Source: a virus | Lineage: Duplodnaviria > Caudoviricetes | Length of the DNA: 46,416 nucleotides | Direction: 5' to 3' (one strand) | Virus record (IMG/VR): IMGVR_UViG_3300020042_004802 | Location: 1 to 46,416 of that record | In this document: piece after piece, positions 1 to 46,416 of the stretch | Position numbering within the stretch: position 1 is the first letter of the stretch | How the letters are laid out: every line of letters starts with the position of its first letter | Translations under genes and position numbers: made by a program | Notes under the pieces: generated by a model | What the model saw: the letters and a program-made list of their open reading frames with translations, nothing else | Told to the model about the DNA's origin: nothing | The model's database searches: none

Positions 1-2
1 TG

Positions 3-557
3 AGTCAAAGTTCACTAATGGGCAACTCTTCGTGGGGTATATCTTCTATGATATGGTCTAGCTTTGACCAGTTTGCGTTGTCAGGCAGATATACAATGAT
101 GAATCTGTCTGAAGGTAAGCTACAGTCTATATCAAACTTTGGTATCACAGGTGTCTACTTAGGGGGTACAACGCTCGGATTTGTTACGGCAGCGCATATA
201 CAACCTTTAGGAAAATACGGTGTCTCAGGAGCCAACTATACACTTAGTGTTGCTGGAGCAGATGTGGGTCTTAATATCAGCAATAACATAATGCTGTTCT
301 ACACTATACCCGTTAAAGTCAATAAAAGGCTAACAATATCTCCAGACGTTTACTTGTCTGGTAGTTCTACAGGATACTTAACGGCTCAGCAGAAGTTTAT
401 TACATCTAATGACATTGGCTTTTTAACAGGGGCGTCTTTTGATATAGCTCTAACCAAACGCTTTAGGTTTAACTTTGCTTTAAAAACAGGCTTTAATACC
501 AACCCCATTATTCCGCAAAGTTATTTAGGGATGATTGGGACTAAGATAAATTTATAG
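3..557 (+). CDS. Hypothetical protein, 5'-truncated by the window edge; possible outer-membrane beta-barrel-like protein
   Basis: Frame is open upstream of the listed ATG at 18 to the window edge. Gly/Ser/aromatic-rich amphipathic beta-strand pattern; ends YLGMIGTKINL. Confidence 0.55.
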   Translation, partial: SQSSLMGNSSWGISSMIWSSFDQFALSGRYTMMNLSEGKLQSISNFGITGVYLGGTTLGFVTAAHIQPLGKYGVSGANYTLSVAGADVGLNISNNIMLFYTIPVKVNKRLTISPDVYLSGSSTGYLTAQQKFITSNDIGFLTGASFDIALTKRFRFNFALKTGFNTNPIIPQSYLGMIGTKINL

Positions 558-585
558 GTATCTTTACTCAACCAAACACAAAGAT

Positions 586-789
586 ATGATTCAATTTATG
601 ATTCCTCCAGATTCTATCAATCAAGATGATATGGAGCATATTAAATTTCTTGGGATACAGGATTCTAAAGTAAAAACGTTATTAGATATATTGGACGGCA
701 TTGCAGAAATCCCCGTTGAATCAAAGCTGCACTTAGAAACTAATGTAATAGACGCGTTATCAGAAATTGTGTCTAAGATGAGAAAATAG
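586..789 (+). CDS. Small acidic hypothetical protein (67 aa)
   Basis: ATG after an A-rich leader; TATCTTTA -7-like element at 559-566. Confidence 0.55.
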   Translation: MIQFMIPPDSINQDDMEHIKFLGIQDSKVKTLLDILDGIAEIPVESKLHLETNVIDALSEIVSKMRK

Positions 790-848
790 CGAGTACGTTT
801 TATTGATGAATAAATGAATACTAATGCCTTAGTTCTTTGAGCTAGGGC

Positions 849-881
849 ATTGTCTTTTATAGATAAAATTTCATAACTTTG
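849..881 (+). promoter_or_regulatory. Bacteroidota-type sigma70 promoter for the tail operon
   Basis: ATTG (849-852), 21-nt spacer, TAACTTTG (874-881), 22 nt before ATG 904. Confidence 0.55.
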
Positions 882-903
882 ATTTAATTTAAAATAAAAA
901 TCA

Positions 904-1596
904 ATGGCAGTATCAATTAAAGATGCGCACGACTTTATCCGGAGCATTATTCAAAAGAATAAAGCCGGTTTTGTTTCGCCTAAAGACATCGATAGATCAA
1001 TCAATAGATCAGTTGGCGATTGGATTTCAGCTGTAATATTTCGTTTTAGAAAAACTAAAAAGTTTGAATATGATCATTTATTGGTCAAAAGAAAAGAATT
1101 TGCAGTTACCGCTTCTACTGGAGTGCAGAATATTCCGCAGGATTTAGGAGATTTTATTGAAGCATTAGCCGTATATGCAAAGGATACTAGTGGCATTAAC
1201 TATGAAGGATCTATCTATAGCTATGATGAGTTCTTTGAAAGAGTTAACTCTTCTATCTTAATCCCTGAATTAAAGTTTCCTTGTGCTACAATATTTATTG
1301 ATTCTGCGGGAGACTCTAAGATTCAAGTCGCTCCTGTTCCAACAGGAGGTGCAACCTTTACATATACCTTAGTTTATATTAAAAAACCGGTAGATGCTGA
1401 ATACAAATACACAATTGACGCTAATGGAAATATAGTTCACGTTACATCAGGATCAAAAGATATTCAAGTTTCAGACAGATATTATGGAGATATTTTATCT
1501 CGCGCATTAATGTATTTAGGTGTAGCTTTAGATGAGCAAACTTTATTAGGTGTTGAGGGTCTAAAAGATGCTAACCAAAAAAATGACGAACGATGA
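904..1596 (+). CDS. Tail ring / head-tail adaptor protein (P22 gp4-like tubular protein type)
   Basis: 230 aa with motifs GFVSPKDIDR and YTLVYIKKP typical of crAss-like/flavobacterial ring proteins; first of three similar-sized genes before the tail stabiliser. Confidence 0.65.
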   Translation: MAVSIKDAHDFIRSIIQKNKAGFVSPKDIDRSINRSVGDWISAVIFRFRKTKKFEYDHLLVKRKEFAVTASTGVQNIPQDLGDFIEALAVYAKDTSGINYEGSIYSYDEFFERVNSSILIPELKFPCATIFIDSAGDSKIQVAPVPTGGATFTYTLVYIKKPVDAEYKYTIDANGNIVHVTSGSKDIQVSDRYYGDILSRALMYLGVALDEQTLLGVEGLKDANQKNDER

Positions 1597-2240
1597 CAAC
1601 TAAAAATAGAATAGCAGAACAAGTATCAAGAATCTATGCTAGATTTATTGACAAAGAAAACGTATCTGATATCTTAGACTTAAGAGAGGTTCGCTTTTTA
1701 GTAGAACAATCTCTTAATAAGGTTTTAAAGATACAGACATCTGAGTATTTTAAAGCTGGATCATATGAGATTCCTAGATCAGCATTAATTACTAAGGCTT
1801 GTGCGGTAACATCAGAATCGCCAGGGCTTAATAGAGCGTACATTACATTGCCGGCTATTCCATTAAATCTTCCATTAGATATGGGTATTTGGGCTATAAC
1901 TGCTCCTGGGCAACCCTTTATTCCTTATATCCCATTGCCGGCTCAAGATGTAATTGTTTTTCAAGGTACAAATGTTTCCTATTTAGAAAACCAAATTGGA
2001 TATTATCTTCAAGGCAAGAAAGTTTATTTCACAAAGGATATTACTTTAACTGCTAATGGAACAGTAACATCAGTAGATGCCCAGTTATTAGTAATGGACT
2101 TTAGAGAATTTGCTGATGAGGAAATGTTATCTATCTCGCCAGAAGTTGAAATGGATGTTATTAATGACGTTATGCTTACATTGAGCAATGGCAAAGTTGC
2201 ACAAGCAGAAATACAATCAGAGAAGTTACAAGCGCAATAA
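1593..2240 (+). CDS. Tail ring/structural protein
   Basis: 215 aa, ATGA-coupled to the previous gene; YITLPAIPLNLP and YYLQGKKVYF segments; position in tail block. Confidence 0.6.
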   Translation: MTTKNRIAEQVSRIYARFIDKENVSDILDLREVRFLVEQSLNKVLKIQTSEYFKAGSYEIPRSALITKACAVTSESPGLNRAYITLPAIPLNLPLDMGIWAITAPGQPFIPYIPLPAQDVIVFQGTNVSYLENQIGYYLQGKKVYFTKDITLTANGTVTSVDAQLLVMDFREFADEEMLSISPEVEMDVINDVMLTLSNGKVAQAEIQSEKLQAQ

Positions 2241-2243
2241 TAA

Positions 2244-3002
2244 ATGAAAACTAAATCTATTAATACAATTGTAAGGGAAGCCTTGTTAGACAAGAATTTA
2301 CCTTTACATTTTTATTCAAGATACCTCCACCACGGTCTGCGGATTATGGATGAGTTGTCTTTACATTTTTCGCTAGGCAACATTAAGATGGTTGAGTTAG
2401 ATGTAACCTCTTATCAAAGAGCAATCTTACCGGCTGATTATATCGATTTCATTGAGGTGTCTGTTAAACACGGAGAACGCGCTCTTCCTATGGAAAGAGA
2501 CACTAGATTAAATAAGATTTATAATAGAGATTCTGGAGGGAATAAAATTCCTTATCCATCTTCTACTAGTATTAATTATGACTCAGAAATCAATTATAAT
2601 TTGATATCGGGGAATACTAATATGAATACTCGTGGGGAATTGATTGGTCGTTATTATGGAAGAAAACGTCAACCTAAATTAACGTTTGATATTGATGAGA
2701 CTAATTCTGAATTAGTATTTGGTAATGAAATGGTATTATCAAAAGTTACATTAATTTATATGACTTCTGCAGTATCTAGATCAAGCGCTAACCTTGTTAC
2801 GCCATACGCGACAGACGTAATCATTAAATACATTGAGATGAAAGCAGCTCAAGCTGCAGGAGGAACTCTAGGTAAATTTCAATTAGCTGAGCAAGGCTAC
2901 TTAAACGCATATCGTAAATTCAAGGCAACTATGAATTCACTTGATTATGCAGAAATTCTTGGAACAATTAGAAACGGTATTTACGGTTCGCTTAAAAACT
3001 AA
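2244..3002 (+). CDS. Tail ring/tubular structural protein
   Basis: 252 aa with LPADYIDF motif typical of tail tubular proteins; synteny. Confidence 0.6.
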   Translation: MKTKSINTIVREALLDKNLPLHFYSRYLHHGLRIMDELSLHFSLGNIKMVELDVTSYQRAILPADYIDFIEVSVKHGERALPMERDTRLNKIYNRDSGGNKIPYPSSTSINYDSEINYNLISGNTNMNTRGELIGRYYGRKRQPKLTFDIDETNSELVFGNEMVLSKVTLIYMTSAVSRSSANLVTPYATDVIIKYIEMKAAQAAGGTLGKFQLAEQGYLNAYRKFKATMNSLDYAEILGTIRNGIYGSLKN

Positions 3003-3006
3003 TTAA

Positions 3007-6000
3007 ATGGCAAAAATATCATTAGTAACTTCTGGTGGACTAAATAAAGATGTCGATCCTAATAATTTAATACAGGGAGATTATTCTGATGCGTCTAATA
3101 TTATATATGATATTGGGGTAGATGGGGGTGCGGGTGCAATTAAAATGATTGATTCAATAAAAGAAGCTACTTCTGTAGGAACTATTACTGGAACAATTAA
3201 AGCAACATTTCAAAGCCCTGATGGATATATCTATGTTTTATCAAATACAAATGGCACATCGGCTACAATATACCAGTTAAATGCAGCATTAGATACTGCG
3301 GCTGCGGCGATTGTAACTTATACTCACGGAGTTTCTGACGCTAATTTTGTGCCAGATTTAAAAGTATTAGGAGACTGTTTAATTTGGAACTATTGTGGAG
3401 ATGGAACAGTTTTAATATACTCTATGCTACAAGGAACTGGAGTTACATTAAGTGTTGCAGACTTAACTCTTCAAAAGAGAACTCCTAATAATGTAGTTAC
3501 TATTGTTAAGGCGGCATTAAATCCATTATTAGCAAAACCTTTTTTAGAAGCCAATGATTTTCAATTTGCTTCTAGATACCAATATATATCAGGAGAGTTT
3601 TCTGTATTGAGCAATTACTCTCAAATGTATAAAGGGGAAAAAGGTGTTGTACAATATAATTTATCTTACAGTTTTACAGGAAAACCCACTTTTGCAGAAA
3701 CATTAGAAGTGTATGTAAGGGTTGGCAATGCTGGGACTTGGAGAAGAATTGATTCAAATAAAATAGGAGTTGATGCAGGAACATTAACTTGGACTGGTCA
3801 AGTATATGAAAGCTTAGACAGCGTTACCGGCACCAAATCTTTTGATGCAATTCCTACTATTGCAAAGCATATTGAGATTGCTAAGAACAGAATTTTTTTA
3901 GCAAACATTGTAGACGACAATGCTATTACAGCAAACAATTTATTGTTTACTTTAACAGATAACGCCGAATACAGTTATTTTCCTGATTCAACTTCAGGAA
4001 TTTATAACAATTACTTAGGAACTCCTTTATTTACTGAAGCTAGTATTAGTAGTTCTGAGACATCTTCTCCGTACTACAAACCGTTTGCTAACGATTCTAA
4101 TTATGGTATTGGATTTGCTTATTATGACGAAGCAATGAAAACTAGGGGAGTTGAAAAGTATATTAATTTATCTACTGGCAAATTTGTTTACCCAATAATT
4201 TCGGCAATAGACATTACTTTACAGTCTGGATGGCAAAAGCCTTCTTGGGCTAAGTATGCACAATTAGTATATACTAAGAATAAGGATAAGTCATATTTTT
4301 ACGAAGGATATGCTAGTAACATATTTTTTGAATTAACTCAGATAAATACAAACGCTACAACAGGAGCAATTACCGAAGAAATTGTATTAAGCCAGTCTAT
4401 TACCAAAGATCAATTAAAAAGCGTAAAAAGTTTAGTAGTTGATTTAATGGGAATGTTTAGAGCAAATTCTGTTTACAACTTTACTGATGGAGATCGCATA
4501 TCAATTAATACTGGAACAAACGGTATATTAAATTTAAAAATAACTGGTCAAAGCGGAAACCTTATTTATTGCGACTATACTGGCGCAGAAATGACTAATC
4601 CAATAGTTCCGAATTCATCTGTATTTTACTTTGAAATATTTACGCCAAAACAAGTGCAAGAAGACGAGTCTCTTGTGTTTTATGAATACGGTAACTTGAT
4701 GGATATTACAAGTTGGGCGGCAGGTCAAGTTAAAACAATTAAAGCAGCCGGTACATTAAATACCGATAAATTAATTGGGGATACAGTATTCCAAAAATTA
4801 GAGCTACCGGTTTATTCGGCTAGTCCATTTACAAAGACTACAACTAAGACTTCTCCTGCAGAGGTAACTCTTGGAGTGCAAACTCAAGTTAATTGCCAAA
4901 TCAATACCGCGTATGGTACGGGGTTTTCAATTGTATCTTTTTCATCTACTGCTCCATCAGACGTACTTAACGTTCCTTATTTTACTTCATTTACTACTGG
5001 AGTAAACCAAGACGGAGCAAACATTATAGATACATCTGGGGCATATGGCTCTAGTGGACCTGAAGTAGCTCTATCTGGATATTATGATGTTGCGACGCAA
5101 TTATCTAGTAATTTTCTAACTGTTGAACACAAATTACTTATTACAAAGAACATTCCATTTGCCATTTCTGGTAGTTGCGAATGGGCTATTTATGCAAAAG
5201 TAATGCGTGTGCCTTATAATAATACCACCAACGTTTACGGAACCCCGGTTGTTTTTATTGCCGAACAACTATTATACACTGAAACAATTACGGCTACAGA
5301 TACAGGGACAGTTACCGTAAACTTTACTCAGACTAAAACTCTAGCTTCATACGCAACAGATATTACAGCTAACGATAAATTCTATCTCACATATCGGTTG
5401 ACGGTTCCCTTGATGGCAGGACCAAGCTCACTTAATATCAATGTTAAGAAGCAGACCGCTGTAGATAATGGCGTTATTGCTACGTTTTTAGGAAGTAGAA
5501 CTGCTCCTAAGATTACAACGGCTTATAATCCTGATGCAAAGGTATCTGCAACTAAGACTAAATATGTTGTAAGAGCTATATCGAATGCGGTGTCAAATCA
5601 GCTTTGGAATACCTCTTCCGGCAAACCTTCTGTTCAAGTAACTAAAACTACGACATCGTCTTCTTTAGGAAATAGAACAAATACTATTCGCTATGGAGGC
5701 AACTATATTATAGGCACCAAAGTTAACAACCTGAGCTCATTCTTTGCCCTTGACAGCGCGGATGTTCCTACGGAGAACGGTAAGATCAATTCGTTGCAAA
5801 GAGTGTCTAGATTACAAGGGAATGGATCTATGCTCCTTGTTTTATGTGAGAAAGAAGTTGCTTACGCTCTTCTTGGAGAACAAGAGTTATTACAGGGAGA
5901 TAATTCAACTATTGTATCTTTATCTTCAAATGTAATTGGAACCGTTAGAAATATAGGATACAATTATGGGTTACAAGATAAATTATCTGCGCACAACTAC

Positions 6001-6945
6001 AGAGGAACTGTATGGTGGTGGGATAATTTTAATAAGAAAGTTCTTCGCTACACAGAGCAAGGGGCAGAAATCATTAGTGATATTTTTATGAAATCTTTTT
6101 TCCTAAAAAAATCTGGAGTAATGAGATTTGCGTATGATTCATTCTACAATATATGCTTTGCTGGTATAGTTGGAGAAGAAACAACTGTTGGATATTCAGA
6201 CAACAGGAAGCGTTGGATTTCTTCATATACATTCAGACCAGATTTCTCGGAAAGTTTTGGAGACAAAACAATGATGATAAAGAATAATAAAGCATATAAA
6301 ACCCTTCAAAGTAACAGTCAGACTGATTACAATTCTTTATTTGGGACTAATTATAATTCATCAGTTTCGTTTATTGTCAATAGCAAATTGCCTGTTATGC
6401 CTACTCATTTAGCGGTTTGGCATAATATGAATGTGTTTGACTATACTAAAGATAATTTTGTTAAAGATGGATTAATCAACATTGAAATAACAAATGAAAA
6501 TAGTCAAAGAACTACGTTAAATAGCGCTAACTTTTTAGTGGAGGACAGCAAGTTATATGCTCACGTTATGAGAGATTTAAACACTCCATTAAGCGCAATT
6601 CCATCTGAAATATTAAAAGAGCAAACGTTTACCGCAACGGCTGGTCAGACTACGTTTACAATAACAGATGGATATATTTTAGGAGCAATTGAAGTATATG
6701 TAAATACAGTATTAAAATCGCCAACAACCTATACTGCAACAAACGGAACAACAGTTGTATTCGCCTCAGGCGCTACAGCTGGACAAACAATCCGTATTGT
6801 AAACACAGTAGACAAAAGGTTAACAGAAGGATATTACATTGTTGGCTATCTAAACAAATTTGTTGTAACTTTAACCGATAGAACGCAAAATATGCGAATT
6901 AATTCGATTGATGTTGAACTAAAACCGGTAGTTGGACACTCTTAA
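3007..6945 (+). CDS. Tail stabilisation / muzzle protein (P22 gp10-like)
   Basis: 1312 aa; N-terminal GGLNKDVDPNNLIQGDYSDASN, FASRYQYISGEFS, NRIFLAN and C-terminal RWISSYTFRPD match crAss-like stabilisation proteins. Confidence 0.8.
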   Translation: MAKISLVTSGGLNKDVDPNNLIQGDYSDASNIIYDIGVDGGAGAIKMIDSIKEATSVGTITGTIKATFQSPDGYIYVLSNTNGTSATIYQLNAALDTAAAAIVTYTHGVSDANFVPDLKVLGDCLIWNYCGDGTVLIYSMLQGTGVTLSVADLTLQKRTPNNVVTIVKAALNPLLAKPFLEANDFQFASRYQYISGEFSVLSNYSQMYKGEKGVVQYNLSYSFTGKPTFAETLEVYVRVGNAGTWRRIDSNKIGVDAGTLTWTGQVYESLDSVTGTKSFDAIPTIAKHIEIAKNRIFLANIVDDNAITANNLLFTLTDNAEYSYFPDSTSGIYNNYLGTPLFTEASISSSETSSPYYKPFANDSNYGIGFAYYDEAMKTRGVEKYINLSTGKFVYPIISAIDITLQSGWQKPSWAKYAQLVYTKNKDKSYFYEGYASNIFFELTQINTNATTGAITEEIVLSQSITKDQLKSVKSLVVDLMGMFRANSVYNFTDGDRISINTGTNGILNLKITGQSGNLIYCDYTGAEMTNPIVPNSSVFYFEIFTPKQVQEDESLVFYEYGNLMDITSWAAGQVKTIKAAGTLNTDKLIGDTVFQKLELPVYSASPFTKTTTKTSPAEVTLGVQTQVNCQINTAYGTGFSIVSFSSTAPSDVLNVPYFTSFTTGVNQDGANIIDTSGAYGSSGPEVALSGYYDVATQLSSNFLTVEHKLLITKNIPFAISGSCEWAIYAKVMRVPYNNTTNVYGTPVVFIAEQLLYTETITATDTGTVTVNFTQTKTLASYATDITANDKFYLTYRLTVPLMAGPSSLNINVKKQTAVDNGVIATFLGSRTAPKITTAYNPDAKVSATKTKYVVRAISNAVSNQLWNTSSGKPSVQVTKTTTSSSLGNRTNTIRYGGNYIIGTKVNNLSSFFALDSADVPTENGKINSLQRVSRLQGNGSMLLVLCEKEVAYALLGEQELLQGDNSTIVSLSSNVIGTVRNIGYNYGLQDKLSAHNYRGTVWWWDNFNKKVLRYTEQGAEIISDIFMKSFFLKKSGVMRFAYDSFYNICFAGIVGEETTVGYSDNRKRWISSYTFRPDFSESFGDKTMMIKNNKAYKTLQSNSQTDYNSLFGTNYNSSVSFIVNSKLPVMPTHLAVWHNMNVFDYTKDNFVKDGLINIEITNENSQRTTLNSANFLVEDSKLYAHVMRDLNTPLSAIPSEILKEQTFTATAGQTTFTITDGYILGAIEVYVNTVLKSPTTYTATNGTTVVFASGATAGQTIRIVNTVDKRLTEGYYIVGYLNKFVVTLTDRTQNMRINSIDVELKPVVGHS

Positions 6946-6955
6946 TAAATAAAAA

Positions 6956-7762
6956 ATGGGATCATCAGTAGGTAAATCATTATTAGATAGTCTTTCCCCT
7001 GTAGGAATTGCTTTAGAAGGCATAGGTGCTATAGGTAGCATAATTGGCGCATCTGGTCAATTTTCAGAGGCAAAAAAGCAGGCTGAAAGACTACGCGCTT
7101 TTAATAAGCAACAGCAAGATGAATTTAATGCCGGATATACGGGATTAGAGTCCAAAGCGGCTGCGTTACCTACTTATACGGCTGATGTTTCATTGTACAA
7201 CAAGTTAGGAGCTACAGCTGAAATGGCTAAACGTACAGCTGGTGCAGGTCAAATGGCTGGTACTGGTATTATGCGTGAGCAAGCCGGACAATCCGCGGCG
7301 AATGCTTTTAGAGCAGGATCTGTTGGTGCAAGATCAGGATCTGATTTAATGGCATTAGCGGCACTTACTGGTGGGCAAGAAGCTGCTCAAAATCAGAACA
7401 TTAATTTAATGCAAGCTAATTTTGGTCAACAAGAGAAGCAAACTGCATTACAAAATTATTACTCTGCATTAGGACAACAAGCAGCAGGTATACAAAGGGA
7501 AAGAGGTGCAGAATATTCTTCTATGTTAGGTAGAAGTCAAGCGCAATTAGGTATTGCTCAAAATAAACTTTCACAAGGACTAGCATTAAAGCAAAGCGCA
7601 TTCTCAGGAGAGCAACAAAGTATGGCATCAATTGCAGATGCAGAGGCAGCTATTTATGGCGGTGGAGGGAAATTATTTAGTACTGTAGGAAAAGGTCTTA
7701 TGGATTGGGGTGCTGCTGATTCAAAAATGGCTGCTCTTGGCGAAATTTATAAAAATAGATAG
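6956..7762 (+). CDS. Probable ejection (DNA pilot/internal virion) protein
   Basis: Gly/Ala-rich hydrophobic N-terminus followed by Ala/Gln-rich helical body; directly after the tail stabiliser as in podoviruses. Confidence 0.6.
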   Translation: MGSSVGKSLLDSLSPVGIALEGIGAIGSIIGASGQFSEAKKQAERLRAFNKQQQDEFNAGYTGLESKAAALPTYTADVSLYNKLGATAEMAKRTAGAGQMAGTGIMREQAGQSAANAFRAGSVGARSGSDLMALAALTGGQEAAQNQNINLMQANFGQQEKQTALQNYYSALGQQAAGIQRERGAEYSSMLGRSQAQLGIAQNKLSQGLALKQSAFSGEQQSMASIADAEAAIYGGGGKLFSTVGKGLMDWGAADSKMAALGEIYKNR

Positions 7763-7792
7763 GTAAAATCATAATATTAAGAACCATTCCAA

Positions 7793-9241
7793 ATGGCAGA
7801 AAATTTTATATATAATCCAGCAGAAAAAATTGCAGGAGCATTTAATCAAGCTAGTACTAGTTTAGGAAATGCATTCACTACAGTCTTAGCTCGTAAGCAA
7901 CACGACTACGATGTTGCGGATCATATTTTTCAAAACCTCGAATCTCTTAAGAAAGATGTAAATCTTTTTGGCAGAGAAGATGTGAAGAAAATGGTTAGCC
8001 AAACTATGGGCGAAATGGCTAATAACATTTCAGCAACAGGTAATTTAGATTACGCAAAGCTAGGATTAGTTCGCAATAAGATTTCTGAAATTAAAGACAA
8101 AAAAGAATATTGGGAAACTTTTGGCGAAATTAGAGAAGAAAAGTTTAAGCAATTAATTGCTGACAAAGATTTATTAAAAAGCTTTGCAAGTTCTGTAAAA
8201 TCAATTGATGGGTTAGCGCTTGATAAAACTATTACAAACGCTAAAGATCTTGTAACAAGAATGGATGATCAGGTACTGGGTAGCTACGATCCAGTATTAT
8301 ACCTTAAAAAGATTAGTCAAAGTGTTCGTCCAAATCAAAATGTTGATGGATACTATAAAGACCAAAAAGGATATACAATTGGATATAATGGAAAGATTCC
8401 TGCTGGAATGGGATACGATCCTACTACAAAAGCATTAACGGACCCTACAGATACAGATTGGGCAACAAGAGATGTACAAACATTAGAGGCTCAAAATCCT
8501 GAGATGATGAAGATTCTCAAAAAGAATATTACTGGTGTTGCGGGAGCATTTAATACAAATGAAGATATCTACAAGCATTTCTTTAATAAGACCATTGAAA
8601 AGCCCGATGAAAAAGTAATTGGTCAACCAAAGGTTTGGAAGCCGACAAAAGGAGGCGGAGGCACTCCTAAGAATACTACATTTGGCGCGGGCAACATTGG
8701 CGAGGTTAATGTTCCTGTAGCTGGAGGTAAGGTTAAAACAATGCCTACTGGTAAGCCAATAAAAATTGCAGTTCTACCTGGACAAGAAGGCATTATTAGT
8801 TCAGTTGGACGTAATGCTAAAGGAGAAATTTGGGCAGAAACCTATTATAAAACTGATGGAAGTTTGTGGACAGATGAAACTGATTTAGCTGGGGCTAAAA
8901 TTGGATGGAATAAAATTGAACTTCCAGAAGATGAGTTTATTAATAAATTAGAAGCTGTTGCAGGCGCTGGAGCATACGCTGCTGGTCTTGGGGATAAATT
9001 TATTAATGGATTTAAATCAATTAAGAAAGCTAGTGGCAAGTATGTTGGTTATATACCTCCTGCAGATGATGAAGCTGTAGGGTACATTCGTAACGGAAAA
9101 ACAGGTGCAAGAACACAGGTTACTCGTAAAATGATTGACAAGGATGCTAGGACAATGCTAAGACAAGGTAAAATTACAGATTTGTCTGATTATATTAGCA
9201 AATACACCAAATACGTTAAAACAAATCCAACTGTTAATTAA
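7793..9241 (+). CDS. Probable internal virion/ejection protein (482 aa)
   Basis: Long ORF between the pilot-like protein and the giant protein; no recognisable catalytic motif. Confidence 0.5.
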   Translation: MAENFIYNPAEKIAGAFNQASTSLGNAFTTVLARKQHDYDVADHIFQNLESLKKDVNLFGREDVKKMVSQTMGEMANNISATGNLDYAKLGLVRNKISEIKDKKEYWETFGEIREEKFKQLIADKDLLKSFASSVKSIDGLALDKTITNAKDLVTRMDDQVLGSYDPVLYLKKISQSVRPNQNVDGYYKDQKGYTIGYNGKIPAGMGYDPTTKALTDPTDTDWATRDVQTLEAQNPEMMKILKKNITGVAGAFNTNEDIYKHFFNKTIEKPDEKVIGQPKVWKPTKGGGGTPKNTTFGAGNIGEVNVPVAGGKVKTMPTGKPIKIAVLPGQEGIISSVGRNAKGEIWAETYYKTDGSLWTDETDLAGAKIGWNKIELPEDEFINKLEAVAGAGAYAAGLGDKFINGFKSIKKASGKYVGYIPPADDEAVGYIRNGKTGARTQVTRKMIDKDARTMLRQGKITDLSDYISKYTKYVKTNPTVN

Positions 9242-9258
9242 TTAAAGATAATGTTTAC

Positions 9259-9298
9259 AAAAGCTCCCACAATTATTGTTATATTTGTGGGAGCTTTT
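9259..9298 (+). terminator. 14-bp inverted repeat, intrinsic terminator-like, overlapping a TATATTTG -7 element
   Basis: AAAAGCTCCCACAA (9259-9272) pairs with TTGTGGGAGCTTTT (9285-9298); 12-nt loop; T-rich tail; TATATTTG at 9280-9287. Confidence 0.65.
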
Positions 9299-9322
9299 TA
9301 ATTTTTCACCAAATCAATACAA

Positions 9323-12300
9323 ATGGCTGATTTCGAATTACCAGAACTTCCTTCAGAATTTCTTGACCAACCTATAAATGAAACACAAGGAGGCATTGAA
9401 CAAATAGCTGCTAACATACAGCAAAGCTTTCCTGCCGGTCAAAAAAAAAAGCCTATGGCATCGTCTGGGGCAAGTGGTTCTTCGGTCTCTGCGAGCAATA
9501 AAAAGAAGTCTTTACAAGATTTATTTGTAAAAGATAAGTCAAAAGAAGCTGAAATTCGTAAGAGATTAGGAATTGAAGAGGGAGATATTGCCCCAAAAAC
9601 ATCTGTAGCTGTATCTACTGGCATTACTCAAAAGCCAGCAGCAAAAGCTCCTTCAACTGATTTTAAAATCACAAAGCCAGCTGTAGAAACAGCTATGCCT
9701 TCGGATCGTCCTACAGCAGATGTTGTAGAGCAGACCCCATTTGTAATGACGAAATCTGCTGGAGAGGTTAATATGCCAGCTCCAGGGCGTGAAACAATTG
9801 CCTCAGAAAGCACCGGTTTAGCGCCACAAATTCCCATCAAAAAATATGAGTCTCCTGTGCTTAGCGCTTTATCAGAAGATAAGGTAAAAGAAATTGAAGA
9901 ACAGCAAAAGCGTGTAGCATCAGCTTATTCTGTAATGAATTTTGATAAAGCAATAGGTCAAGCATCTGGAACAGGCGGAGAGTTAATAAATATGCTACTT
10001 CCTCGAGCATTTAAATCTGGAGGATTGGGCATTATGGGCTCTTTACTAAGCGCATCTGCTACAGCATTGAAGCTATTCGACTCAGCTGCAACTGGTATTG
10101 GAGAGGGAATCTTTAAATTAATTGGAGCCGACGAATTAATTGAAGCAAATGATTATGCAAAGACAAACGCATTTAGTGGAGCCCCAGCAACAAAAAAGCT
10201 TTTTGAATTAGGACAAATGTCTCAAGAACTTAGTAGCGCTCAAATGGCAGCTGCTGAGGTTAATTCAGGCATATCAGATAAAAACGTCGGGAAAGATCCA
10301 GTTGCATTATTAACATCCCCTCAAGAAGGAGATTTTATGGATGGAATGACAAAGCTAGGGTTGTCTGTTGTTCAGCAAATACCAAATTTGCTTGCTATTA
10401 CTGCTACAGGAAGCGTAATTGTACCTACAGCAATACTTGAGGGAGGATCTAATTTAACTGAAGAGTACAAGAAAGACCAAGATATTTCCGCAGCAGATGG
10501 AATTACTGCAACCGCAAAAGGTATTGCTGCCGGTTTTATTGAGAATATATTCCTTACAGATATTAAAGCATTAAAAGCTGCCGGCGCCGCTATAGGAGAA
10601 GTATCTTTTACTGGAGCTAAACAACAATTAAAGAAAGTATTTGAAGAAAAAGGAGAGGACGGAGTAAGGGATTTAATTAGTAGAACATACGGATCTGCAA
10701 TAAAGAAAGCCCTTAAAGGATCTGCAGGAGAAAGCATTGAAGAGATCCTTACTGAGGTAAGTAACTTTACTATTGATACTATTAGAAGCGGTAAATTTGA
10801 TTCAAATAAATTTAATGAATCATTAGACAAAGCGGCTAATGCTGGTTTAATTGGATTTGCTACAGGTGGAGTAATTAGCGGACCGGTTATGATGGCATCT
10901 GTTGAGCCGTTAACCTTTGATCAAAAGCGCAAAGTTGTAGAGTTTAACAAGATTGCGGCGGATCCATCATTATCAGAAGAGGTTCGCAAGACAGCCCAGA
11001 TTCAAGCAAATAAAATTGTTAAGGAGAATGCAGATAAGACGACTGCTAAGTACGATCTATTAATTGCAATGGATCCTAAAAGCAGAAAAGAAGCCCTAAC
11101 AAAGATGACTGAGATTAGGAAGATGGAAGCTGATCTAGAAAAGATCACAGATCCGGATCTTCAGAAATCTTTACAGGATAACCTTGATAAAAAGAAAGAA
11201 GAGCTAAATGTAATGCAAACAAAGCAACTCTTCAAAGAGATGCAAAAGAAAGCAAAGGAACAAGCAGAAAAAGCTCCTACTGCTATGCAAGGTGCAGAGC
11301 CGGCGCAAGCTCCTACAGCTCCTTTAGAAGTAGACCATACTCAAGATCAAAGTGCAGAACCTATTTTAGAGGGTAAATCTAAACAACAGGTTAAAGAAAT
11401 TGCTCAGTTTGACAAAGCCCTTAAATCAATCGATCCTAAGGCAAAACTTGTATTGGTTAACAGCGAAGAAGCTTTTGCAAAAGAGCTTGAGAAATTTCAT
11501 TCTCCAGAAAAAGCAAGAGACTTGGCACAAGGATCTGCAGGTACATTTGCAGCTAATCAAGATGGGACAAACCCTACTGTAATTGTTAATACGACTTTAG
11601 CAGATAAAAGTACTTATGGTCACGAAGTATTTCACTTAGCAGTAACAAGTCTAGCGGCAAAGAGTCCAGCTAAGTTTGTTGAAATGCAAAAGAAAATCTT
11701 AGACGTCTTAAGTAAATCAGACTCTAAGAAATTATCTGATTTTGCAAGCGCATATGACTTCTCTACATTAACAGAAAAGGGTCAAGAGCAAAGACGTGCA
11801 GAAGAGTTTTTAAGTGAACTAGCTGGTAGATTAACATCTCGTGAGGTTAGATTGCAAAGAACAATGCTTCAAGATATTGCAAACATTATACACGACTTCA
11901 TTAAATTATTTAACATTAAAGCTCTTAATGACCTGGCAGACAAGTACTTAGGCAAGTATGCTGAGACAGAAGAATTAGCAAAGTTCTTTGAAGGATTTGC
12001 AAAATCTATGCAGAAGGGCAAGAAGATTGATGTGTCTTATTTAGATAGCAAACCTGTTGTATTAAATGAAACACAAAAAGCTCGCCTAGAAGGATTAATT
12101 CCAGGTACAGAAGCTTACCAGGAAGCGTCTCGCTTAAATGCTATTCAGCCAACTGATTTAACATTTGATCCACAGTTGAATAACGCGGCAATTGTTGATA
12201 GTGATGCTGACGTAACAAGACAACAGCTTAAAGAGGGTAACTTAACAGATACACCTGAGTTTAAGAAGTACCAAAAGACCGTCAAAGGCTTGGGTCTTGA

Positions 12301-15300
12301 TGACGTTTGGTTGGCGCGCGCTTTATTTAGTGAGGAAGCCCGTGGGAATAAATTATATTCTTACGGAACTAAAGAAGAAATCATCCAAAAGATGCAGGAT
12401 GAGTTATTTGAAATTAAGGCTGCAGCAACAGAAAGTAATAAATACTACTTGACTACTCTTTATCCCCCTTACATCCAAAGTCAGATTGATAAATTTACTA
12501 GAGAGAATGCTGTTGACTTAAGAACTCAATGGGAAATGATTCGTGATTCAGAGTCATCTAGAAAACAATTTATTGATCAGACAGCTGCAATTCAAAAATC
12601 AGATTTATTAGCCAACCTTAACTATTTAATTGGGAATAATGACTATAGCGTTCCATTTCAGTACGCAATAGTTAAAGATATTATTGGTAATAGATATGAG
12701 ATTACCGATGCTGAAGCACAAGAAGTTTCTCGTAAATCAATAAAGCCATCTCAATACAATACTACCGAACGATCATTTAATACAGTTCAACCTGATGTGG
12801 CGGCTCTTGTTTACAATGATTATGGCAATAAATTAGCTAATGCTGGAGAAGCATATCAATACGCATCATTAAATAAACCTAAGGTTGAGTTAGAATATTC
12901 TGAATTAAAAACTTATATATTTAAAGAAAGTTCTACAGGAGAAGGAACTTGGCTTAAATTCCCTCAAGGGAATAACCCCGCGGCTGCGGAAGCTTTGTAT
13001 AAGATTGCTAACACGTCTCATAAATACCCAGCTAAATGGTGCACAGGCGGGTCTGTTGGGACAGCAGCATCTCAATTGCGTGATGGGGATTTTTATGTAT
13101 TTGTTGATGGTAAAACTGGAGATGCTAGAATTGCTATAAGATATAATGGTAATAATAAAATTGCTGAATTAAGAGGATTAGGCGAAGGACAATCTATTAC
13201 TGCTACTGATGATGCAGTATTAAAAGAAGTTGTAGATACATTACCAGATGGTAAATCTTACGCAAAAGATGCTAAAGCACAAGAGGTTGGAACGCATCTT
13301 CTTGATCAATTAGATCCTGATCTTAAATATATTGTATCAACAAGTCCAATAGGAGATTTTTCTAAGCCGGTTCCAGAATTTGAGAAAGGGATATTAGCTT
13401 TGGCAGATAAATATGATATTGAAACATTATTAGATATCCTTGAAACGCCAGATAGATCATATGGCAACAACAATTATTTATTAAAAAATATACAAGCAGG
13501 AGTAACTAATTACATCGAAAAACTATCTGATAAATTTGGATTAGGCGAAAATGCGATTTATATAGCTCCATCTAATGGCGCGCGAGAAATAGGTAAATTA
13601 GATACACTAAAAATTAAATACCACATAGGATCTTTAACTGTTAATGGAGAAGAATCAGCATTCCCTGAATTAATAAAAGTTTCCAAAGGAGGAATTCGCT
13701 TATTTACTAGCAATTTGGTTAATATGCCTAAATTAAAGTCCACACAAGGAATAAATTTTTCTGATTTTGGAAGATTAATTGCGAATGAATTAGAAGGATC
13801 TATTGAAATATCACAAGATTACAATACAAACCTTTATCAGGAATATTATTTTGAAGCTAAGAAATTAAATGAAATTTTATTTGATGAATTTGTTTTGCCG
13901 GAAAATTCTGTACTTGATATCCCGTCAGTGAAAAATCTTGGTAAAATAAAAAACTGGGGGGGAAATGCGCAATTACGCATTAAGGATGGTAAATTAATTG
14001 CAAATAGTTTAGAATCAATTAATGCATCATTATATGTTAATTTAAAAAAATCTACTTTCCCTGATTCGGCAATTATTCCAAATTTAAAGTCTATTAGTGA
14101 ACTTGAGATTGAGGGAGATCTTGATTTAAATGAAAATAAGGTTGTAGATTTACCTAATATTGAATCAATAAAATATGGTATATACGCCGGAGGTAAAATT
14201 GATTTAAATTTACCAAATCTAATATCCAATGATGACCATCAAACAATTATTAGTATAACAAATAATTCAAAATTAAATGCAAATAAATTCGCTGGAACTG
14301 TATTATCTATTAGGGCTGTAGATAATAGTGAAATAAATTTGAATTCTGTTAAAATGACAGATCAAATTGTTTTACAGAAAGAAAGCACATTAAACGTTAA
14401 TAATCTAGAACAAGCATTAAAATTAATCAGAGTAAGTCAATCTTCTAAATTAAACGCAGATAGAGTACAAACAATTGGGCAATTAGAAGTCGAAAAAAAT
14501 TCACATTTAGTATTACCTTCTTTAGAGAGAGTATTGGAAAATACTTTTCTTAACGGGGGGGCTTCCTTAAAACTACCTAAAGCAACTACACTTGGTCTTA
14601 ATTCTACCGAATCAACTAAATTAGTTGGAGAATCTAGTTTAGAAGTGCCAAGTCTATTGACTATCCCAGGGTGGCTAATAATAGACGAAGCATCTAAATT
14701 TTCTGCGGATAAATTAACTCAAATTGGCGGTAAAATACGCATATCTGATGGATCAAATATAACTCTTCCTGAATTAACTAAAGCCAGAAGTGTCTCTGTT
14801 ACAGCAAATGGTGTATTAAATGCTCCTAAATTAAAAGAAGTAAGCAAGTTACCTAGACTTGAAATTCTTGATATTGACCTTAGCCCGTATAATGAAGGAA
14901 CGTTAATCGCTCCCCTATTAGGATATTTAGACCCTAACGAATCTATCACTCGCCAGCAAATCACAAGACTTGCTCCAAACGGTAAACCATCTAACTTAGA
15001 TGAGAAGCAGTATGCTACAGTTCGCACTCCACAATTCAAAGACTGGTTTGGAGATTGGGAGAATGATCCAGAAAACGCATCTAAGTTTGTTGACGAAAAT
15101 GGAGAACCTCAAGTAATATATCACGGAACAAACGCCGAGTTTGATCAATTTAATTTAGAGCAAAAACGTTTTGGAGTACACGACAAAGGAATCTTCTTTA
15201 CGCCAGAATTATCTGCTGCAAAACAATATGGAGATATCCAGATGCCAGTATTCTTAAGCGCTAAAAATTTAGACTTTAGCACAATGGATCGCAATGATTC

Positions 15301-18300
15301 ATTTAAGCAATTGCGCGCTAAAGAAAATGAGTTATTAAATAACACTACTGCAGAAGGTGTTGTATTGACTACTAGTGATAAGGAAGGATCTAACGTTAAA
15401 CAGTTTGTAGTATTTGATCCTAATCAAGCAAAATCTGCTACAGGTAACAACGGTTCATTCAGCACAGAATCGGACAACATACGCCAACAAAAGGCTAACC
15501 TTTGGGACGGTACTAGATCAGCAAGAAAGGTAGTTGAAGATAAGGCTAAAGAAAAGAAGAACTTAAGATCTTTAGCGCTACCTAAGAATATCTACAAAGA
15601 ATTATTCGAAAGAAACGCGAATATTGCGGATGCATTAAGAGATGCCGGGATGGAAGAAACATTCTATATGCTTTACAATAAAGCAGGAGCGACTCCATAT
15701 GCTACTCGTAAATTTGGCGAGGCTCAATTAGAAATCTTTGGCAAGTTAAGTAAGGCTGAAAAGAATTACTTAAATGACATTGCTCAATTAAGACGTGTAA
15801 TTGCTGTTGATACTAACTTTGAAAACAGAATTGCAGACCAGAAAAAGAATGGATTAAAAGAAGGAGAGAAAGCTCTTGAAATGCCTAAGCATCCTAAGTT
15901 TAATGAATACGGTACTGGTGCCGAAATCGATAATAATAAAAGTGTTGCGCAAAAAGAGTTAGATAAACTTAAACAACACTTGGGCGATGAAGCATTCAAC
16001 AAAATTAATGATCGGGCTAATAAGTTATTTGGTGCATTTTCTGATATTCTTAAGTATAAATATGATAATGGGATGATTACCAAGGAGACTTATGATCTAT
16101 ATAAAGATTATGAGTATATCCCTCGTCAATTCTTGTTCGATATTGATTTAGAGGATATCCCTGCTACTGCATTTAATACTAGAGGAGTTACAATTACTAA
16201 AGAAGAACTTGCTAAGATCGGTCGTGGTAGCGATGACTTTGCAGAGGTAGATACTGAAAAGATGTTGAAGATGGCTATGATTGCCGCTCAGCATCGTGTG
16301 TTTACTAATCGCGCTATTCAGAATATGGCAAAGGAGCTGGGGGCAATAAGTGCTTCCGGAGGGAAACTTACTTGGTTAAAACCAGCTAACATTACTCAAT
16401 TAAAGAAAGGTGTTGATGCTTTAGAGAAAGATGGATCTCCTAAGATCGAAGGTGCTGATGATGGATTTAGAAATATGTTCTATAAGAAAGATGGCAAAAG
16501 ATTTGCTGTTCAACTTAAAGAGGCATACGCTAAAGAATTCTATGATGAGCAATTATATGATACAGCTAATGCTTGGTATAAGCTTGCAACTAATGTATTA
16601 GGAGCTAAGGTTACCCAGACAATGGCTGTAGGCGCTAACCCATTCTTTGTGTTAAGAAACATCCCTGTCGATATCTTATCTCAAGTATATTACAATAACA
16701 TTTACAGCGGACACGGATTAGGCGTTACGGCTCAGATGGCTAAAGGTTTTGGAAGTACATTTAGTATTATGGCTAAGATGGCTAAAGCTAGTTCTAAGAT
16801 TGGGGACAATTCTGAAATACTTAACTTAATTAAAGAGTATGGAGAAGCTGGAGGCTTGATGACAACTCAGACAGATGATTCTACTTACTTAGGTAAGGTT
16901 GGCGATGTGTTAGGTTATTTAGGTAACGTATCTGAAATAGCGGCTAAATTAGCAGCCTACACTAATGTTAAAAGTGATTTAATTAAATCTTATAAGAAAA
17001 GCAACGGAACAGATCCTGATGCAGATGCATTAAAAAGAATTCAATTGGAGGCAGCTTACAAAGCCAGATCCGCTATGGACTTTAACCGTGGTGGTTTGGC
17101 TACTAAGTTTGGTAATGGTTTCTTGCCTTTCTTTAATATTCAATTCCAAGTAGCTAAGATTTCAGCTAGTTATGTAAAAAATAATAAAGTTAAATTCTTT
17201 AATAAGATCTCTCAATCAATGGGACTTATTGCAGGAGTAACATTATATAATATGCTTGTTGCTGGAGCGGATTGGGAGAATAAAGATCTTAAACGCGACA
17301 AGGAAACAAAGCTTATATTTATGAATCCGTTTGGCAAAAATGCTGATGGTACATTAAGTTATACTGCTATTCAAGTTCCAGCTCCGGTTAAATTCTTCTG
17401 GAACATTGCACAGAATATTGCCGAGACCATTCATTATCAAATGAATGGAATGACGCCTCCTACAGAAGATCGCGATAAGTTAGATGCATTTAGAGCAGAG
17501 TTTAAAAAATACTTGCCTAATTTAAAATCTACCTTAATGCCTCCTACATTTAAGGCTATTTCAGAGTACTTAGATAACGAAGATTATTTCTATGGAAGAA
17601 AGCTTAGTCAAGATCATTTAAAAAATATCTTCTTTTCTCAAGAAGGAGCTGAAAATGAAAACATCTTGACAATGTATAAAGTATTGTTCCAAGGTTTAGA
17701 AAAGAATACTGGATTTGGGCTGTCTCCGGAAAGATTCCAGAAAGCTTCAGAAGCAATTATTACGACTCCAGAGTACAATGCTTTAGTATCTACAATGTAT
17801 GCTGCAGCTGAATGGATGGGAGATAAAGCTTATAATGGAATGTATGGAGAAGGAATTAATCCTAAATTAAAATCTAAGTATTTAACTGGAGATTATTCTA
17901 ATGCAATGGGAGCATTCTTTAAAAGTGGTATTGGTACAATGTTTAAAGCAACCGATGCTAAAAAGAATGAAACTCTTAGTGATTTTGAAAAAGAGCAACA
18001 ATTAAAAGATTTAATCGACTACGAAAACAAGCGTATTAATACAGATAGAATTCAAGTAACGCGCGACATTAAGCGCATTATTAAAGAAGCTAAATCTGAT
18101 AAAATTGATCTTAGATTAGAAGAACAAACGTTCAAGAATTATATCAAAGGATTAGAGACTAGTGATGCAAAAAAATATGCAAGCAGCTACGTTAAGATGT
18201 TAATTGAAAAGGATGGGGTAGAATTAAAAGACAATATCCCTACTTATCTAAACATTTTATACAATGCTACTAGTCCAGAAGCGCAAGCAATTGCTTTGAA

Positions 18301-18466
18301 GAAAGCGTTTGGAGATGCAATTTATTACGATACAATGTTAAGAAAGGATCTAAATAAGGTTGGATTTGAGAATGCTGCCGCAAGAAAAGTTAAAGAAATA
18401 CAAGTTAAGAGTTCCGTAAAAGATACTACTTCCGCTTTACCAGAACTACCAGCAGATTTTAAATAG
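9323..18466 (+). CDS. Giant polyvalent virion/ejection protein: zincin-like metallopeptidase, WCT-motif domain plus LRR-like repeats, ADP-ribosyltransferase-like (ART-PolyVal type) domain, LPD38-like C-terminus
   Basis: 3047 aa. GHEVFH at nt 11618-11635 with downstream AEEF; KWCTGG; repeated LPxLxxI units ~13.6-14.9 kb; VRTPQFKDWFGDW...GEPQVIYHGT...GIFFT...YG...PVFL...FVVFDPNQAKSATGNNGSFS; MDFNRGG...FLPFFN in the C-terminal region. Confidence 0.8.
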   Translation: MADFELPELPSEFLDQPINETQGGIEQIAANIQQSFPAGQKKKPMASSGASGSSVSASNKKKSLQDLFVKDKSKEAEIRKRLGIEEGDIAPKTSVAVSTGITQKPAAKAPSTDFKITKPAVETAMPSDRPTADVVEQTPFVMTKSAGEVNMPAPGRETIASESTGLAPQIPIKKYESPVLSALSEDKVKEIEEQQKRVASAYSVMNFDKAIGQASGTGGELINMLLPRAFKSGGLGIMGSLLSASATALKLFDSAATGIGEGIFKLIGADELIEANDYAKTNAFSGAPATKKLFELGQMSQELSSAQMAAAEVNSGISDKNVGKDPVALLTSPQEGDFMDGMTKLGLSVVQQIPNLLAITATGSVIVPTAILEGGSNLTEEYKKDQDISAADGITATAKGIAAGFIENIFLTDIKALKAAGAAIGEVSFTGAKQQLKKVFEEKGEDGVRDLISRTYGSAIKKALKGSAGESIEEILTEVSNFTIDTIRSGKFDSNKFNESLDKAANAGLIGFATGGVISGPVMMASVEPLTFDQKRKVVEFNKIAADPSLSEEVRKTAQIQANKIVKENADKTTAKYDLLIAMDPKSRKEALTKMTEIRKMEADLEKITDPDLQKSLQDNLDKKKEELNVMQTKQLFKEMQKKAKEQAEKAPTAMQGAEPAQAPTAPLEVDHTQDQSAEPILEGKSKQQVKEIAQFDKALKSIDPKAKLVLVNSEEAFAKELEKFHSPEKARDLAQGSAGTFAANQDGTNPTVIVNTTLADKSTYGHEVFHLAVTSLAAKSPAKFVEMQKKILDVLSKSDSKKLSDFASAYDFSTLTEKGQEQRRAEEFLSELAGRLTSREVRLQRTMLQDIANIIHDFIKLFNIKALNDLADKYLGKYAETEELAKFFEGFAKSMQKGKKIDVSYLDSKPVVLNETQKARLEGLIPGTEAYQEASRLNAIQPTDLTFDPQLNNAAIVDSDADVTRQQLKEGNLTDTPEFKKYQKTVKGLGLDDVWLARALFSEEARGNKLYSYGTKEEIIQKMQDELFEIKAAATESNKYYLTTLYPPYIQSQIDKFTRENAVDLRTQWEMIRDSESSRKQFIDQTAAIQKSDLLANLNYLIGNNDYSVPFQYAIVKDIIGNRYEITDAEAQEVSRKSIKPSQYNTTERSFNTVQPDVAALVYNDYGNKLANAGEAYQYASLNKPKVELEYSELKTYIFKESSTGEGTWLKFPQGNNPAAAEALYKIANTSHKYPAKWCTGGSVGTAASQLRDGDFYVFVDGKTGDARIAIRYNGNNKIAELRGLGEGQSITATDDAVLKEVVDTLPDGKSYAKDAKAQEVGTHLLDQLDPDLKYIVSTSPIGDFSKPVPEFEKGILALADKYDIETLLDILETPDRSYGNNNYLLKNIQAGVTNYIEKLSDKFGLGENAIYIAPSNGAREIGKLDTLKIKYHIGSLTVNGEESAFPELIKVSKGGIRLFTSNLVNMPKLKSTQGINFSDFGRLIANELEGSIEISQDYNTNLYQEYYFEAKKLNEILFDEFVLPENSVLDIPSVKNLGKIKNWGGNAQLRIKDGKLIANSLESINASLYVNLKKSTFPDSAIIPNLKSISELEIEGDLDLNENKVVDLPNIESIKYGIYAGGKIDLNLPNLISNDDHQTIISITNNSKLNANKFAGTVLSIRAVDNSEINLNSVKMTDQIVLQKESTLNVNNLEQALKLIRVSQSSKLNADRVQTIGQLEVEKNSHLVLPSLERVLENTFLNGGASLKLPKATTLGLNSTESTKLVGESSLEVPSLLTIPGWLIIDEASKFSADKLTQIGGKIRISDGSNITLPELTKARSVSVTANGVLNAPKLKEVSKLPRLEILDIDLSPYNEGTLIAPLLGYLDPNESITRQQITRLAPNGKPSNLDEKQYATVRTPQFKDWFGDWENDPENASKFVDENGEPQVIYHGTNAEFDQFNLEQKRFGVHDKGIFFTPELSAAKQYGDIQMPVFLSAKNLDFSTMDRNDSFKQLRAKENELLNNTTAEGVVLTTSDKEGSNVKQFVVFDPNQAKSATGNNGSFSTESDNIRQQKANLWDGTRSARKVVEDKAKEKKNLRSLALPKNIYKELFERNANIADALRDAGMEETFYMLYNKAGATPYATRKFGEAQLEIFGKLSKAEKNYLNDIAQLRRVIAVDTNFENRIADQKKNGLKEGEKALEMPKHPKFNEYGTGAEIDNNKSVAQKELDKLKQHLGDEAFNKINDRANKLFGAFSDILKYKYDNGMITKETYDLYKDYEYIPRQFLFDIDLEDIPATAFNTRGVTITKEELAKIGRGSDDFAEVDTEKMLKMAMIAAQHRVFTNRAIQNMAKELGAISASGGKLTWLKPANITQLKKGVDALEKDGSPKIEGADDGFRNMFYKKDGKRFAVQLKEAYAKEFYDEQLYDTANAWYKLATNVLGAKVTQTMAVGANPFFVLRNIPVDILSQVYYNNIYSGHGLGVTAQMAKGFGSTFSIMAKMAKASSKIGDNSEILNLIKEYGEAGGLMTTQTDDSTYLGKVGDVLGYLGNVSEIAAKLAAYTNVKSDLIKSYKKSNGTDPDADALKRIQLEAAYKARSAMDFNRGGLATKFGNGFLPFFNIQFQVAKISASYVKNNKVKFFNKISQSMGLIAGVTLYNMLVAGADWENKDLKRDKETKLIFMNPFGKNADGTLSYTAIQVPAPVKFFWNIAQNIAETIHYQMNGMTPPTEDRDKLDAFRAEFKKYLPNLKSTLMPPTFKAISEYLDNEDYFYGRKLSQDHLKNIFFSQEGAENENILTMYKVLFQGLEKNTGFGLSPERFQKASEAIITTPEYNALVSTMYAAAEWMGDKAYNGMYGEGINPKLKSKYLTGDYSNAMGAFFKSGIGTMFKATDAKKNETLSDFEKEQQLKDLIDYENKRINTDRIQVTRDIKRIIKEAKSDKIDLRLEEQTFKNYIKGLETSDAKKYASSYVKMLIEKDGVELKDNIPTYLNILYNATSPEAQAIALKKAFGDAIYYDTMLRKDLNKVGFENAAARKVKEIQVKSSVKDTTSALPELPADFK

Positions 18467-18474
18467 TAAATAAG

Positions 18475-18621
18475 ATGATAAAGAAAATAAAGGGAGGCTA
18501 CAAGTTAGTCTCCAAAACAACTGGAAAGAACCTTGGAACTGCTAAAACTAAAGCAGGTATAGAAAAACGTGAGAAACAAGTAAATTATTTTAAGTATCTT
18601 GCATCAAAAAATAAGAAATAA
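18475..18621 (+). CDS. Small basic protein (48 aa, MIKKIKGGYKLVSKTTGKNLGT...), not in ORF track
   Basis: Translated by hand; fills the gap between the giant gene and the ferritin-like gene. Confidence 0.7.
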   Translation: MIKKIKGGYKLVSKTTGKNLGTAKTKAGIEKREKQVNYFKYLASKNKK

Positions 18622-18624
18622 GTT

Positions 18625-19089
18625 ATGGCAAGTCTGTTAGAAATGCAAAAAGCTAAAAGAGCGACAGCTTTCGGTAGTTTAATGAATGATTATTCTCAGC
18701 CTTCATCCGAATCAGAAGGAGCAGAAAATCCTCAAGAAGAATTGTTATGCGAGATGTTAGAAGCATCTGCTCAGGCAAAAGTTTTCCATTGGCAAACTTC
18801 TTCTTTTGCAGAACACGAAGCATTAGGAGAATTCTATGAAGGATTTAATGAATTAATGGATAAGTTTATTGAGTCGTATCAAGGATGCTACGGTAGAATG
18901 ATGGTAGGATGCGATATGGAAGTTAAGCCATACACAATGGATGCTCCTGTCACTTTCTTAGAATCATTTAAATCTTATATATCGGGCGACGCTAGAATGT
19001 TTGTAATGGGTAATTCTGCTTTAACAAACATCTTAGATGAAATTAATGGATTAGTAGATCAAACAATTTATAGACTAACTTTTAAGTAA
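18625..19089 (+). CDS. Ferritin/Dps-like four-helix protein (DUF5856-like)
   Basis: QAKVFHWQTSSFAEHEALGEFYE...DKFIESYQG...NILDEI...TIYRLT pattern of phage Dps/ferritin-like proteins. Confidence 0.8.
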   Translation: MASLLEMQKAKRATAFGSLMNDYSQPSSESEGAENPQEELLCEMLEASAQAKVFHWQTSSFAEHEALGEFYEGFNELMDKFIESYQGCYGRMMVGCDMEVKPYTMDAPVTFLESFKSYISGDARMFVMGNSALTNILDEINGLVDQTIYRLTFK

Positions 19090-19093
19090 AAAA

Positions 19094-19294
19094 ATGGCAA
19101 AGCAAGAAAAACAAGAACCTGTATTAAGAGAAATGGAGCCAAAGGTAATTAAACGAATAGAATCTCCAACTCCGCTACCTAGAGAGAATACCATCAAGCA
19201 GATGCCAAAAAAAGAAACAGAATGGATATCTGTTGATTCGCAACGTGATACAGCAAATCCAACTCCTGGATTATCTTATAAATTAAGAAAATAA
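19094..19294 (+). CDS. Small hypothetical protein, probable paralogue of 19769-19975
   Basis: Ends PGLSYKLRK versus SGLEYKLSKK. Confidence 0.6.
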   Translation: MAKQEKQEPVLREMEPKVIKRIESPTPLPRENTIKQMPKKETEWISVDSQRDTANPTPGLSYKLRK

Positions 19295-19299
19295 GCAAG

Positions 19300-19446
19300 A
19301 TGAAAAATGGGTTATATGCTAATATTCACGCTAAGCGGGAACGAATTGAAGCTGGTTCTGGAGAAAAAATGAGAAAAGTTGGAAGCAAAGGTGCGCCAAC
19401 AGCAAAGCAATTTAAGCAGGCGGCTAAAACAGCTAAGAAAAAATGA
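19300..19446 (+). CDS. Small basic protein (48 aa, MKNGLYANIHAKRERIEAGSGEKMRKVGSKGAPT...), not in ORF track
   Basis: Translated by hand; ATGA overlap with next gene; resembles a widespread small phage protein type. Confidence 0.75.
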   Translation: MKNGLYANIHAKRERIEAGSGEKMRKVGSKGAPTAKQFKQAAKTAKKK

Positions 19447-19754
19447 TTAACGATTCAATAAAGAACAAGCTAGAGAAGTATGGTCTTTCGGGAATTAATA
19501 AGCCTAAGAGAAGTACTCATAACGGTAAGTCTCATATTGTCTTAGCTAAAGACGGAGACCAAATTAAGCTTATTCGCTTTGGTCAAGCAGGTGTTAAAAC
19601 GAATCAAACTGCAGGTCAGCGCGAGGCGTTTAAGTCTCGTCACGCAAAGAACATTGCTAAAGGTAAAATGAGTGCTGCTTATTGGGCAAATAAAGTTAAA
19701 TGGTCTCCAAGTAAGACAGCCTCCTCATCTAAAAAGTGGGTTAAAGGCTCATAA
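19443..19754 (+). CDS. Conserved basic phage protein
   Basis: KLIRFGQAG...FKSRHAKN...SAAYWANKVKW motif common in aquatic phages. Confidence 0.75.
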   Translation: MINDSIKNKLEKYGLSGINKPKRSTHNGKSHIVLAKDGDQIKLIRFGQAGVKTNQTAGQREAFKSRHAKNIAKGKMSAAYWANKVKWSPSKTASSSKKWVKGS

Positions 19755-19768
19755 TAAATATTAATACT

Positions 19769-19975
19769 ATGATTTTTAAGAAAGAAAAGGCTAAAGAGTT
19801 TGTTCCACCAGAGAGTTTTACTCCAATGAGTAGAGAAAGTAAAGAGAAGATGTCAGCACCTGCTGCTTACAAATCTACTCGTTTATGGGCAAATGATTCT
19901 ATAATTGATTCTAAATCACAATCTAATCCAGGTTCTCAAACCAGTGGATTAGAATATAAGTTATCTAAAAAATAA
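19769..19975 (+). CDS. Small hypothetical protein
   Basis: 68 aa, tightly packed; shares C-terminal motif with 19094-19294. Confidence 0.6.
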   Translation: MIFKKEKAKEFVPPESFTPMSRESKEKMSAPAAYKSTRLWANDSIIDSKSQSNPGSQTSGLEYKLSKK

Positions 19976-19976
19976 T

Positions 19977-20168
19977 ATGGCTCACAAAGTAATATCTTTT
20001 GGAGATTTTGTTTATGAAGATCCATTCTCCAAAGTTGCTGCTGAAATAAGAAATCAGCCAATATCCGGATCTTCAAAGGTTAACGTACCGGAACCTAAAA
20101 AGGACAATGCGTCCTATTCGATTATTAATGAATCCGGGATGGATAATCCAGGATTAATCAAAGGATAG
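19977..20168 (+). CDS. Small hypothetical protein
   Basis: 63 aa, begins 1 nt after the previous stop; ends SII...NPGLIKG. Confidence 0.55.
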   Translation: MAHKVISFGDFVYEDPFSKVAAEIRNQPISGSSKVNVPEPKKDNASYSIINESGMDNPGLIKG

Positions 20169-20170
20169 TT

Positions 20171-20638
20171 CTGAATCTCAATAAACCACACACCCGCCTA
20201 TGCCCTGTGTGCCAAAAAGAACTGGCATATAGGGACGTGTCGGAAAAAAATAGATCTGAAAAGAAAAAACTTCCCTGTAGACCTTGTTCTAATTCGTCTA
20301 GAGCGGGGAATAATAGCCACGAAGGTATTTCTGTCTCTTGGTTTAATTCAAAGGCTAGGAGGGCAAAACAAAGGGGCTACGAGTTTAGTGTTACAATAGA
20401 ATGTATTTGGGACATCTATGTTGCTCAGGATAAAGTCTGTGCGCTGTCAGGTGTCCCAATCTTATTTAGTGATACAGCTTCACTTGATAGAATAGATAAC
20501 TCTATTGGATACACTAAGGATAATTTACAGATTGTCCACAAAGACCTTAACTATATGAAATACACCTACTCACAGGATTACTTCATAAAAATGTGTAACT
20601 TAGTAGCTACAAAACATAAAGTTGAGCGTGAGTCGTAA
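20171..20638 (+). CDS. HNH-like (His-Me finger) endonuclease with N-terminal Zn ribbon; start uncertain
   Basis: CALSG...ASLDRIDNSIGYTKDNLQIVHKDLNYMK. The first CxxC (CPVC) begins upstream of the listed GTG 20207, so the start is probably CTG 20171 or nearby. Confidence 0.7.
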   Translation: MNLNKPHTRLCPVCQKELAYRDVSEKNRSEKKKLPCRPCSNSSRAGNNSHEGISVSWFNSKARRAKQRGYEFSVTIECIWDIYVAQDKVCALSGVPILFSDTASLDRIDNSIGYTKDNLQIVHKDLNYMKYTYSQDYFIKMCNLVATKHKVERES

Positions 20639-20661
20639 ACTCCTCATTTACTGCGTACAAT

Positions 20662-20928
20662 ATGAAGAAGTCAGCTGAGTACTATAAGAAGAATCCAGAA
20701 AGCTACGCTAAGAAATTAGAGTATGATAAAAAGCATAATGCTAAACCAGAACAACGCGCGAAGAGAGCGGAGTTAGTAAAGGTTAATCGTGATCGTGGTA
20801 CCTATGGAAATGGAGATGGTAAGGATGCCTCACATACTAGCAAAGGTATTGTAATGAAAAAAGCCTCCGTAAACAGAGGCTCTAAATCAGATACTGCGGG
20901 CGATCGTCGCGCGCGTGGAGGGAAGTAA
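20662..20928 (+). CDS. Small basic protein with degenerate HNH-like motif
   Basis: GNGDGKDASH...SVNRG, Lys/Arg-rich. Confidence 0.6.
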   Translation: MKKSAEYYKKNPESYAKKLEYDKKHNAKPEQRAKRAELVKVNRDRGTYGNGDGKDASHTSKGIVMKKASVNRGSKSDTAGDRRARGGK

Positions 20929-21063
20929 TTAGTCTTCCCCTAAGAAATCTTCTCCCTTATAGTCAGGATGGTTCTTGTGCATATAGTCTATGCCTTTAAC
21001 CCAGTTGTATACGATTATAAATAATATAGCCATTGTAATTAAAAATATGCTTGCTGCTGTCAT
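20929..21063 (-). CDS. Small membrane protein (44 aa, MTAASIFLITMAILFIIVYNWVKGIDYMHKNHPDYKGEDFLGED), not in ORF track
   Basis: Translated by hand; ATGA overlap with upstream gene; one hydrophobic helix. Confidence 0.65.
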   Translation of the reverse strand: MTAASIFLITMAILFIIVYNWVKGIDYMHKNHPDYKGEDFLGED

Positions 21064-21584
21064 TGTAGTAAGGTTGATTCGTAAATTACTTTCTTGTCTA
21101 ATCCCTCTTTTCTAGGCGCTTCATAAATTTCAATTACATCTATCGCCTTGATAAAATACGCTTCGAAGTATTTGTCCTCTTCGATCGATACTAAAGCCAA
21201 GAAATCTTTATTTGATGGGTTGATCGTTACCGGATCGTTAGGTTGAAACACCCAACTTACCGGATACAGCCCCATTGCAATACAAGACTTGACGTGAATC
21301 TTTGTATCCCCGGCAGTTATATCAGCATCGTAAGATTTCTTATTAGCTTGATATATCATAATATCGGGGAACGTAGCATCCTTGCCTTGTTTCTGCAACA
21401 GGTTCCATACGGCAAATTCAGCCATCTTCCCCAGGTAGATATCAGCTATAACCTTTTTGCGGTTTGACTGATTCCTGGATTCGTACATCTCTCTGTTAGT
21501 ATCGTAAACTTCCTCAGCAAACATTGAGGATAGCTTCTCCTGATATCCATCAGGCTCTATAAGCTTTACTTTCTTTGGTTGCAT
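21060..21584 (-). CDS. Hypothetical protein, possible PD-(D/E)XK nuclease fold
   Basis: GKMAEFAV...PD...YDADI...IHVKS; start placed at MQPKK. Confidence 0.5.
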   Translation of the reverse strand: MQPKKVKLIEPDGYQEKLSSMFAEEVYDTNREMYESRNQSNRKKVIADIYLGKMAEFAVWNLLQKQGKDATFPDIMIYQANKKSYDADITAGDTKIHVKSCIAMGLYPVSWVFQPNDPVTINPSNKDFLALVSIEEDKYFEAYFIKAIDVIEIYEAPRKEGLDKKVIYESTLLQ

Positions 21585-21951
21585 ATGATAAAATATGTAC
21601 AATTAACTTATAATGTTTCTTCCCGAGATTTTCATCTGGATAAATTTGGATTCCTTTGCAGAACTTTTTAGAGTCATCTATAATGTAATGAGCCTTCTTC
21701 ATAGTATCCTCCAGTATCTTTATCATAGGGACGGTATTACTGGCATCTAAGCGACTATTAAAGTATAGTGTTATAATGTACTTATCTATTTTCTTTGATC
21801 GCTTAGGTAGCAGTTGAAGGAAAAGGTTAGACCAAAAATCTTTTTCTTTGTTACGGAATGACCAGTGTCTATTCGCGTACCATTTATTAAGAGATAGATC
21901 AACCCCCTCCCATTCAATATTTATCGTGGCAATTTCTTCGTCTATTATCAT
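21550..21951 (-). CDS. RusA-like Holliday junction resolvase
   Basis: SLNKWY...RLDASNT...KILEDTM...IIDDS acidic-residue spacing as in RusA. Confidence 0.65.
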   Translation of the reverse strand: MIIDEEIATINIEWEGVDLSLNKWYANRHWSFRNKEKDFWSNLFLQLLPKRSKKIDKYIITLYFNSRLDASNTVPMIKILEDTMKKAHYIIDDSKKFCKGIQIYPDENLGKKHYKLIVHILSYATKESKAYRA

Positions 21952-22208
21952 TAATGGAGTCCTATCTTTTTGTTGTTAACATTGATTGTAACATCAAGAG
22001 ATATATCGTATCCATTAGCGGCTAAATTGCGAACAACCTTTCCCAATAAATTGAATCCTATCTTGCGATGATTGTTTTCGAGTAAGGAGATCTGTATAAC
22101 AGATCCCTTACCAACAAATCCAGCTTTCTCTGCAAAATCTTTCTGCTTTAATCCTAATTCACTTCTAATTTGTTTTATGATACTGATCATATTCTTTTTC
22201 TTTAGCAA
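21951..22208 (-). CDS. XRE-family helix-turn-helix regulator
   Basis: IKQIRSELGLKQKDFAEKAG...ISLLENN. Confidence 0.8.
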   Translation of the reverse strand: MLKKKNMISIIKQIRSELGLKQKDFAEKAGFVGKGSVIQISLLENNHRKIGFNLLGKVVRNLAANGYDISLDVTINVNNKKIGLH

Positions 22209-22306
22209 ACTTATTCTTTGCTTTTTGTATTTTTTGTCTGTGAATACTATCTAATTGATTATGTATATTAGCCCAGACTTCTGAAAATGTAGGTTGAGGA
22301 TTCATA

Positions 22307-22777
22307 TTACTTCGCGGTATATCTAAGTGTTTGAGAACTTGACTTTGCTGGCGGGAAATATTCGATCGCTTCTCCGGTGTTTTCATCTACAACAACTGTT
22401 TTAGATTTAATACTTTTAATGAAAGCTTCGATATCTTTTAGCTTTTTTGCCTCCCCATCAACAATTGCTTTCTGATCGACCCAAGCCTTACTGGCAGAAT
22501 AATCATACTTAGCGGGAGTATCTACCACTTTAAGCTCGGAGTCATAGACTTCCATTGCCATTTTGTCCATCAAAGAAAGCTCATTAATTGCAAATTCTTG
22601 CAATCCTTTTTCAAGCTCCTGAGCTAGAATAACATACTTGCGACACATAATAATGTCCAAGCTAGGTTCCCCTCCATTGTGAGCCAAATTTTCTACATAT
22701 TGGTTTACAATGCGAGAGATTCCATCCCTATTTAATTCAACAATAGGGGATTTTTTAATTAAGGATATTTCGTTCAT
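22307..22777 (-). CDS. Conserved Bacteroidota-phage hypothetical protein
   Basis: Likely start MNEISLIKK 1 nt after the SSB-like stop; KYDYS...ETGE-like...PPAKSS pattern. Confidence 0.6.
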   Translation of the reverse strand: MNEISLIKKSPIVELNRDGISRIVNQYVENLAHNGGEPSLDIIMCRKYVILAQELEKGLQEFAINELSLMDKMAMEVYDSELKVVDTPAKYDYSASKAWVDQKAIVDGEAKKLKDIEAFIKSIKSKTVVVDENTGEAIEYFPPAKSSSQTLRYTAK

Positions 22778-22778
22778 C

Positions 22779-23498
22779 TTAGAAAGGAAGTTCGTCGGTT
22801 TCGAATGATGGGATATCTGGTGCGTCTCCAAACTTTGGAATGTTAGAAGGAATTTCTTCTGCGTGAACTTCTTCTGCCTGAGGTTGCTTATTAGCATTAG
22901 CCTTGCGCGCTTTGAAGTAATCAGATAGCGCATCATAATTAACATCTGAAGCCTTGCTAACTGATTCTTCAATAGCATCTCCTAATCCAAATGTTGGAAC
23001 GTAATATGTAACCGCGCCATTCTTTTCTTGCTTAGATCCAGTAACTACAAAGTAATTAGTTAAGAAAGACTTACGACTATCCTTTGCAAACTTAGACCAC
23101 TCCATTAATGCAGATGCCTTAAAAGATAGGTTAACGATCTCGCCATTTAATTCAGCATATAAGCTAAGAGTAAATCCAGCAGAAGGAATAATTTTCTCCT
23201 TGATTTCTTGATACAAACCTTCCGCAATAGGGAATTTACCTTTGAATGCGCGAACCGTTAAAGGTTCTACCTTTGTATTCTTTACTTCATTGGCATAGAT
23301 TGCAGAGTTGGAGTCTTTATCCCATCCTTTAACCGTAGCTAATTCATCGTAATGAATAAATTTAACAGGTAATGCTAAATTCTTATTAGCCTTAGCTTCC
23401 TTATCCCAGTAAGTAAAGCATTTGTCATTTGAAGACCACTCCAAGAATTTCTTTACCGGAGTCTGTAATGTAGTTGGATACGCGTCTGAACGTGCCAT
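22779..23498 (-). CDS. Probable single-stranded DNA-binding protein
   Basis: 239 aa beta-rich body with acidic tail ending DELPF; replication-module context. Confidence 0.6.
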   Translation of the reverse strand: MARSDAYPTTLQTPVKKFLEWSSNDKCFTYWDKEAKANKNLALPVKFIHYDELATVKGWDKDSNSAIYANEVKNTKVEPLTVRAFKGKFPIAEGLYQEIKEKIIPSAGFTLSLYAELNGEIVNLSFKASALMEWSKFAKDSRKSFLTNYFVVTGSKQEKNGAVTYYVPTFGLGDAIEESVSKASDVNYDALSDYFKARKANANKQPQAEEVHAEEIPSNIPKFGDAPDIPSFETDELPF

Positions 23499-23516
23499 AT
23501 TATTTATTTGTTTGGT

Positions 23517-23693
23517 TTAAAAATTAACTGTTTCTAATTCTTCGAATTGTGTCAAGAACACTGCTCTTGTAGTTAAGCGACTTAACCTTCTTTCGATCTT
23601 TGATTTTAATGCACCTCTTCTGGTGTAACTGTTGGGGTCAATTGCGAGCGCCTCAGCCTGGCTGATCACATCGCTGTATCGAGTTTTTCTCAT
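23517..23693 (-). CDS. Small hypothetical protein (MRKTRYSDVI...)
   Basis: Start moved to ATG 23693 because the longer ORF start overlaps the promoter at 23714-23744. Confidence 0.55.
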   Translation of the reverse strand: MRKTRYSDVISQAEALAIDPNSYTRRGALKSKIERRLSRLTTRAVFLTQFEELETVNF

Positions 23694-23713
23694 TGTTTTA
23701 TTGATTTCTTTGA

Positions 23714-23744
23714 CAAAGTTAACAAAAAAGAATAACATTCCAAA
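23714..23744 (-). promoter_or_regulatory. Bacteroidota sigma70 promoter
   Basis: Minus strand TTTG-19 nt-TAACTTTG, consensus match, just downstream of a terminator. Confidence 0.8.
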
Positions 23745-23763
23745 TAATTGATAAAATATTTTT

Positions 23764-23798
23764 AAAAAAAAAGATAGCCCGCAAAGCAGACTACCTTT
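23764..23798 (-). terminator. Intrinsic terminator
   Basis: Minus strand AAGGTAGTCTGC-TTT-GCGGGCTATCTT followed by a T run. Confidence 0.75.
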
Positions 23799-23836
23799 AT
23801 ATCCTCTATTATGAAATCAAATAAACAAAAAAACAC

Positions 23837-24175
23837 CTATTGTTTGGTTGGGGTAACATATTTATACGTTACAATTTCTGCGCCATCGTTGAATTTTAAT
23901 CCAACTTCTGACTTAATGTCTTTTCTATGAGCCTCAAGCTCTTGTTCTAAAGCAATAATGTCTTTTTTTAATCGAGTAAGATAGACTAATCCATCCATTA
24001 ATTCTTCTCGTAGGTGTTGCGCCCAGTCAGTTACTGATAGATCTGTACGATCCATATCGGTACCATACTTATCGTAACCTTTCTTGGCGCGTTCGCCAAA
24101 CTCCTTAATGATATCGAATACAATACTATCTGTAAATGTAGTCGTTTGTTCTATAATATTTTTATTCGACTCCAT
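23837..24175 (-). CDS. MazG-like/all-alpha NTP pyrophosphatase-like protein
   Basis: KGYDKYGTDMDRTDL...WAQHLREELMDGLVY, containing an EExxD motif. Confidence 0.55.
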   Translation of the reverse strand: MESNKNIIEQTTTFTDSIVFDIIKEFGERAKKGYDKYGTDMDRTDLSVTDWAQHLREELMDGLVYLTRLKKDIIALEQELEAHRKDIKSEVGLKFNDGAEIVTYKYVTPTKQ

Positions 24176-24515
24176 ATTCTTTTAGTATATCAGATATTTT
24201 AGTTGCACATTCCATTTTCTTATCGTTATCGATCCCTTCTAATTTTAATGCTACATCAAACAAATAATCTGCCTGGATTGACGCGTTAATAAATTGATCT
24301 AATACAGCCATCTTCTCATCTCCTCCATCTGCAGTCATCAATACATCCACCTGGGATTCTAATTCTTTCACTAAAAGGTTTGAGTACTGCTTAATCTTTT
24401 GGAAATGAAAGTTGGTTGCCACTACTTTTTCGTCAACAAAATCCCTAAGAGACTGGCACTTTGCATAATAGCAAATCATATCCCGCATCTCTTTGTCGGT
24501 TAATAATCTTTTCAT
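24162..24515 (-). CDS. Hypothetical protein
   Basis: 117 aa, overlapping neighbours in the operon. Confidence 0.6.
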   Translation of the reverse strand: MKRLLTDKEMRDMICYYAKCQSLRDFVDEKVVATNFHFQKIKQYSNLLVKELESQVDVLMTADGGDEKMAVLDQFINASIQADYLFDVALKLEGIDNDKKMECATKISDILKEYGVE

Positions 24516-24967
24516 TGTTCTTGTTTATATTTTTTGATTGTTCGGTAATCTATTTTGCCCCCGTGTTTATTAAAGTATTCGATGATTGCCCCCGGCTTTA
24601 GATTAAAGCATACTGCTTCGAAAACAATCATTCGTCTAATCTTATCAACCCAGTGTAACTGGTGCCTAGTAAAGAAGGCTTTCTTTAAAGTATTGTTTAC
24701 TGTATTATGTTCTTTTCTAAGATGTTTAGCTAAGGCTTTATCTAAATATCTAAATACAGATTCATTCTCGCGTTTCTTTTCCCGCATCTTTTTAAACCGA
24801 GGAATCTGCTTAAAAGATAGGAATTGATTTGCTGTCACATAAACATATAATCGCTCTTTGCAATGGGGGCAAATAATCCTCCTGTTTATTCTTGAATCCG
24901 CATAATCTTCATCGATCAATCCTTTGCAGAATTGACATTTATAATTGTCTTCAGTAAAACCTGCCAT
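24512..24967 (-). CDS. Zn-ribbon protein
   Basis: CQFC...CPHC at the N-terminus; basic C-terminus. Confidence 0.6.
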   Translation of the reverse strand: MAGFTEDNYKCQFCKGLIDEDYADSRINRRIICPHCKERLYVYVTANQFLSFKQIPRFKKMREKKRENESVFRYLDKALAKHLRKEHNTVNNTLKKAFFTRHQLHWVDKIRRMIVFEAVCFNLKPGAIIEYFNKHGGKIDYRTIKKYKQEQ

Positions 24968-25212
24968 TAATAAAAGAAAGGAACATCCATCAAGATCGGA
25001 GTATCAATATTTGAACTCCCCCTCACATTGTACTCAAAATGATCAATTGCGTCTTCATCACTCATCCCTTCTGAAATAAGAATATCGATGCATAAAGGTA
25101 CGCTATATATCAATTTCATATTCTGTTGATCAAAACCAATAATAGCATCATCAAATCCATCCATTATCATAAATGTCTCGTCGGGAACTAAATCTAGTAT
25201 TTCTTGTAGCAT
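24967..25212 (-). CDS. Conserved small acidic phage protein
   Basis: DGFDDAIIG...YS...AIDHFEYNVRGS motif. Confidence 0.7.
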   Translation of the reverse strand: MLQEILDLVPDETFMIMDGFDDAIIGFDQQNMKLIYSVPLCIDILISEGMSDEDAIDHFEYNVRGSSNIDTPILMDVPFFY

Positions 25213-25214
25213 AA

Positions 25215-25469
25215 TTACATTTTAGTTGATAGGCGACCAATAACATCTTCGATAATCCTTCTTGTCATATCTACTTGGTCCTCATTAGAAAGTGGTTTAT
25301 TTTTTTCCGCTAGGCTTACTCTTTTAAGTAGCCACTGCAATTCATCTATTCTAGTTTTATACTCGTCGCAACGCTCTTCGCTGACGTATTTAGTCAACTT
25401 CTCGTATTGCGCTTCTTTGAGTTTAGCCCGCATATTATTCATCCGGTCTAGTATTATTTTCTTTATCAT
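25215..25469 (-). CDS. Hypothetical protein
   Basis: 84 aa; ATG 13 nt downstream of the tRNA-like element. Confidence 0.6.
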   Translation of the reverse strand: MIKKIILDRMNNMRAKLKEAQYEKLTKYVSEERCDEYKTRIDELQWLLKRVSLAEKNKPLSNEDQVDMTRRIIEDVIGRLSTKM

Positions 25470-25482
25470 ATTTTAAATCTAG

Positions 25483-25575
25483 TAGTCAGAATGGGAATCG
25501 AACCCACACCTCATCTCTTTCGAGTGCTCTAATCCTCAAGGGTCAATTTCCTTATGACCTTTAAGCTACCTGACT
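25483..25575 (-). ncRNA. tRNA-like element lacking an anticodon loop
   Basis: Acceptor AGTCAGG/TCTGACT+A; T arm GTGGG-TTCGATT-CCCAT; D stem GCTT/GAGC with inserted hairpin GGTCA/TGACC; anticodon arm reduced to CTC-GAAA-GAG. Confidence 0.7.
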
Positions 25576-25685
25576 ATATAGTTACCCTCACACCAACTCA
25601 GATAACTATGTTTGCTCTCCTTCCTACTAACGCTGAGATTTTACGCTTTCGGTAATATGGTGACTAACTGTTTTTAACCCTGACC

Positions 25686-25717
25686 CAAAGATAGGTAAAC
25701 GTTTTTGTTAAGTCAAG
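25686..25717 (-). promoter_or_regulatory. Bacteroidota sigma70 promoter upstream of the tRNA-like element
   Basis: Minus strand CTTG-20 nt-TATCTTTG. Confidence 0.7.
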
Positions 25718-25947
25718 TTTTGCGACAAATAAATCTTAAATTCTCTTATCTGCCTGTAAGATGCCTGTTGTGCGCGACCTTTGGAGTGAATCAATCTACT
25801 AAGATTGGTTCTAATCATATCAATGTCACTATGGCAAATAATTCCTTGCTTATACCTTACTTCTTTCGGCTCATTATTCTCTTCAAGATATTCTGTAGCC
25901 CATTGAATGGCTTTTTCATAGTTTTCATTCTTTGCATCGTCTGCCAT
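25708..25947 (-). CDS. Hypothetical protein
   Basis: 79 aa in a packed minus-strand array. Confidence 0.55.
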   Translation of the reverse strand: MADDAKNENYEKAIQWATEYLEENNEPKEVRYKQGIICHSDIDMIRTNLSRLIHSKGRAQQASYRQIREFKIYLSQNLT

Positions 25948-26079
25948 CTTACATCTACCTTATAAAAATACCACTCAAATAATCTAATATGGGGGACAAT
26001 ATTATAGCGCAACTCTCTAGGAACATCCTGATATTTTTCTGCGCGGTATATGATTCCCCAGAGTTTAAGGTAGTAACCT

Positions 26080-26322
26080 CTAACTCTCCTGAAGTTGTAT
26101 CGTTTGAACTGCATCTCTGAATTTGTTGATAGTGGCGGCGTTCGTTTTAGTCCATCCGTTATAGGACAGGTTAGCTTCAATTCTGTCGTTGACCGCTCCA
26201 AGTAATCGGTAGCGATAGTTTCCTGCTTTGTCATAATAGTTTACTTTAAGTTCGTTGTAGTCAACTATGCAAACCTCGTTTCCATCAGCTGACTTGTAAT
26301 GCATTAATTTAATCTTCTTCAT
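26080..26322 (-). CDS. Hypothetical protein
   Basis: 80 aa in a packed array. Confidence 0.55.
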   Translation of the reverse strand: MKKIKLMHYKSADGNEVCIVDYNELKVNYYDKAGNYRYRLLGAVNDRIEANLSYNGWTKTNAATINKFRDAVQTIQLQES

Positions 26323-26497
26323 CTTCGTCGTAGGTTAATTGTTTAACTAAGTCTTCCATATAACGCGTCTTCATAGCGACGTCTTTGTTGCCATTCCAAA
26401 ACTCGGAGTAATGTTCGCGAGGGATAGCGTACCATAGGTCTTCATATGCGTTCCTCCAGAATACATATGGATAAAGGTAGATTGATTTATTTTCCAT
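26309..26497 (-). CDS. Hypothetical protein
   Basis: 62 aa, aromatic-rich (LWYAIPREHYSEFWNG). Confidence 0.6.
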   Translation of the reverse strand: MENKSIYLYPYVFWRNAYEDLWYAIPREHYSEFWNGNKDVAMKTRYMEDLVKQLTYDEDEED

Positions 26498-26508
26498 TAG
26501 ATTATTAT

Positions 26509-26766
26509 TTATAACATTTCTTTTAAATGTTGAAATACGGATTGGGGTCTTTCCCAGTTTTTATATGCATCTTCAACTGTTTCTTCGAAGTGTTTTTTAA
26601 ATACGGGCACTGCTGTCGGATAGTCTTTAAAAAATTTAGCTAAATTGATGTAATCTTGTAGGTGGTATAATTCGCCACGAGAGTTGCTATTGAATATTCT
26701 TTCTCCATAGTCCTCGATATCAAGAATCTTTAATGCCTCTTTAAATGTAATTTGTTTGGTTTCCAT
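26509..26766 (-). CDS. Hypothetical protein
   Basis: 85 aa with A-rich leader. Confidence 0.6.
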   Translation of the reverse strand: METKQITFKEALKILDIEDYGERIFNSNSRGELYHLQDYINLAKFFKDYPTAVPVFKKHFEETVEDAYKNWERPQSVFQHLKEML

Positions 26767-26785
26767 TGTCTTGTTGTTTAAATTT

Positions 26786-27121
26786 TTAGTAATCTCTTAC
26801 AAGCGAATATGTTCCGCAGTATTCGTCTTTCCAGCCATTAACCAATGCCTCAAGGAATAAGAAAGAATCCGTGTCAAAGACCATATATTCCTCAAGCCAT
26901 TCCTTATTATAGTCACTCCAGATTTGCCGAATGATACTTACTGATTCGTGTTTTGTATTTTTGCACAAAAACAATCTTGTTCTTGAACCATATCCAGATT
27001 GGTCAGTGTATTCGTAAACTTCAACAATTCCATCCCTACATTCCAAGTAATCATTTACGAATGATTCTTTTTTGTTTTCTGAATCAAGAAAAATCTTGTC
27101 ACCTCTATTTAATTTTTCCAC
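26786..27121 (-). CDS. Hypothetical protein
   Basis: 111 aa, acidic. Confidence 0.6.
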   Translation of the reverse strand: MEKLNRGDKIFLDSENKKESFVNDYLECRDGIVEVYEYTDQSGYGSRTRLFLCKNTKHESVSIIRQIWSDYNKEWLEEYMVFDTDSFLFLEALVNGWKDEYCGTYSLVRDY

Positions 27122-27401
27122 TAGCTTCTTTCAAGCGTTGGGGAGCTTGCGACCCATAAGTTTCGTTATAGTATTCTTCTGTATCTAATCCATAAATATG
27201 CCCTAAATCGTGATAATCTCTATAAGCATTTTTTATCTGCTCTTTCTCTAATTCTAATAAATGTTTTAGCTCTAATTTAATACCAACGAGTGCCATTTGA
27301 TAACCAACGATACCTTCTTTACTTTGGTCAGCCATTGTTGAAACACCAATTCTATCTTCAATCATTACTGCTAATTTCTGTATTGCTGTTTTATTTTCCA
27401 T
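27105..27401 (-). CDS. EKEQI...YYNETYG family paralogue 3
   Basis: Start placed at MENKTAIQ by alignment with the two upstream paralogues. Confidence 0.65.
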   Translation of the reverse strand: MENKTAIQKLAVMIEDRIGVSTMADQSKEGIVGYQMALVGIKLELKHLLELEKEQIKNAYRDYHDLGHIYGLDTEEYYNETYGSQAPQRLKEASGKIK

Positions 27402-27603
27402 ATGTTTCGTTGTAATATTTTTCTGATGCAGGTATATCATCAGGATACATATAATTTCTACTAAATGCTTTCATTATCTGCTCCTTCTCCACCTTTAATA
27501 ATGATTCAATCTTATCTTCAATCATCCTTGGTGTATCCAAATCCATCGGGAATGTCTTCCTTGTCCATTCCAACATTTGTTGCATTGCTGTTTTATTTGC
27601 CAT
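27391..27603 (-). CDS. EKEQI...YYNETYG family paralogue 2
   Basis: MANKTAMQ...EKEQIMKAF...EKYYNETYGK. Confidence 0.65.
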   Translation of the reverse strand: MANKTAMQQMLEWTRKTFPMDLDTPRMIEDKIESLLKVEKEQIMKAFSRNYMYPDDIPASEKYYNETYGK

Positions 27604-27817
27604 ATGTTTCGTTGTAATATTGCTCTCCGTTTATATTTTCTTTTAAATAATATCTTGGAACTATTGTGTTGCCTCTTTTATACCAAGCTTCCACTATCTG
27701 CTCTTTCTCCATTTGTTTGGCTTGTTCAACCATTAAATGAATACCTCCAATATCGTGCGGAAAATATTCTCCTAATTCTTCAATTAACCATTCTACTGCT
27801 GTTTGTTTATCCTTCAT
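27593..27817 (-). CDS. EKEQI...YYNETYG family paralogue 1
   Basis: MKDKQTAVEWL...EKEQIVEAW...EQYYNETYGK. Confidence 0.65.
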   Translation of the reverse strand: MKDKQTAVEWLIEELGEYFPHDIGGIHLMVEQAKQMEKEQIVEAWYKRGNTIVPRYYLKENINGEQYYNETYGK

Positions 27818-28445
27818 TGTTATCTTCTTTAAATTCAGTTACATAACTATAATCTGTTTGGTAGTTTGTCTTATTCTCGATTGAGTAAACCGACATATCA
27901 ATCTGATAGCCTGGGTTCTTGTCAATACGATTATAAGTCCAAGCGTTATCCATCCAAATGATTCTGTTGTTTGGGTAGATAAAGTAATTGCCATTGTCCA
28001 TCTTAAATACATGCCCACACTTGTGCTCAGGAGTCTCGGAGAAGTTAGTGTCTAACATACCCTTGTTCTCAAATGCCCAGTCTAGCGTGAACAAGTAAGT
28101 GCCTTGTCTTTTAACGCCTGATATAGATATTAAATCTGCTTTTAATCCCGACATCCTTGCCCTAACTTGAACATCCACATATGAGCTAAAGCAGTCCCAG
28201 TACATATACTCTGTAAGAGGGAGTTCCTCAGCATCTTTTCTCCAGCAGAATGCGTGGATAGGTCTGCGTGTCCAATTAACTCCGTTCTCAAGGAATGCTT
28301 CAAACAAAGGAATTCTTTTCTCTATAGATGCTACTGAGTGTACATCGCATAGCGTGTATTCTCCGTGACCTTTAGTGTGGTTGAACAAGAACTCATTGCG
28401 GATGAAACAAGTTAGTGTGGGGATGTTATGATTTAAGTAAGGCAT
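27807..28445 (-). CDS. Conserved phage hypothetical protein
   Basis: MPYLNHNIP...WDCFS...YLFTLDW...EHKCGH...YPNNRI motifs seen widely in aquatic phages; function unknown. Confidence 0.7.
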   Translation of the reverse strand: MPYLNHNIPTLTCFIRNEFLFNHTKGHGEYTLCDVHSVASIEKRIPLFEAFLENGVNWTRRPIHAFCWRKDAEELPLTEYMYWDCFSSYVDVQVRARMSGLKADLISISGVKRQGTYLFTLDWAFENKGMLDTNFSETPEHKCGHVFKMDNGNYFIYPNNRIIWMDNAWTYNRIDKNPGYQIDMSVYSIENKTNYQTDYSYVTEFKEDNNEG

Positions 28446-28640
28446 TTATTTTAGTTTTATAATATCTTTTAATTGTTTCCAAATAGACTCAGATTGTTCT
28501 CCCCAGTAATGGTCGCATTTACCATCTTTGTCGACAGGTGGTATCAAGAAGTAAGCCTGATATTCATCTGCCTTGGCGGTAAACCGATAGCATTTTTCTT
28601 TGTGTGGACAATCTTTGCCAGAGCATTTAGTTATGTCCAT
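28446..28640 (-). CDS. Small Cys-rich protein
   Basis: MDITKCSGKDCPHKEKCYRF...CDHYW. Confidence 0.7.
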   Translation of the reverse strand: MDITKCSGKDCPHKEKCYRFTAKADEYQAYFLIPPVDKDGKCDHYWGEQSESIWKQLKDIIKLK

Positions 28641-28893
28641 TTCCTAAATATTTAGCGATGCCTTTCTCAACATCATTGAATGTTTCAACTTCTATTTCAG
28701 CAATACTAAAATGACGTCTCTCGTGCTCCCACGTTCTATTACGTCCTGTAAAGATAATCATAAGGTAATGATAGGTATCATTTTCCTTTAAAAGCATTAA
28801 ACTCCCAGCGTCAGGAACCATATAATACAAATACCCTAACGAAGCAATATGCTTCTTAGTCTTATTAATGAGTTGTGTTTTAGTCCTAGTCAT
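28627..28893 (-). CDS. Hypothetical protein
   Basis: 88 aa, overlapping neighbours. Confidence 0.55.
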   Translation of the reverse strand: MTRTKTQLINKTKKHIASLGYLYYMVPDAGSLMLLKENDTYHYLMIIFTGRNRTWEHERRHFSIAEIEVETFNDVEKGIAKYLGNGHN

Positions 28894-29173
28894 TGTCGTA
28901 GTCGTACTTGAGTAAGAAAAGGTTTATGATATTCTCATCCATATAAACGTAGTTGTTGTTGGAGAAACGAATTTCTCCGTCAAGCATTGTCATCTTATAG
29001 TTCTTAATGAACTTGATGAAATCCCCAAGGATTAAGTTTGGATTCGATAGCTTTGAATTAATCAGAGCCTGTCCTTTTTCGCCGTGAACATAGCCACGAT
29101 GATACGCTCCTCGTAAGGAAATCTTAACTTCCTCAAGGATGTCTTCTAGTGTGTCTTCTAGTACGTCTTTCAT
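28886..29173 (-). CDS. Hypothetical protein
   Basis: 95 aa, ATGA-coupled to the upstream gene. Confidence 0.55.
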   Translation of the reverse strand: MKDVLEDTLEDILEEVKISLRGAYHRGYVHGEKGQALINSKLSNPNLILGDFIKFIKNYKMTMLDGEIRFSNNNYVYMDENIINLFLLKYDYDND

Positions 29174-29667
29174 TGTTTGGTTGGGTTATAGTATTGTAAA
29201 TTTGTTCTGTTAGGTCTTTCTCCCCGAAGCATCATAGCTAAGTGGGTCTCTTGTACATTGTAATAAATACTTGCCAACTTTATAGATTCATAAATTTGAC
29301 TGGTTAATAAATCTATTACTGGTGTTGTTTTATATAATTTATTATCAATAGCGTGTTTTATATTTTCCTTGCGAGTATTCCATTCTAAGTTATCGACTCT
29401 ATTATTAGTTTTAATTCCATCAATATGGTTTACTTCTTCTTTGTTATCAGGGTTTGGAATGAATGCCAATGCAACGGCTCTATGAATAGAAATTGCCTTA
29501 AATTTACAATAGCTCCATAAAGCAACTGACAAATAGCCTTTAACTGGACTAGATTTCAGAACTCTTTCTTTCCTACATCCAACACCTTTTAATCTTTTTA
29601 TCCTTCCAAGGTTAGATACCTGATATAACCCCTTATACCCTTCAATATCTTTCCAAATTTCTTCCAT
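29170..29667 (-). CDS. NUMOD4-HNH homing endonuclease
   Basis: EIWKDIEGYKGLYQVSNLGRIK; HRAVALAFIPNP...VNHIDGIKTNNRVDNLEW. Confidence 0.9.
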   Translation of the reverse strand: MEEIWKDIEGYKGLYQVSNLGRIKRLKGVGCRKERVLKSSPVKGYLSVALWSYCKFKAISIHRAVALAFIPNPDNKEEVNHIDGIKTNNRVDNLEWNTRKENIKHAIDNKLYKTTPVIDLLTSQIYESIKLASIYYNVQETHLAMMLRGERPNRTNLQYYNPTKQ

Positions 29668-30431
29668 TACTTCTTGTGTTTAAACATTAAATCTATTGTT
29701 GACTGGTAATCCTTACATTCGATTACCTGATACGATTCATTCTCTTCAAACAACCACACCAAGTACAATCTCCCAATCTTAATGTTGGTATTCTTCTCAA
29801 TGATATACTTGTATAGGTTTAGCTGAAGCGAATACGCCTCGAACTCACACTCCTCTATAAAAGAGATAGGCGCTTTGAAACGCTTGCGATAGTCTGACTT
29901 CATTCGTATCTGCTTGTTGGTCTTGTAATCCCATATCTGATACTCCTTAAGTTTCTCATTATAGAATAGACAATCCACCATCCCTCCTACCCCAAGTTCA
30001 GCATCCCCAATAACTAACTCCATAGTGATAGGTGTTAGGGCAGGGGAGGCATCACGATAGAAGTCTAAAAACATTTCCACACATCTATCGTATCGTTCTT
30101 TGATATGGTCTTCGCCGAACTTATCTATAACGACCTGAGAATTGTATGGGAATATCTTATTGAACCAGTAGTTCTCCGCAAAGTTGTGAACCAACGTGCC
30201 TTTCATACCCGCAAACTCTCGTTTATAATCCCATTCGGCAAGGACATCCTCTACAGGAACGCCTAGCTTTTTAGCTGACTTCTCAGCCATTACCTTGGCA
30301 TTAAACTCAGGCTTAAATAGCTTAAGGAATCCCGTACCTGATACTAACTCCTGCTCTCCTATAAAATACTTATGAGGTTCGTCATAGTATTTGATATGGG
30401 AAAACTTCTTGAGTTCTTGGTATATGTTCAT
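29667..30431 (-). CDS. PD-(D/E)XK (Cas4/RecB-like) exonuclease
   Basis: GTLVHNFAE...E...GMVDCL...IWDYKTNK...YSLQLNLY. Confidence 0.85.
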   Translation of the reverse strand: MNIYQELKKFSHIKYYDEPHKYFIGEQELVSGTGFLKLFKPEFNAKVMAEKSAKKLGVPVEDVLAEWDYKREFAGMKGTLVHNFAENYWFNKIFPYNSQVVIDKFGEDHIKERYDRCVEMFLDFYRDASPALTPITMELVIGDAELGVGGMVDCLFYNEKLKEYQIWDYKTNKQIRMKSDYRKRFKAPISFIEECEFEAYSLQLNLYKYIIEKNTNIKIGRLYLVWLFEENESYQVIECKDYQSTIDLMFKHKK

Positions 30432-30432
30432 A

Positions 30433-31854
30433 TTAAAAAGGGGCTATTTTTACATCGTTATCAAAGTCAACTTCCATCTTAGATAATACAGAGTTCTTGT
30501 AGGCAGGCTCTTGAGCCGTGAACCTAAATAATTCATCCTCCTCATCTGCGATTCTATTAGTAGTCACGTCGCAGTACCTAACAATACCGCCCGTCATACC
30601 ATCTCTATTCTTTAGTAATATAAACTCTAGCGTGTAGTCGTTATCAGGCACGGGCAAGTTGTTCGCCCTAGCATCCGCTTGTGCATAGTAGTATGGTCTA
30701 TATAATCCAATAACAACAGATGCATCTTGCTCGATGTTACCCGAACTTCTGATATCAGATAACTGAGGGCGCTTATCACTCCGACCCTCAGCACCACGAG
30801 ACAACTGACTTAGGCATATGATTGGAATGTTCAACTTCCTAGTCAACTTTTGTATCTTGTTGGAGACAGATGATACCTGAGTAAAGTCATCCTGCCCACG
30901 CATCTGATTGTCTCGAATCAATTGCATATAATCTATTACTACAATATCTATCTTGTTCTTACGACACTCCGTTGTCAACACCATTGATAGGTAGTTGATG
31001 TCCCGATTGTCTGAGTCGTAAAAGAATATAGGCAACCGCTTAAGTTCTCTAGCATTAGATAATCTAATCTTAGCAACGTCCTCTTGGGTGATGCGATTAG
31101 CTTTGATGTCTGAGTACTTGTAGTCGGGTGCTTCAGATGAAATGTAGCGATACATTAGCGACTCCTTCGGCATCTCTAGCGAAAGGAATAGCACACGCTT
31201 ACCTGCCTTAGCGGAGGCTTTGGCGAAATCTAATCCAACGATAGTCTTTCCCATAGAGGGACGCGCCGCTACAACAATCATCCCCTCTTGCCATCCACCT
31301 AGTGCATAGTTTAACTTCCGTGAGCCTGTGTCTATCCCCGAAAACTTTACATTGCCAGCGTTAGCTTCTAGCTTATCCATAACGTTGTCGTAAACTTCGC
31401 CAAGGGAAAAGATTTCAGAACTAACAGAACTCGTCTCAACAAATGATACTCCCTGTTCAATGATGCTCTGAATAACAGATACATCCTCGCCGTGGGTTAT
31501 CGCCTTATCTATCTCATTAGCTATAGACTGATAGATTCTTTTCTGTTCTAATGCCTTTAATTCTTGACACGCTGAAGTCAACTCAATTGTTGTCTTTGGA
31601 GTCATTGTTAATAGCTTAGGCGGTTCGTCCGCTAAGAACCGAGAACTATCGCTGATGGGCTTAAAAATATCAAAACGAGTGTACGCCTTATTACTTAAAT
31701 AAAACTCTCTCATCGCCAAATATGCCGTCCTGTGGAGGTCGTAAGTAAACGCATCCTCACCTATTATTTTAACCGCGTCCTTTACTAAGTGTGGTTTATC
31801 TAATAGGTAAGCTATTACGTCTTCTTCTAGTAGCTTATCGTGTGTGTGTGCCAT
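30433..31854 (-). CDS. dnaB: DnaB-like replicative helicase
   Basis: Walker A AARPSMGKT, FLSLEM, VVIDYMQL, LSQLSR, RPQLSDIRSSGNIEQDA, KNRDG. Confidence 0.95.
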   Translation of the reverse strand: MAHTHDKLLEEDVIAYLLDKPHLVKDAVKIIGEDAFTYDLHRTAYLAMREFYLSNKAYTRFDIFKPISDSSRFLADEPPKLLTMTPKTTIELTSACQELKALEQKRIYQSIANEIDKAITHGEDVSVIQSIIEQGVSFVETSSVSSEIFSLGEVYDNVMDKLEANAGNVKFSGIDTGSRKLNYALGGWQEGMIVVAARPSMGKTIVGLDFAKASAKAGKRVLFLSLEMPKESLMYRYISSEAPDYKYSDIKANRITQEDVAKIRLSNARELKRLPIFFYDSDNRDINYLSMVLTTECRKNKIDIVVIDYMQLIRDNQMRGQDDFTQVSSVSNKIQKLTRKLNIPIICLSQLSRGAEGRSDKRPQLSDIRSSGNIEQDASVVIGLYRPYYYAQADARANNLPVPDNDYTLEFILLKNRDGMTGGIVRYCDVTTNRIADEEDELFRFTAQEPAYKNSVLSKMEVDFDNDVKIAPF

Positions 31855-31856
31855 TG

Positions 31857-32402
31857 TTAAAAGTTGGTTTTGTATTTAAGAGAGGTATAGTTTTTGCATT
31901 TACCATTCAGCATTCTACTTAAATATGGGGCGCTTATTGAGTAGGCTAAACTAGCCTGTCTTATAGATTCATATACTTCTCCATTTAAATAATTAATTAC
32001 CTGCTTAGATTTTGCGATACCAATTCTCTGTCTATGTAAGTCTGTAAATACCAATGGCTTCCTTAGTCCAATTTTCCACGAATGTTTAATGTTTTCGTGA
32101 CCTGTATTCCATTCTAAATTCGAGATGTAATTATTAATCTTTATGCCATCAATATGGTTTACCTGTTTCTTTTTATCAGGATTCGGAATGAATTCTATAG
32201 CAACAATACGATGAACTTTTAGTGTTTTAATTTTTCCTAACTTATATAGATTCACTTTTAAATATCCTTTATCATTAACTATGTTTTTTAATATTAAAAC
32301 TCGTTCATTGCCGTAGTGGTCTATTAAACTTTTTATTCGACCATAGGAACTTACTTTATATAGTCCCTCATAACCTGTTATGTCTTTCCAAATCTCTTGC
32401 AT
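31857..32402 (-). CDS. NUMOD4-HNH homing endonuclease
   Basis: EIWKDITGYEGLYKVSSYGRIKS; HRIVAIEFIPNP...VNHIDGIKINNYISNLEW. Confidence 0.9.
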   Translation of the reverse strand: MQEIWKDITGYEGLYKVSSYGRIKSLIDHYGNERVLILKNIVNDKGYLKVNLYKLGKIKTLKVHRIVAIEFIPNPDKKKQVNHIDGIKINNYISNLEWNTGHENIKHSWKIGLRKPLVFTDLHRQRIGIAKSKQVINYLNGEVYESIRQASLAYSISAPYLSRMLNGKCKNYTSLKYKTNF

Positions 32403-32417
32403 TGTATTTAAAATAAG

Positions 32418-32516
32418 AAAGCCCGCTACGTGAGAGAGTAGCAGGCTTTAGTGGATTTTAATCCTAAAAACCACTGAAAAGCTCTCACCCTTTTCACTGG
32501 TCGTGCTACAAATGTA
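32418..32516 (-). promoter_or_regulatory. Promoter -7 element plus kissing-loop RNA leader A
   Basis: TACATTTG (32509-32516); hairpin 32471-32500 with loop GGTGAGAG; hairpin 32418-32449 with loop TCTCTCAC, then a U-rich tract. Confidence 0.65.
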
Positions 32517-32533
32517 ATTAGATTTTATTTTAT

Positions 32534-33178
32534 TTAATAATCACTTGGTATATTAATTTCACTTATTTTTTTTGATTGTGGAATTGTTGCGGTAGAGTCG
32601 ATAGGTATCTCGTCTTCCCATACGCGATGACCTAGGTAGCGTTCTGGGTCTTTCCTATACTTCACTTCTCTAGTAGCTATGTAATTAGGTAGCGCTAAAA
32701 ATATAGCATCTATCTCTTTCTCTTTTAACTTAACCCATTTAGCCTTAGTCTTGTCCTTACCTACCTTCTTATTGTAGATATTCCAAAAATCTTCAAAGCG
32801 CTCAATAGATTTATTATTTTCTTTATTATTATATTCTTTATTATGTGCCCCTGTAGGGACAGAGGTATGCCCTTCTACGGACATAGGGGTATGCCCCTGT
32901 AGGGACATAGGGTATGTAAGTCTAATCTCCCTAGATTCTATCTCATTATTAGCCTTTCTTTTGATTACCGACTTAATAAGATTCATTGATTCTAGTTTGT
33001 ATATACACTTTCTTATACCTGATACTCCTATCCCAAGTGCATTCCCCAAGTAAGCATTACTAGCAAAGCAGTATCCTTCCTTAGCTGACAAACTATTTAA
33101 TAATCCCATCAGATTTTTTTCTGATGCGGTCAAATCTGTTCGCGCCAATAAATCATATGGGATTGTTATAAAATTCAT
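32534..33178 (-). CDS. Phage replication initiator (N-terminal HTH, lambda O-like organisation)
   Basis: LTASEKNL...GYCFASNAYL N-domain; internal DNA repeats and Asn/Lys-rich linker; FEDFWNIYNKKVGK...PERYL C-domain; upstream of dnaB. Confidence 0.8.
   Translation of the reverse strand: MNFITIPYDLLARTDLTASEKNLMGLLNSLSAKEGYCFASNAYLGNALGIGVSGIRKCIYKLESMNLIKSVIKRKANNEIESREIRLTYPMSLQGHTPMSVEGHTSVPTGAHNKEYNNKENNKSIERFEDFWNIYNKKVGKDKTKAKWVKLKEKEIDAIFLALPNYIATREVKYRKDPERYLGHRVWEDEIPIDSTATIPQSKKISEINIPSDY
32812..32907. repeat. Iteron array plus AT-rich tract inside the initiator gene (probable origin)
   Basis: TGCCCCTGTAGGGACA (32846), TGCCCTTCTACGGACA (32868), TGCCCCTGTAGGGACA (32892), next to an AT-rich run at ~32812-32844. 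Confidence 0.75.
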
Positions 33179-33393
33179 ATTGCTCTTCTTAACTTCTCGT
33201 TTACTTCGTTCAAATCATTTACCATATCCTGAACAATATCTACTAACTTCTTGAATGATTCCATCTCAGGTCGCGCATATTTGAATAGAGCAGAGTAATC
33301 TTTTATGTCTTGCTCAAGGTTAACTTTGCGCAGGTTAAGTACCGCTCGATGACACATTATCTCTAGTTCATCGTTAGCTTGTTGTGTGTTCAT
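33175..33393 (-). CDS. Small helical hypothetical protein
   Basis: 72 aa, ATGA-coupled to the initiator gene. Confidence 0.6.
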   Translation of the reverse strand: MNTQQANDELEIMCHRAVLNLRKVNLEQDIKDYSALFKYARPEMESFKKLVDIVQDMVNDLNEVNEKLRRAI

Positions 33394-33408
33394 AAGTACA
33401 AAAATAAA

Positions 33409-33511
33409 CCCCCAAACCTTGTTGCGCAGGTAAGGGGGCGGTTCAAGTTGCCTTGAATACCGAATGAGATGACCGCAACTTCACCTCATCCGATTGTACG
33501 ATTCAAATGTA
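33409..33511 (-). promoter_or_regulatory. Promoter -7 element plus kissing-loop RNA leader B
   Basis: TACATTTG (33504-33511); hairpin 33461-33492 with loop AGTTGCGG; middle hairpin 33442-33457; hairpin 33409-33438 with loop GCGCAACA, then a U-rich tract. Confidence 0.65.
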
Positions 33512-33526
33512 CAACATTAGTTTTAA

Positions 33527-33799
33527 TTAGTCAACAAATGTAAGATTATTTATATTCATTGTCGGAATACCAATAGTCCTAAACATCTCTTTTGGATGCG
33601 TAAAGATTAGCGTCCTAAAGTCGGGTGTCCCCTCAAGGAATACACCAAAATCGCTGATTATCCTACTACCTAATCTATACTCTACTAGGTATTTTGCCCC
33701 TTGGATTAGTTTACTTGTGTCTACTGCTGGATTATACACCTCATAGATGTCTTTCTTTGCTCCTGATGATGTTAAATATGTTCCTACTACTTTTCTCAT
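33527..33799 (-). CDS. Hypothetical protein
   Basis: 90 aa in a packed array. Confidence 0.55.
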   Translation of the reverse strand: MRKVVGTYLTSSGAKKDIYEVYNPAVDTSKLIQGAKYLVEYRLGSRIISDFGVFLEGTPDFRTLIFTHPKEMFRTIGIPTMNINNLTFVD

Positions 33800-33801
33800 A
33801 A

Positions 33802-34038
33802 CTATTTTTTATTTAAAATGATTTCAAAATTTCCTTGTGTTACTACTACCTTCCCATCAACTGATGTGAAAGTTACTCCGTGACCATAAACCCTAAAGGT
33901 ATTTGCACAATAGGTGCTGAACTCGGTCTTAATTGTGTACTTACTTGTTGGTCGCGATAAATACAATGTGATTGCCACACCAAATAAACAAAACACGCCA
34001 ACAAGAATTACGATTAACTCGCCTGATAACTTTCTCAT
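33802..34038 (-). CDS. Hypothetical membrane-anchored protein
   Basis: N-terminal hydrophobic helix. Confidence 0.55.
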   Translation of the reverse strand: MRKLSGELIVILVGVFCLFGVAITLYLSRPTSKYTIKTEFSTYCANTFRVYGHGVTFTSVDGKVVVTQGNFEIILNKK

Positions 34039-34349
34039 ATCTCTACCTCAATTTGTTTAACGATTGTGTTTCCCTTGTAAGTAGTTACTTCTTGATAGTC
34101 AGTAACGCGAGACGTTAGTACGCCATCAGGTGATTCGATAATATGAACCCATACCTTGCGCGGGCGTTTTGATAGATATATTCTATCTACACTAGTTCCC
34201 GCCCCGACTTTATCTTTCCAACCAATGGCATATCCATCTCTAACTGATATGATTTCAAATGGGCTTTGATTTGTATCGGCAATATAAGCGTCATATAATC
34301 CAATCTGATATAACGCGTAATCGAACTCAATTTTTTCTTGATTTTTCAT
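34035..34349 (-). CDS. Hypothetical protein
   Basis: Start placed at MKNQEK after an A-rich leader. Confidence 0.5.
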   Translation of the reverse strand: MKNQEKIEFDYALYQIGLYDAYIADTNQSPFEIISVRDGYAIGWKDKVGAGTSVDRIYLSKRPRKVWVHIIESPDGVLTSRVTDYQEVTTYKGNTIVKQIEVEI

Positions 34350-34442
34350 TTCTTTGTTTGGTTTTATAAAACGATTAAATAATAAGCAAAACATATTGAT
34401 GCGATAATTATAACGACCTCTATTAGGTCGACGTAGGTGTTC

Positions 34443-34715
34443 TTAGAATTCATCTTTAGTTCGGATAGTTAGTTTAACTGGACACGATGCATTGTAGTCT
34501 GATGGATGCCCATCGGTTGTATTATATACGCTTACTGATACATCATCCTCATATATTAAATGAATGTCGAACACAACACCATTGAACTCAAAGGTATGCC
34601 ACTCGTCTAGTTCTAGATAATCTATTAATATCTCGCAGTCAACCTTGTTGACACGAGCATATACACACATCCTCTGCTTGAAAGGATTAATTATCACGTT
34701 GAAGTGTGTTGCCAT
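34443..34715 (-). CDS. Hypothetical protein
   Basis: 90 aa. Confidence 0.55.
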   Translation of the reverse strand: MATHFNVIINPFKQRMCVYARVNKVDCEILIDYLELDEWHTFEFNGVVFDIHLIYEDDVSVSVYNTTDGHPSDYNASCPVKLTIRTKDEF

Positions 34716-34926
34716 TTGCTATGATTTGTAATAGTTTAAGATTCTCTGAGTTAGCCTTAGAGATGTTGTCCTCCAAGGCTTTGTGCAGTTCATACAATTC
34801 GTTAATCAACACGTCGACTAGGTCGTCCGTGTACAACTTTGCTAAGTGTTCCATCTCCCGATATTCCACTGGTTCAATGCGACAATCTAATATCGCATTG
34901 ATGATTTTTTCTCGTTGGTTTCCCAT
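34687..34926 (-). CDS. Hypothetical protein
   Basis: Start placed at MGNQREK. Confidence 0.5.
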   Translation of the reverse strand: MGNQREKIINAILDCRIEPVEYREMEHLAKLYTDDLVDVLINELYELHKALEDNISKANSENLKLLQIIANGNTLQRDN

Positions 34927-34985
34927 TACTTGTTGTTGTTTAATAGCCACATTAGGTGGGCTAAGTCTTCATGATTCATATGTAT

Positions 34986-35153
34986 TTAGTCTAGTGCGCT
35001 TACAAGCGCTTGGATGTCATTAATTAAAGTAAACTCTTCGTAGAACTCTCCATTAGTTCCGCCATCGGACGTGTACATTCTATCCGCTAGTTTCGTGCGT
35101 AATTCTTCTAGCAGTTTGTCTGCTAGGGCTTTGGTTGCTTCGTGCTTTGTCAT
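34986..35153 (-). CDS. Small hypothetical protein (55 aa, MTKHEATKALADK...), not in ORF track
   Basis: Translated by hand; ATGA overlap with the upstream gene, which also starts MTKHEA. Confidence 0.55.
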   Translation of the reverse strand: MTKHEATKALADKLLEELRTKLADRMYTSDGGTNGEFYEEFTLINDIQALVSALD

Positions 35154-35419
35154 CTTGAAAAGTTAAAGTTATTGTAATTCCTATCCTTGAATTTATCTGA
35201 ATAATAAATTTCATTTCCTTGGTATCCACCTATTGAAATCTGAGACGCATATTCAATATGGTCTTCCCTTTCAATACAAGAATCGTAAACCTCAAATCCA
35301 TTGCTAGTCTCGCCTATAAAAATTCCTAAACTCCACTGCATTGAATCATTCCATCTATGAGATATTGTATCCCCGATTTTAACATTATCTAATCTATTAA
35401 TTGCTTCGTGCTTGGTCAT
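35150..35419 (-). CDS. Hypothetical protein
   Basis: 89 aa. Confidence 0.55.
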   Translation of the reverse strand: MTKHEAINRLDNVKIGDTISHRWNDSMQWSLGIFIGETSNGFEVYDSCIEREDHIEYASQISIGGYQGNEIYYSDKFKDRNYNNFNFSR

Positions 35420-35426
35420 AAGATTG

Positions 35427-35639
35427 TTATTCAGTTATTAATATTTTTAGTTTTGTTAGCATCTCTTCTCCGCCATCGAATACGCCATTATAGTGTATCC
35501 AATATCTTAGTAATTCAAAGTCCCTTAGTTTCATATTTTTAATGAAATGTTCCTCGTAGGTTTTTTCGGGAAAGTTAATGGCATCTATTTCTGCCATACT
35601 ATTTGCTAGGTATTGCTTAAGTTTATCTGATTGTGTCAT
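35427..35639 (-). CDS. Hypothetical protein
   Basis: 70 aa. Confidence 0.55.
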   Translation of the reverse strand: MTQSDKLKQYLANSMAEIDAINFPEKTYEEHFIKNMKLRDFELLRYWIHYNGVFDGGEEMLTKLKILITE

Positions 35640-35643
35640 AATA

Positions 35644-35841
35644 TTATATTTCTGAGTCGTCGTTTAAAAACATTATTGATATTAATTCTGAGTTATTCTC
35701 TTCGTCGTACAAGTCCTCCTCGACGTGCCATACACGCTCTTCGTTTGAGTCTCTGTCAGTACGATAGAAAACCTCTACCTTAGATAAATCGTGGGACTTA
35801 TCTAGTTCCAATAGATAGGTCAATAGTTCGTTCGCTCTCAT
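35644..35841 (-). CDS. Small acidic hypothetical protein
   Basis: Start at MRANELL, TAATG-coupled to the upstream gene. Confidence 0.55.
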   Translation of the reverse strand: MRANELLTYLLELDKSHDLSKVEVFYRTDRDSNEERVWHVEEDLYDEENNSELISIMFLNDDSEI

Positions 35842-36104
35842 TATTTTTGCTCGGTTAGAATGTTGCTCGTGGAATTTGTCGTTGCCACGGTGATTTGATT
35901 CTTGGTGGCGTAGCGTACTACCCAATCCATTTGCTTCTCGGAAATTTCACCCATCCAAAAAAAGATGTCCATAATATTTCTGATAGCGGGCGCTTCTTTA
36001 TCGCCAGTCTTGGCGTACATACGTTCCTTGCAAAAGTCTCTGATTGCACTTGCGTAGCGTGAGCGCAATTCATTGTTGGTTTCTAAAATTTCTCTGACAT
36101 TCAT
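35841..36104 (-). CDS. Early hypothetical protein
   Basis: Start at MNVREIL, 7 nt after pseudoknot copy 1. Confidence 0.6.
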   Translation of the reverse strand: MNVREILETNNELRSRYASAIRDFCKERMYAKTGDKEAPAIRNIMDIFFWMGEISEKQMDWVVRYATKNQITVATTNSTSNILTEQK

Positions 36105-36111
36105 AAGATTA

Positions 36112-36137
36112 TGCGGTTGACCTATACACCGCAAGGT
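36112..36137 (-). ncRNA. Pre-start pseudoknot motif, copy 1
   Basis: ACCT-TGCGGT-GTAT-AGGT-CA-ACCGCA. Confidence 0.7.
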
Positions 36138-36143
36138 GATATG

Positions 36144-36344
36144 TTAATTATTTTTTATGTTTTCTATTTGACTCATTAAATACTCGATTGCTTGGTAGTT
36201 AATCTCATCCTCTGATAATTCAAAGGCGCGACCCGATAGCATTTCTATGTACAATTTGCCCCTCACTATGGAGGTAATAAACCCATTTTCTTGGGCGATT
36301 AAGTCTAGATTTTTTTGTGCGTAACGCAATGTTGAAAGTTCCAT
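36144..36344 (-). CDS. Early hypothetical protein
   Basis: 66 aa, preceded by pseudoknot copy 2. Confidence 0.6.
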   Translation of the reverse strand: MELSTLRYAQKNLDLIAQENGFITSIVRGKLYIEMLSGRAFELSEDEINYQAIEYLMSQIENIKNN

Positions 36345-36355
36345 AAGATTTGTTA

Positions 36356-36379
36356 TCGGTTACCTATACACCGAAAGGT
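36356..36379 (-). ncRNA. Pre-start pseudoknot motif, copy 2
   Basis: ACCT-T-TCGGT-GTAT-AGGT-A-ACCGA. Confidence 0.7.
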
Positions 36380-36388
36380 TATATGTTA

Positions 36389-36664
36389 TTAGTTATTTAA
36401 TGACTCTTTGTAAGCATTGAATATGGCTAAAAACTCAGGTAGACAATCCTTTGCCGAACGACCTTTCAGTCCGTAGTACCTTTTGATGTCCGTAAATTTG
36501 ATGCCTCTACAAGTCATCCCCGAAGCCATAATTCCTAGGTTAAACTTGTGAACCGCTAACTGATATGCGAAATAGTCTATCTTACCATTTGCTGAAGATA
36601 CACTTGGTGTGCGTAAAGCGCCTAATCTAGCTTGCTCAACTGCTTGTTCGAATTGTGATTTCAT
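36389..36664 (-). CDS. Early hypothetical protein
   Basis: 91 aa, preceded by pseudoknot copy 3. Confidence 0.65.
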   Translation of the reverse strand: MKSQFEQAVEQARLGALRTPSVSSANGKIDYFAYQLAVHKFNLGIMASGMTCRGIKFTDIKRYYGLKGRSAKDCLPEFLAIFNAYKESLNN

Positions 36665-36677
36665 AATAGATAATATA

Positions 36678-36701
36678 ACGATTGCCTATACATCGTGAGG
36701 T
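36678..36701 (-). ncRNA. Pre-start pseudoknot motif, copy 3
   Basis: ACCT-C-ACGAT-GTAT-AGGC-A-ATCGT, with compensatory changes in stem 2. Confidence 0.7.
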
Positions 36702-36722
36702 CAAAATGCTGATAGTGGAATT

Positions 36723-36845
36723 TTATAGTAATGGTAATAAGAATGCACATAGGGATGCGATTACTAATGCCGTGATTAATTCGCCTTTGTCTTGCGCCGC
36801 CTCTTCTCCTAGGAAGAATACAACTATCTTATTGAATGTCTTCAT
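36723..36845 (-). CDS. Small membrane peptide (40 aa, MKTFNKIVVFFLGEEAAQDKGELITALVIASLCAFLLPLL), not in ORF track
   Basis: Translated by hand; preceded by pseudoknot copy 4. Confidence 0.6.
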   Translation of the reverse strand: MKTFNKIVVFFLGEEAAQDKGELITALVIASLCAFLLPLL

Positions 36846-36853
36846 TGTAATAA

Positions 36854-36878
36854 GCGGTTGACCTATACACCGCAAGGT
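36854..36878 (-). ncRNA. Pre-start pseudoknot motif, copy 4
   Basis: ACCT-T-GCGGT-GTAT-AGGT-CA-ACCGC. Confidence 0.7.
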
Positions 36879-36900
36879 TGTTGTGAGATTAGATAATATA

Positions 36901-37833
36901 TTAAGAGGCTAAGATTACATCAAACAAGCGCTCATCAATAGTCTTTTGTTGGTCGAAAGTCTTTTGCAACTTGTTATGTAACAACTCGTTGAAAGCATTG
37001 TATACTATCCACTTGTTAGGCTTAGTATTTAACACCTTGGTCTCGCGTTGTACCACATCTAAGATAAAGCGAGCGTTCAAGCTAGGTGCGGGATTCTTAT
37101 CAGATGATTCGTACTTGATAAGGCTTAACTTCTTATTAACGTCTTGAATGTACTTCTCTACGTTTAAGACACGCGCCTCAGCTAGGATGTCGAACTTCTT
37201 CTTAAGGCTAAAGAATTCGTTATCCATAAAGTTTTCTACTAGTTCGCCTAGCTTAGGTAGTACAATCTCAGCAATTGACCCCGTGTGCTTAACGCTAAAT
37301 CCAATCTCTGTTTGTGCGATACATAAACCATTGTCACATACCTTGCGATACATACCGAATGACCCACTAGTCTTGTTAGACCCATCGTAGCTATTAGTAA
37401 ATCGTAGCATAGGGAATAGGATATCTTGGTCACCCTTAACCTCAATCTTGTAACGGTCATCCGCTAGGACATAGTCAACTGCAAAGGAGCGATTGTCGCG
37501 ATTGATAGAGCGTGACTTGTAGTAGATGTCCGCATCTATTAGCTTGCGCTCGGCTTCTAGGAAGAACACCTCATTAGGTAGGTGACCGTATGATTTAGAT
37601 ACCACATTAACTAGTGTGCCTCCGCAAATGATACCTTGCTCTAGACCCTTTCTTGTAGGCATATCTAATAGGTCAGACATTTGTACAATTTTGTTGTCAA
37701 CAAATACGTCATCTTGACGCGATTTTGCTAGTAAGTCATCTACTGACTTGGTAGTTCTGAAGTTCATTTTGCCATTGCCATTAGAGTTTAACAATGAATT
37801 GATTTGACGATTTGCTGTTTTTGAAACGTTCAT
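36901..37833 (-). CDS. DUF932/DUF945-like early protein
   Basis: VVSKSYGHLPN...FTNSYDGS...GMYRKVCDNGL...KHT...WIVYNAFNE pattern. Confidence 0.8.
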   Translation of the reverse strand: MNVSKTANRQINSLLNSNGNGKMNFRTTKSVDDLLAKSRQDDVFVDNKIVQMSDLLDMPTRKGLEQGIICGGTLVNVVSKSYGHLPNEVFFLEAERKLIDADIYYKSRSINRDNRSFAVDYVLADDRYKIEVKGDQDILFPMLRFTNSYDGSNKTSGSFGMYRKVCDNGLCIAQTEIGFSVKHTGSIAEIVLPKLGELVENFMDNEFFSLKKKFDILAEARVLNVEKYIQDVNKKLSLIKYESSDKNPAPSLNARFILDVVQRETKVLNTKPNKWIVYNAFNELLHNKLQKTFDQQKTIDERLFDVILAS

Positions 37834-37844
37834 AATAGTGTGTG

Positions 37845-37869
37845 TTCGGTTACCTAGCCACCGAAAGGA
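37845..37869 (-). ncRNA. Pre-start pseudoknot motif, copy 5
   Basis: TCCT-TTCGGT-GGCT-AGG-TA-ACCGAA. Confidence 0.65.
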
Positions 37870-37878
37870 TAAGTTTTT

Positions 37879-37928
37879 GTGTGAGACCCCCGAAGGGGTT
37901 TCGGCTATTCAAGCCTCATCAGTCACAC
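37879..37928 (-). ncRNA. Type I hammerhead ribozyme
   Basis: GTGTGA-CTGATGA-GGCT-TGAAT-AGCC-GAA-ACCCC-TTCG-GGGGT-C-TCACAC: complete catalytic core and three perfect stems; predicted cut after GUC, between 37885 and 37884. Confidence 0.92.
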
Positions 37929-37938
37929 TATATTAATA

Positions 37939-38172
37939 TTATTCTACTATTCTATAGAATTCTCTTTGCTTCATCAATGCCTTACCAAATGATGAATTGA
38001 CCGAATGGAATGATATTAAAACTTTACTTTGAGGATAGGCACATAGTAAAGGATTGTTTCCTTGCCAATAGATTTTATTATCCATACAATTAAACTTCTC
38101 GGCATAAGCGTGTAATGCTAGATACTTTGAACTAGCTTCGATAACGTGTAGGTTGTTTGTTACAAATTTCAT
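37939..38172 (-). CDS. First early hypothetical protein
   Basis: 77 aa, between the tRNA-like element and the hammerhead. Confidence 0.55.
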   Translation of the reverse strand: MKFVTNNLHVIEASSKYLALHAYAEKFNCMDNKIYWQGNNPLLCAYPQSKVLISFHSVNSSFGKALMKQREFYRIVE

Positions 38173-38189
38173 AATATAGTTGTTTAAGT

Positions 38190-38260
38190 TGGCGATTGGT
38201 AAGGGATTCGAACCCTACTCACACGGAACTAAGTCTTAGTGTGGTGACCTGCAACCAATC
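38190..38260 (-). ncRNA. Aberrant tRNA-like element with encoded CCA
   Basis: Acceptor GATTGGT/ACCAATC+G+CCA; T arm AGGG-TTCGAAT-CCCT; no recognisable D arm; central stem CACAC/GTGTG with a 14-nt loop. Confidence 0.7.
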
Positions 38261-38395
38261 GGTATGCGCAATCTTCGATGAGTATTAGCGATTTGCCTAG
38301 GCTATCCTTGGGCTATTTACCGACACTTTACTGCAACCTATGACCCTTAGGTGGTGGGGATTTTTTAACCCGCTTGACTGCGGATGATACTCAAG

Positions 38396-38408
38396 ATTTC
38401 AAAGAACA
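38396..38408 (-). promoter_or_regulatory. BoxA-like antitermination element
   Basis: Minus strand TGTTCTTTGAAAT, ~150 nt downstream of the early promoter. Confidence 0.5.
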
Positions 38409-38560
38409 TTTTAAGCATACTTTCGTCCGTTCGGTAGGGGCTATATGACAAACCTAGGTAGCTAGGTACAAGTACTTATGTTTAGTGTCTAGCCCGTTCT
38501 TACTGAGCCTATCCTTTGCACCACTATGGCAGTGGCATCCGTTTGTCTCGTTCGACATTA

Positions 38561-38591
38561 CAAAGGTATACTAAACTTTTAGCTTTACAAA
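38561..38591 (-). promoter_or_regulatory. Major early promoter (Bacteroidota sigma70)
   Basis: Minus strand TTTG-19 nt-TACCTTTG, consensus match at the head of the minus-strand gene block. Confidence 0.85.
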
Positions 38592-38734
38592 TTATCTAAT
38601 CTGTAATAACCTAGAAACACGACGAAATGGCGATATGTGTCGACGAAATCCCCAATTGTGTCGACGAACAGACCATATTTAGCGATATGTATCAAATTTT
38701 ACCCTTATCTAATCCTTGACATATACTGCAACCG

Positions 38735-38812
38735 AGCGCGCGCGTCACGTCACGCGTACACGCACACGCATACACACACGCGTAGGCGCACGTCACACGC
38801 GTACACGCGTAT
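38735..38812. repeat. Alternating purine-pyrimidine tract (CG/CA/CACGCGTA units)
   Basis: GCGCGCGCGTCACGTCACGCGTACACGCACACGCATACACACACGCGTAGGCGCACGTCACACGCGTACACGCGTATA. Confidence 0.75.
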
Positions 38813-39364
38813 AGCATTTTTTTTGACATCAAAATTACCCCGATTTTGCGTTTAAGGCATTATCTCGCATAGGGCTTATAGAATGGACATTTAAACAAGA
38901 AAATGTCTTAAATCAAAGATTTGACCCCTTAAAACGAATGCTAGTAAAATGGGGTGTTTGTTCTTGGGGGTGATGTGTGGCGGATAATTCCCTTAGGACA
39001 GATACGCCCTTCATTTAATCCTTTGGGCATATATTCCCCTACATTGTTTCCCTTTAGTGCAACACTATTGCATTTATTCCTTAGGGCAGATGACAATCGG
39101 AAAGATAATACCGATGACATAGGACATTGTACCAATGGGATACATTGGAAATTGTTTATTGTACCACATATATACATTGACCCGATTTTTGGATTTCGGA
39201 TTTGGGAAAGTGACCCCACCCCATCAGCAAAAGTCGTTTGTCGTTCTGCGTTGCGACCCGCTGTATAATATATATAACCATAAACCGACAACTACGCGGT
39301 GCAAAAATTGACAATATGATTATATCTATCTATCTTTACCTTTACAAACCAAACAAACATTTTA

Positions 39365-40009
39365 ATGCTTACTTACGATATCAAGAAATCGCCACCAAAT
39401 ACCGTCGTGGTTGAAGTTGGTTCTTCAATGGATGACACTGTCCAGTTCGGTAATTTAAAGCTCCATATAGACCCTGAATTTAATCCTACGCAGTATGCTA
39501 GAATCTATGGTCGTGTAATAGCGGTGCCAGACGGGAAGGCTTACAACGAAGAGGCTATTGAAATAGAAAAAGACGTAAAGGTAGGAGATATTATATACTT
39601 TCATTACTTAACTACATCCGATGAAAACAACTGTATCTACGGCAACTATTATAAAGTACCTTATTATTGGATATTTTGTGTCGTTAGGAGTGGTAGTATA
39701 TTACCTATTGGTGGCTGGACTTTATGTGAAACGGTGGTTGAGGAACAATTTAATACTGTTGAAGTTGGCGGTCAAAAAATTGAAGCTATAACATCGGCAT
39801 CTGGTCTAGTAATTGGCATCAACAAGAAGCCTTCAGATAAGTTTGCAAGACTGTCTCATATTGGCAAACCATTAGTTGGTGCAGATGAATTAAAAGTTAG
39901 TCAAGGCTCGCTTGTTTTCTTAAACAAAAACTCAAACTTTAAAAATACCGTCGAAGGAAAAGAGTACTATACAGTACGTCAAAGGGATATTTTATGTTCT
40001 AAAGACTAG
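39365..40009 (+). CDS. Tandem two-domain GroES-like co-chaperonin
   Basis: Domain 1 ...GRVIAVP...VKVGDIIYF; domain 2 PIGGWTL...TSASGLVI...VEGKEYYTVRQRDIL. Confidence 0.75.
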   Translation: MLTYDIKKSPPNTVVVEVGSSMDDTVQFGNLKLHIDPEFNPTQYARIYGRVIAVPDGKAYNEEAIEIEKDVKVGDIIYFHYLTTSDENNCIYGNYYKVPYYWIFCVVRSGSILPIGGWTLCETVVEEQFNTVEVGGQKIEAITSASGLVIGINKKPSDKFARLSHIGKPLVGADELKVSQGSLVFLNKNSNFKNTVEGKEYYTVRQRDILCSKD

Positions 40010-40017
40010 ACACCCTC

Positions 40018-40145
40018 TGCTACCACAGGGGCAGGGGGGGTATGCTACTACAGGGGCAGGGGGTATGCTACCACAGTAGCAGGGGTATGCTACTACAGGG
40101 GCACATAATATATAATATAATAAATAAGATTAATATATACTATTT
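40018..40145. repeat. Four iteron-like 16-mers plus AT-rich tract
   Basis: TGCTACCACAGGGGCA (40018), TGCTACTACAGGGGCA (40043), TGCTACCACAGTAGCA (40066), TGCTACTACAGGGGCA (40088), with G-run-TA spacers, then a nearly pure AT run. Confidence 0.8.
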
Positions 40146-40284
40146 TGCGGAGCCTAAAGGCTATCCAATATTGCAACAAAAAGAAGAAGCTTGCTTCTCT
40201 TAAAAGAAAAAAAAGAAACAGGTTGGGACGCCACGCCGCGAGCAAGTCTCAATACCGCGTAACATATAGTAGGAGTTAAAAGAT

Positions 40285-40845
40285 ATGGCATTATTCAATA
40301 AAGAAGATTTCTCAGATTTAGCAATACCTATCTATGATAGCAACCTTGTTAAAAATCCAATTATCAAACAGGTATTTGGCAACCCACCCAGTTCGGATAT
40401 TCCAATCCTTATTTATGTTGCACTCATATACGACCAGAAGAGTCCGCTGCGATTAAAGATATCTAACATACAGGAGCGCAAGGAGGAAGCTGCTGAGATG
40501 GCAGGCATTAAAACAGACACAGCTGATATCTTTGATTTAAGAGACAATAATATCCTTGTCTATATAAACTCCTACCTGCGACATCAATCGTCCAAGGTGT
40601 GGTCTGTATTAGCTGCTAACGAGGAGGTGCTATGGCAGTACCAGCAAGAGTTGTTGACTCCTATTAAAGATTTTAAAAACGACAAAGATAAGCTACAAGC
40701 ACTTGAGATTAAGACCAAGTTAATGCAGGAGTGTGATGCTATAATTAAAAGAATAGATGCCTACGAAGACAAACTCTTTGGCGACACTAAAGAAAAGAAG
40801 AGTGAGATTCTTAACCTAACGCCTGAGGCAATAGCTAATGTATAG
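40285..40845 (+). CDS. Probable terminase small subunit
   Basis: 186 aa, helical, overlaps the TerL start; function inferred from position only. Confidence 0.5.
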   Translation: MALFNKEDFSDLAIPIYDSNLVKNPIIKQVFGNPPSSDIPILIYVALIYDQKSPLRLKISNIQERKEEAAEMAGIKTDTADIFDLRDNNILVYINSYLRHQSSKVWSVLAANEEVLWQYQQELLTPIKDFKNDKDKLQALEIKTKLMQECDAIIKRIDAYEDKLFGDTKEKKSEILNLTPEAIANV

Positions 40846-42847
40846 AAAACACGCTAAAGGAAAGCCTTATGAAATTAACGGTATAACAGTCAGTATGCCG
40901 CCCAACGGCTACGTCTATAATATTATAACCAATCAGTGGGAGAAGCGTGAGATAATGTCTCGTTCTGTTAAGAAAGATTACCAGTACTGGGAGAGACCAG
41001 AGCCACCTAAAGACTACGAGACAAAACGTAAGAAAGAGATTGCTACACAAAAAACTTCTCCAGGATACTATAACCCTGAGCTGCAAGAGTACCGCAACCA
41101 AGAATGGGACAGAAGGCTTAACGGATTTTGGTTTTACAACAATGGTCACGCGACCTTTATAACGGGCTTACATTACTTCTACCTAGTGCATTGGAAACTT
41201 GACGTAGGATATCCATCCTTCAGAATGACTGACAGGGACTTCTTTTTATTCTTAGAATACGTTGTCCAAGACCCTAACTGTTTAGGAATGGTTGAGGTAA
41301 CTAAACGTCGTCAAGGAAAGACTATGCGCGCAGGTGCATTCCTGTTTGAATTAACATCTCGAAGCAAGAACAAGATTGCAGGCATACAGTCAAAGACGTA
41401 TGAGGACGCAAAGGATAACGTATTTGCTAAAGGAATTATTATGCCCTTTAAGTACTTACCTGACTTCTTTGTTCCTATATACGATACAGAGAAGGGTATG
41501 ACTCCTAAGGGAGAACTAAGATTCTTTAAGACAAACAAGCGCGGCGTTAACGACGATATCTTTGCGGAGAAGATTGAGCTAGAGTCATCTATTACGTTTC
41601 GTTCTGCTGACAAGTTTGCTTACGATGGAACAAAGCTTCATAGATACCTTGGAGACGAGGCAGGCAAGACAAAGAACGTTGACGTCTACGACAGACACCA
41701 AGTCTTACAGTTCTGCCTCCAACAGGAGGAAAACATTATTGGCAAGGCTTTATACACCACTACTGTCGAGGAGATGGAAGACGGAGGAGAATCTTTTAAA
41801 AGATTATGGGATGCCTCTAATCAAAGCGAAAAGAATACAAATGGTAGAACGCGTTCAGGATTATATCAATACTTTATGCCTGCCTATAAGACATTGTTTT
41901 ACGACAAGTTTGGTCAAGCTGACGAAGAAAAGGCAAAAGAATTTTACCTAGCAGAACGTTCTGCTTTAGAGATGGACCCGCGCGCATTGGCTTCTTTTAT
42001 AAGAAAGAATCCCTTTACAATAGGTGAGGCATTCTTTAGTGAGGCAGATACTTGTTTGTATGATGCGATGGCATTGAACAGACAGATGGAATCTATATCG
42101 TGGATTGCTGAAAAAGATTTATATTTGCGTGGAGAATTTGTTTGGGAAAAAGCGGAGCGCGACAGTAGAGTTGTTTTTAATGAAACATCTAATGGAAAGT
42201 TTTTAGTTCATAAGAAACTTAACATATACGACTACGCTAGTTTTAACCAAGTAGAGGAGTACGGTACTCGCAAGGTACCAAAAGAAAGTAAGAAGTACGC
42301 GATAGCAGTTGACCCCTTTGACCACAGCATTACGACAAGTAAGGAGCGCTCAGATGGTGCAGCTTATGTGTACAGGAGATATGATGCATTAGATGAGTTT
42401 AGTGAGACGTTTTTAGTTGAATATCTTAATAGACCAGAAAAGGCTGAGATATTCTACGAGGATATGATTAAGCTGTGTCACTTCTTTGGATGCGAGATAT
42501 TGTCTGAGGATAACAAGGTTGGATTGATTAAGTACTTTGAGTACAGGGGATATGAAAAGTTTCTAGTTAAACTACCTGGTGCGAGTAAGTATGGAATATC
42601 TGCTACAGTTAAGACGCATCAGCAGATTGCAGAAGTGACAGAAAGTTATATTACAGAGAACGTAGAAAAGGTTATCTTTATGCGATTATTAAAAGACTGG
42701 CTAACCTTTGATATTAATAAGACTACAAAATTTGATGCCGCGATGGCGAGTGGTTATACATTGATACAGGCTAACAAGTCTAAATTTAGTGAAAGAGTAG
42801 AGCAAAAACAAAAAATATACGACATAAGGGAGATATTCCCATTTTAA
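40838..42847 (+). CDS. terL: Terminase large subunit
   Basis: Walker A KRRQGKT, Walker B YLGDEAGK, nuclease AVDPFD and FDAAMASG; FITGLHYFYL motif. Confidence 0.92.
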   Translation: MYRKHAKGKPYEINGITVSMPPNGYVYNIITNQWEKREIMSRSVKKDYQYWERPEPPKDYETKRKKEIATQKTSPGYYNPELQEYRNQEWDRRLNGFWFYNNGHATFITGLHYFYLVHWKLDVGYPSFRMTDRDFFLFLEYVVQDPNCLGMVEVTKRRQGKTMRAGAFLFELTSRSKNKIAGIQSKTYEDAKDNVFAKGIIMPFKYLPDFFVPIYDTEKGMTPKGELRFFKTNKRGVNDDIFAEKIELESSITFRSADKFAYDGTKLHRYLGDEAGKTKNVDVYDRHQVLQFCLQQEENIIGKALYTTTVEEMEDGGESFKRLWDASNQSEKNTNGRTRSGLYQYFMPAYKTLFYDKFGQADEEKAKEFYLAERSALEMDPRALASFIRKNPFTIGEAFFSEADTCLYDAMALNRQMESISWIAEKDLYLRGEFVWEKAERDSRVVFNETSNGKFLVHKKLNIYDYASFNQVEEYGTRKVPKESKKYAIAVDPFDHSITTSKERSDGAAYVYRRYDALDEFSETFLVEYLNRPEKAEIFYEDMIKLCHFFGCEILSEDNKVGLIKYFEYRGYEKFLVKLPGASKYGISATVKTHQQIAEVTESYITENVEKVIFMRLLKDWLTFDINKTTKFDAAMASGYTLIQANKSKFSERVEQKQKIYDIREIFPF

Positions 42848-42850
42848 GCT

Positions 42851-45148
42851 ATGATGGAAAAAGATGTACCAAAGAATATGGACTTCCCAAGTCATTTAAT
42901 CGAAACCGAGAAGAAAGACAAGAACTGGATTTCACAATACATTAAAGCTGCCTGGCGAGACTTTGGAACCTATTACCCTAATCAACTATACAATGGTCGA
43001 GAAAACTATCACGAAATCAAGCTTTATATGCTTGGTAAACAGTCTATTAGCAGATATAAGAAGTTGGTTAACCCATCGTCCACTGCTAATGAAGACCAGT
43101 CAACAGCTAACATAAGCTGGGACATATTACCTATTATCCCTAAATTCCGTCGTATTGCGCTTGCTACATTAATGAAGTCTGACTTTAATATATCGGTAGA
43201 CGCCATTGACCCTATTGCACAGGATGATAAGAATCAGTTCTATGCTGACAATGCTGCTAAGTTAATCCTTAAAGAAGAGTTTGAAAAGCAAGGTGTTGAC
43301 CCAGAGTTAATTCCTAACGCTGATATTGACGCGGCTAATCTACAAGAGCTTGATATGTATATGAACTATTCATATAAGCATAGGATGGCTATTGAGATGG
43401 AACAGGCTCTTGATTTAATTTTAAATCTTAATAACTTTAACCAGGAACGCGCGCTTGCTATTGAAGACCTTCACGACTTTGGTATCGCAGGATACAGAGA
43501 ATATTTCGATGCTGCAGGAAACATTAAACTACGCAGAATAAATCCGTCCAATATGGTTATGTCTTATACGACTAATCCATCATTTAAGGATGTTCAGTAT
43601 ATGGGAGAGGTTGTTGAAATGACAATCTCAGACTTAAAAGAATTAGCTGGAGACCAGCTTACGACTGAGCAGTATGAAATGATTGCGGAAAAGTATACTA
43701 ACAAGATGGGAAATCCTACGCTTGTTAAGAACACAGGCTTTAATCAGACTAAGAACTATGACGGATTCCGTATCTCGGTACTAGACATTGAGTTCTACTC
43801 TGTTAACAGCCTTATCTTAGAAGAACGTGTTAACTCAAAAGGTAACGTTGTTGTGGGTAGAGCTTCGAAAGTAAAAGCGGGTCGCAAAGATAAGAAATAT
43901 TCTAAGACAGACTACAAGGTTGTTTACCAAGGTAAGTGGATTGTAGATAGCGACGTCTTCTTTGATTGCAAGCTTGCAACAAATATGAAGCGCGCCAAGT
44001 CTGACTTGACTAACACGACTTTGTCTTACCACGTTGTAGCGCCTAATATTTATCAGATGGTTACTTATTCATTAGGGAGCCAAATGAAAGCTATTGCTGA
44101 CCAGATTCAGTTGGCGTGGTACAAACTGCAGAACGTGATGCTACGCGCGCGTCCTCGTGGTATTATGATTGAGATTGGTGCGTTAGAGAATGTGCCTATT
44201 GGTAAAGCAGGTAAGGCATTAACGCCTATGCAGATTATTGACTTGTATAACCAGACAGGTAACTTGGTTTATCGCCGTTTATCTGACGAGGGTACAGCTA
44301 GTAACTACAAGCCTATTGAAGAACTTGATAACGGTATTGGTAGCGAAGCAAATCAGTACTTTGGAATCATTACAAATAACATCCAATTACTTCGCGACAT
44401 TTTAGGATTTAATGAAATTACAGATGGTTCAACACCTGACCCACGGACATTAAATGGTGTGGCGAAATATGCGTCCGAATCAACTAATAATTCATTAGAT
44501 TTTATTAAACGCGCAGAACGAGAGTTATTAGAGAAGCTATGCTACAGCTTAACACTTCGTATCCAAGATTCTGCTGAAAACGGGACTATTGAAGGATACA
44601 TTAGAGCTCTTGGTAGTTCATCCGTACAATTCTTTAAGTTAGACCCTAACACTAGCGCACACGAATGTGGTTTAATTGTTAGTCAAAAGCCTACTGAATT
44701 TGAAAAAGACAAATTAGCTCAGAGAGTTAATATGGCTATTCAGTCAGGGCAGATTACTTTAGCTGACGCTATTATGCTTGAGAATCTTGAGAATATGAAG
44801 TATGCAGAGGTTATGCTTGCATATAAGATTAAGCAGAATGACCAAGAGAAGCAGAAGCGCGCTATGGAGCAGCAGCAGATGAACGGTCAGATTCAACAGC
44901 AATCTGCCCAAGCAGCTGAGGCAGCTAAGCAGCAGACTCTTCAAATGGAAATACAACTTAAGTCTCAGTACCTACAGTTAGAAAAACAATTAGAGTCTCA
45001 GCTTTTGGGGATGAAACTTCAGAACGAGGCAATGATTGAGCAAGGTAAACTTGAGGGCAAGATTAACACGGCTAAGATTGAGGCAGACAGCCGAGAGTAT
45101 ATTGCCCAGATTAAGAAGGGTGAAAAATCGCTTGGAAGTAACGCATAA
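42851..45148 (+). CDS. Portal protein
   Basis: 765 aa after TerL; ISWDILPIIPKF, LRDILGFNEITDGSTPDPRTLNGV and Gln-rich C-terminal barrel. Confidence 0.88.
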   Translation: MMEKDVPKNMDFPSHLIETEKKDKNWISQYIKAAWRDFGTYYPNQLYNGRENYHEIKLYMLGKQSISRYKKLVNPSSTANEDQSTANISWDILPIIPKFRRIALATLMKSDFNISVDAIDPIAQDDKNQFYADNAAKLILKEEFEKQGVDPELIPNADIDAANLQELDMYMNYSYKHRMAIEMEQALDLILNLNNFNQERALAIEDLHDFGIAGYREYFDAAGNIKLRRINPSNMVMSYTTNPSFKDVQYMGEVVEMTISDLKELAGDQLTTEQYEMIAEKYTNKMGNPTLVKNTGFNQTKNYDGFRISVLDIEFYSVNSLILEERVNSKGNVVVGRASKVKAGRKDKKYSKTDYKVVYQGKWIVDSDVFFDCKLATNMKRAKSDLTNTTLSYHVVAPNIYQMVTYSLGSQMKAIADQIQLAWYKLQNVMLRARPRGIMIEIGALENVPIGKAGKALTPMQIIDLYNQTGNLVYRRLSDEGTASNYKPIEELDNGIGSEANQYFGIITNNIQLLRDILGFNEITDGSTPDPRTLNGVAKYASESTNNSLDFIKRAERELLEKLCYSLTLRIQDSAENGTIEGYIRALGSSSVQFFKLDPNTSAHECGLIVSQKPTEFEKDKLAQRVNMAIQSGQITLADAIMLENLENMKYAEVMLAYKIKQNDQEKQKRAMEQQQMNGQIQQQSAQAAEAAKQQTLQMEIQLKSQYLQLEKQLESQLLGMKLQNEAMIEQGKLEGKINTAKIEADSREYIAQIKKGEKSLGSNA

Positions 45149-45163
45149 TAATTTATACATTTG
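45131..45163 (+). promoter_or_regulatory. Bacteroidota-type promoter for scaffold/capsid genes
   Basis: CTTG-21 nt-TACATTTG, 22 nt before ATG 45186. Confidence 0.6.
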
Positions 45164-45185
45164 TACAACCAAACAATGAAATAAT

Positions 45186-46256
45186 ATGGCAGAGCCAATT
45201 AACTTAGACGAATTATTGTCTAAAAACGAACCAATTGAAACAACAGAAGAGACCACAACGACTTCCGAAGAAACTAATAGCGAAGATGATGCTACTGAAG
45301 TTGAAGGAGTTGATGTTTCTAATGAAGATAATGAGCCTCAAAACGTTGAGGATTCAGTAGATAGTACTACGCAAGAGGAAACCTCGGAAGGATACGCAGA
45401 AGAAACTGTAGTTCAGGAACCTGATAAGAGTCAGGATGACACAGAGTCTGCACCAGAAGAGCAACCAAAGGCGCAGTATCAATTTAAAGACCCGTTCATT
45501 GAAAAGGCAGTACAGTACTACGAGACGTATGGTACACTACAACCTTTTTTAAGAGCAACTGAAGTCGATTACACAGAAATGACTGACTTAGAAGTACTCA
45601 AAGTTAAGTTCGACACAGAGAACTCTGACTTAAGTCCTAAGGCAAAGCAGAAACTGTTTGACAAGGAGCTTGAACGGTATGATTTAGATGCGTATGATGA
45701 GGAAGACAAGGAAGTCGGAGAAGCTTTATTAAGGCGAGATGCACAAAAGCTACGAAAGACCTTTATGGAAGAGCAACAGCAATTCCTAAACAACGTTGAA
45801 TCACCACAAGCGTCGACAGGTCCTTCGCAAGAAGAGCTTGCTGCTCAACAAGAACAGAGCAGAAAAATTATTAGTGAAGGAGTATCAGGAGTAGTTAAAG
45901 ACAACATTATTAAAATAGGTGCTAACGGAGAAGGTATTAACTACCAGATTCAAGACACAAATACTGTAGTTGACTACGCAATGGACTCAAACAAGTTTCT
46001 TTCTATCTTTGCAAAAGACGGAAGTGTTGACTGGGATAAGTGGACAAAAACAGTTGCATTCGCACAGAATCCAACTCAATTTATAAGCGAGTTAATTAAA
46101 CACGGAAAGTCTTTAGGACGTAAGGCAATGGAATCCGAACTAAAGAATGTTGTACCTCCGACGATTAACAAGACGGTTGTTGAGTCTAACAATATTGAAA
46201 GACCATCAGATGACCCGATTGCATTCTTACAAGGTATGACTATTACTAAAAAATAG
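45186..46256 (+). CDS. Probable capsid scaffolding/assembly protein
   Basis: Highly acidic disordered N-terminus and helical body; lies between portal and the next structural gene. Confidence 0.65.
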   Translation: MAEPINLDELLSKNEPIETTEETTTTSEETNSEDDATEVEGVDVSNEDNEPQNVEDSVDSTTQEETSEGYAEETVVQEPDKSQDDTESAPEEQPKAQYQFKDPFIEKAVQYYETYGTLQPFLRATEVDYTEMTDLEVLKVKFDTENSDLSPKAKQKLFDKELERYDLDAYDEEDKEVGEALLRRDAQKLRKTFMEEQQQFLNNVESPQASTGPSQEELAAQQEQSRKIISEGVSGVVKDNIIKIGANGEGINYQIQDTNTVVDYAMDSNKFLSIFAKDGSVDWDKWTKTVAFAQNPTQFISELIKHGKSLGRKAMESELKNVVPPTINKTVVESNNIERPSDDPIAFLQGMTITKK

Positions 46257-46284
46257 TGTTTAACAACAATTAAATTATTTAAAA

Positions 46285-46416
46285 ATGGCTATTGCAGCAG
46301 GTAACATCGACAGAACATTCTTGTCGACTGTATCATTCACAAACACGTTAGAGCAACGTGAAATTTTAAAGGACGTTCTTGACATCTATGATGAAGAGGC
46401 TTCTATGTTGGACTTA
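46285..46416 (+). CDS. 5' end of probable major capsid protein (truncated by window)
   Basis: Open frame MAIAAGNIDRTFLSTVSFTNTLEQREILKDVLDIYDEEASMLDL to the window end; inferred from TerL-portal-scaffold-MCP order. Confidence 0.55.
   Translation, partial: MAIAAGNIDRTFLSTVSFTNTLEQREILKDVLDIYDEEASMLDL

Follow-up and report, generated by a model that had tools for sequence, protein, structure and literature searches.

Why would a phage place a structured RNA element 5' of one early gene after another? The question is raised by a freshwater phage in which each of the first six minus-strand early genes (ORF1–6) is preceded by such an element. The window, that is, the whole 46,416-nucleotide stretch of DNA analyzed here, had been described in a first-pass annotation as carrying a promoter, a leader with a BoxA-like site, a tRNA-like element, ORF1, a hammerhead ribozyme, and pseudoknot-preceded ORF2–6, and all of these were found where they had been placed (Table 1). 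The promoter string (TTTG, 19 nt, and TACCTTTG) has four exact matches in the genome, including that of the early operon, all on the minus strand. The −33/−7 arrangement is the promoter consensus of Bacteroidetes, and by this consensus we take the early operon promoter to be of the Bacteroidota type. It was absent from the output of a generic sigma-70 scan, and the sigma-70 and terminator scan of the window gave nothing informative. The −7 box is at a comparable place in most of the leader-bearing relatives.

Table 1 Features of the early operon, in order of transcription
Feature	Position	Strand	Remarks
Promoter, −33/−7 type	38561..38591	-	TTTG + 19 nt + TACCTTTG
Leader module 1, 5' hairpin and multi-helix RNA	38410..38536	-	covariation; not in Rfam
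boxA	38397..38407	-	same 11-mer as a boxA-type site located 150 nt upstream of 16S rRNA in a Bacteroidota genome
PK-B, second small H-type pseudoknot	38336..38358	-	both stems covary
tRNA-like element (mimic)	38190..38260	-	7-bp acceptor stem, G discriminator, CCA, T-arm
ORF1, 77 aa	37939..38172	-	no family; ATG at 38172
Type I hammerhead ribozyme fold	37879..37928	-	complete core; predicted cut between 37885 and 37884
PK-A copy 1	37846..37868	-	16 nt after predicted hammerhead cut; 12 nt before ORF2
ORF2, 310 aa, DUF932 protein	36901..37833	-	PF06067 E 1e-13; phrog_21518; Atlas DUF932
PK-A copy 2	36854..36877	-	8 nt before ORF3
ORF3, 40 aa, conserved small protein	36723..36845	-	homologues in 12/30 clade regions
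PK-A copy 3, compensated stem 2	36678..36700	-	13 nt before ORF4
ORF4, 91 aa	36389..36664	-	no family; 2/30 clade regions
PK-A copy 4	36356..36378	-	11 nt before ORF5
ORF5, 66 aa	36144..36344	-	no family; 5/30 clade regions
PK-A copy 5	36113..36136	-	8 nt before ORF6
ORF6, 87 aa	35841..36104	-	no family

The homologues of ORF1 (36–38%) in L356 and L358 also lie between a mimic and a hammerhead. In many relatives, an ArdC-type protein takes the place of the DUF932 protein in the early region. The DUF932 gene is the sole gene that Phage 6H shares with the window, and no PK-A was found within the 7.2 kb of Phage 6H examined. The genes after ORF6 are mostly overlapping or tightly packed and are without PK-A.

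The leader extends over ~295 nt from the inferred transcription start to the tRNA mimic. Its earlier description as a structured leader of ~300 nt holds for the length and for the helices of module 1, which covary, but the folding of the leader is not more stable than that of shuffled sequences (z +0.72, +0.92, and −0.48). In module 1, 6 of the 25 consensus pairs are changed on both sides among seven sequences, a count that is an underestimate, with two rows misregistered by MAFFT. Base pairs of its inner hairpin are swapped among relatives. Searches with an exact 19-mer and with a second pattern of the module hit one viral contig and five metagenome contigs, respectively. The boxA of this untranslated leader matches the rrn boxA of the inferred host group, Bacteroidota, and a one-base variant of it sits in the 16S–23S spacer of a Bacteroidota genome. 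Of 17 leaders, 11 have a boxA-like site, against an expectation of 0.007 per 450 nt, and six have none. The likeness to an rRNA operon leader includes the same boxA 11-mer and a long stretch of untranslated leader that runs up to a tRNA-shaped RNA; in contrast, the phage leader drives small protein genes, boxA is not universal in it, and a role of Nus factors is presumed. PK-B, found in eight copies over 27 regions (none in shuffles, with a descriptor that demanded pairing), occurs once in the genome of the window. Its stems are CCC/GGG and GCC/GGC, with five stem-2 types among the eight copies, and it lies upstream of the mimic by 2 nt in four relatives and by 75 nt in the window. PK-B was not in the element list of the first-pass annotation.

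The CCA-ending tRNA-like element does end 17 nt before the first ATG, as had been claimed. With no D-stem and no 7-nt anticodon loop, it does not qualify as a tRNA gene; the acceptor stem and a T-arm with T-loop are present, the first T-stem pair being U–U in the window. Neither ARAGORN nor Rfam (RF00005) called it, and single-sequence folding gives no support (z −0.11 and +0.08). In the comparison of five homologues, 9 of 21 consensus pairs are changed on both sides. The 3' ends of 16 leader mimics are CCA (six), CUA (eight), and CAA (two). A D-loop-like GG occurs early in the connector of 25 of 30 mimics, and four of the five mimics without it also have a non-standard T-loop. Up to seven mimics are found at a single locus (L022). 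Among the 14 internal mimics, five share sequence with the upstream stop codon, so that a 5' cut by RNase P would break that stop. Four Bacteroidota genomes, which are stand-ins and not the host of the phage, were searched for nucleases. RNase Z and RNase E/G gave matches in all four (over the cut-off in two and three, respectively), and RNase J was over the cut-off in none.

The hammerhead has a complete core (CUGANGA, GAAA, and UH with A15.1–U16.1) surrounded by three stems, stem I being open, and its MFE and centroid structures are the same. None of 200 shuffles was equally stable (z −3.27). Its score of 23.4 bits is below the cut-off of 56.3 for RAGATH-1-hammerhead (RF03152), and those of hammerheads in relatives (31.4 and 31.6 bits) are below the cut-off of 34 for RF00163. 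Across eight clade copies, the stems vary in compensated form, and the core is intact in all eight, as the search itself required. PK-A lies 10–16 nt downstream of seven of the eight hammerheads. Being within 16 nt of them, PK-A appears to be tied to the downstream message. It also follows 10 of the 30 mimics, at 4–31 nt. The co-occurrence in relatives that the first-pass annotation anticipated is present. The RNA data covered four runs from three studies, as assembled contigs only, with word shares of 0.05–0.18. A contig of run X1 (37842–38044) runs across the hammerhead cut site, extending 43 nt past it on its shorter side, although library DNA is a possible source. The contigs leave the leader and mimic uncovered, which carries no evidential weight.

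PK-A is present in exactly five copies in the genome of the window, none beyond those before ORF2–6. An extra call inside ORF6 under a relaxed descriptor was dropped by the strict one. The element is 23–24 nt long with 8–9 bp and loops of 1, 3–4, and 1–3 nt; the bases CCU, UG, and AGG are invariant, and UUA or UCA predominates in the last loop. When stem 2 was left free in the search, it was fully paired in 47 of 64 distinct contexts, compared with a mean of 16.3 and a maximum of 25 in shuffles; this covariation test drew on 80 of at least 119 loci. Stem 1 is CCT/AGG in 29 of 29 cases and is never changed on both sides. Searches for its variants gave zero and two matches, the latter a single wobble context. 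With stem 1 freed, 51 of 80 matches lacked AGG and were mostly unrelated, and no convincing compensated member was among them. The proposal of the same small pseudoknot before five ORFs is borne out by the five copies and by the covariation of stem 2, but not by stem 1. Because stem 1 is invariant, the pseudoknot is unproven, and PK-A may be a hairpin with conserved flanks.

An AUG comes 7–14 nt after 84 of the 87 distinct clade copies of PK-A, and after 20 of the 21 that have no stop codon in the preceding 40 nt. Over all loci, AUG is 6–14 nt downstream in 119 of 195 (5.8% for random positions). In the 32 copies with an SD-like tract, AUG is mostly more distant and PK-A is upstream of the SD. 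Beyond the clade there are 48 non-SD copies without a link to a start, of which 28 lie within 20 nt after a stop. Together with the 133 of 195 copies located ≤25 nt after a stop and a cultured-phage copy downstream of a methyltransferase gene and without an ATG in the 22 nt after it, these would suit a terminator or 3'-end cap for the upstream gene. Such a function is nevertheless very unlikely, since a U-rich tail is found in 10 of the 87 clade copies, 21 copies have no stop within 40 nt, and U tails are no more common in the non-start-linked copies (17 of 48 against 38 of 119). Moreover, copy 1 lies beyond the hammerhead cut, and up to 13 copies occur in one 6-kb operon.

PK-A is found in the same kind of intergenic slot as hammerheads and mimics. 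This sharing, the location of a PK-A 6 nt after tmRNA in L016, and the invariant bases are what could be expected of a cleavage element, either a self-cleaving ribozyme of exceptionally small size or a site for a dedicated nuclease. It would be redundant after seven of the eight hammerheads, and weak evidence against it comes from contigs of two studies that run through copies 3 and 4. To our knowledge, natural self-cleaving ribozymes are all far larger than 23–24 nt, and cleavage by or at PK-A is scarcely credible. Other candidates were rejected. An HDV-like or theta ribozyme does not fit the two helices of PK-A, which has no invariant C, no nested double pseudoknot with a catalytic C in J4/2, and no Rfam match. 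A DNA promoter is a misfit to the Bacteroidetes consensus and to the sense-strand G–U-type changes.

Among 22 relatives, 12 retain the leader and mimic, and nine have zero elements in the region examined, including three close ones (86–91% marker protein identity). The promoter is repeated internally in some of the element-free relatives. The number of PK-A in the first 7 kb ranges from 0 to 13. L392 shares a nearly identical leader and mimic, after which come PK-A and another gene. A given gene can stand behind differing elements, and PK-A precedes 1 of 12 ORF3 orthologues and 3 of 10 ORF6 orthologues. The RNA parts of the operon are modular, not fixed, and are optional: in close relatives, some of the same genes are expressed in their absence. 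The expectation that related phages keep the element order while the ORFs vary was correct for the co-occurring elements and changing genes, but the order mimic–ORF1–hammerhead–PK is kept in only two of the 22. This variability of order and number, the element-free relatives, the genes behind different elements, and the RNA-library contig across the hammerhead site could all be explained if the elements were independent optional cassettes, the repeats persisting mainly as recombination junctions for gene swapping (compare PeSL of T4-type phages) and the mimic being an uncut stable fold or decoy. We consider this rather improbable; the identity needed for recombination is eroded by compensatory change, the AUG spacing and the cutter-to-PK-A coupling are constant, and all eight hammerhead cores are intact (with the above proviso on the search).

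Here, we propose that this early operon of swappable RNA parts (boxA leader, cutter-type folds, and start-linked PK-A) may well be a cut-and-restart system, a reading held tentatively and with Bacteroidota as the inferred host. In the first step, boxA would load host Nus factors, and these would take RNA polymerase across the untranslated leader in the way known from rRNA operons. In the second step, a host tRNA nuclease would cut the mimic, RNase Z at the 3' side being likelier than RNase P, and the hammerhead would cut itself. Either cut would give the upstream piece a structured 3' end formed by the mimic or the hammerhead itself, and PK-B might guard this end further. In the third step, PK-A opens each downstream piece or cistron; its observed place, 8–13 nt before AUG, is that of an SD helix, and there it would act as a landing site for the ribosome or bS1 and secondarily slow RNase E/G. 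In the fourth step, which is seen as a pattern, genes and elements are reshuffled among relatives, probably via recombination at repeats. Several facts oppose this cut-and-restart scheme: the nine element-free relatives, the single ORF3 orthologue with PK-A, the 48 copies outside the clade that are not start-linked but often follow a stop, the X1 contig, the six leaders without boxA, and the unchanging stem 1. In addition, stem 2 of PK-A covers the A-12/A-13 region when it ends 8–11 nt before AUG, whereas initiation in Bacteroidia is favored by low structure and adenines at −12/−13 (PMC13000457). A more sweeping version is doubtful: Bacteroidota phages would have an uncatalogued RNA toolkit and use it to run the first operon in the manner of a host rRNA operon. 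Antitermination would come from boxA, minimal tRNA mimics and hammerheads would be interchangeable cutters, PK-B would protect the 3' ends of upstream pieces, and the 24-nt PK-A would dock on an SD-blind ribosome in place of Shine–Dalgarno pairing, which would give phage anti-defence genes priority in translation.

Other readings of PK-A compete with the third step. The Escherichia coli rpsO leader pseudoknot is a single-gene autoregulatory operator. PK-A resembles it and the T4 gene 32 leader (PMC10690425, as far as its available part describes the latter) in being a small pseudoknot shortly before a start codon, and might be a translational operator that covers −9 to −13 and, by itself or with a protein bound to it, reduces or blocks initiation. 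The overlap with the A-12/A-13 determinants and the preference for low structure (PMC13000457) agree with this, and the invariant bases suggest a binding surface. Unlike these operators, PK-A stands before many unrelated genes and has loops of only a few nucleotides; no shared candidate repressor was seen across the unrelated phages, microviruses, and chromosomes with PK-A, and some copies precede genes expected to be needed at once, e.g., ArdC in L365 and L030, which makes an operator improbable. Alternatively, PK-A may serve chiefly against decay, its compact coaxial fold obstructing RNase E/G that scans from the cut 5' end and so shielding each cistron, the AUG spacing being the nearest place that spares the ribosome site. 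Its location after processing sites, and upstream of the SD in SD-type contexts, would fit, as would the RNase E/G matches in all four genomes. This role is unlikely, because PK-A follows seven of the eight hammerheads, whose products carry 5'-OH. Such products should not start 5'-monophosphate-dependent scanning. H-type pseudoknots do impede RNase E scanning, but protection rises with coaxial length, and even an 11-bp pseudoknot was a modest obstacle in the data available from that study (PMC9943677), compared with 8–9 bp in PK-A. An exonuclease block is also unlikely, as RNase J was over the cut-off in none of the four genomes.

tRNA punctuation is known from mitochondria and from t-elements. 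As there, and as in tRNA-like processing signals, a tRNA-shaped fold lies at a transcript boundary, beside or replacing a ribozyme; here the mimics are minimal (acceptor and T-arm), precede protein genes, mostly lack CCA, are non-decoding, and have no HDV-like fold. RNase P substrates include phage C4 and M3 RNAs (PMC11143913, available part), and theta ribozymes occur at phage tRNA 3' ends (PMC10879173, likewise). Prophage hammerhead clusters flank genes, and the division of long transcripts into gene-length mRNAs was proposed as their role (Perreault et al. 2011, PMC3088659). Both there and here, hammerheads lie between variable phage genes with anti-restriction nearby (ardA there, ArdC in relatives of the window); unlike the clusters in the accessible part of that paper, the present hammerheads alternate with tRNA mimics, seven of eight are followed by a start-linked fold, and an rrn-type boxA leader comes first. 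PeSL cassettes of T4-type phages, combining promoter and terminator (Arbiol et al. 2010, PMC2839356), are likewise repeated between shuffled genes in a hyperplastic early region. As far as that source could be consulted, PK-A differs in having no promoter consensus, seldom a U tail, and a set spacing to the start codon; with no promoter match at the repeats and U-rich tails in 10 of 87, it was rejected as a PeSL cassette. Coremin, which blocks eukaryotic Xrn1, and its Watson–Crick variant are also very small pseudoknot-like RNAs at an RNA boundary (PMC10321173). Judged by the available portion of that report, the topology differs, since PK-A lacks the 4-nt-loop hairpin, 10-nt spacer, and second hairpin of Coremin, and RNase J is not over the cut-off here; PK-A was also rejected as a Coremin xrRNA.

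At the gathering cut-off, the sole Rfam match in the whole window was tRNA-like (25483–25575), and E-value scans of the early region and nine related loci gave none for PK-A, PK-B, the whole mimic, or the leader. In the literature searched, PK-A, PK-B, and the mimics were not found in print, and motif strings matched only unrelated work. The searchable supplements of PMC10690425 gave no match, the files that probably hold its alignments not being among them, and the 8,495 unnamed candidates of that study may include PK-A, PK-B, or the mimics. The system can be called undescribed with respect to the pseudoknots and mimics, but hammerhead-punctuated phage operons are already published (PMC3088659, available part); PK-A is a widespread phage motif that is not in Rfam. 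Within the clade, one and the same gene can be preceded by a hammerhead, by a mimic, or by no element; these natural swaps would reveal the reason for ribozymes in phages, which that paper, as available, leaves unanswered. The clade elements could yield expression parts for Bacteroides and Flavobacterium genetics.

Bacteroidota ribosomes ignore Shine–Dalgarno sequences, and their start-codon choice is only partly explained. PK-A, 8–13 nt before AUG in unrelated Bacteroidota phages, is a concrete, mutable handle on that choice. It is found in unrelated phages, microviruses, and chromosomes, and 46 of 51 chromosomal matches are Bacteroidota according to the record titles. Copies are also present in two cultured Flavobacterium phages and in the cultured crAss-like phage Bc03 of Bacteroides cellulosilyticus, where PK-A lies 9 nt before an annotated gene, so that its function is testable now.

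The studied region is the beginning of a leftward early operon. The window covers an entire virus record of 46,416 bases, with genes for a terminase large subunit, a GroES-like protein, a replication initiator, and a DnaB helicase. Because the early promoter is of the TTTG/TAnnTTTG type, the Bacteroidota consensus, the ORF start regions read from the window are A/U-rich and lack Shine–Dalgarno (SD) tracts, and the DUF932 gene (ORF2) is common to Flavobacterium phages (68% identity), the host is probably a member of Bacteroidota. A further exact match to this promoter type lies mid-genome (23714–23744, minus strand). Directly upstream of the early promoter are three 21-nt direct repeats (38620–38685), possibly operator or activator sites; comparable repeats precede the promoters of relatives without any RNA elements, including internal promoters of loci L349 and L360. 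An alternating purine–pyrimidine tract upstream of the promoter (38735–38815), also present in L353 and L354, caused Rfam miRNA matches that we regard as spurious.

All the elements listed in the first-pass annotation (promoter, boxA, tRNA-like element, hammerhead, and five repeats before ORF2–6) lie where it had placed them, and the leader holds a second small pseudoknot, PK-B, in addition. The repeats, termed PK-A (a candidate H-type pseudoknot with a CCU/AGG stem 1 and a variable stem 2), are confined to the sites upstream of ORF2–6; a pattern search found none elsewhere in the genome. Rfam named no early-operon element above its cut-off. In single-sequence folding, the hammerhead was far more stable than its shuffles, and the leader (z +0.72) and the tRNA-like element, hereafter the mimic (z −0.11), folded no better than theirs, so that the structures of the latter two rest on comparison. 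Across seven sequences, 6 of the 25 pairs of leader module 1 (the 5' structured part of the leader) are compensated, and its inner hairpin swaps pairs among relatives; in five long homologues of the mimic, both partners differ in 9 of 21 pairs.

Elements of the early operon in the window
Feature	Position	Strand	Basis
Early promoter, TTTG/TAnnTTTG type	38591–38561	−	pattern match
boxA	38407–38397	−	11-mer identity with rRNA-operon site
PK-B, second small pseudoknot	38358–38336	−	
tRNA-like element, CCA end 17 nt before ORF1	38260–38190	−	sequence and comparison
Hammerhead	37928–37879	−	fold z −3.27
PK-A, five copies, 3' ends 12, 8, 13, 11, and 8 nt before ORF2–6		−	descriptor/pattern match

The boxA 11-mer also occurs 150 nt before the 16S gene in both rRNA operons of the Bacteroidota genome G001, with a one-base variant in both spacers; a second genome, G004, has looser versions. 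Among the relatives, 11 of 17 leaders carry a boxA-like site (0.007 expected per 450 nt) and six do not. Other relatives have different conserved modules in place of module 1 between promoter and mimic: one group comprises L351, L358, L359, and L361, another L356, L357, and L364, and a third L353 and L354.

Twenty-two relatives were gathered by the GroES-like gene adjoining the operon. A leader ending in a mimic was found in 12, PK-A in 13 (1 to 13 copies), and hammerheads in 5; the other nine, one of them a 1.6-kb fragment, had none of the three in the region examined, and two of these nine carry a longer-loop PK-A-like variant deeper in the operon. In 27 regions, 30 mimics, 8 hammerheads, 8 PK-B, and 84 PK-A were counted (1.8, 0, 0, and 0.4 in shuffles). 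The elements are coupled: PK-A stands 10–16 nt past the predicted cut of seven of the eight hammerheads and within 31 nt of 10 of the 30 mimics, and in four relatives the 3' end of PK-B lies 2 nt upstream of the mimic. L392 has a leader and mimic nearly as in the window, followed by PK-A and a different gene, and L022 packs seven minimal mimics and two PK-A into 6 kb. Where starts could be aligned, PK-A preceded the orthologue of ORF2 in 3/4 cases, of ORF3 in 1/12, and of ORF6 in 3/10; by this comparison, the elements before orthologous genes change between relatives. The expectation that relatives keep the element order while the genes vary was partly borne out: the elements co-occur around varying genes, but only in L356 and L358 do a mimic, an ORF1 homologue, a hammerhead, and PK-A follow one another as in the window, and there the next gene differs. 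In many relatives this region encodes an anti-restriction protein of the ArdC type (two of nine proteins scanned had a Pfam family). Judged from sequence, the elements are a real, conserved, and modular RNA set. That they are independent cassettes marking recombination junctions is distinctly unlikely.

PK-A is, by its distribution, a widespread RNA motif. The exact pattern matched 51 viral stretches and a variant pattern 51 chromosomal ones (by record titles, 46 from Bacteroidota, 4 from other phyla, and 1 unassigned), and a descriptor search of 657,551 bases yielded 302 copies, 195 of them distinct, whereas a single shuffle yielded none. When stem 2 was left free and 80 of at least 119 loci were examined, full pairing was seen in 47 of 64 distinct contexts (shuffle mean 16.3, maximum 25), using all four Watson–Crick types and G–U. 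When the 5' side of stem 1 was freed (again 80 of at least 119 loci), all 29 matches having AGG had CCT, and directed searches for stem-1 changes gave 0 and 2 matches, the two being a single U–G wobble context. Of the pseudoknot claimed earlier, the hairpin is therefore established by covariation, but the knot is only plausible since stem 1 is otherwise invariant. Five loci (L365, L390, L391, L393, and L394) carry a variant with PK-A stem 2 and GC/GC pairing in place of CCU/AGG, before a start codon and after a mimic or hammerhead; this pairing may represent a compensated stem 1 in a shifted register. Small single-stranded DNA phages (L045 and the GenBank microviruses MK496690, MK496766, and MT135418) carry PK-A as well, and at L016 2974–3029 it stands 6 nt from a tmRNA 3' end and before tRNA-Arg, in a tRNA cluster without a protein gene.

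In 31 regions of the clade (phages related to that of the window), 84 of 87 distinct PK-A copies lie 7–14 nt before an AUG, whereas the upstream stop is 3 to 86 nt away or missing; 21 copies have no stop in the preceding 40 nt, and 20 of these are spaced from the AUG in the same way. Because this spacing is fixed and the stop distance varies, PK-A in the clade goes with the downstream gene. Elsewhere it can also lie at gene ends. Over all loci, 119 of 195 copies are 6–14 nt before an AUG (5.8% at random); 32 adjoin an SD-like tract, mostly with longer spacing to the AUG, and 28 of the 48 that are neither SD- nor start-linked lie within 20 nt of a stop. The latter might suggest a terminator or 3' cap. 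However, a U-rich tail is not commoner in non-start-linked copies (17/48) than in start-linked ones (38/119) and follows only 10 of the 87 clade copies, and we consider this role highly unlikely. A translational operator is distinctly improbable, although PK-A covers the −12/−13 adenine positions named in PMC13000457.

The mimic consists of an acceptor stem and T-arm, without D-stem or anticodon loop. A D-loop-like GG is present in 25 of 30 mimics, and the T-loop, too, is non-standard in four of the other five. Of the 16 leader mimics, 6 terminate in CCA, 8 in CUA, and 2 in CAA. Because a cut at the 5' base would break the upstream stop codons that 5 of 14 internal mimics overlap, an RNase Z-type cut on the 3' side, or no cut, fits better. 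Such a 3' cut and a type I hammerhead would both leave the fold on the upstream piece. In four Bacteroidota genomes serving as stand-ins for the host, RNase Z and RNase E/G each had matches in all four (two and three over the cut-off, respectively), and RNase J was over the cut-off in none. PK-A as a decay barrier to RNase E/G is unlikely: pseudoknots hinder RNase scanning, but small ones do so little, according to PMC9943677. A second tRNA-like element (25483–25575, minus strand; Rfam tRNA, 35.1 bits; ARAGORN call without anticodon) has a long D-region insert and a short arm capped by GAAA. It is laid out like the early mimic: CUA comes next, an ATG follows 13 nt further on, and upstream, near 25690, stands a −7-type box. 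A 16-bp palindrome resembling the bacterial parS site mostly directly follows mimics (L053 2949–2964 and 3929–3944; L054, L056, L365, L390, L391, L393, L394, L023); 11 of 398 loci have it, redundant ones included, but the window does not.

RNA contigs from four freshwater metatranscriptomes (three studies) are up to 100% identical over ORF2–6 and the hammerhead. One (37842–38044) bridges the predicted hammerhead cut; copies 3 and 4 of PK-A are likewise spanned by contigs. Because contigs show neither ends nor strand and may derive from DNA, the bridging contig hints only weakly that cutting is at least incomplete.

The comparison establishes the folds (stem 1 of PK-A excepted), their spacing, coupling, and exchange between genes. 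Beyond these, we tentatively propose, at somewhat below an even chance for the whole, that Nus factors would load at boxA, that the transcript would be cut by an RNase Z-type nuclease and by the hammerhead itself, and that PK-A would act at translation initiation. The system is not wholly undescribed: PMC3088659 has already reported hammerhead clusters that lie around variable genes and cut phage transcripts, and it demonstrated the cleavage. No account of PK-A, PK-B, or these mimics was found in a literature search that covered few subscription journals and took in PMC10690425 without its alignments. Theta ribozymes located at the ends of phage tRNAs (PMC10879173), PeSL cassettes (PMC2839356), coremin (PMC10321173), and phage RNase P substrates (PMC11143913) each have one feature in common with the present elements; PK-A lacks a defining trait of the first three. 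That PK-A is itself a new cleavage element is highly unlikely. The early operon would be a variant of ribozyme-punctuated phage operons, with the start-linked PK-A as its most interesting part. PK-A is carried by three cultured phages, the crAss-like Bc03 of Bacteroides cellulosilyticus and two Flavobacterium phages, which makes it experimentally testable.

Follow-up and report, generated by a model that had tools for sequence, protein, structure and literature searches.

Five minus-strand repeats in a 46,416-nt stretch of a Caudoviricetes virus (IMG/VR record IMGVR_UViG_3300020042_004802; the whole stretch is called the window below) are predicted to be copies of one conserved mRNA element of 24–26 nt, a minimal H-type pseudoknot. 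Judged from sequence, the knot is tentatively read as an element that loads ribosomes and sets the start codon in SD-blind hosts, a predicted function to which slightly less than even confidence is given. All five repeats reported in the preliminary description are present at their places in the window sequence. Their cores, CCU-Y-stem 2a-loop 2-AGG-loop 3-stem 2b, run on the minus strand at 37868–37846, 36877–36854, 36700–36678, 36378–36356, and 36136–36113. The copies and their neighbors are:

37879–37928, minus strand: predicted hammerhead-like ribozyme of type I with three stems around a CUGAUGA/GAAA core, fold z = −2.9
37846–37868, minus strand: pseudoknot copy 1 (predicted), stem 2 UCGGU/ACCGA, linker GGCU, 12 nt 5′ of the DUF932 start
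36901–37833, minus strand: DUF932 gene, 310 aa, downstream of copy 1 (Pfam PF06067, E 1e-13)
36854–36878, minus strand: pseudoknot copy 2 (predicted), stem 2 GCGGU/ACCGC, 8 nt 5′ of the 40-codon ORF
36723–36845, minus strand: 40-codon ORF downstream of copy 2, no family, look-alike in another slot of relative L001
36678–36701, minus strand: pseudoknot copy 3 (predicted), loop-1 C, stem 2 ACGAU/AUCGU, 13 nt 5′ of the 91-codon ORF
36389–36664, minus strand: 91-codon ORF downstream of copy 3, no family, look-alike right after DUF932 in L004
36356–36379, minus strand: pseudoknot copy 4 (predicted), stem 2 UCGGU/ACCGA, 11 nt 5′ of the 66-codon ORF
36144–36344, minus strand: 66-codon ORF downstream of copy 4, no family
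36113–36137, minus strand: pseudoknot copy 5 (predicted), stem 2 GCGGU/ACCGC, 8 nt 5′ of the 87-codon ORF
35841–36104, minus strand: 87-codon ORF downstream of copy 5, no family, look-alike right after DUF932 in L001

The linker GUAU is kept in four of the five copies, as had been described, the exception being GGCU in copy 1. If stem 2 is counted as 5 bp, copies 1–5 lie 12, 8, 13, 11, and 8 nt from their ATG; the distances given earlier stand for the middle three copies, and those of 11 and 7 nt arose because a sixth pair had been counted in two copies. Upstream stop codons lie 9–10 nt from copy 4 and 6–7 nt from copy 5. A covariance model of 147 cores, three of them from the window, gives the five copies 23.9–42.7 bits, whereas the next-best site reaches 10.9 bits. 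A pseudoknot search of the window that uses no sequence pattern, run on both strands, returns the same five places and three unrelated ones. The 16-letter pattern matches four of the five copies exactly; allowing two mismatches, it gives 25 matches in all vs. 15.8 expected. Minimum free energy folding, by programs that exclude pseudoknots, recovers stem 2 as a hairpin in four of the five. Three RNA libraries of freshwater origin, produced by two studies, contain short contigs that cover copies 1, 4, and 5; strand, ends, and RNA origin are not readable from these contigs.

The DUF932 protein of the window shares 53% identity with proteins of Flavobacterium psychrophilum phages. The core letters of the hammerhead-like site agree with the type I consensus, and the RAGATH-1 hammerhead model scores the site at 23.4 bits, under its cut-off. 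The predicted cut falls between 37885 and 37884, so that copy 1 begins 16 nt downstream of it. One RNA-library contig crosses the predicted cut, which decides nothing on cleavage.

The family comprises 342 distinct copies in podophages, crAss-like phages (NC_055868, OQ198718), microviruses (MK496766, MT135418, MG945294), prophages, and a plasmid (NZ_CP034172), mostly of Bacteroidota, and many genomes carry one copy alone. Of 122 loci from GTDB genomes, 96 have stem 2, and the record titles of 87 of these name Bacteroidota; the 26 loci that lack it come from other phyla in all but one case. The downstream proteins form 187 clusters, of which 107 were scanned, with a Pfam match in 17 and a PHROG match in 25; products include DUF932, SSB, BspA-type LRR, NADAR, and a helicase. 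Neither a shared family nor a copy ahead of the gene for its own binding protein was found among these 107.

By sequence comparison, the element consists of a 3-bp stem 1 (CCU/AGG), a 1-nt loop 1, a stem 2 of 5–6 bp, a loop 2 of 2–4 nt, and a loop 3 of 2–3 nt that mostly ends in A, within A/U-rich flanks. The letters of the loops and of stem 1 hardly vary. Stem 1 is read as 3 bp because a possible fourth pair, A-U, is frequently disrupted (A.C in 34/104). Model R1 is rough, since alignment A2 misplaces a gap where loop 3 has 2 nt. The view that compensatory changes favor a folded RNA over a dsDNA operator is upheld strongly for stem 2 and weakly for stem 1. When stem 2 is left free in the search pattern, its inner three pairs are intact in 99, 98, and 99 of 100 contexts, each with three to five pair types, and when stem 2b is omitted, a perfect 5-bp partner lies downstream in 89/117 viral contexts. 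Single departures from pairing at the inner four pairs comprise 17 G-U or U-G, one C-A, and one C-U in 226 contexts; since G-U wobbles are far above A-C, the sense-strand RNA appears to be what folds, though on the 32 stem types alone the counts, 3 vs. 2, are not informative. Some of the pair counts come from copies picked for pairing and lean towards structure.

For the crossing stem 1, previously called invariant, support from compensatory change is weak and confined to the outer pair. C-G is replaced by U-A in L505, L630, and L675 (two of them related) and by U-G in L632, all with ATG at 7–10 nt. Further variants (CUU/GAG, CCU/GGG, and GGU/GCC) are single cases, and a metagenome scan of the middle pair found compensation in 0/5 matches, all chance-like. 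In a short-linker variant with a 2-nt loop 2, stem 2 pairs in 12/49 contexts; by eye, about four are true copies, with ATG at 8–10 nt, the remainder being chance.

The identity of the loop-1 base follows that of the stem-2 pair adjoining the junction pair: C occurs with A-U in 134/136 and U with G-C in 181/185, or 315/321 overall. On distinct stem types, which are not phylogenetically independent, the rule holds in 6/6 and 22/24 (Fisher p 5e-5). Loop 1 is therefore predicted to form a major-groove base triple (C with A-U, U with G-C), and the covariation favors a pseudoknot over a hairpin. This three-base covariation between loop 1 and stem 2 is new here.

An ATG lies 7–11 nt downstream in 60% of the 342 copies vs. 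2.9% at random places, and with one copy per downstream cluster, the spacing is 8–10 nt in 119/205. All 20 copies with an ATG at 0–5 nt have another start at 6–11 nt. Against a start-setting reading, a start at 6–13 nt is absent in 69/294 3′ flanks of non-SD type, and in L001 the copy ahead of DUF932 is lost while the gene is intact. Where an SD-like tract is present (20 copies), the ATG distance ranges from 11 to 57 nt. The spacing is also structured on the 5′ side, as the upstream stop peaks 7–10 nt from the knot (66/145 clusters with a stop within 60 nt) and lies closer than 6 nt in only 6/145. Some copies stand in non-coding settings: that of L070 lies 4 nt after a tmRNA and ahead of a tRNA, that of L052 after a tRNA, and that of L036 ahead of a hammerhead.

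Under the favored reading, the knot would bind the host small ribosomal subunit and would both set and boost initiation at an AUG 8–10 nt downstream. Since the element is common to a 6-gene microvirus, crAss-like phages, podophages, prophages, and a plasmid, its partner probably comes from the host; its presence in both the 6-gene microvirus and the crAss-like phages makes an operator protein encoded by the phages unlikely. The host factor may be the 30S subunit. In this model, bS1 would hold the A/U-rich 5′ flank, and the knot would lie against the mRNA exit side, in the place that an SD helix normally takes up. Such a stimulatory contact would offer a portable strong start for newly acquired small early genes. 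In leaders with an SD-like tract, the knot, mostly further upstream at variable distance, might act as an upstream enhancer. Published passages touch this reading on both sides. In its favor, Bacteroidia ribosomes are described as SD-blind, with bS1 stimulating SD-less initiation and no mRNA density seen upstream of −3 (parts of PMC13000457), and high-affinity bS1 targets are said to include pseudoknots (section of a review, PMC10931766). Against it, the same Bacteroidia study finds that initiation prefers low structure and A at −12/−13 (PMC13000457), positions that stem 2 covers; E. coli S1 is moreover described as unfolding pseudoknots and as a poor binder of the folded form (parts of PMC7038950). 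A two-sided ribosome keep-out zone combined with genome compaction could also yield the spacing without any positive contact.

In its fullest form, which we consider possible but doubtful, the proposal is of a portable SD substitute: a triple-locked 25-nt pseudoknot would dock on the Bacteroidota 30S platform or on bS1 and measure out the start codon, as a minimal bacterial internal ribosome entry module passed horizontally among microviruses, crAss-like phages, podophages, prophages, and plasmids so that acquired genes translate at once.

The stop peak at 7–10 nt, together with the copies that have no start codon, keeps an RNA-stability or insulator role in play. The first of these, which we hold rather unlikely, is a compact RNA obstacle shaping mRNA decay or processing, for example by slowing 5′-end-dependent attack by RNase G/Y or 3′–5′ trimming. 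The knot would sit in a ribosome-free intergenic gap or near new 5′ ends (promoter, hammerhead, or tRNA-like cut), and the 8–10-nt spacers on either side would be the minimum that stops ribosomes from unwinding it. The presence of spacing peaks both 5′ and 3′ of the knot fits this, and 21/50 clusters without a near start, as well as 10/12 SD-type clusters, still lie 6–12 nt after a stop. A hammerhead precedes 5/316 copies and a T-arm hairpin likewise 5/316, tmRNA or tRNA genes adjoin some, and clustered hammerheads that cut phage transcripts to gene-sized RNAs are described (parts of PMC3088659). Most copies, however, have no ribozyme or T-arm nearby, and the 3′ spacing (119/179 at 8–10 nt) is sharper than the 5′ spacing (56/145 at 8–10 nt). 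Bacteroidetes are listed as having neither RNase J nor RNase E (part of preprint 10.1101/2021.04.08.439066), and RNase J is above cut-off in 0/5 Bacteroidota genomes, whose completeness is not given, vs. 8/14 controls. An xrRNA-like element was rejected on this missing 5′–3′ exoribonuclease, and a 5′–3′ exonuclease block in such hosts is unlikely.

It is less probable still that the knot, covering −9 to −33, is a translational operator or switch, stabilized by a host RNA-binding protein or small ligand, that blocks or traps the ribosome and so times or damps early genes in the manner of the rpsO or T4 gene 32 pseudoknots. The downstream genes have no common function, one phage regulator for both microviruses and crAss-like phages is implausible, and known ligand-binding aptamers are larger than its 24–26 nt. 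The near-invariant loop and stem-1 letters are nevertheless what a binding surface would show, the knot covers the −12/−13 determinants of Bacteroidia initiation (parts of PMC13000457), and operator pseudoknots have precedent (section of PMC10931766).

We consider it improbable that the knot is a termination insulator or coupling relay, blocking re-initiation by the ribosome that has just stopped or handing the 30S subunit to an AUG about 40 nt on. The stop-to-knot peak at 7–10 nt would suit such a role, as would the motif-bearing gaps, which have a mode of 40–49 nt while motif-free genes in the same loci often overlap, and structures just 3′ of stop codons are described as governing re-initiation (parts of PMC7518266). 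Yet for 61 copies with a start at 6–13 nt, no ORF terminates in the 60 nt upstream, and many of these copies lie downstream of a promoter-like site; the NC_055868 copy stands ahead of the first gene in a divergent operon, and such insulators require stability, not invariant loops.

A promoter-like site of consensus TAnnTTTG occurs 28–52 nt upstream of 18/316 copies vs. 13/918 control windows; the knot itself is thus very probably not the promoter, contrary to the alternative of a promoter repeat at each copy raised in the preliminary description. A DNA-level repeat (promoter, operator, or recombination site) framing swappable gene cassettes, like those of T4-type phages, is very improbable given these separate sites, the sense-strand bias of G-U over A-C, the three-base covariation, and the single copies in many genomes, even though four relatives lose homology at the copy behind DUF932, each with a different next gene, and a related contig diverges just 3′ of copy 2. 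Gene order varies among the window and L001–L004 with a breakpoint at this same copy behind DUF932, and gene shuffling at copies is better read as a by-product than as a function, recombination between copies being a likely side effect of the proposed ribosome-loading role.

No named RNA family had been recognized in the repeats, and Rfam scans agree: the motif is unmatched at gathering level in the whole window (where the one match is a tRNA) and in 20 loci, at E up to 10 in 33000–39400 and in 16 short loci, and in a 66-nt stretch. RF02913, guessed to be the DUF805 model, is in fact pemK and gives no match; the DUF805 model is covered by the all-family scans alone. DUF805b RNA (RF02914, cut-off 35.6 bits) matches none of the five copies, its best window score being 10.8 bits elsewhere. 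Judged by four over-cut-off members, it is likewise a small, A/U-rich, two-stem leader element of varied Bacteroidota genes, but it has a G-rich first strand, a GAAAA linker, a long third loop with GAGUA, a length of about 35 nt, and a distance of 19–26 nt from ATG. COG2908 RNA (RF02939) reaches at best 15 bits (L620) vs. its cut-off of 58.7 bits over 45 positions; in the window it scores 7.7–11.7 bits over model positions 8–23. At 11.7 bits, its consensus positions 9–23 match 14 letters within the first half of copy 4, but in that RNA the same letters form a CC/GG tetraloop hairpin within a closing stem, and look-alike viral contigs have another hairpin next, without stem 2b or a fixed ATG. 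PreQ1-I (RF00522) is likewise an H-type pseudoknot of minimal size within a 5′ leader; the present motif differs in having no long A-rich loop 3 and, in most copies, no SD to sequester. Neither it nor other Rfam riboswitches match, and the downstream genes are unrelated, none being for queuosine.

Functional parallels are also partial. The rpsO (uS15), T4 gene 32, and bS1-binding pseudoknots are leader structures contacted by the 30S subunit or by a protein beside the start (parts of PMC10931766, PMC10690425). Those of rpsO and T4 gene 32 regulate a single cognate gene via that gene's product in SD-using hosts, whereas the present knot precedes many unrelated genes in many elements and sits at the usual SD place. 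PeSL cassettes of T4-type phages are repeated regulatory elements between non-essential small genes with modular shuffling, each a sigma70 promoter plus a terminator stem-loop (parts of PMC2839356). The present element, by contrast, is a covarying two-stem RNA fold with its promoter elsewhere and no regular U tract, a T-rich tail (at least 7 T in the next 10 nt) following only 14/152 start-linked clusters. The ribosome termination structure (RTS) likewise lies just 3′ of a stop codon, but is described as a general stability feature with no sequence family (parts of PMC7518266), and many present copies have no upstream ORF end nearby. No description of the motif was found in the literature searched, though it may be listed in the supplements of PMC5737381 or PMC10690425; it is absent from seven supplementary files of the latter, and papers containing the 9-letter motif word include no phage-RNA title among the matches listed.

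The motif is an RNA family uncatalogued in Rfam, and Rfam scans miss it whichever role holds. Start choice without SD in Bacteroidota is only partly understood, in terms of A at −3, −6, −12, and −13, low structure, and bS1. A 25-nt fold at a fixed spacing from the AUG, with natural compensatory and triple-swap variants, makes it possible to ask directly if an RNA structure can do the measuring that the SD helix does elsewhere. If the knot is a decay block or insulator, it would represent an unrecognized level of mRNA regulation in a phylum that lacks RNase J. If it is an enhancer, it could serve directly to drive expression in Bacteroides and Flavobacterium, and would explain how phages of gut and aquatic habitats bring new small genes into use.

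The window is a complete linear virus record of 46.4 kb. Its plus strand carries the terminase, portal and GroES-like genes, starting at about 39.4 kb; replication genes and many small genes occupy the minus strand. The five repeats of the preliminary description were recovered in their places, close to where the minus-strand arm begins, by sequence reading, pseudoknot scan and covariance model scoring. They precede a DUF932 gene and four small ORFs (behind copies 2–5) for which no family match was found.

9323–18466, plus strand: protein of 3047 aa that carries an ART-PolyVal ADP-ribosyltransferase domain and matches LPD38 weakly; it resembles a polyvalent protein that enters the bacterial host by injection
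25482–25575, minus strand: tRNA-like gene with irregular anticodon arm (Rfam 35.1 bits; no ARAGORN assignment)
29170–29667 and 31857–32402, minus strand: two similar ORFs flanking helicase and nuclease genes, presumably HNH homing-endonuclease genes
36113–36137, minus strand: copy 5
36901–37833, minus strand: DUF932 gene
37846–37868, minus strand: copy 1
37879–37928, minus strand: type I hammerhead-like ribozyme candidate, scoring under the Rfam cut-off
38190–38545, minus strand: stretch of about 350 nt in which this strand has no long ORF; a tRNA-like T-arm and closing stem stand at its end, just ahead of the first small gene
38737–38817: alternating purine-pyrimidine, G+C-rich tract with inverted symmetry, near the gene-arm divergence and the GC skew sign change; possible origin, packaging or regulatory site
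40042–40110, plus strand: short direct repeat in the gap that separates the GroES-like gene from the ORF after it; source of one of the three background matches in the window pseudoknot scan

The core consists of CCU, one pyrimidine, a 5-nt strand with final U, a 4-nt linker, AGG, 2–3 nt usually with final A, and a second strand complementary to the 5-nt one. The knot-to-ATG spacers of copies 1–5 measure 12, 8, 13, 11 and 8 nt; the earlier values hold for copies 2–4, and those for copies 1 and 5 (11 and 7 nt) are corrected. None of the five spacers has an SD tract, and the closest annotated relatives of the DUF932 protein (53%) belong to Flavobacterium psychrophilum phages, from which we infer a Bacteroidota host and a role of the copies with early genes.

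Stem 2 is supported by covariation. With its four pairs left free, 100 contexts were paired in 99, 98, 99 and 79 cases, from inside to outside. Model searches added more divergent stems, of which some have 6 bp, again with ATG at 8–10 nt. When only strand 2b was free, 180 of 226 contexts had Watson-Crick pairs throughout, and 27 had no more than two pairs; a lone departure among the inner four pairs was G-U or U-G in 17 cases, C-A in one and C-U in one. This G-U excess over C-A favors a fold of the sense strand and, with the covariation, bears out the earlier preference for folded RNA over a dsDNA operator. The element is very probably a selected RNA fold.

Stem 1 was described as invariant, and near-invariance stands: CCU/AGG occurs in 104 of 141 contexts with stem 1 free, and four of the remaining 37 retain three pairs, with ATG at 8–13 nt. 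The outer pair shows apparent compensation in a few contexts. Among 65 contexts with a changed outer base, five have stem 2, and three of these have ATG at 7–8 nt and keep the pair (U-A twice, U-G once); no compensatory change of the middle pair was seen in the metagenome scan. The loop-1 base tracks the stem-2 pair adjoining the junction pair, C going with A-U (134/136; 6/6 distinct stem types) and U with G-C (181/185; 22/24), and both forms are found among the window copies. Loop 1 of an H-type pseudoknot runs in the major groove of stem 2; this covariation is therefore most simply read as a base triple, which is predicted here. The covariation is the strongest support for the putative crossing topology, and the fold is probably a complete pseudoknot.

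The viral search pattern spanned only the 5' two-thirds of the element, the stem-2 partner strand not being required. It matched at least 125 viral loci (total estimated at about 180 stretches), and a perfect partner lies 2–3 nt downstream in 89 of 117 distinct viral contexts although absent from the pattern. In GTDB genomes stem 2 is present at 96 of 122 loci, assigned by record titles to Bacteroidota (87), other phylum names (6) or none (3); 25 of the 26 loci lacking it are in other phyla and behave like chance matches. Five bacterial genomes carry 1–4 copies each, so the knot is not a housekeeping signal. Strict copies number 1–8 per record in 36 of 39 viral records, all selected for carrying a copy. 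Annotated carriers include a Chryseobacterium plasmid, three microviruses and two crAss-like phages that belong to separate families; a pairing-based definition gives 342 distinct copies. At about 419–450 of one locus (L139), a direct repeat of about 40 nt flanks a copy on both sides, which suggests that a duplication or an insertion took place there recently.

No Rfam family fits the knot in the window or the motif loci, in line with the preliminary description. DUF805b RNA is a leader element of the same phylum but is distinct. COG2908 RNA was rejected as its identity, sharing 14 letters but in another fold; COG2908-like RNAs with an extra hairpin occur in many other viral contigs (L388, L396, L440, L456 and others), several just 4–7 kb, a setting which suggests that the COG2908 family is viral. 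No published description of the knot was found in the literature searched, which included neither the PMC5737381 supplement nor two PMC10690425 files. We class the knot with the known cis-acting leader pseudoknots.

ATG with an open frame lies 7–11 nt past stem 2 in 60% of copies, vs. 2.9% at random places; counted once per downstream cluster, ATG is at 8–10 nt in 119/205. Copies with ATG at 0–5 nt have a second start at 6–11 nt in 20/20 cases (three of the frames come out short when read with the standard code), and the nearer AUGs appear to be skipped by the ribosome. In 20 copies followed by an SD-like tract the ATG lies anywhere between 11 and 57 nt away. A start at 6–13 nt is absent in 69 of 294 non-SD flanks. 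In three phages of 177–187 kb (L269, L281, L327) an early TAG interrupts the ORF behind the copy, as expected if TAG is read as an amino acid. The upstream stop lies 7–10 nt from the knot in 66 of 145 clusters and closer than 6 nt in only 6, and motif-free neighbor genes often overlap, unlike motif-bearing gaps. With stop and start both held off, the knot sits about one ribosome edge from each neighbor. TAnnTTTG, which we take to be a Bacteroidota promoter element, occurs 28–52 nt upstream of 18/316 copies vs. 13/918 control windows, placing these copies in the 5' leader; the sites sit separately upstream, which speaks against the copies themselves being a promoter repeat.

Some copies adjoin tmRNA, tRNA, T-arm hairpins or hammerheads, as copy 1 does. 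Close variants of its hammerhead candidate precede copies in L004, L054 and L069 (twice). The 38190–38545 stretch, a candidate non-coding RNA or processing signal, had no Rfam or ARAGORN match and folds no better than shuffles; related T-arm hairpins directly precede copies in L001, L004, L032 and L059. In L070 (2494–2523, minus strand) a copy lies 4 nt past the tmRNA 3' end, ahead of a tRNA. Another, in L052 (2377–2525, plus strand), follows a tRNA in the neighborhood of a skipping-rope RNA and has no start codon close by.

The element is common to replicons that are not related to one another, even a microvirus of six genes, which points to a host factor as its partner. The ribosome would be the best candidate because AUG spacing is tight without SD pairing, relaxed with an SD-like tract, and nearer AUGs seem to be bypassed. 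According to PMC13000457, Bacteroidia ribosomes sequester the anti-SD and use bS1 on SD-less messages, with mRNA upstream of -3 unresolved; bS1 targets listed in PMC10931766 include pseudoknots. Against the ribosome, low structure is favored in Bacteroidia initiation (PMC13000457), E. coli S1 unfolds pseudoknots (PMC7038950), and a steric explanation would also fit the spacing on both sides. A stimulatory initiation element has somewhat less than an even chance, and a structured SD substitute is possible but doubtful. An obstacle to mRNA decay or processing is unlikely, the more so as RNase J did not exceed its cut-off in any of five Bacteroidota genomes and a preprint (10.1101/2021.04.08.439066) lists Bacteroidetes among the groups without it. 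An operator or switch is less likely again, and an insulator or relay (compare PMC7518266) is improbable. Action of the repeats at the DNA level (compare PMC2839356) is very improbable given the separate TAnnTTTG sites and the G-U bias.

ORFs behind copies have a median of 93 aa (138 complete ORFs). Among 107 downstream proteins scanned of 187 clusters, 17 had Pfam and 25 PHROG matches, with no common pathway. In four relatives the gene after the copy behind DUF932 differs in each, and one has lost the copy before DUF932. The copies mark points of gene shuffling, but an individual gene can dispense with its copy.
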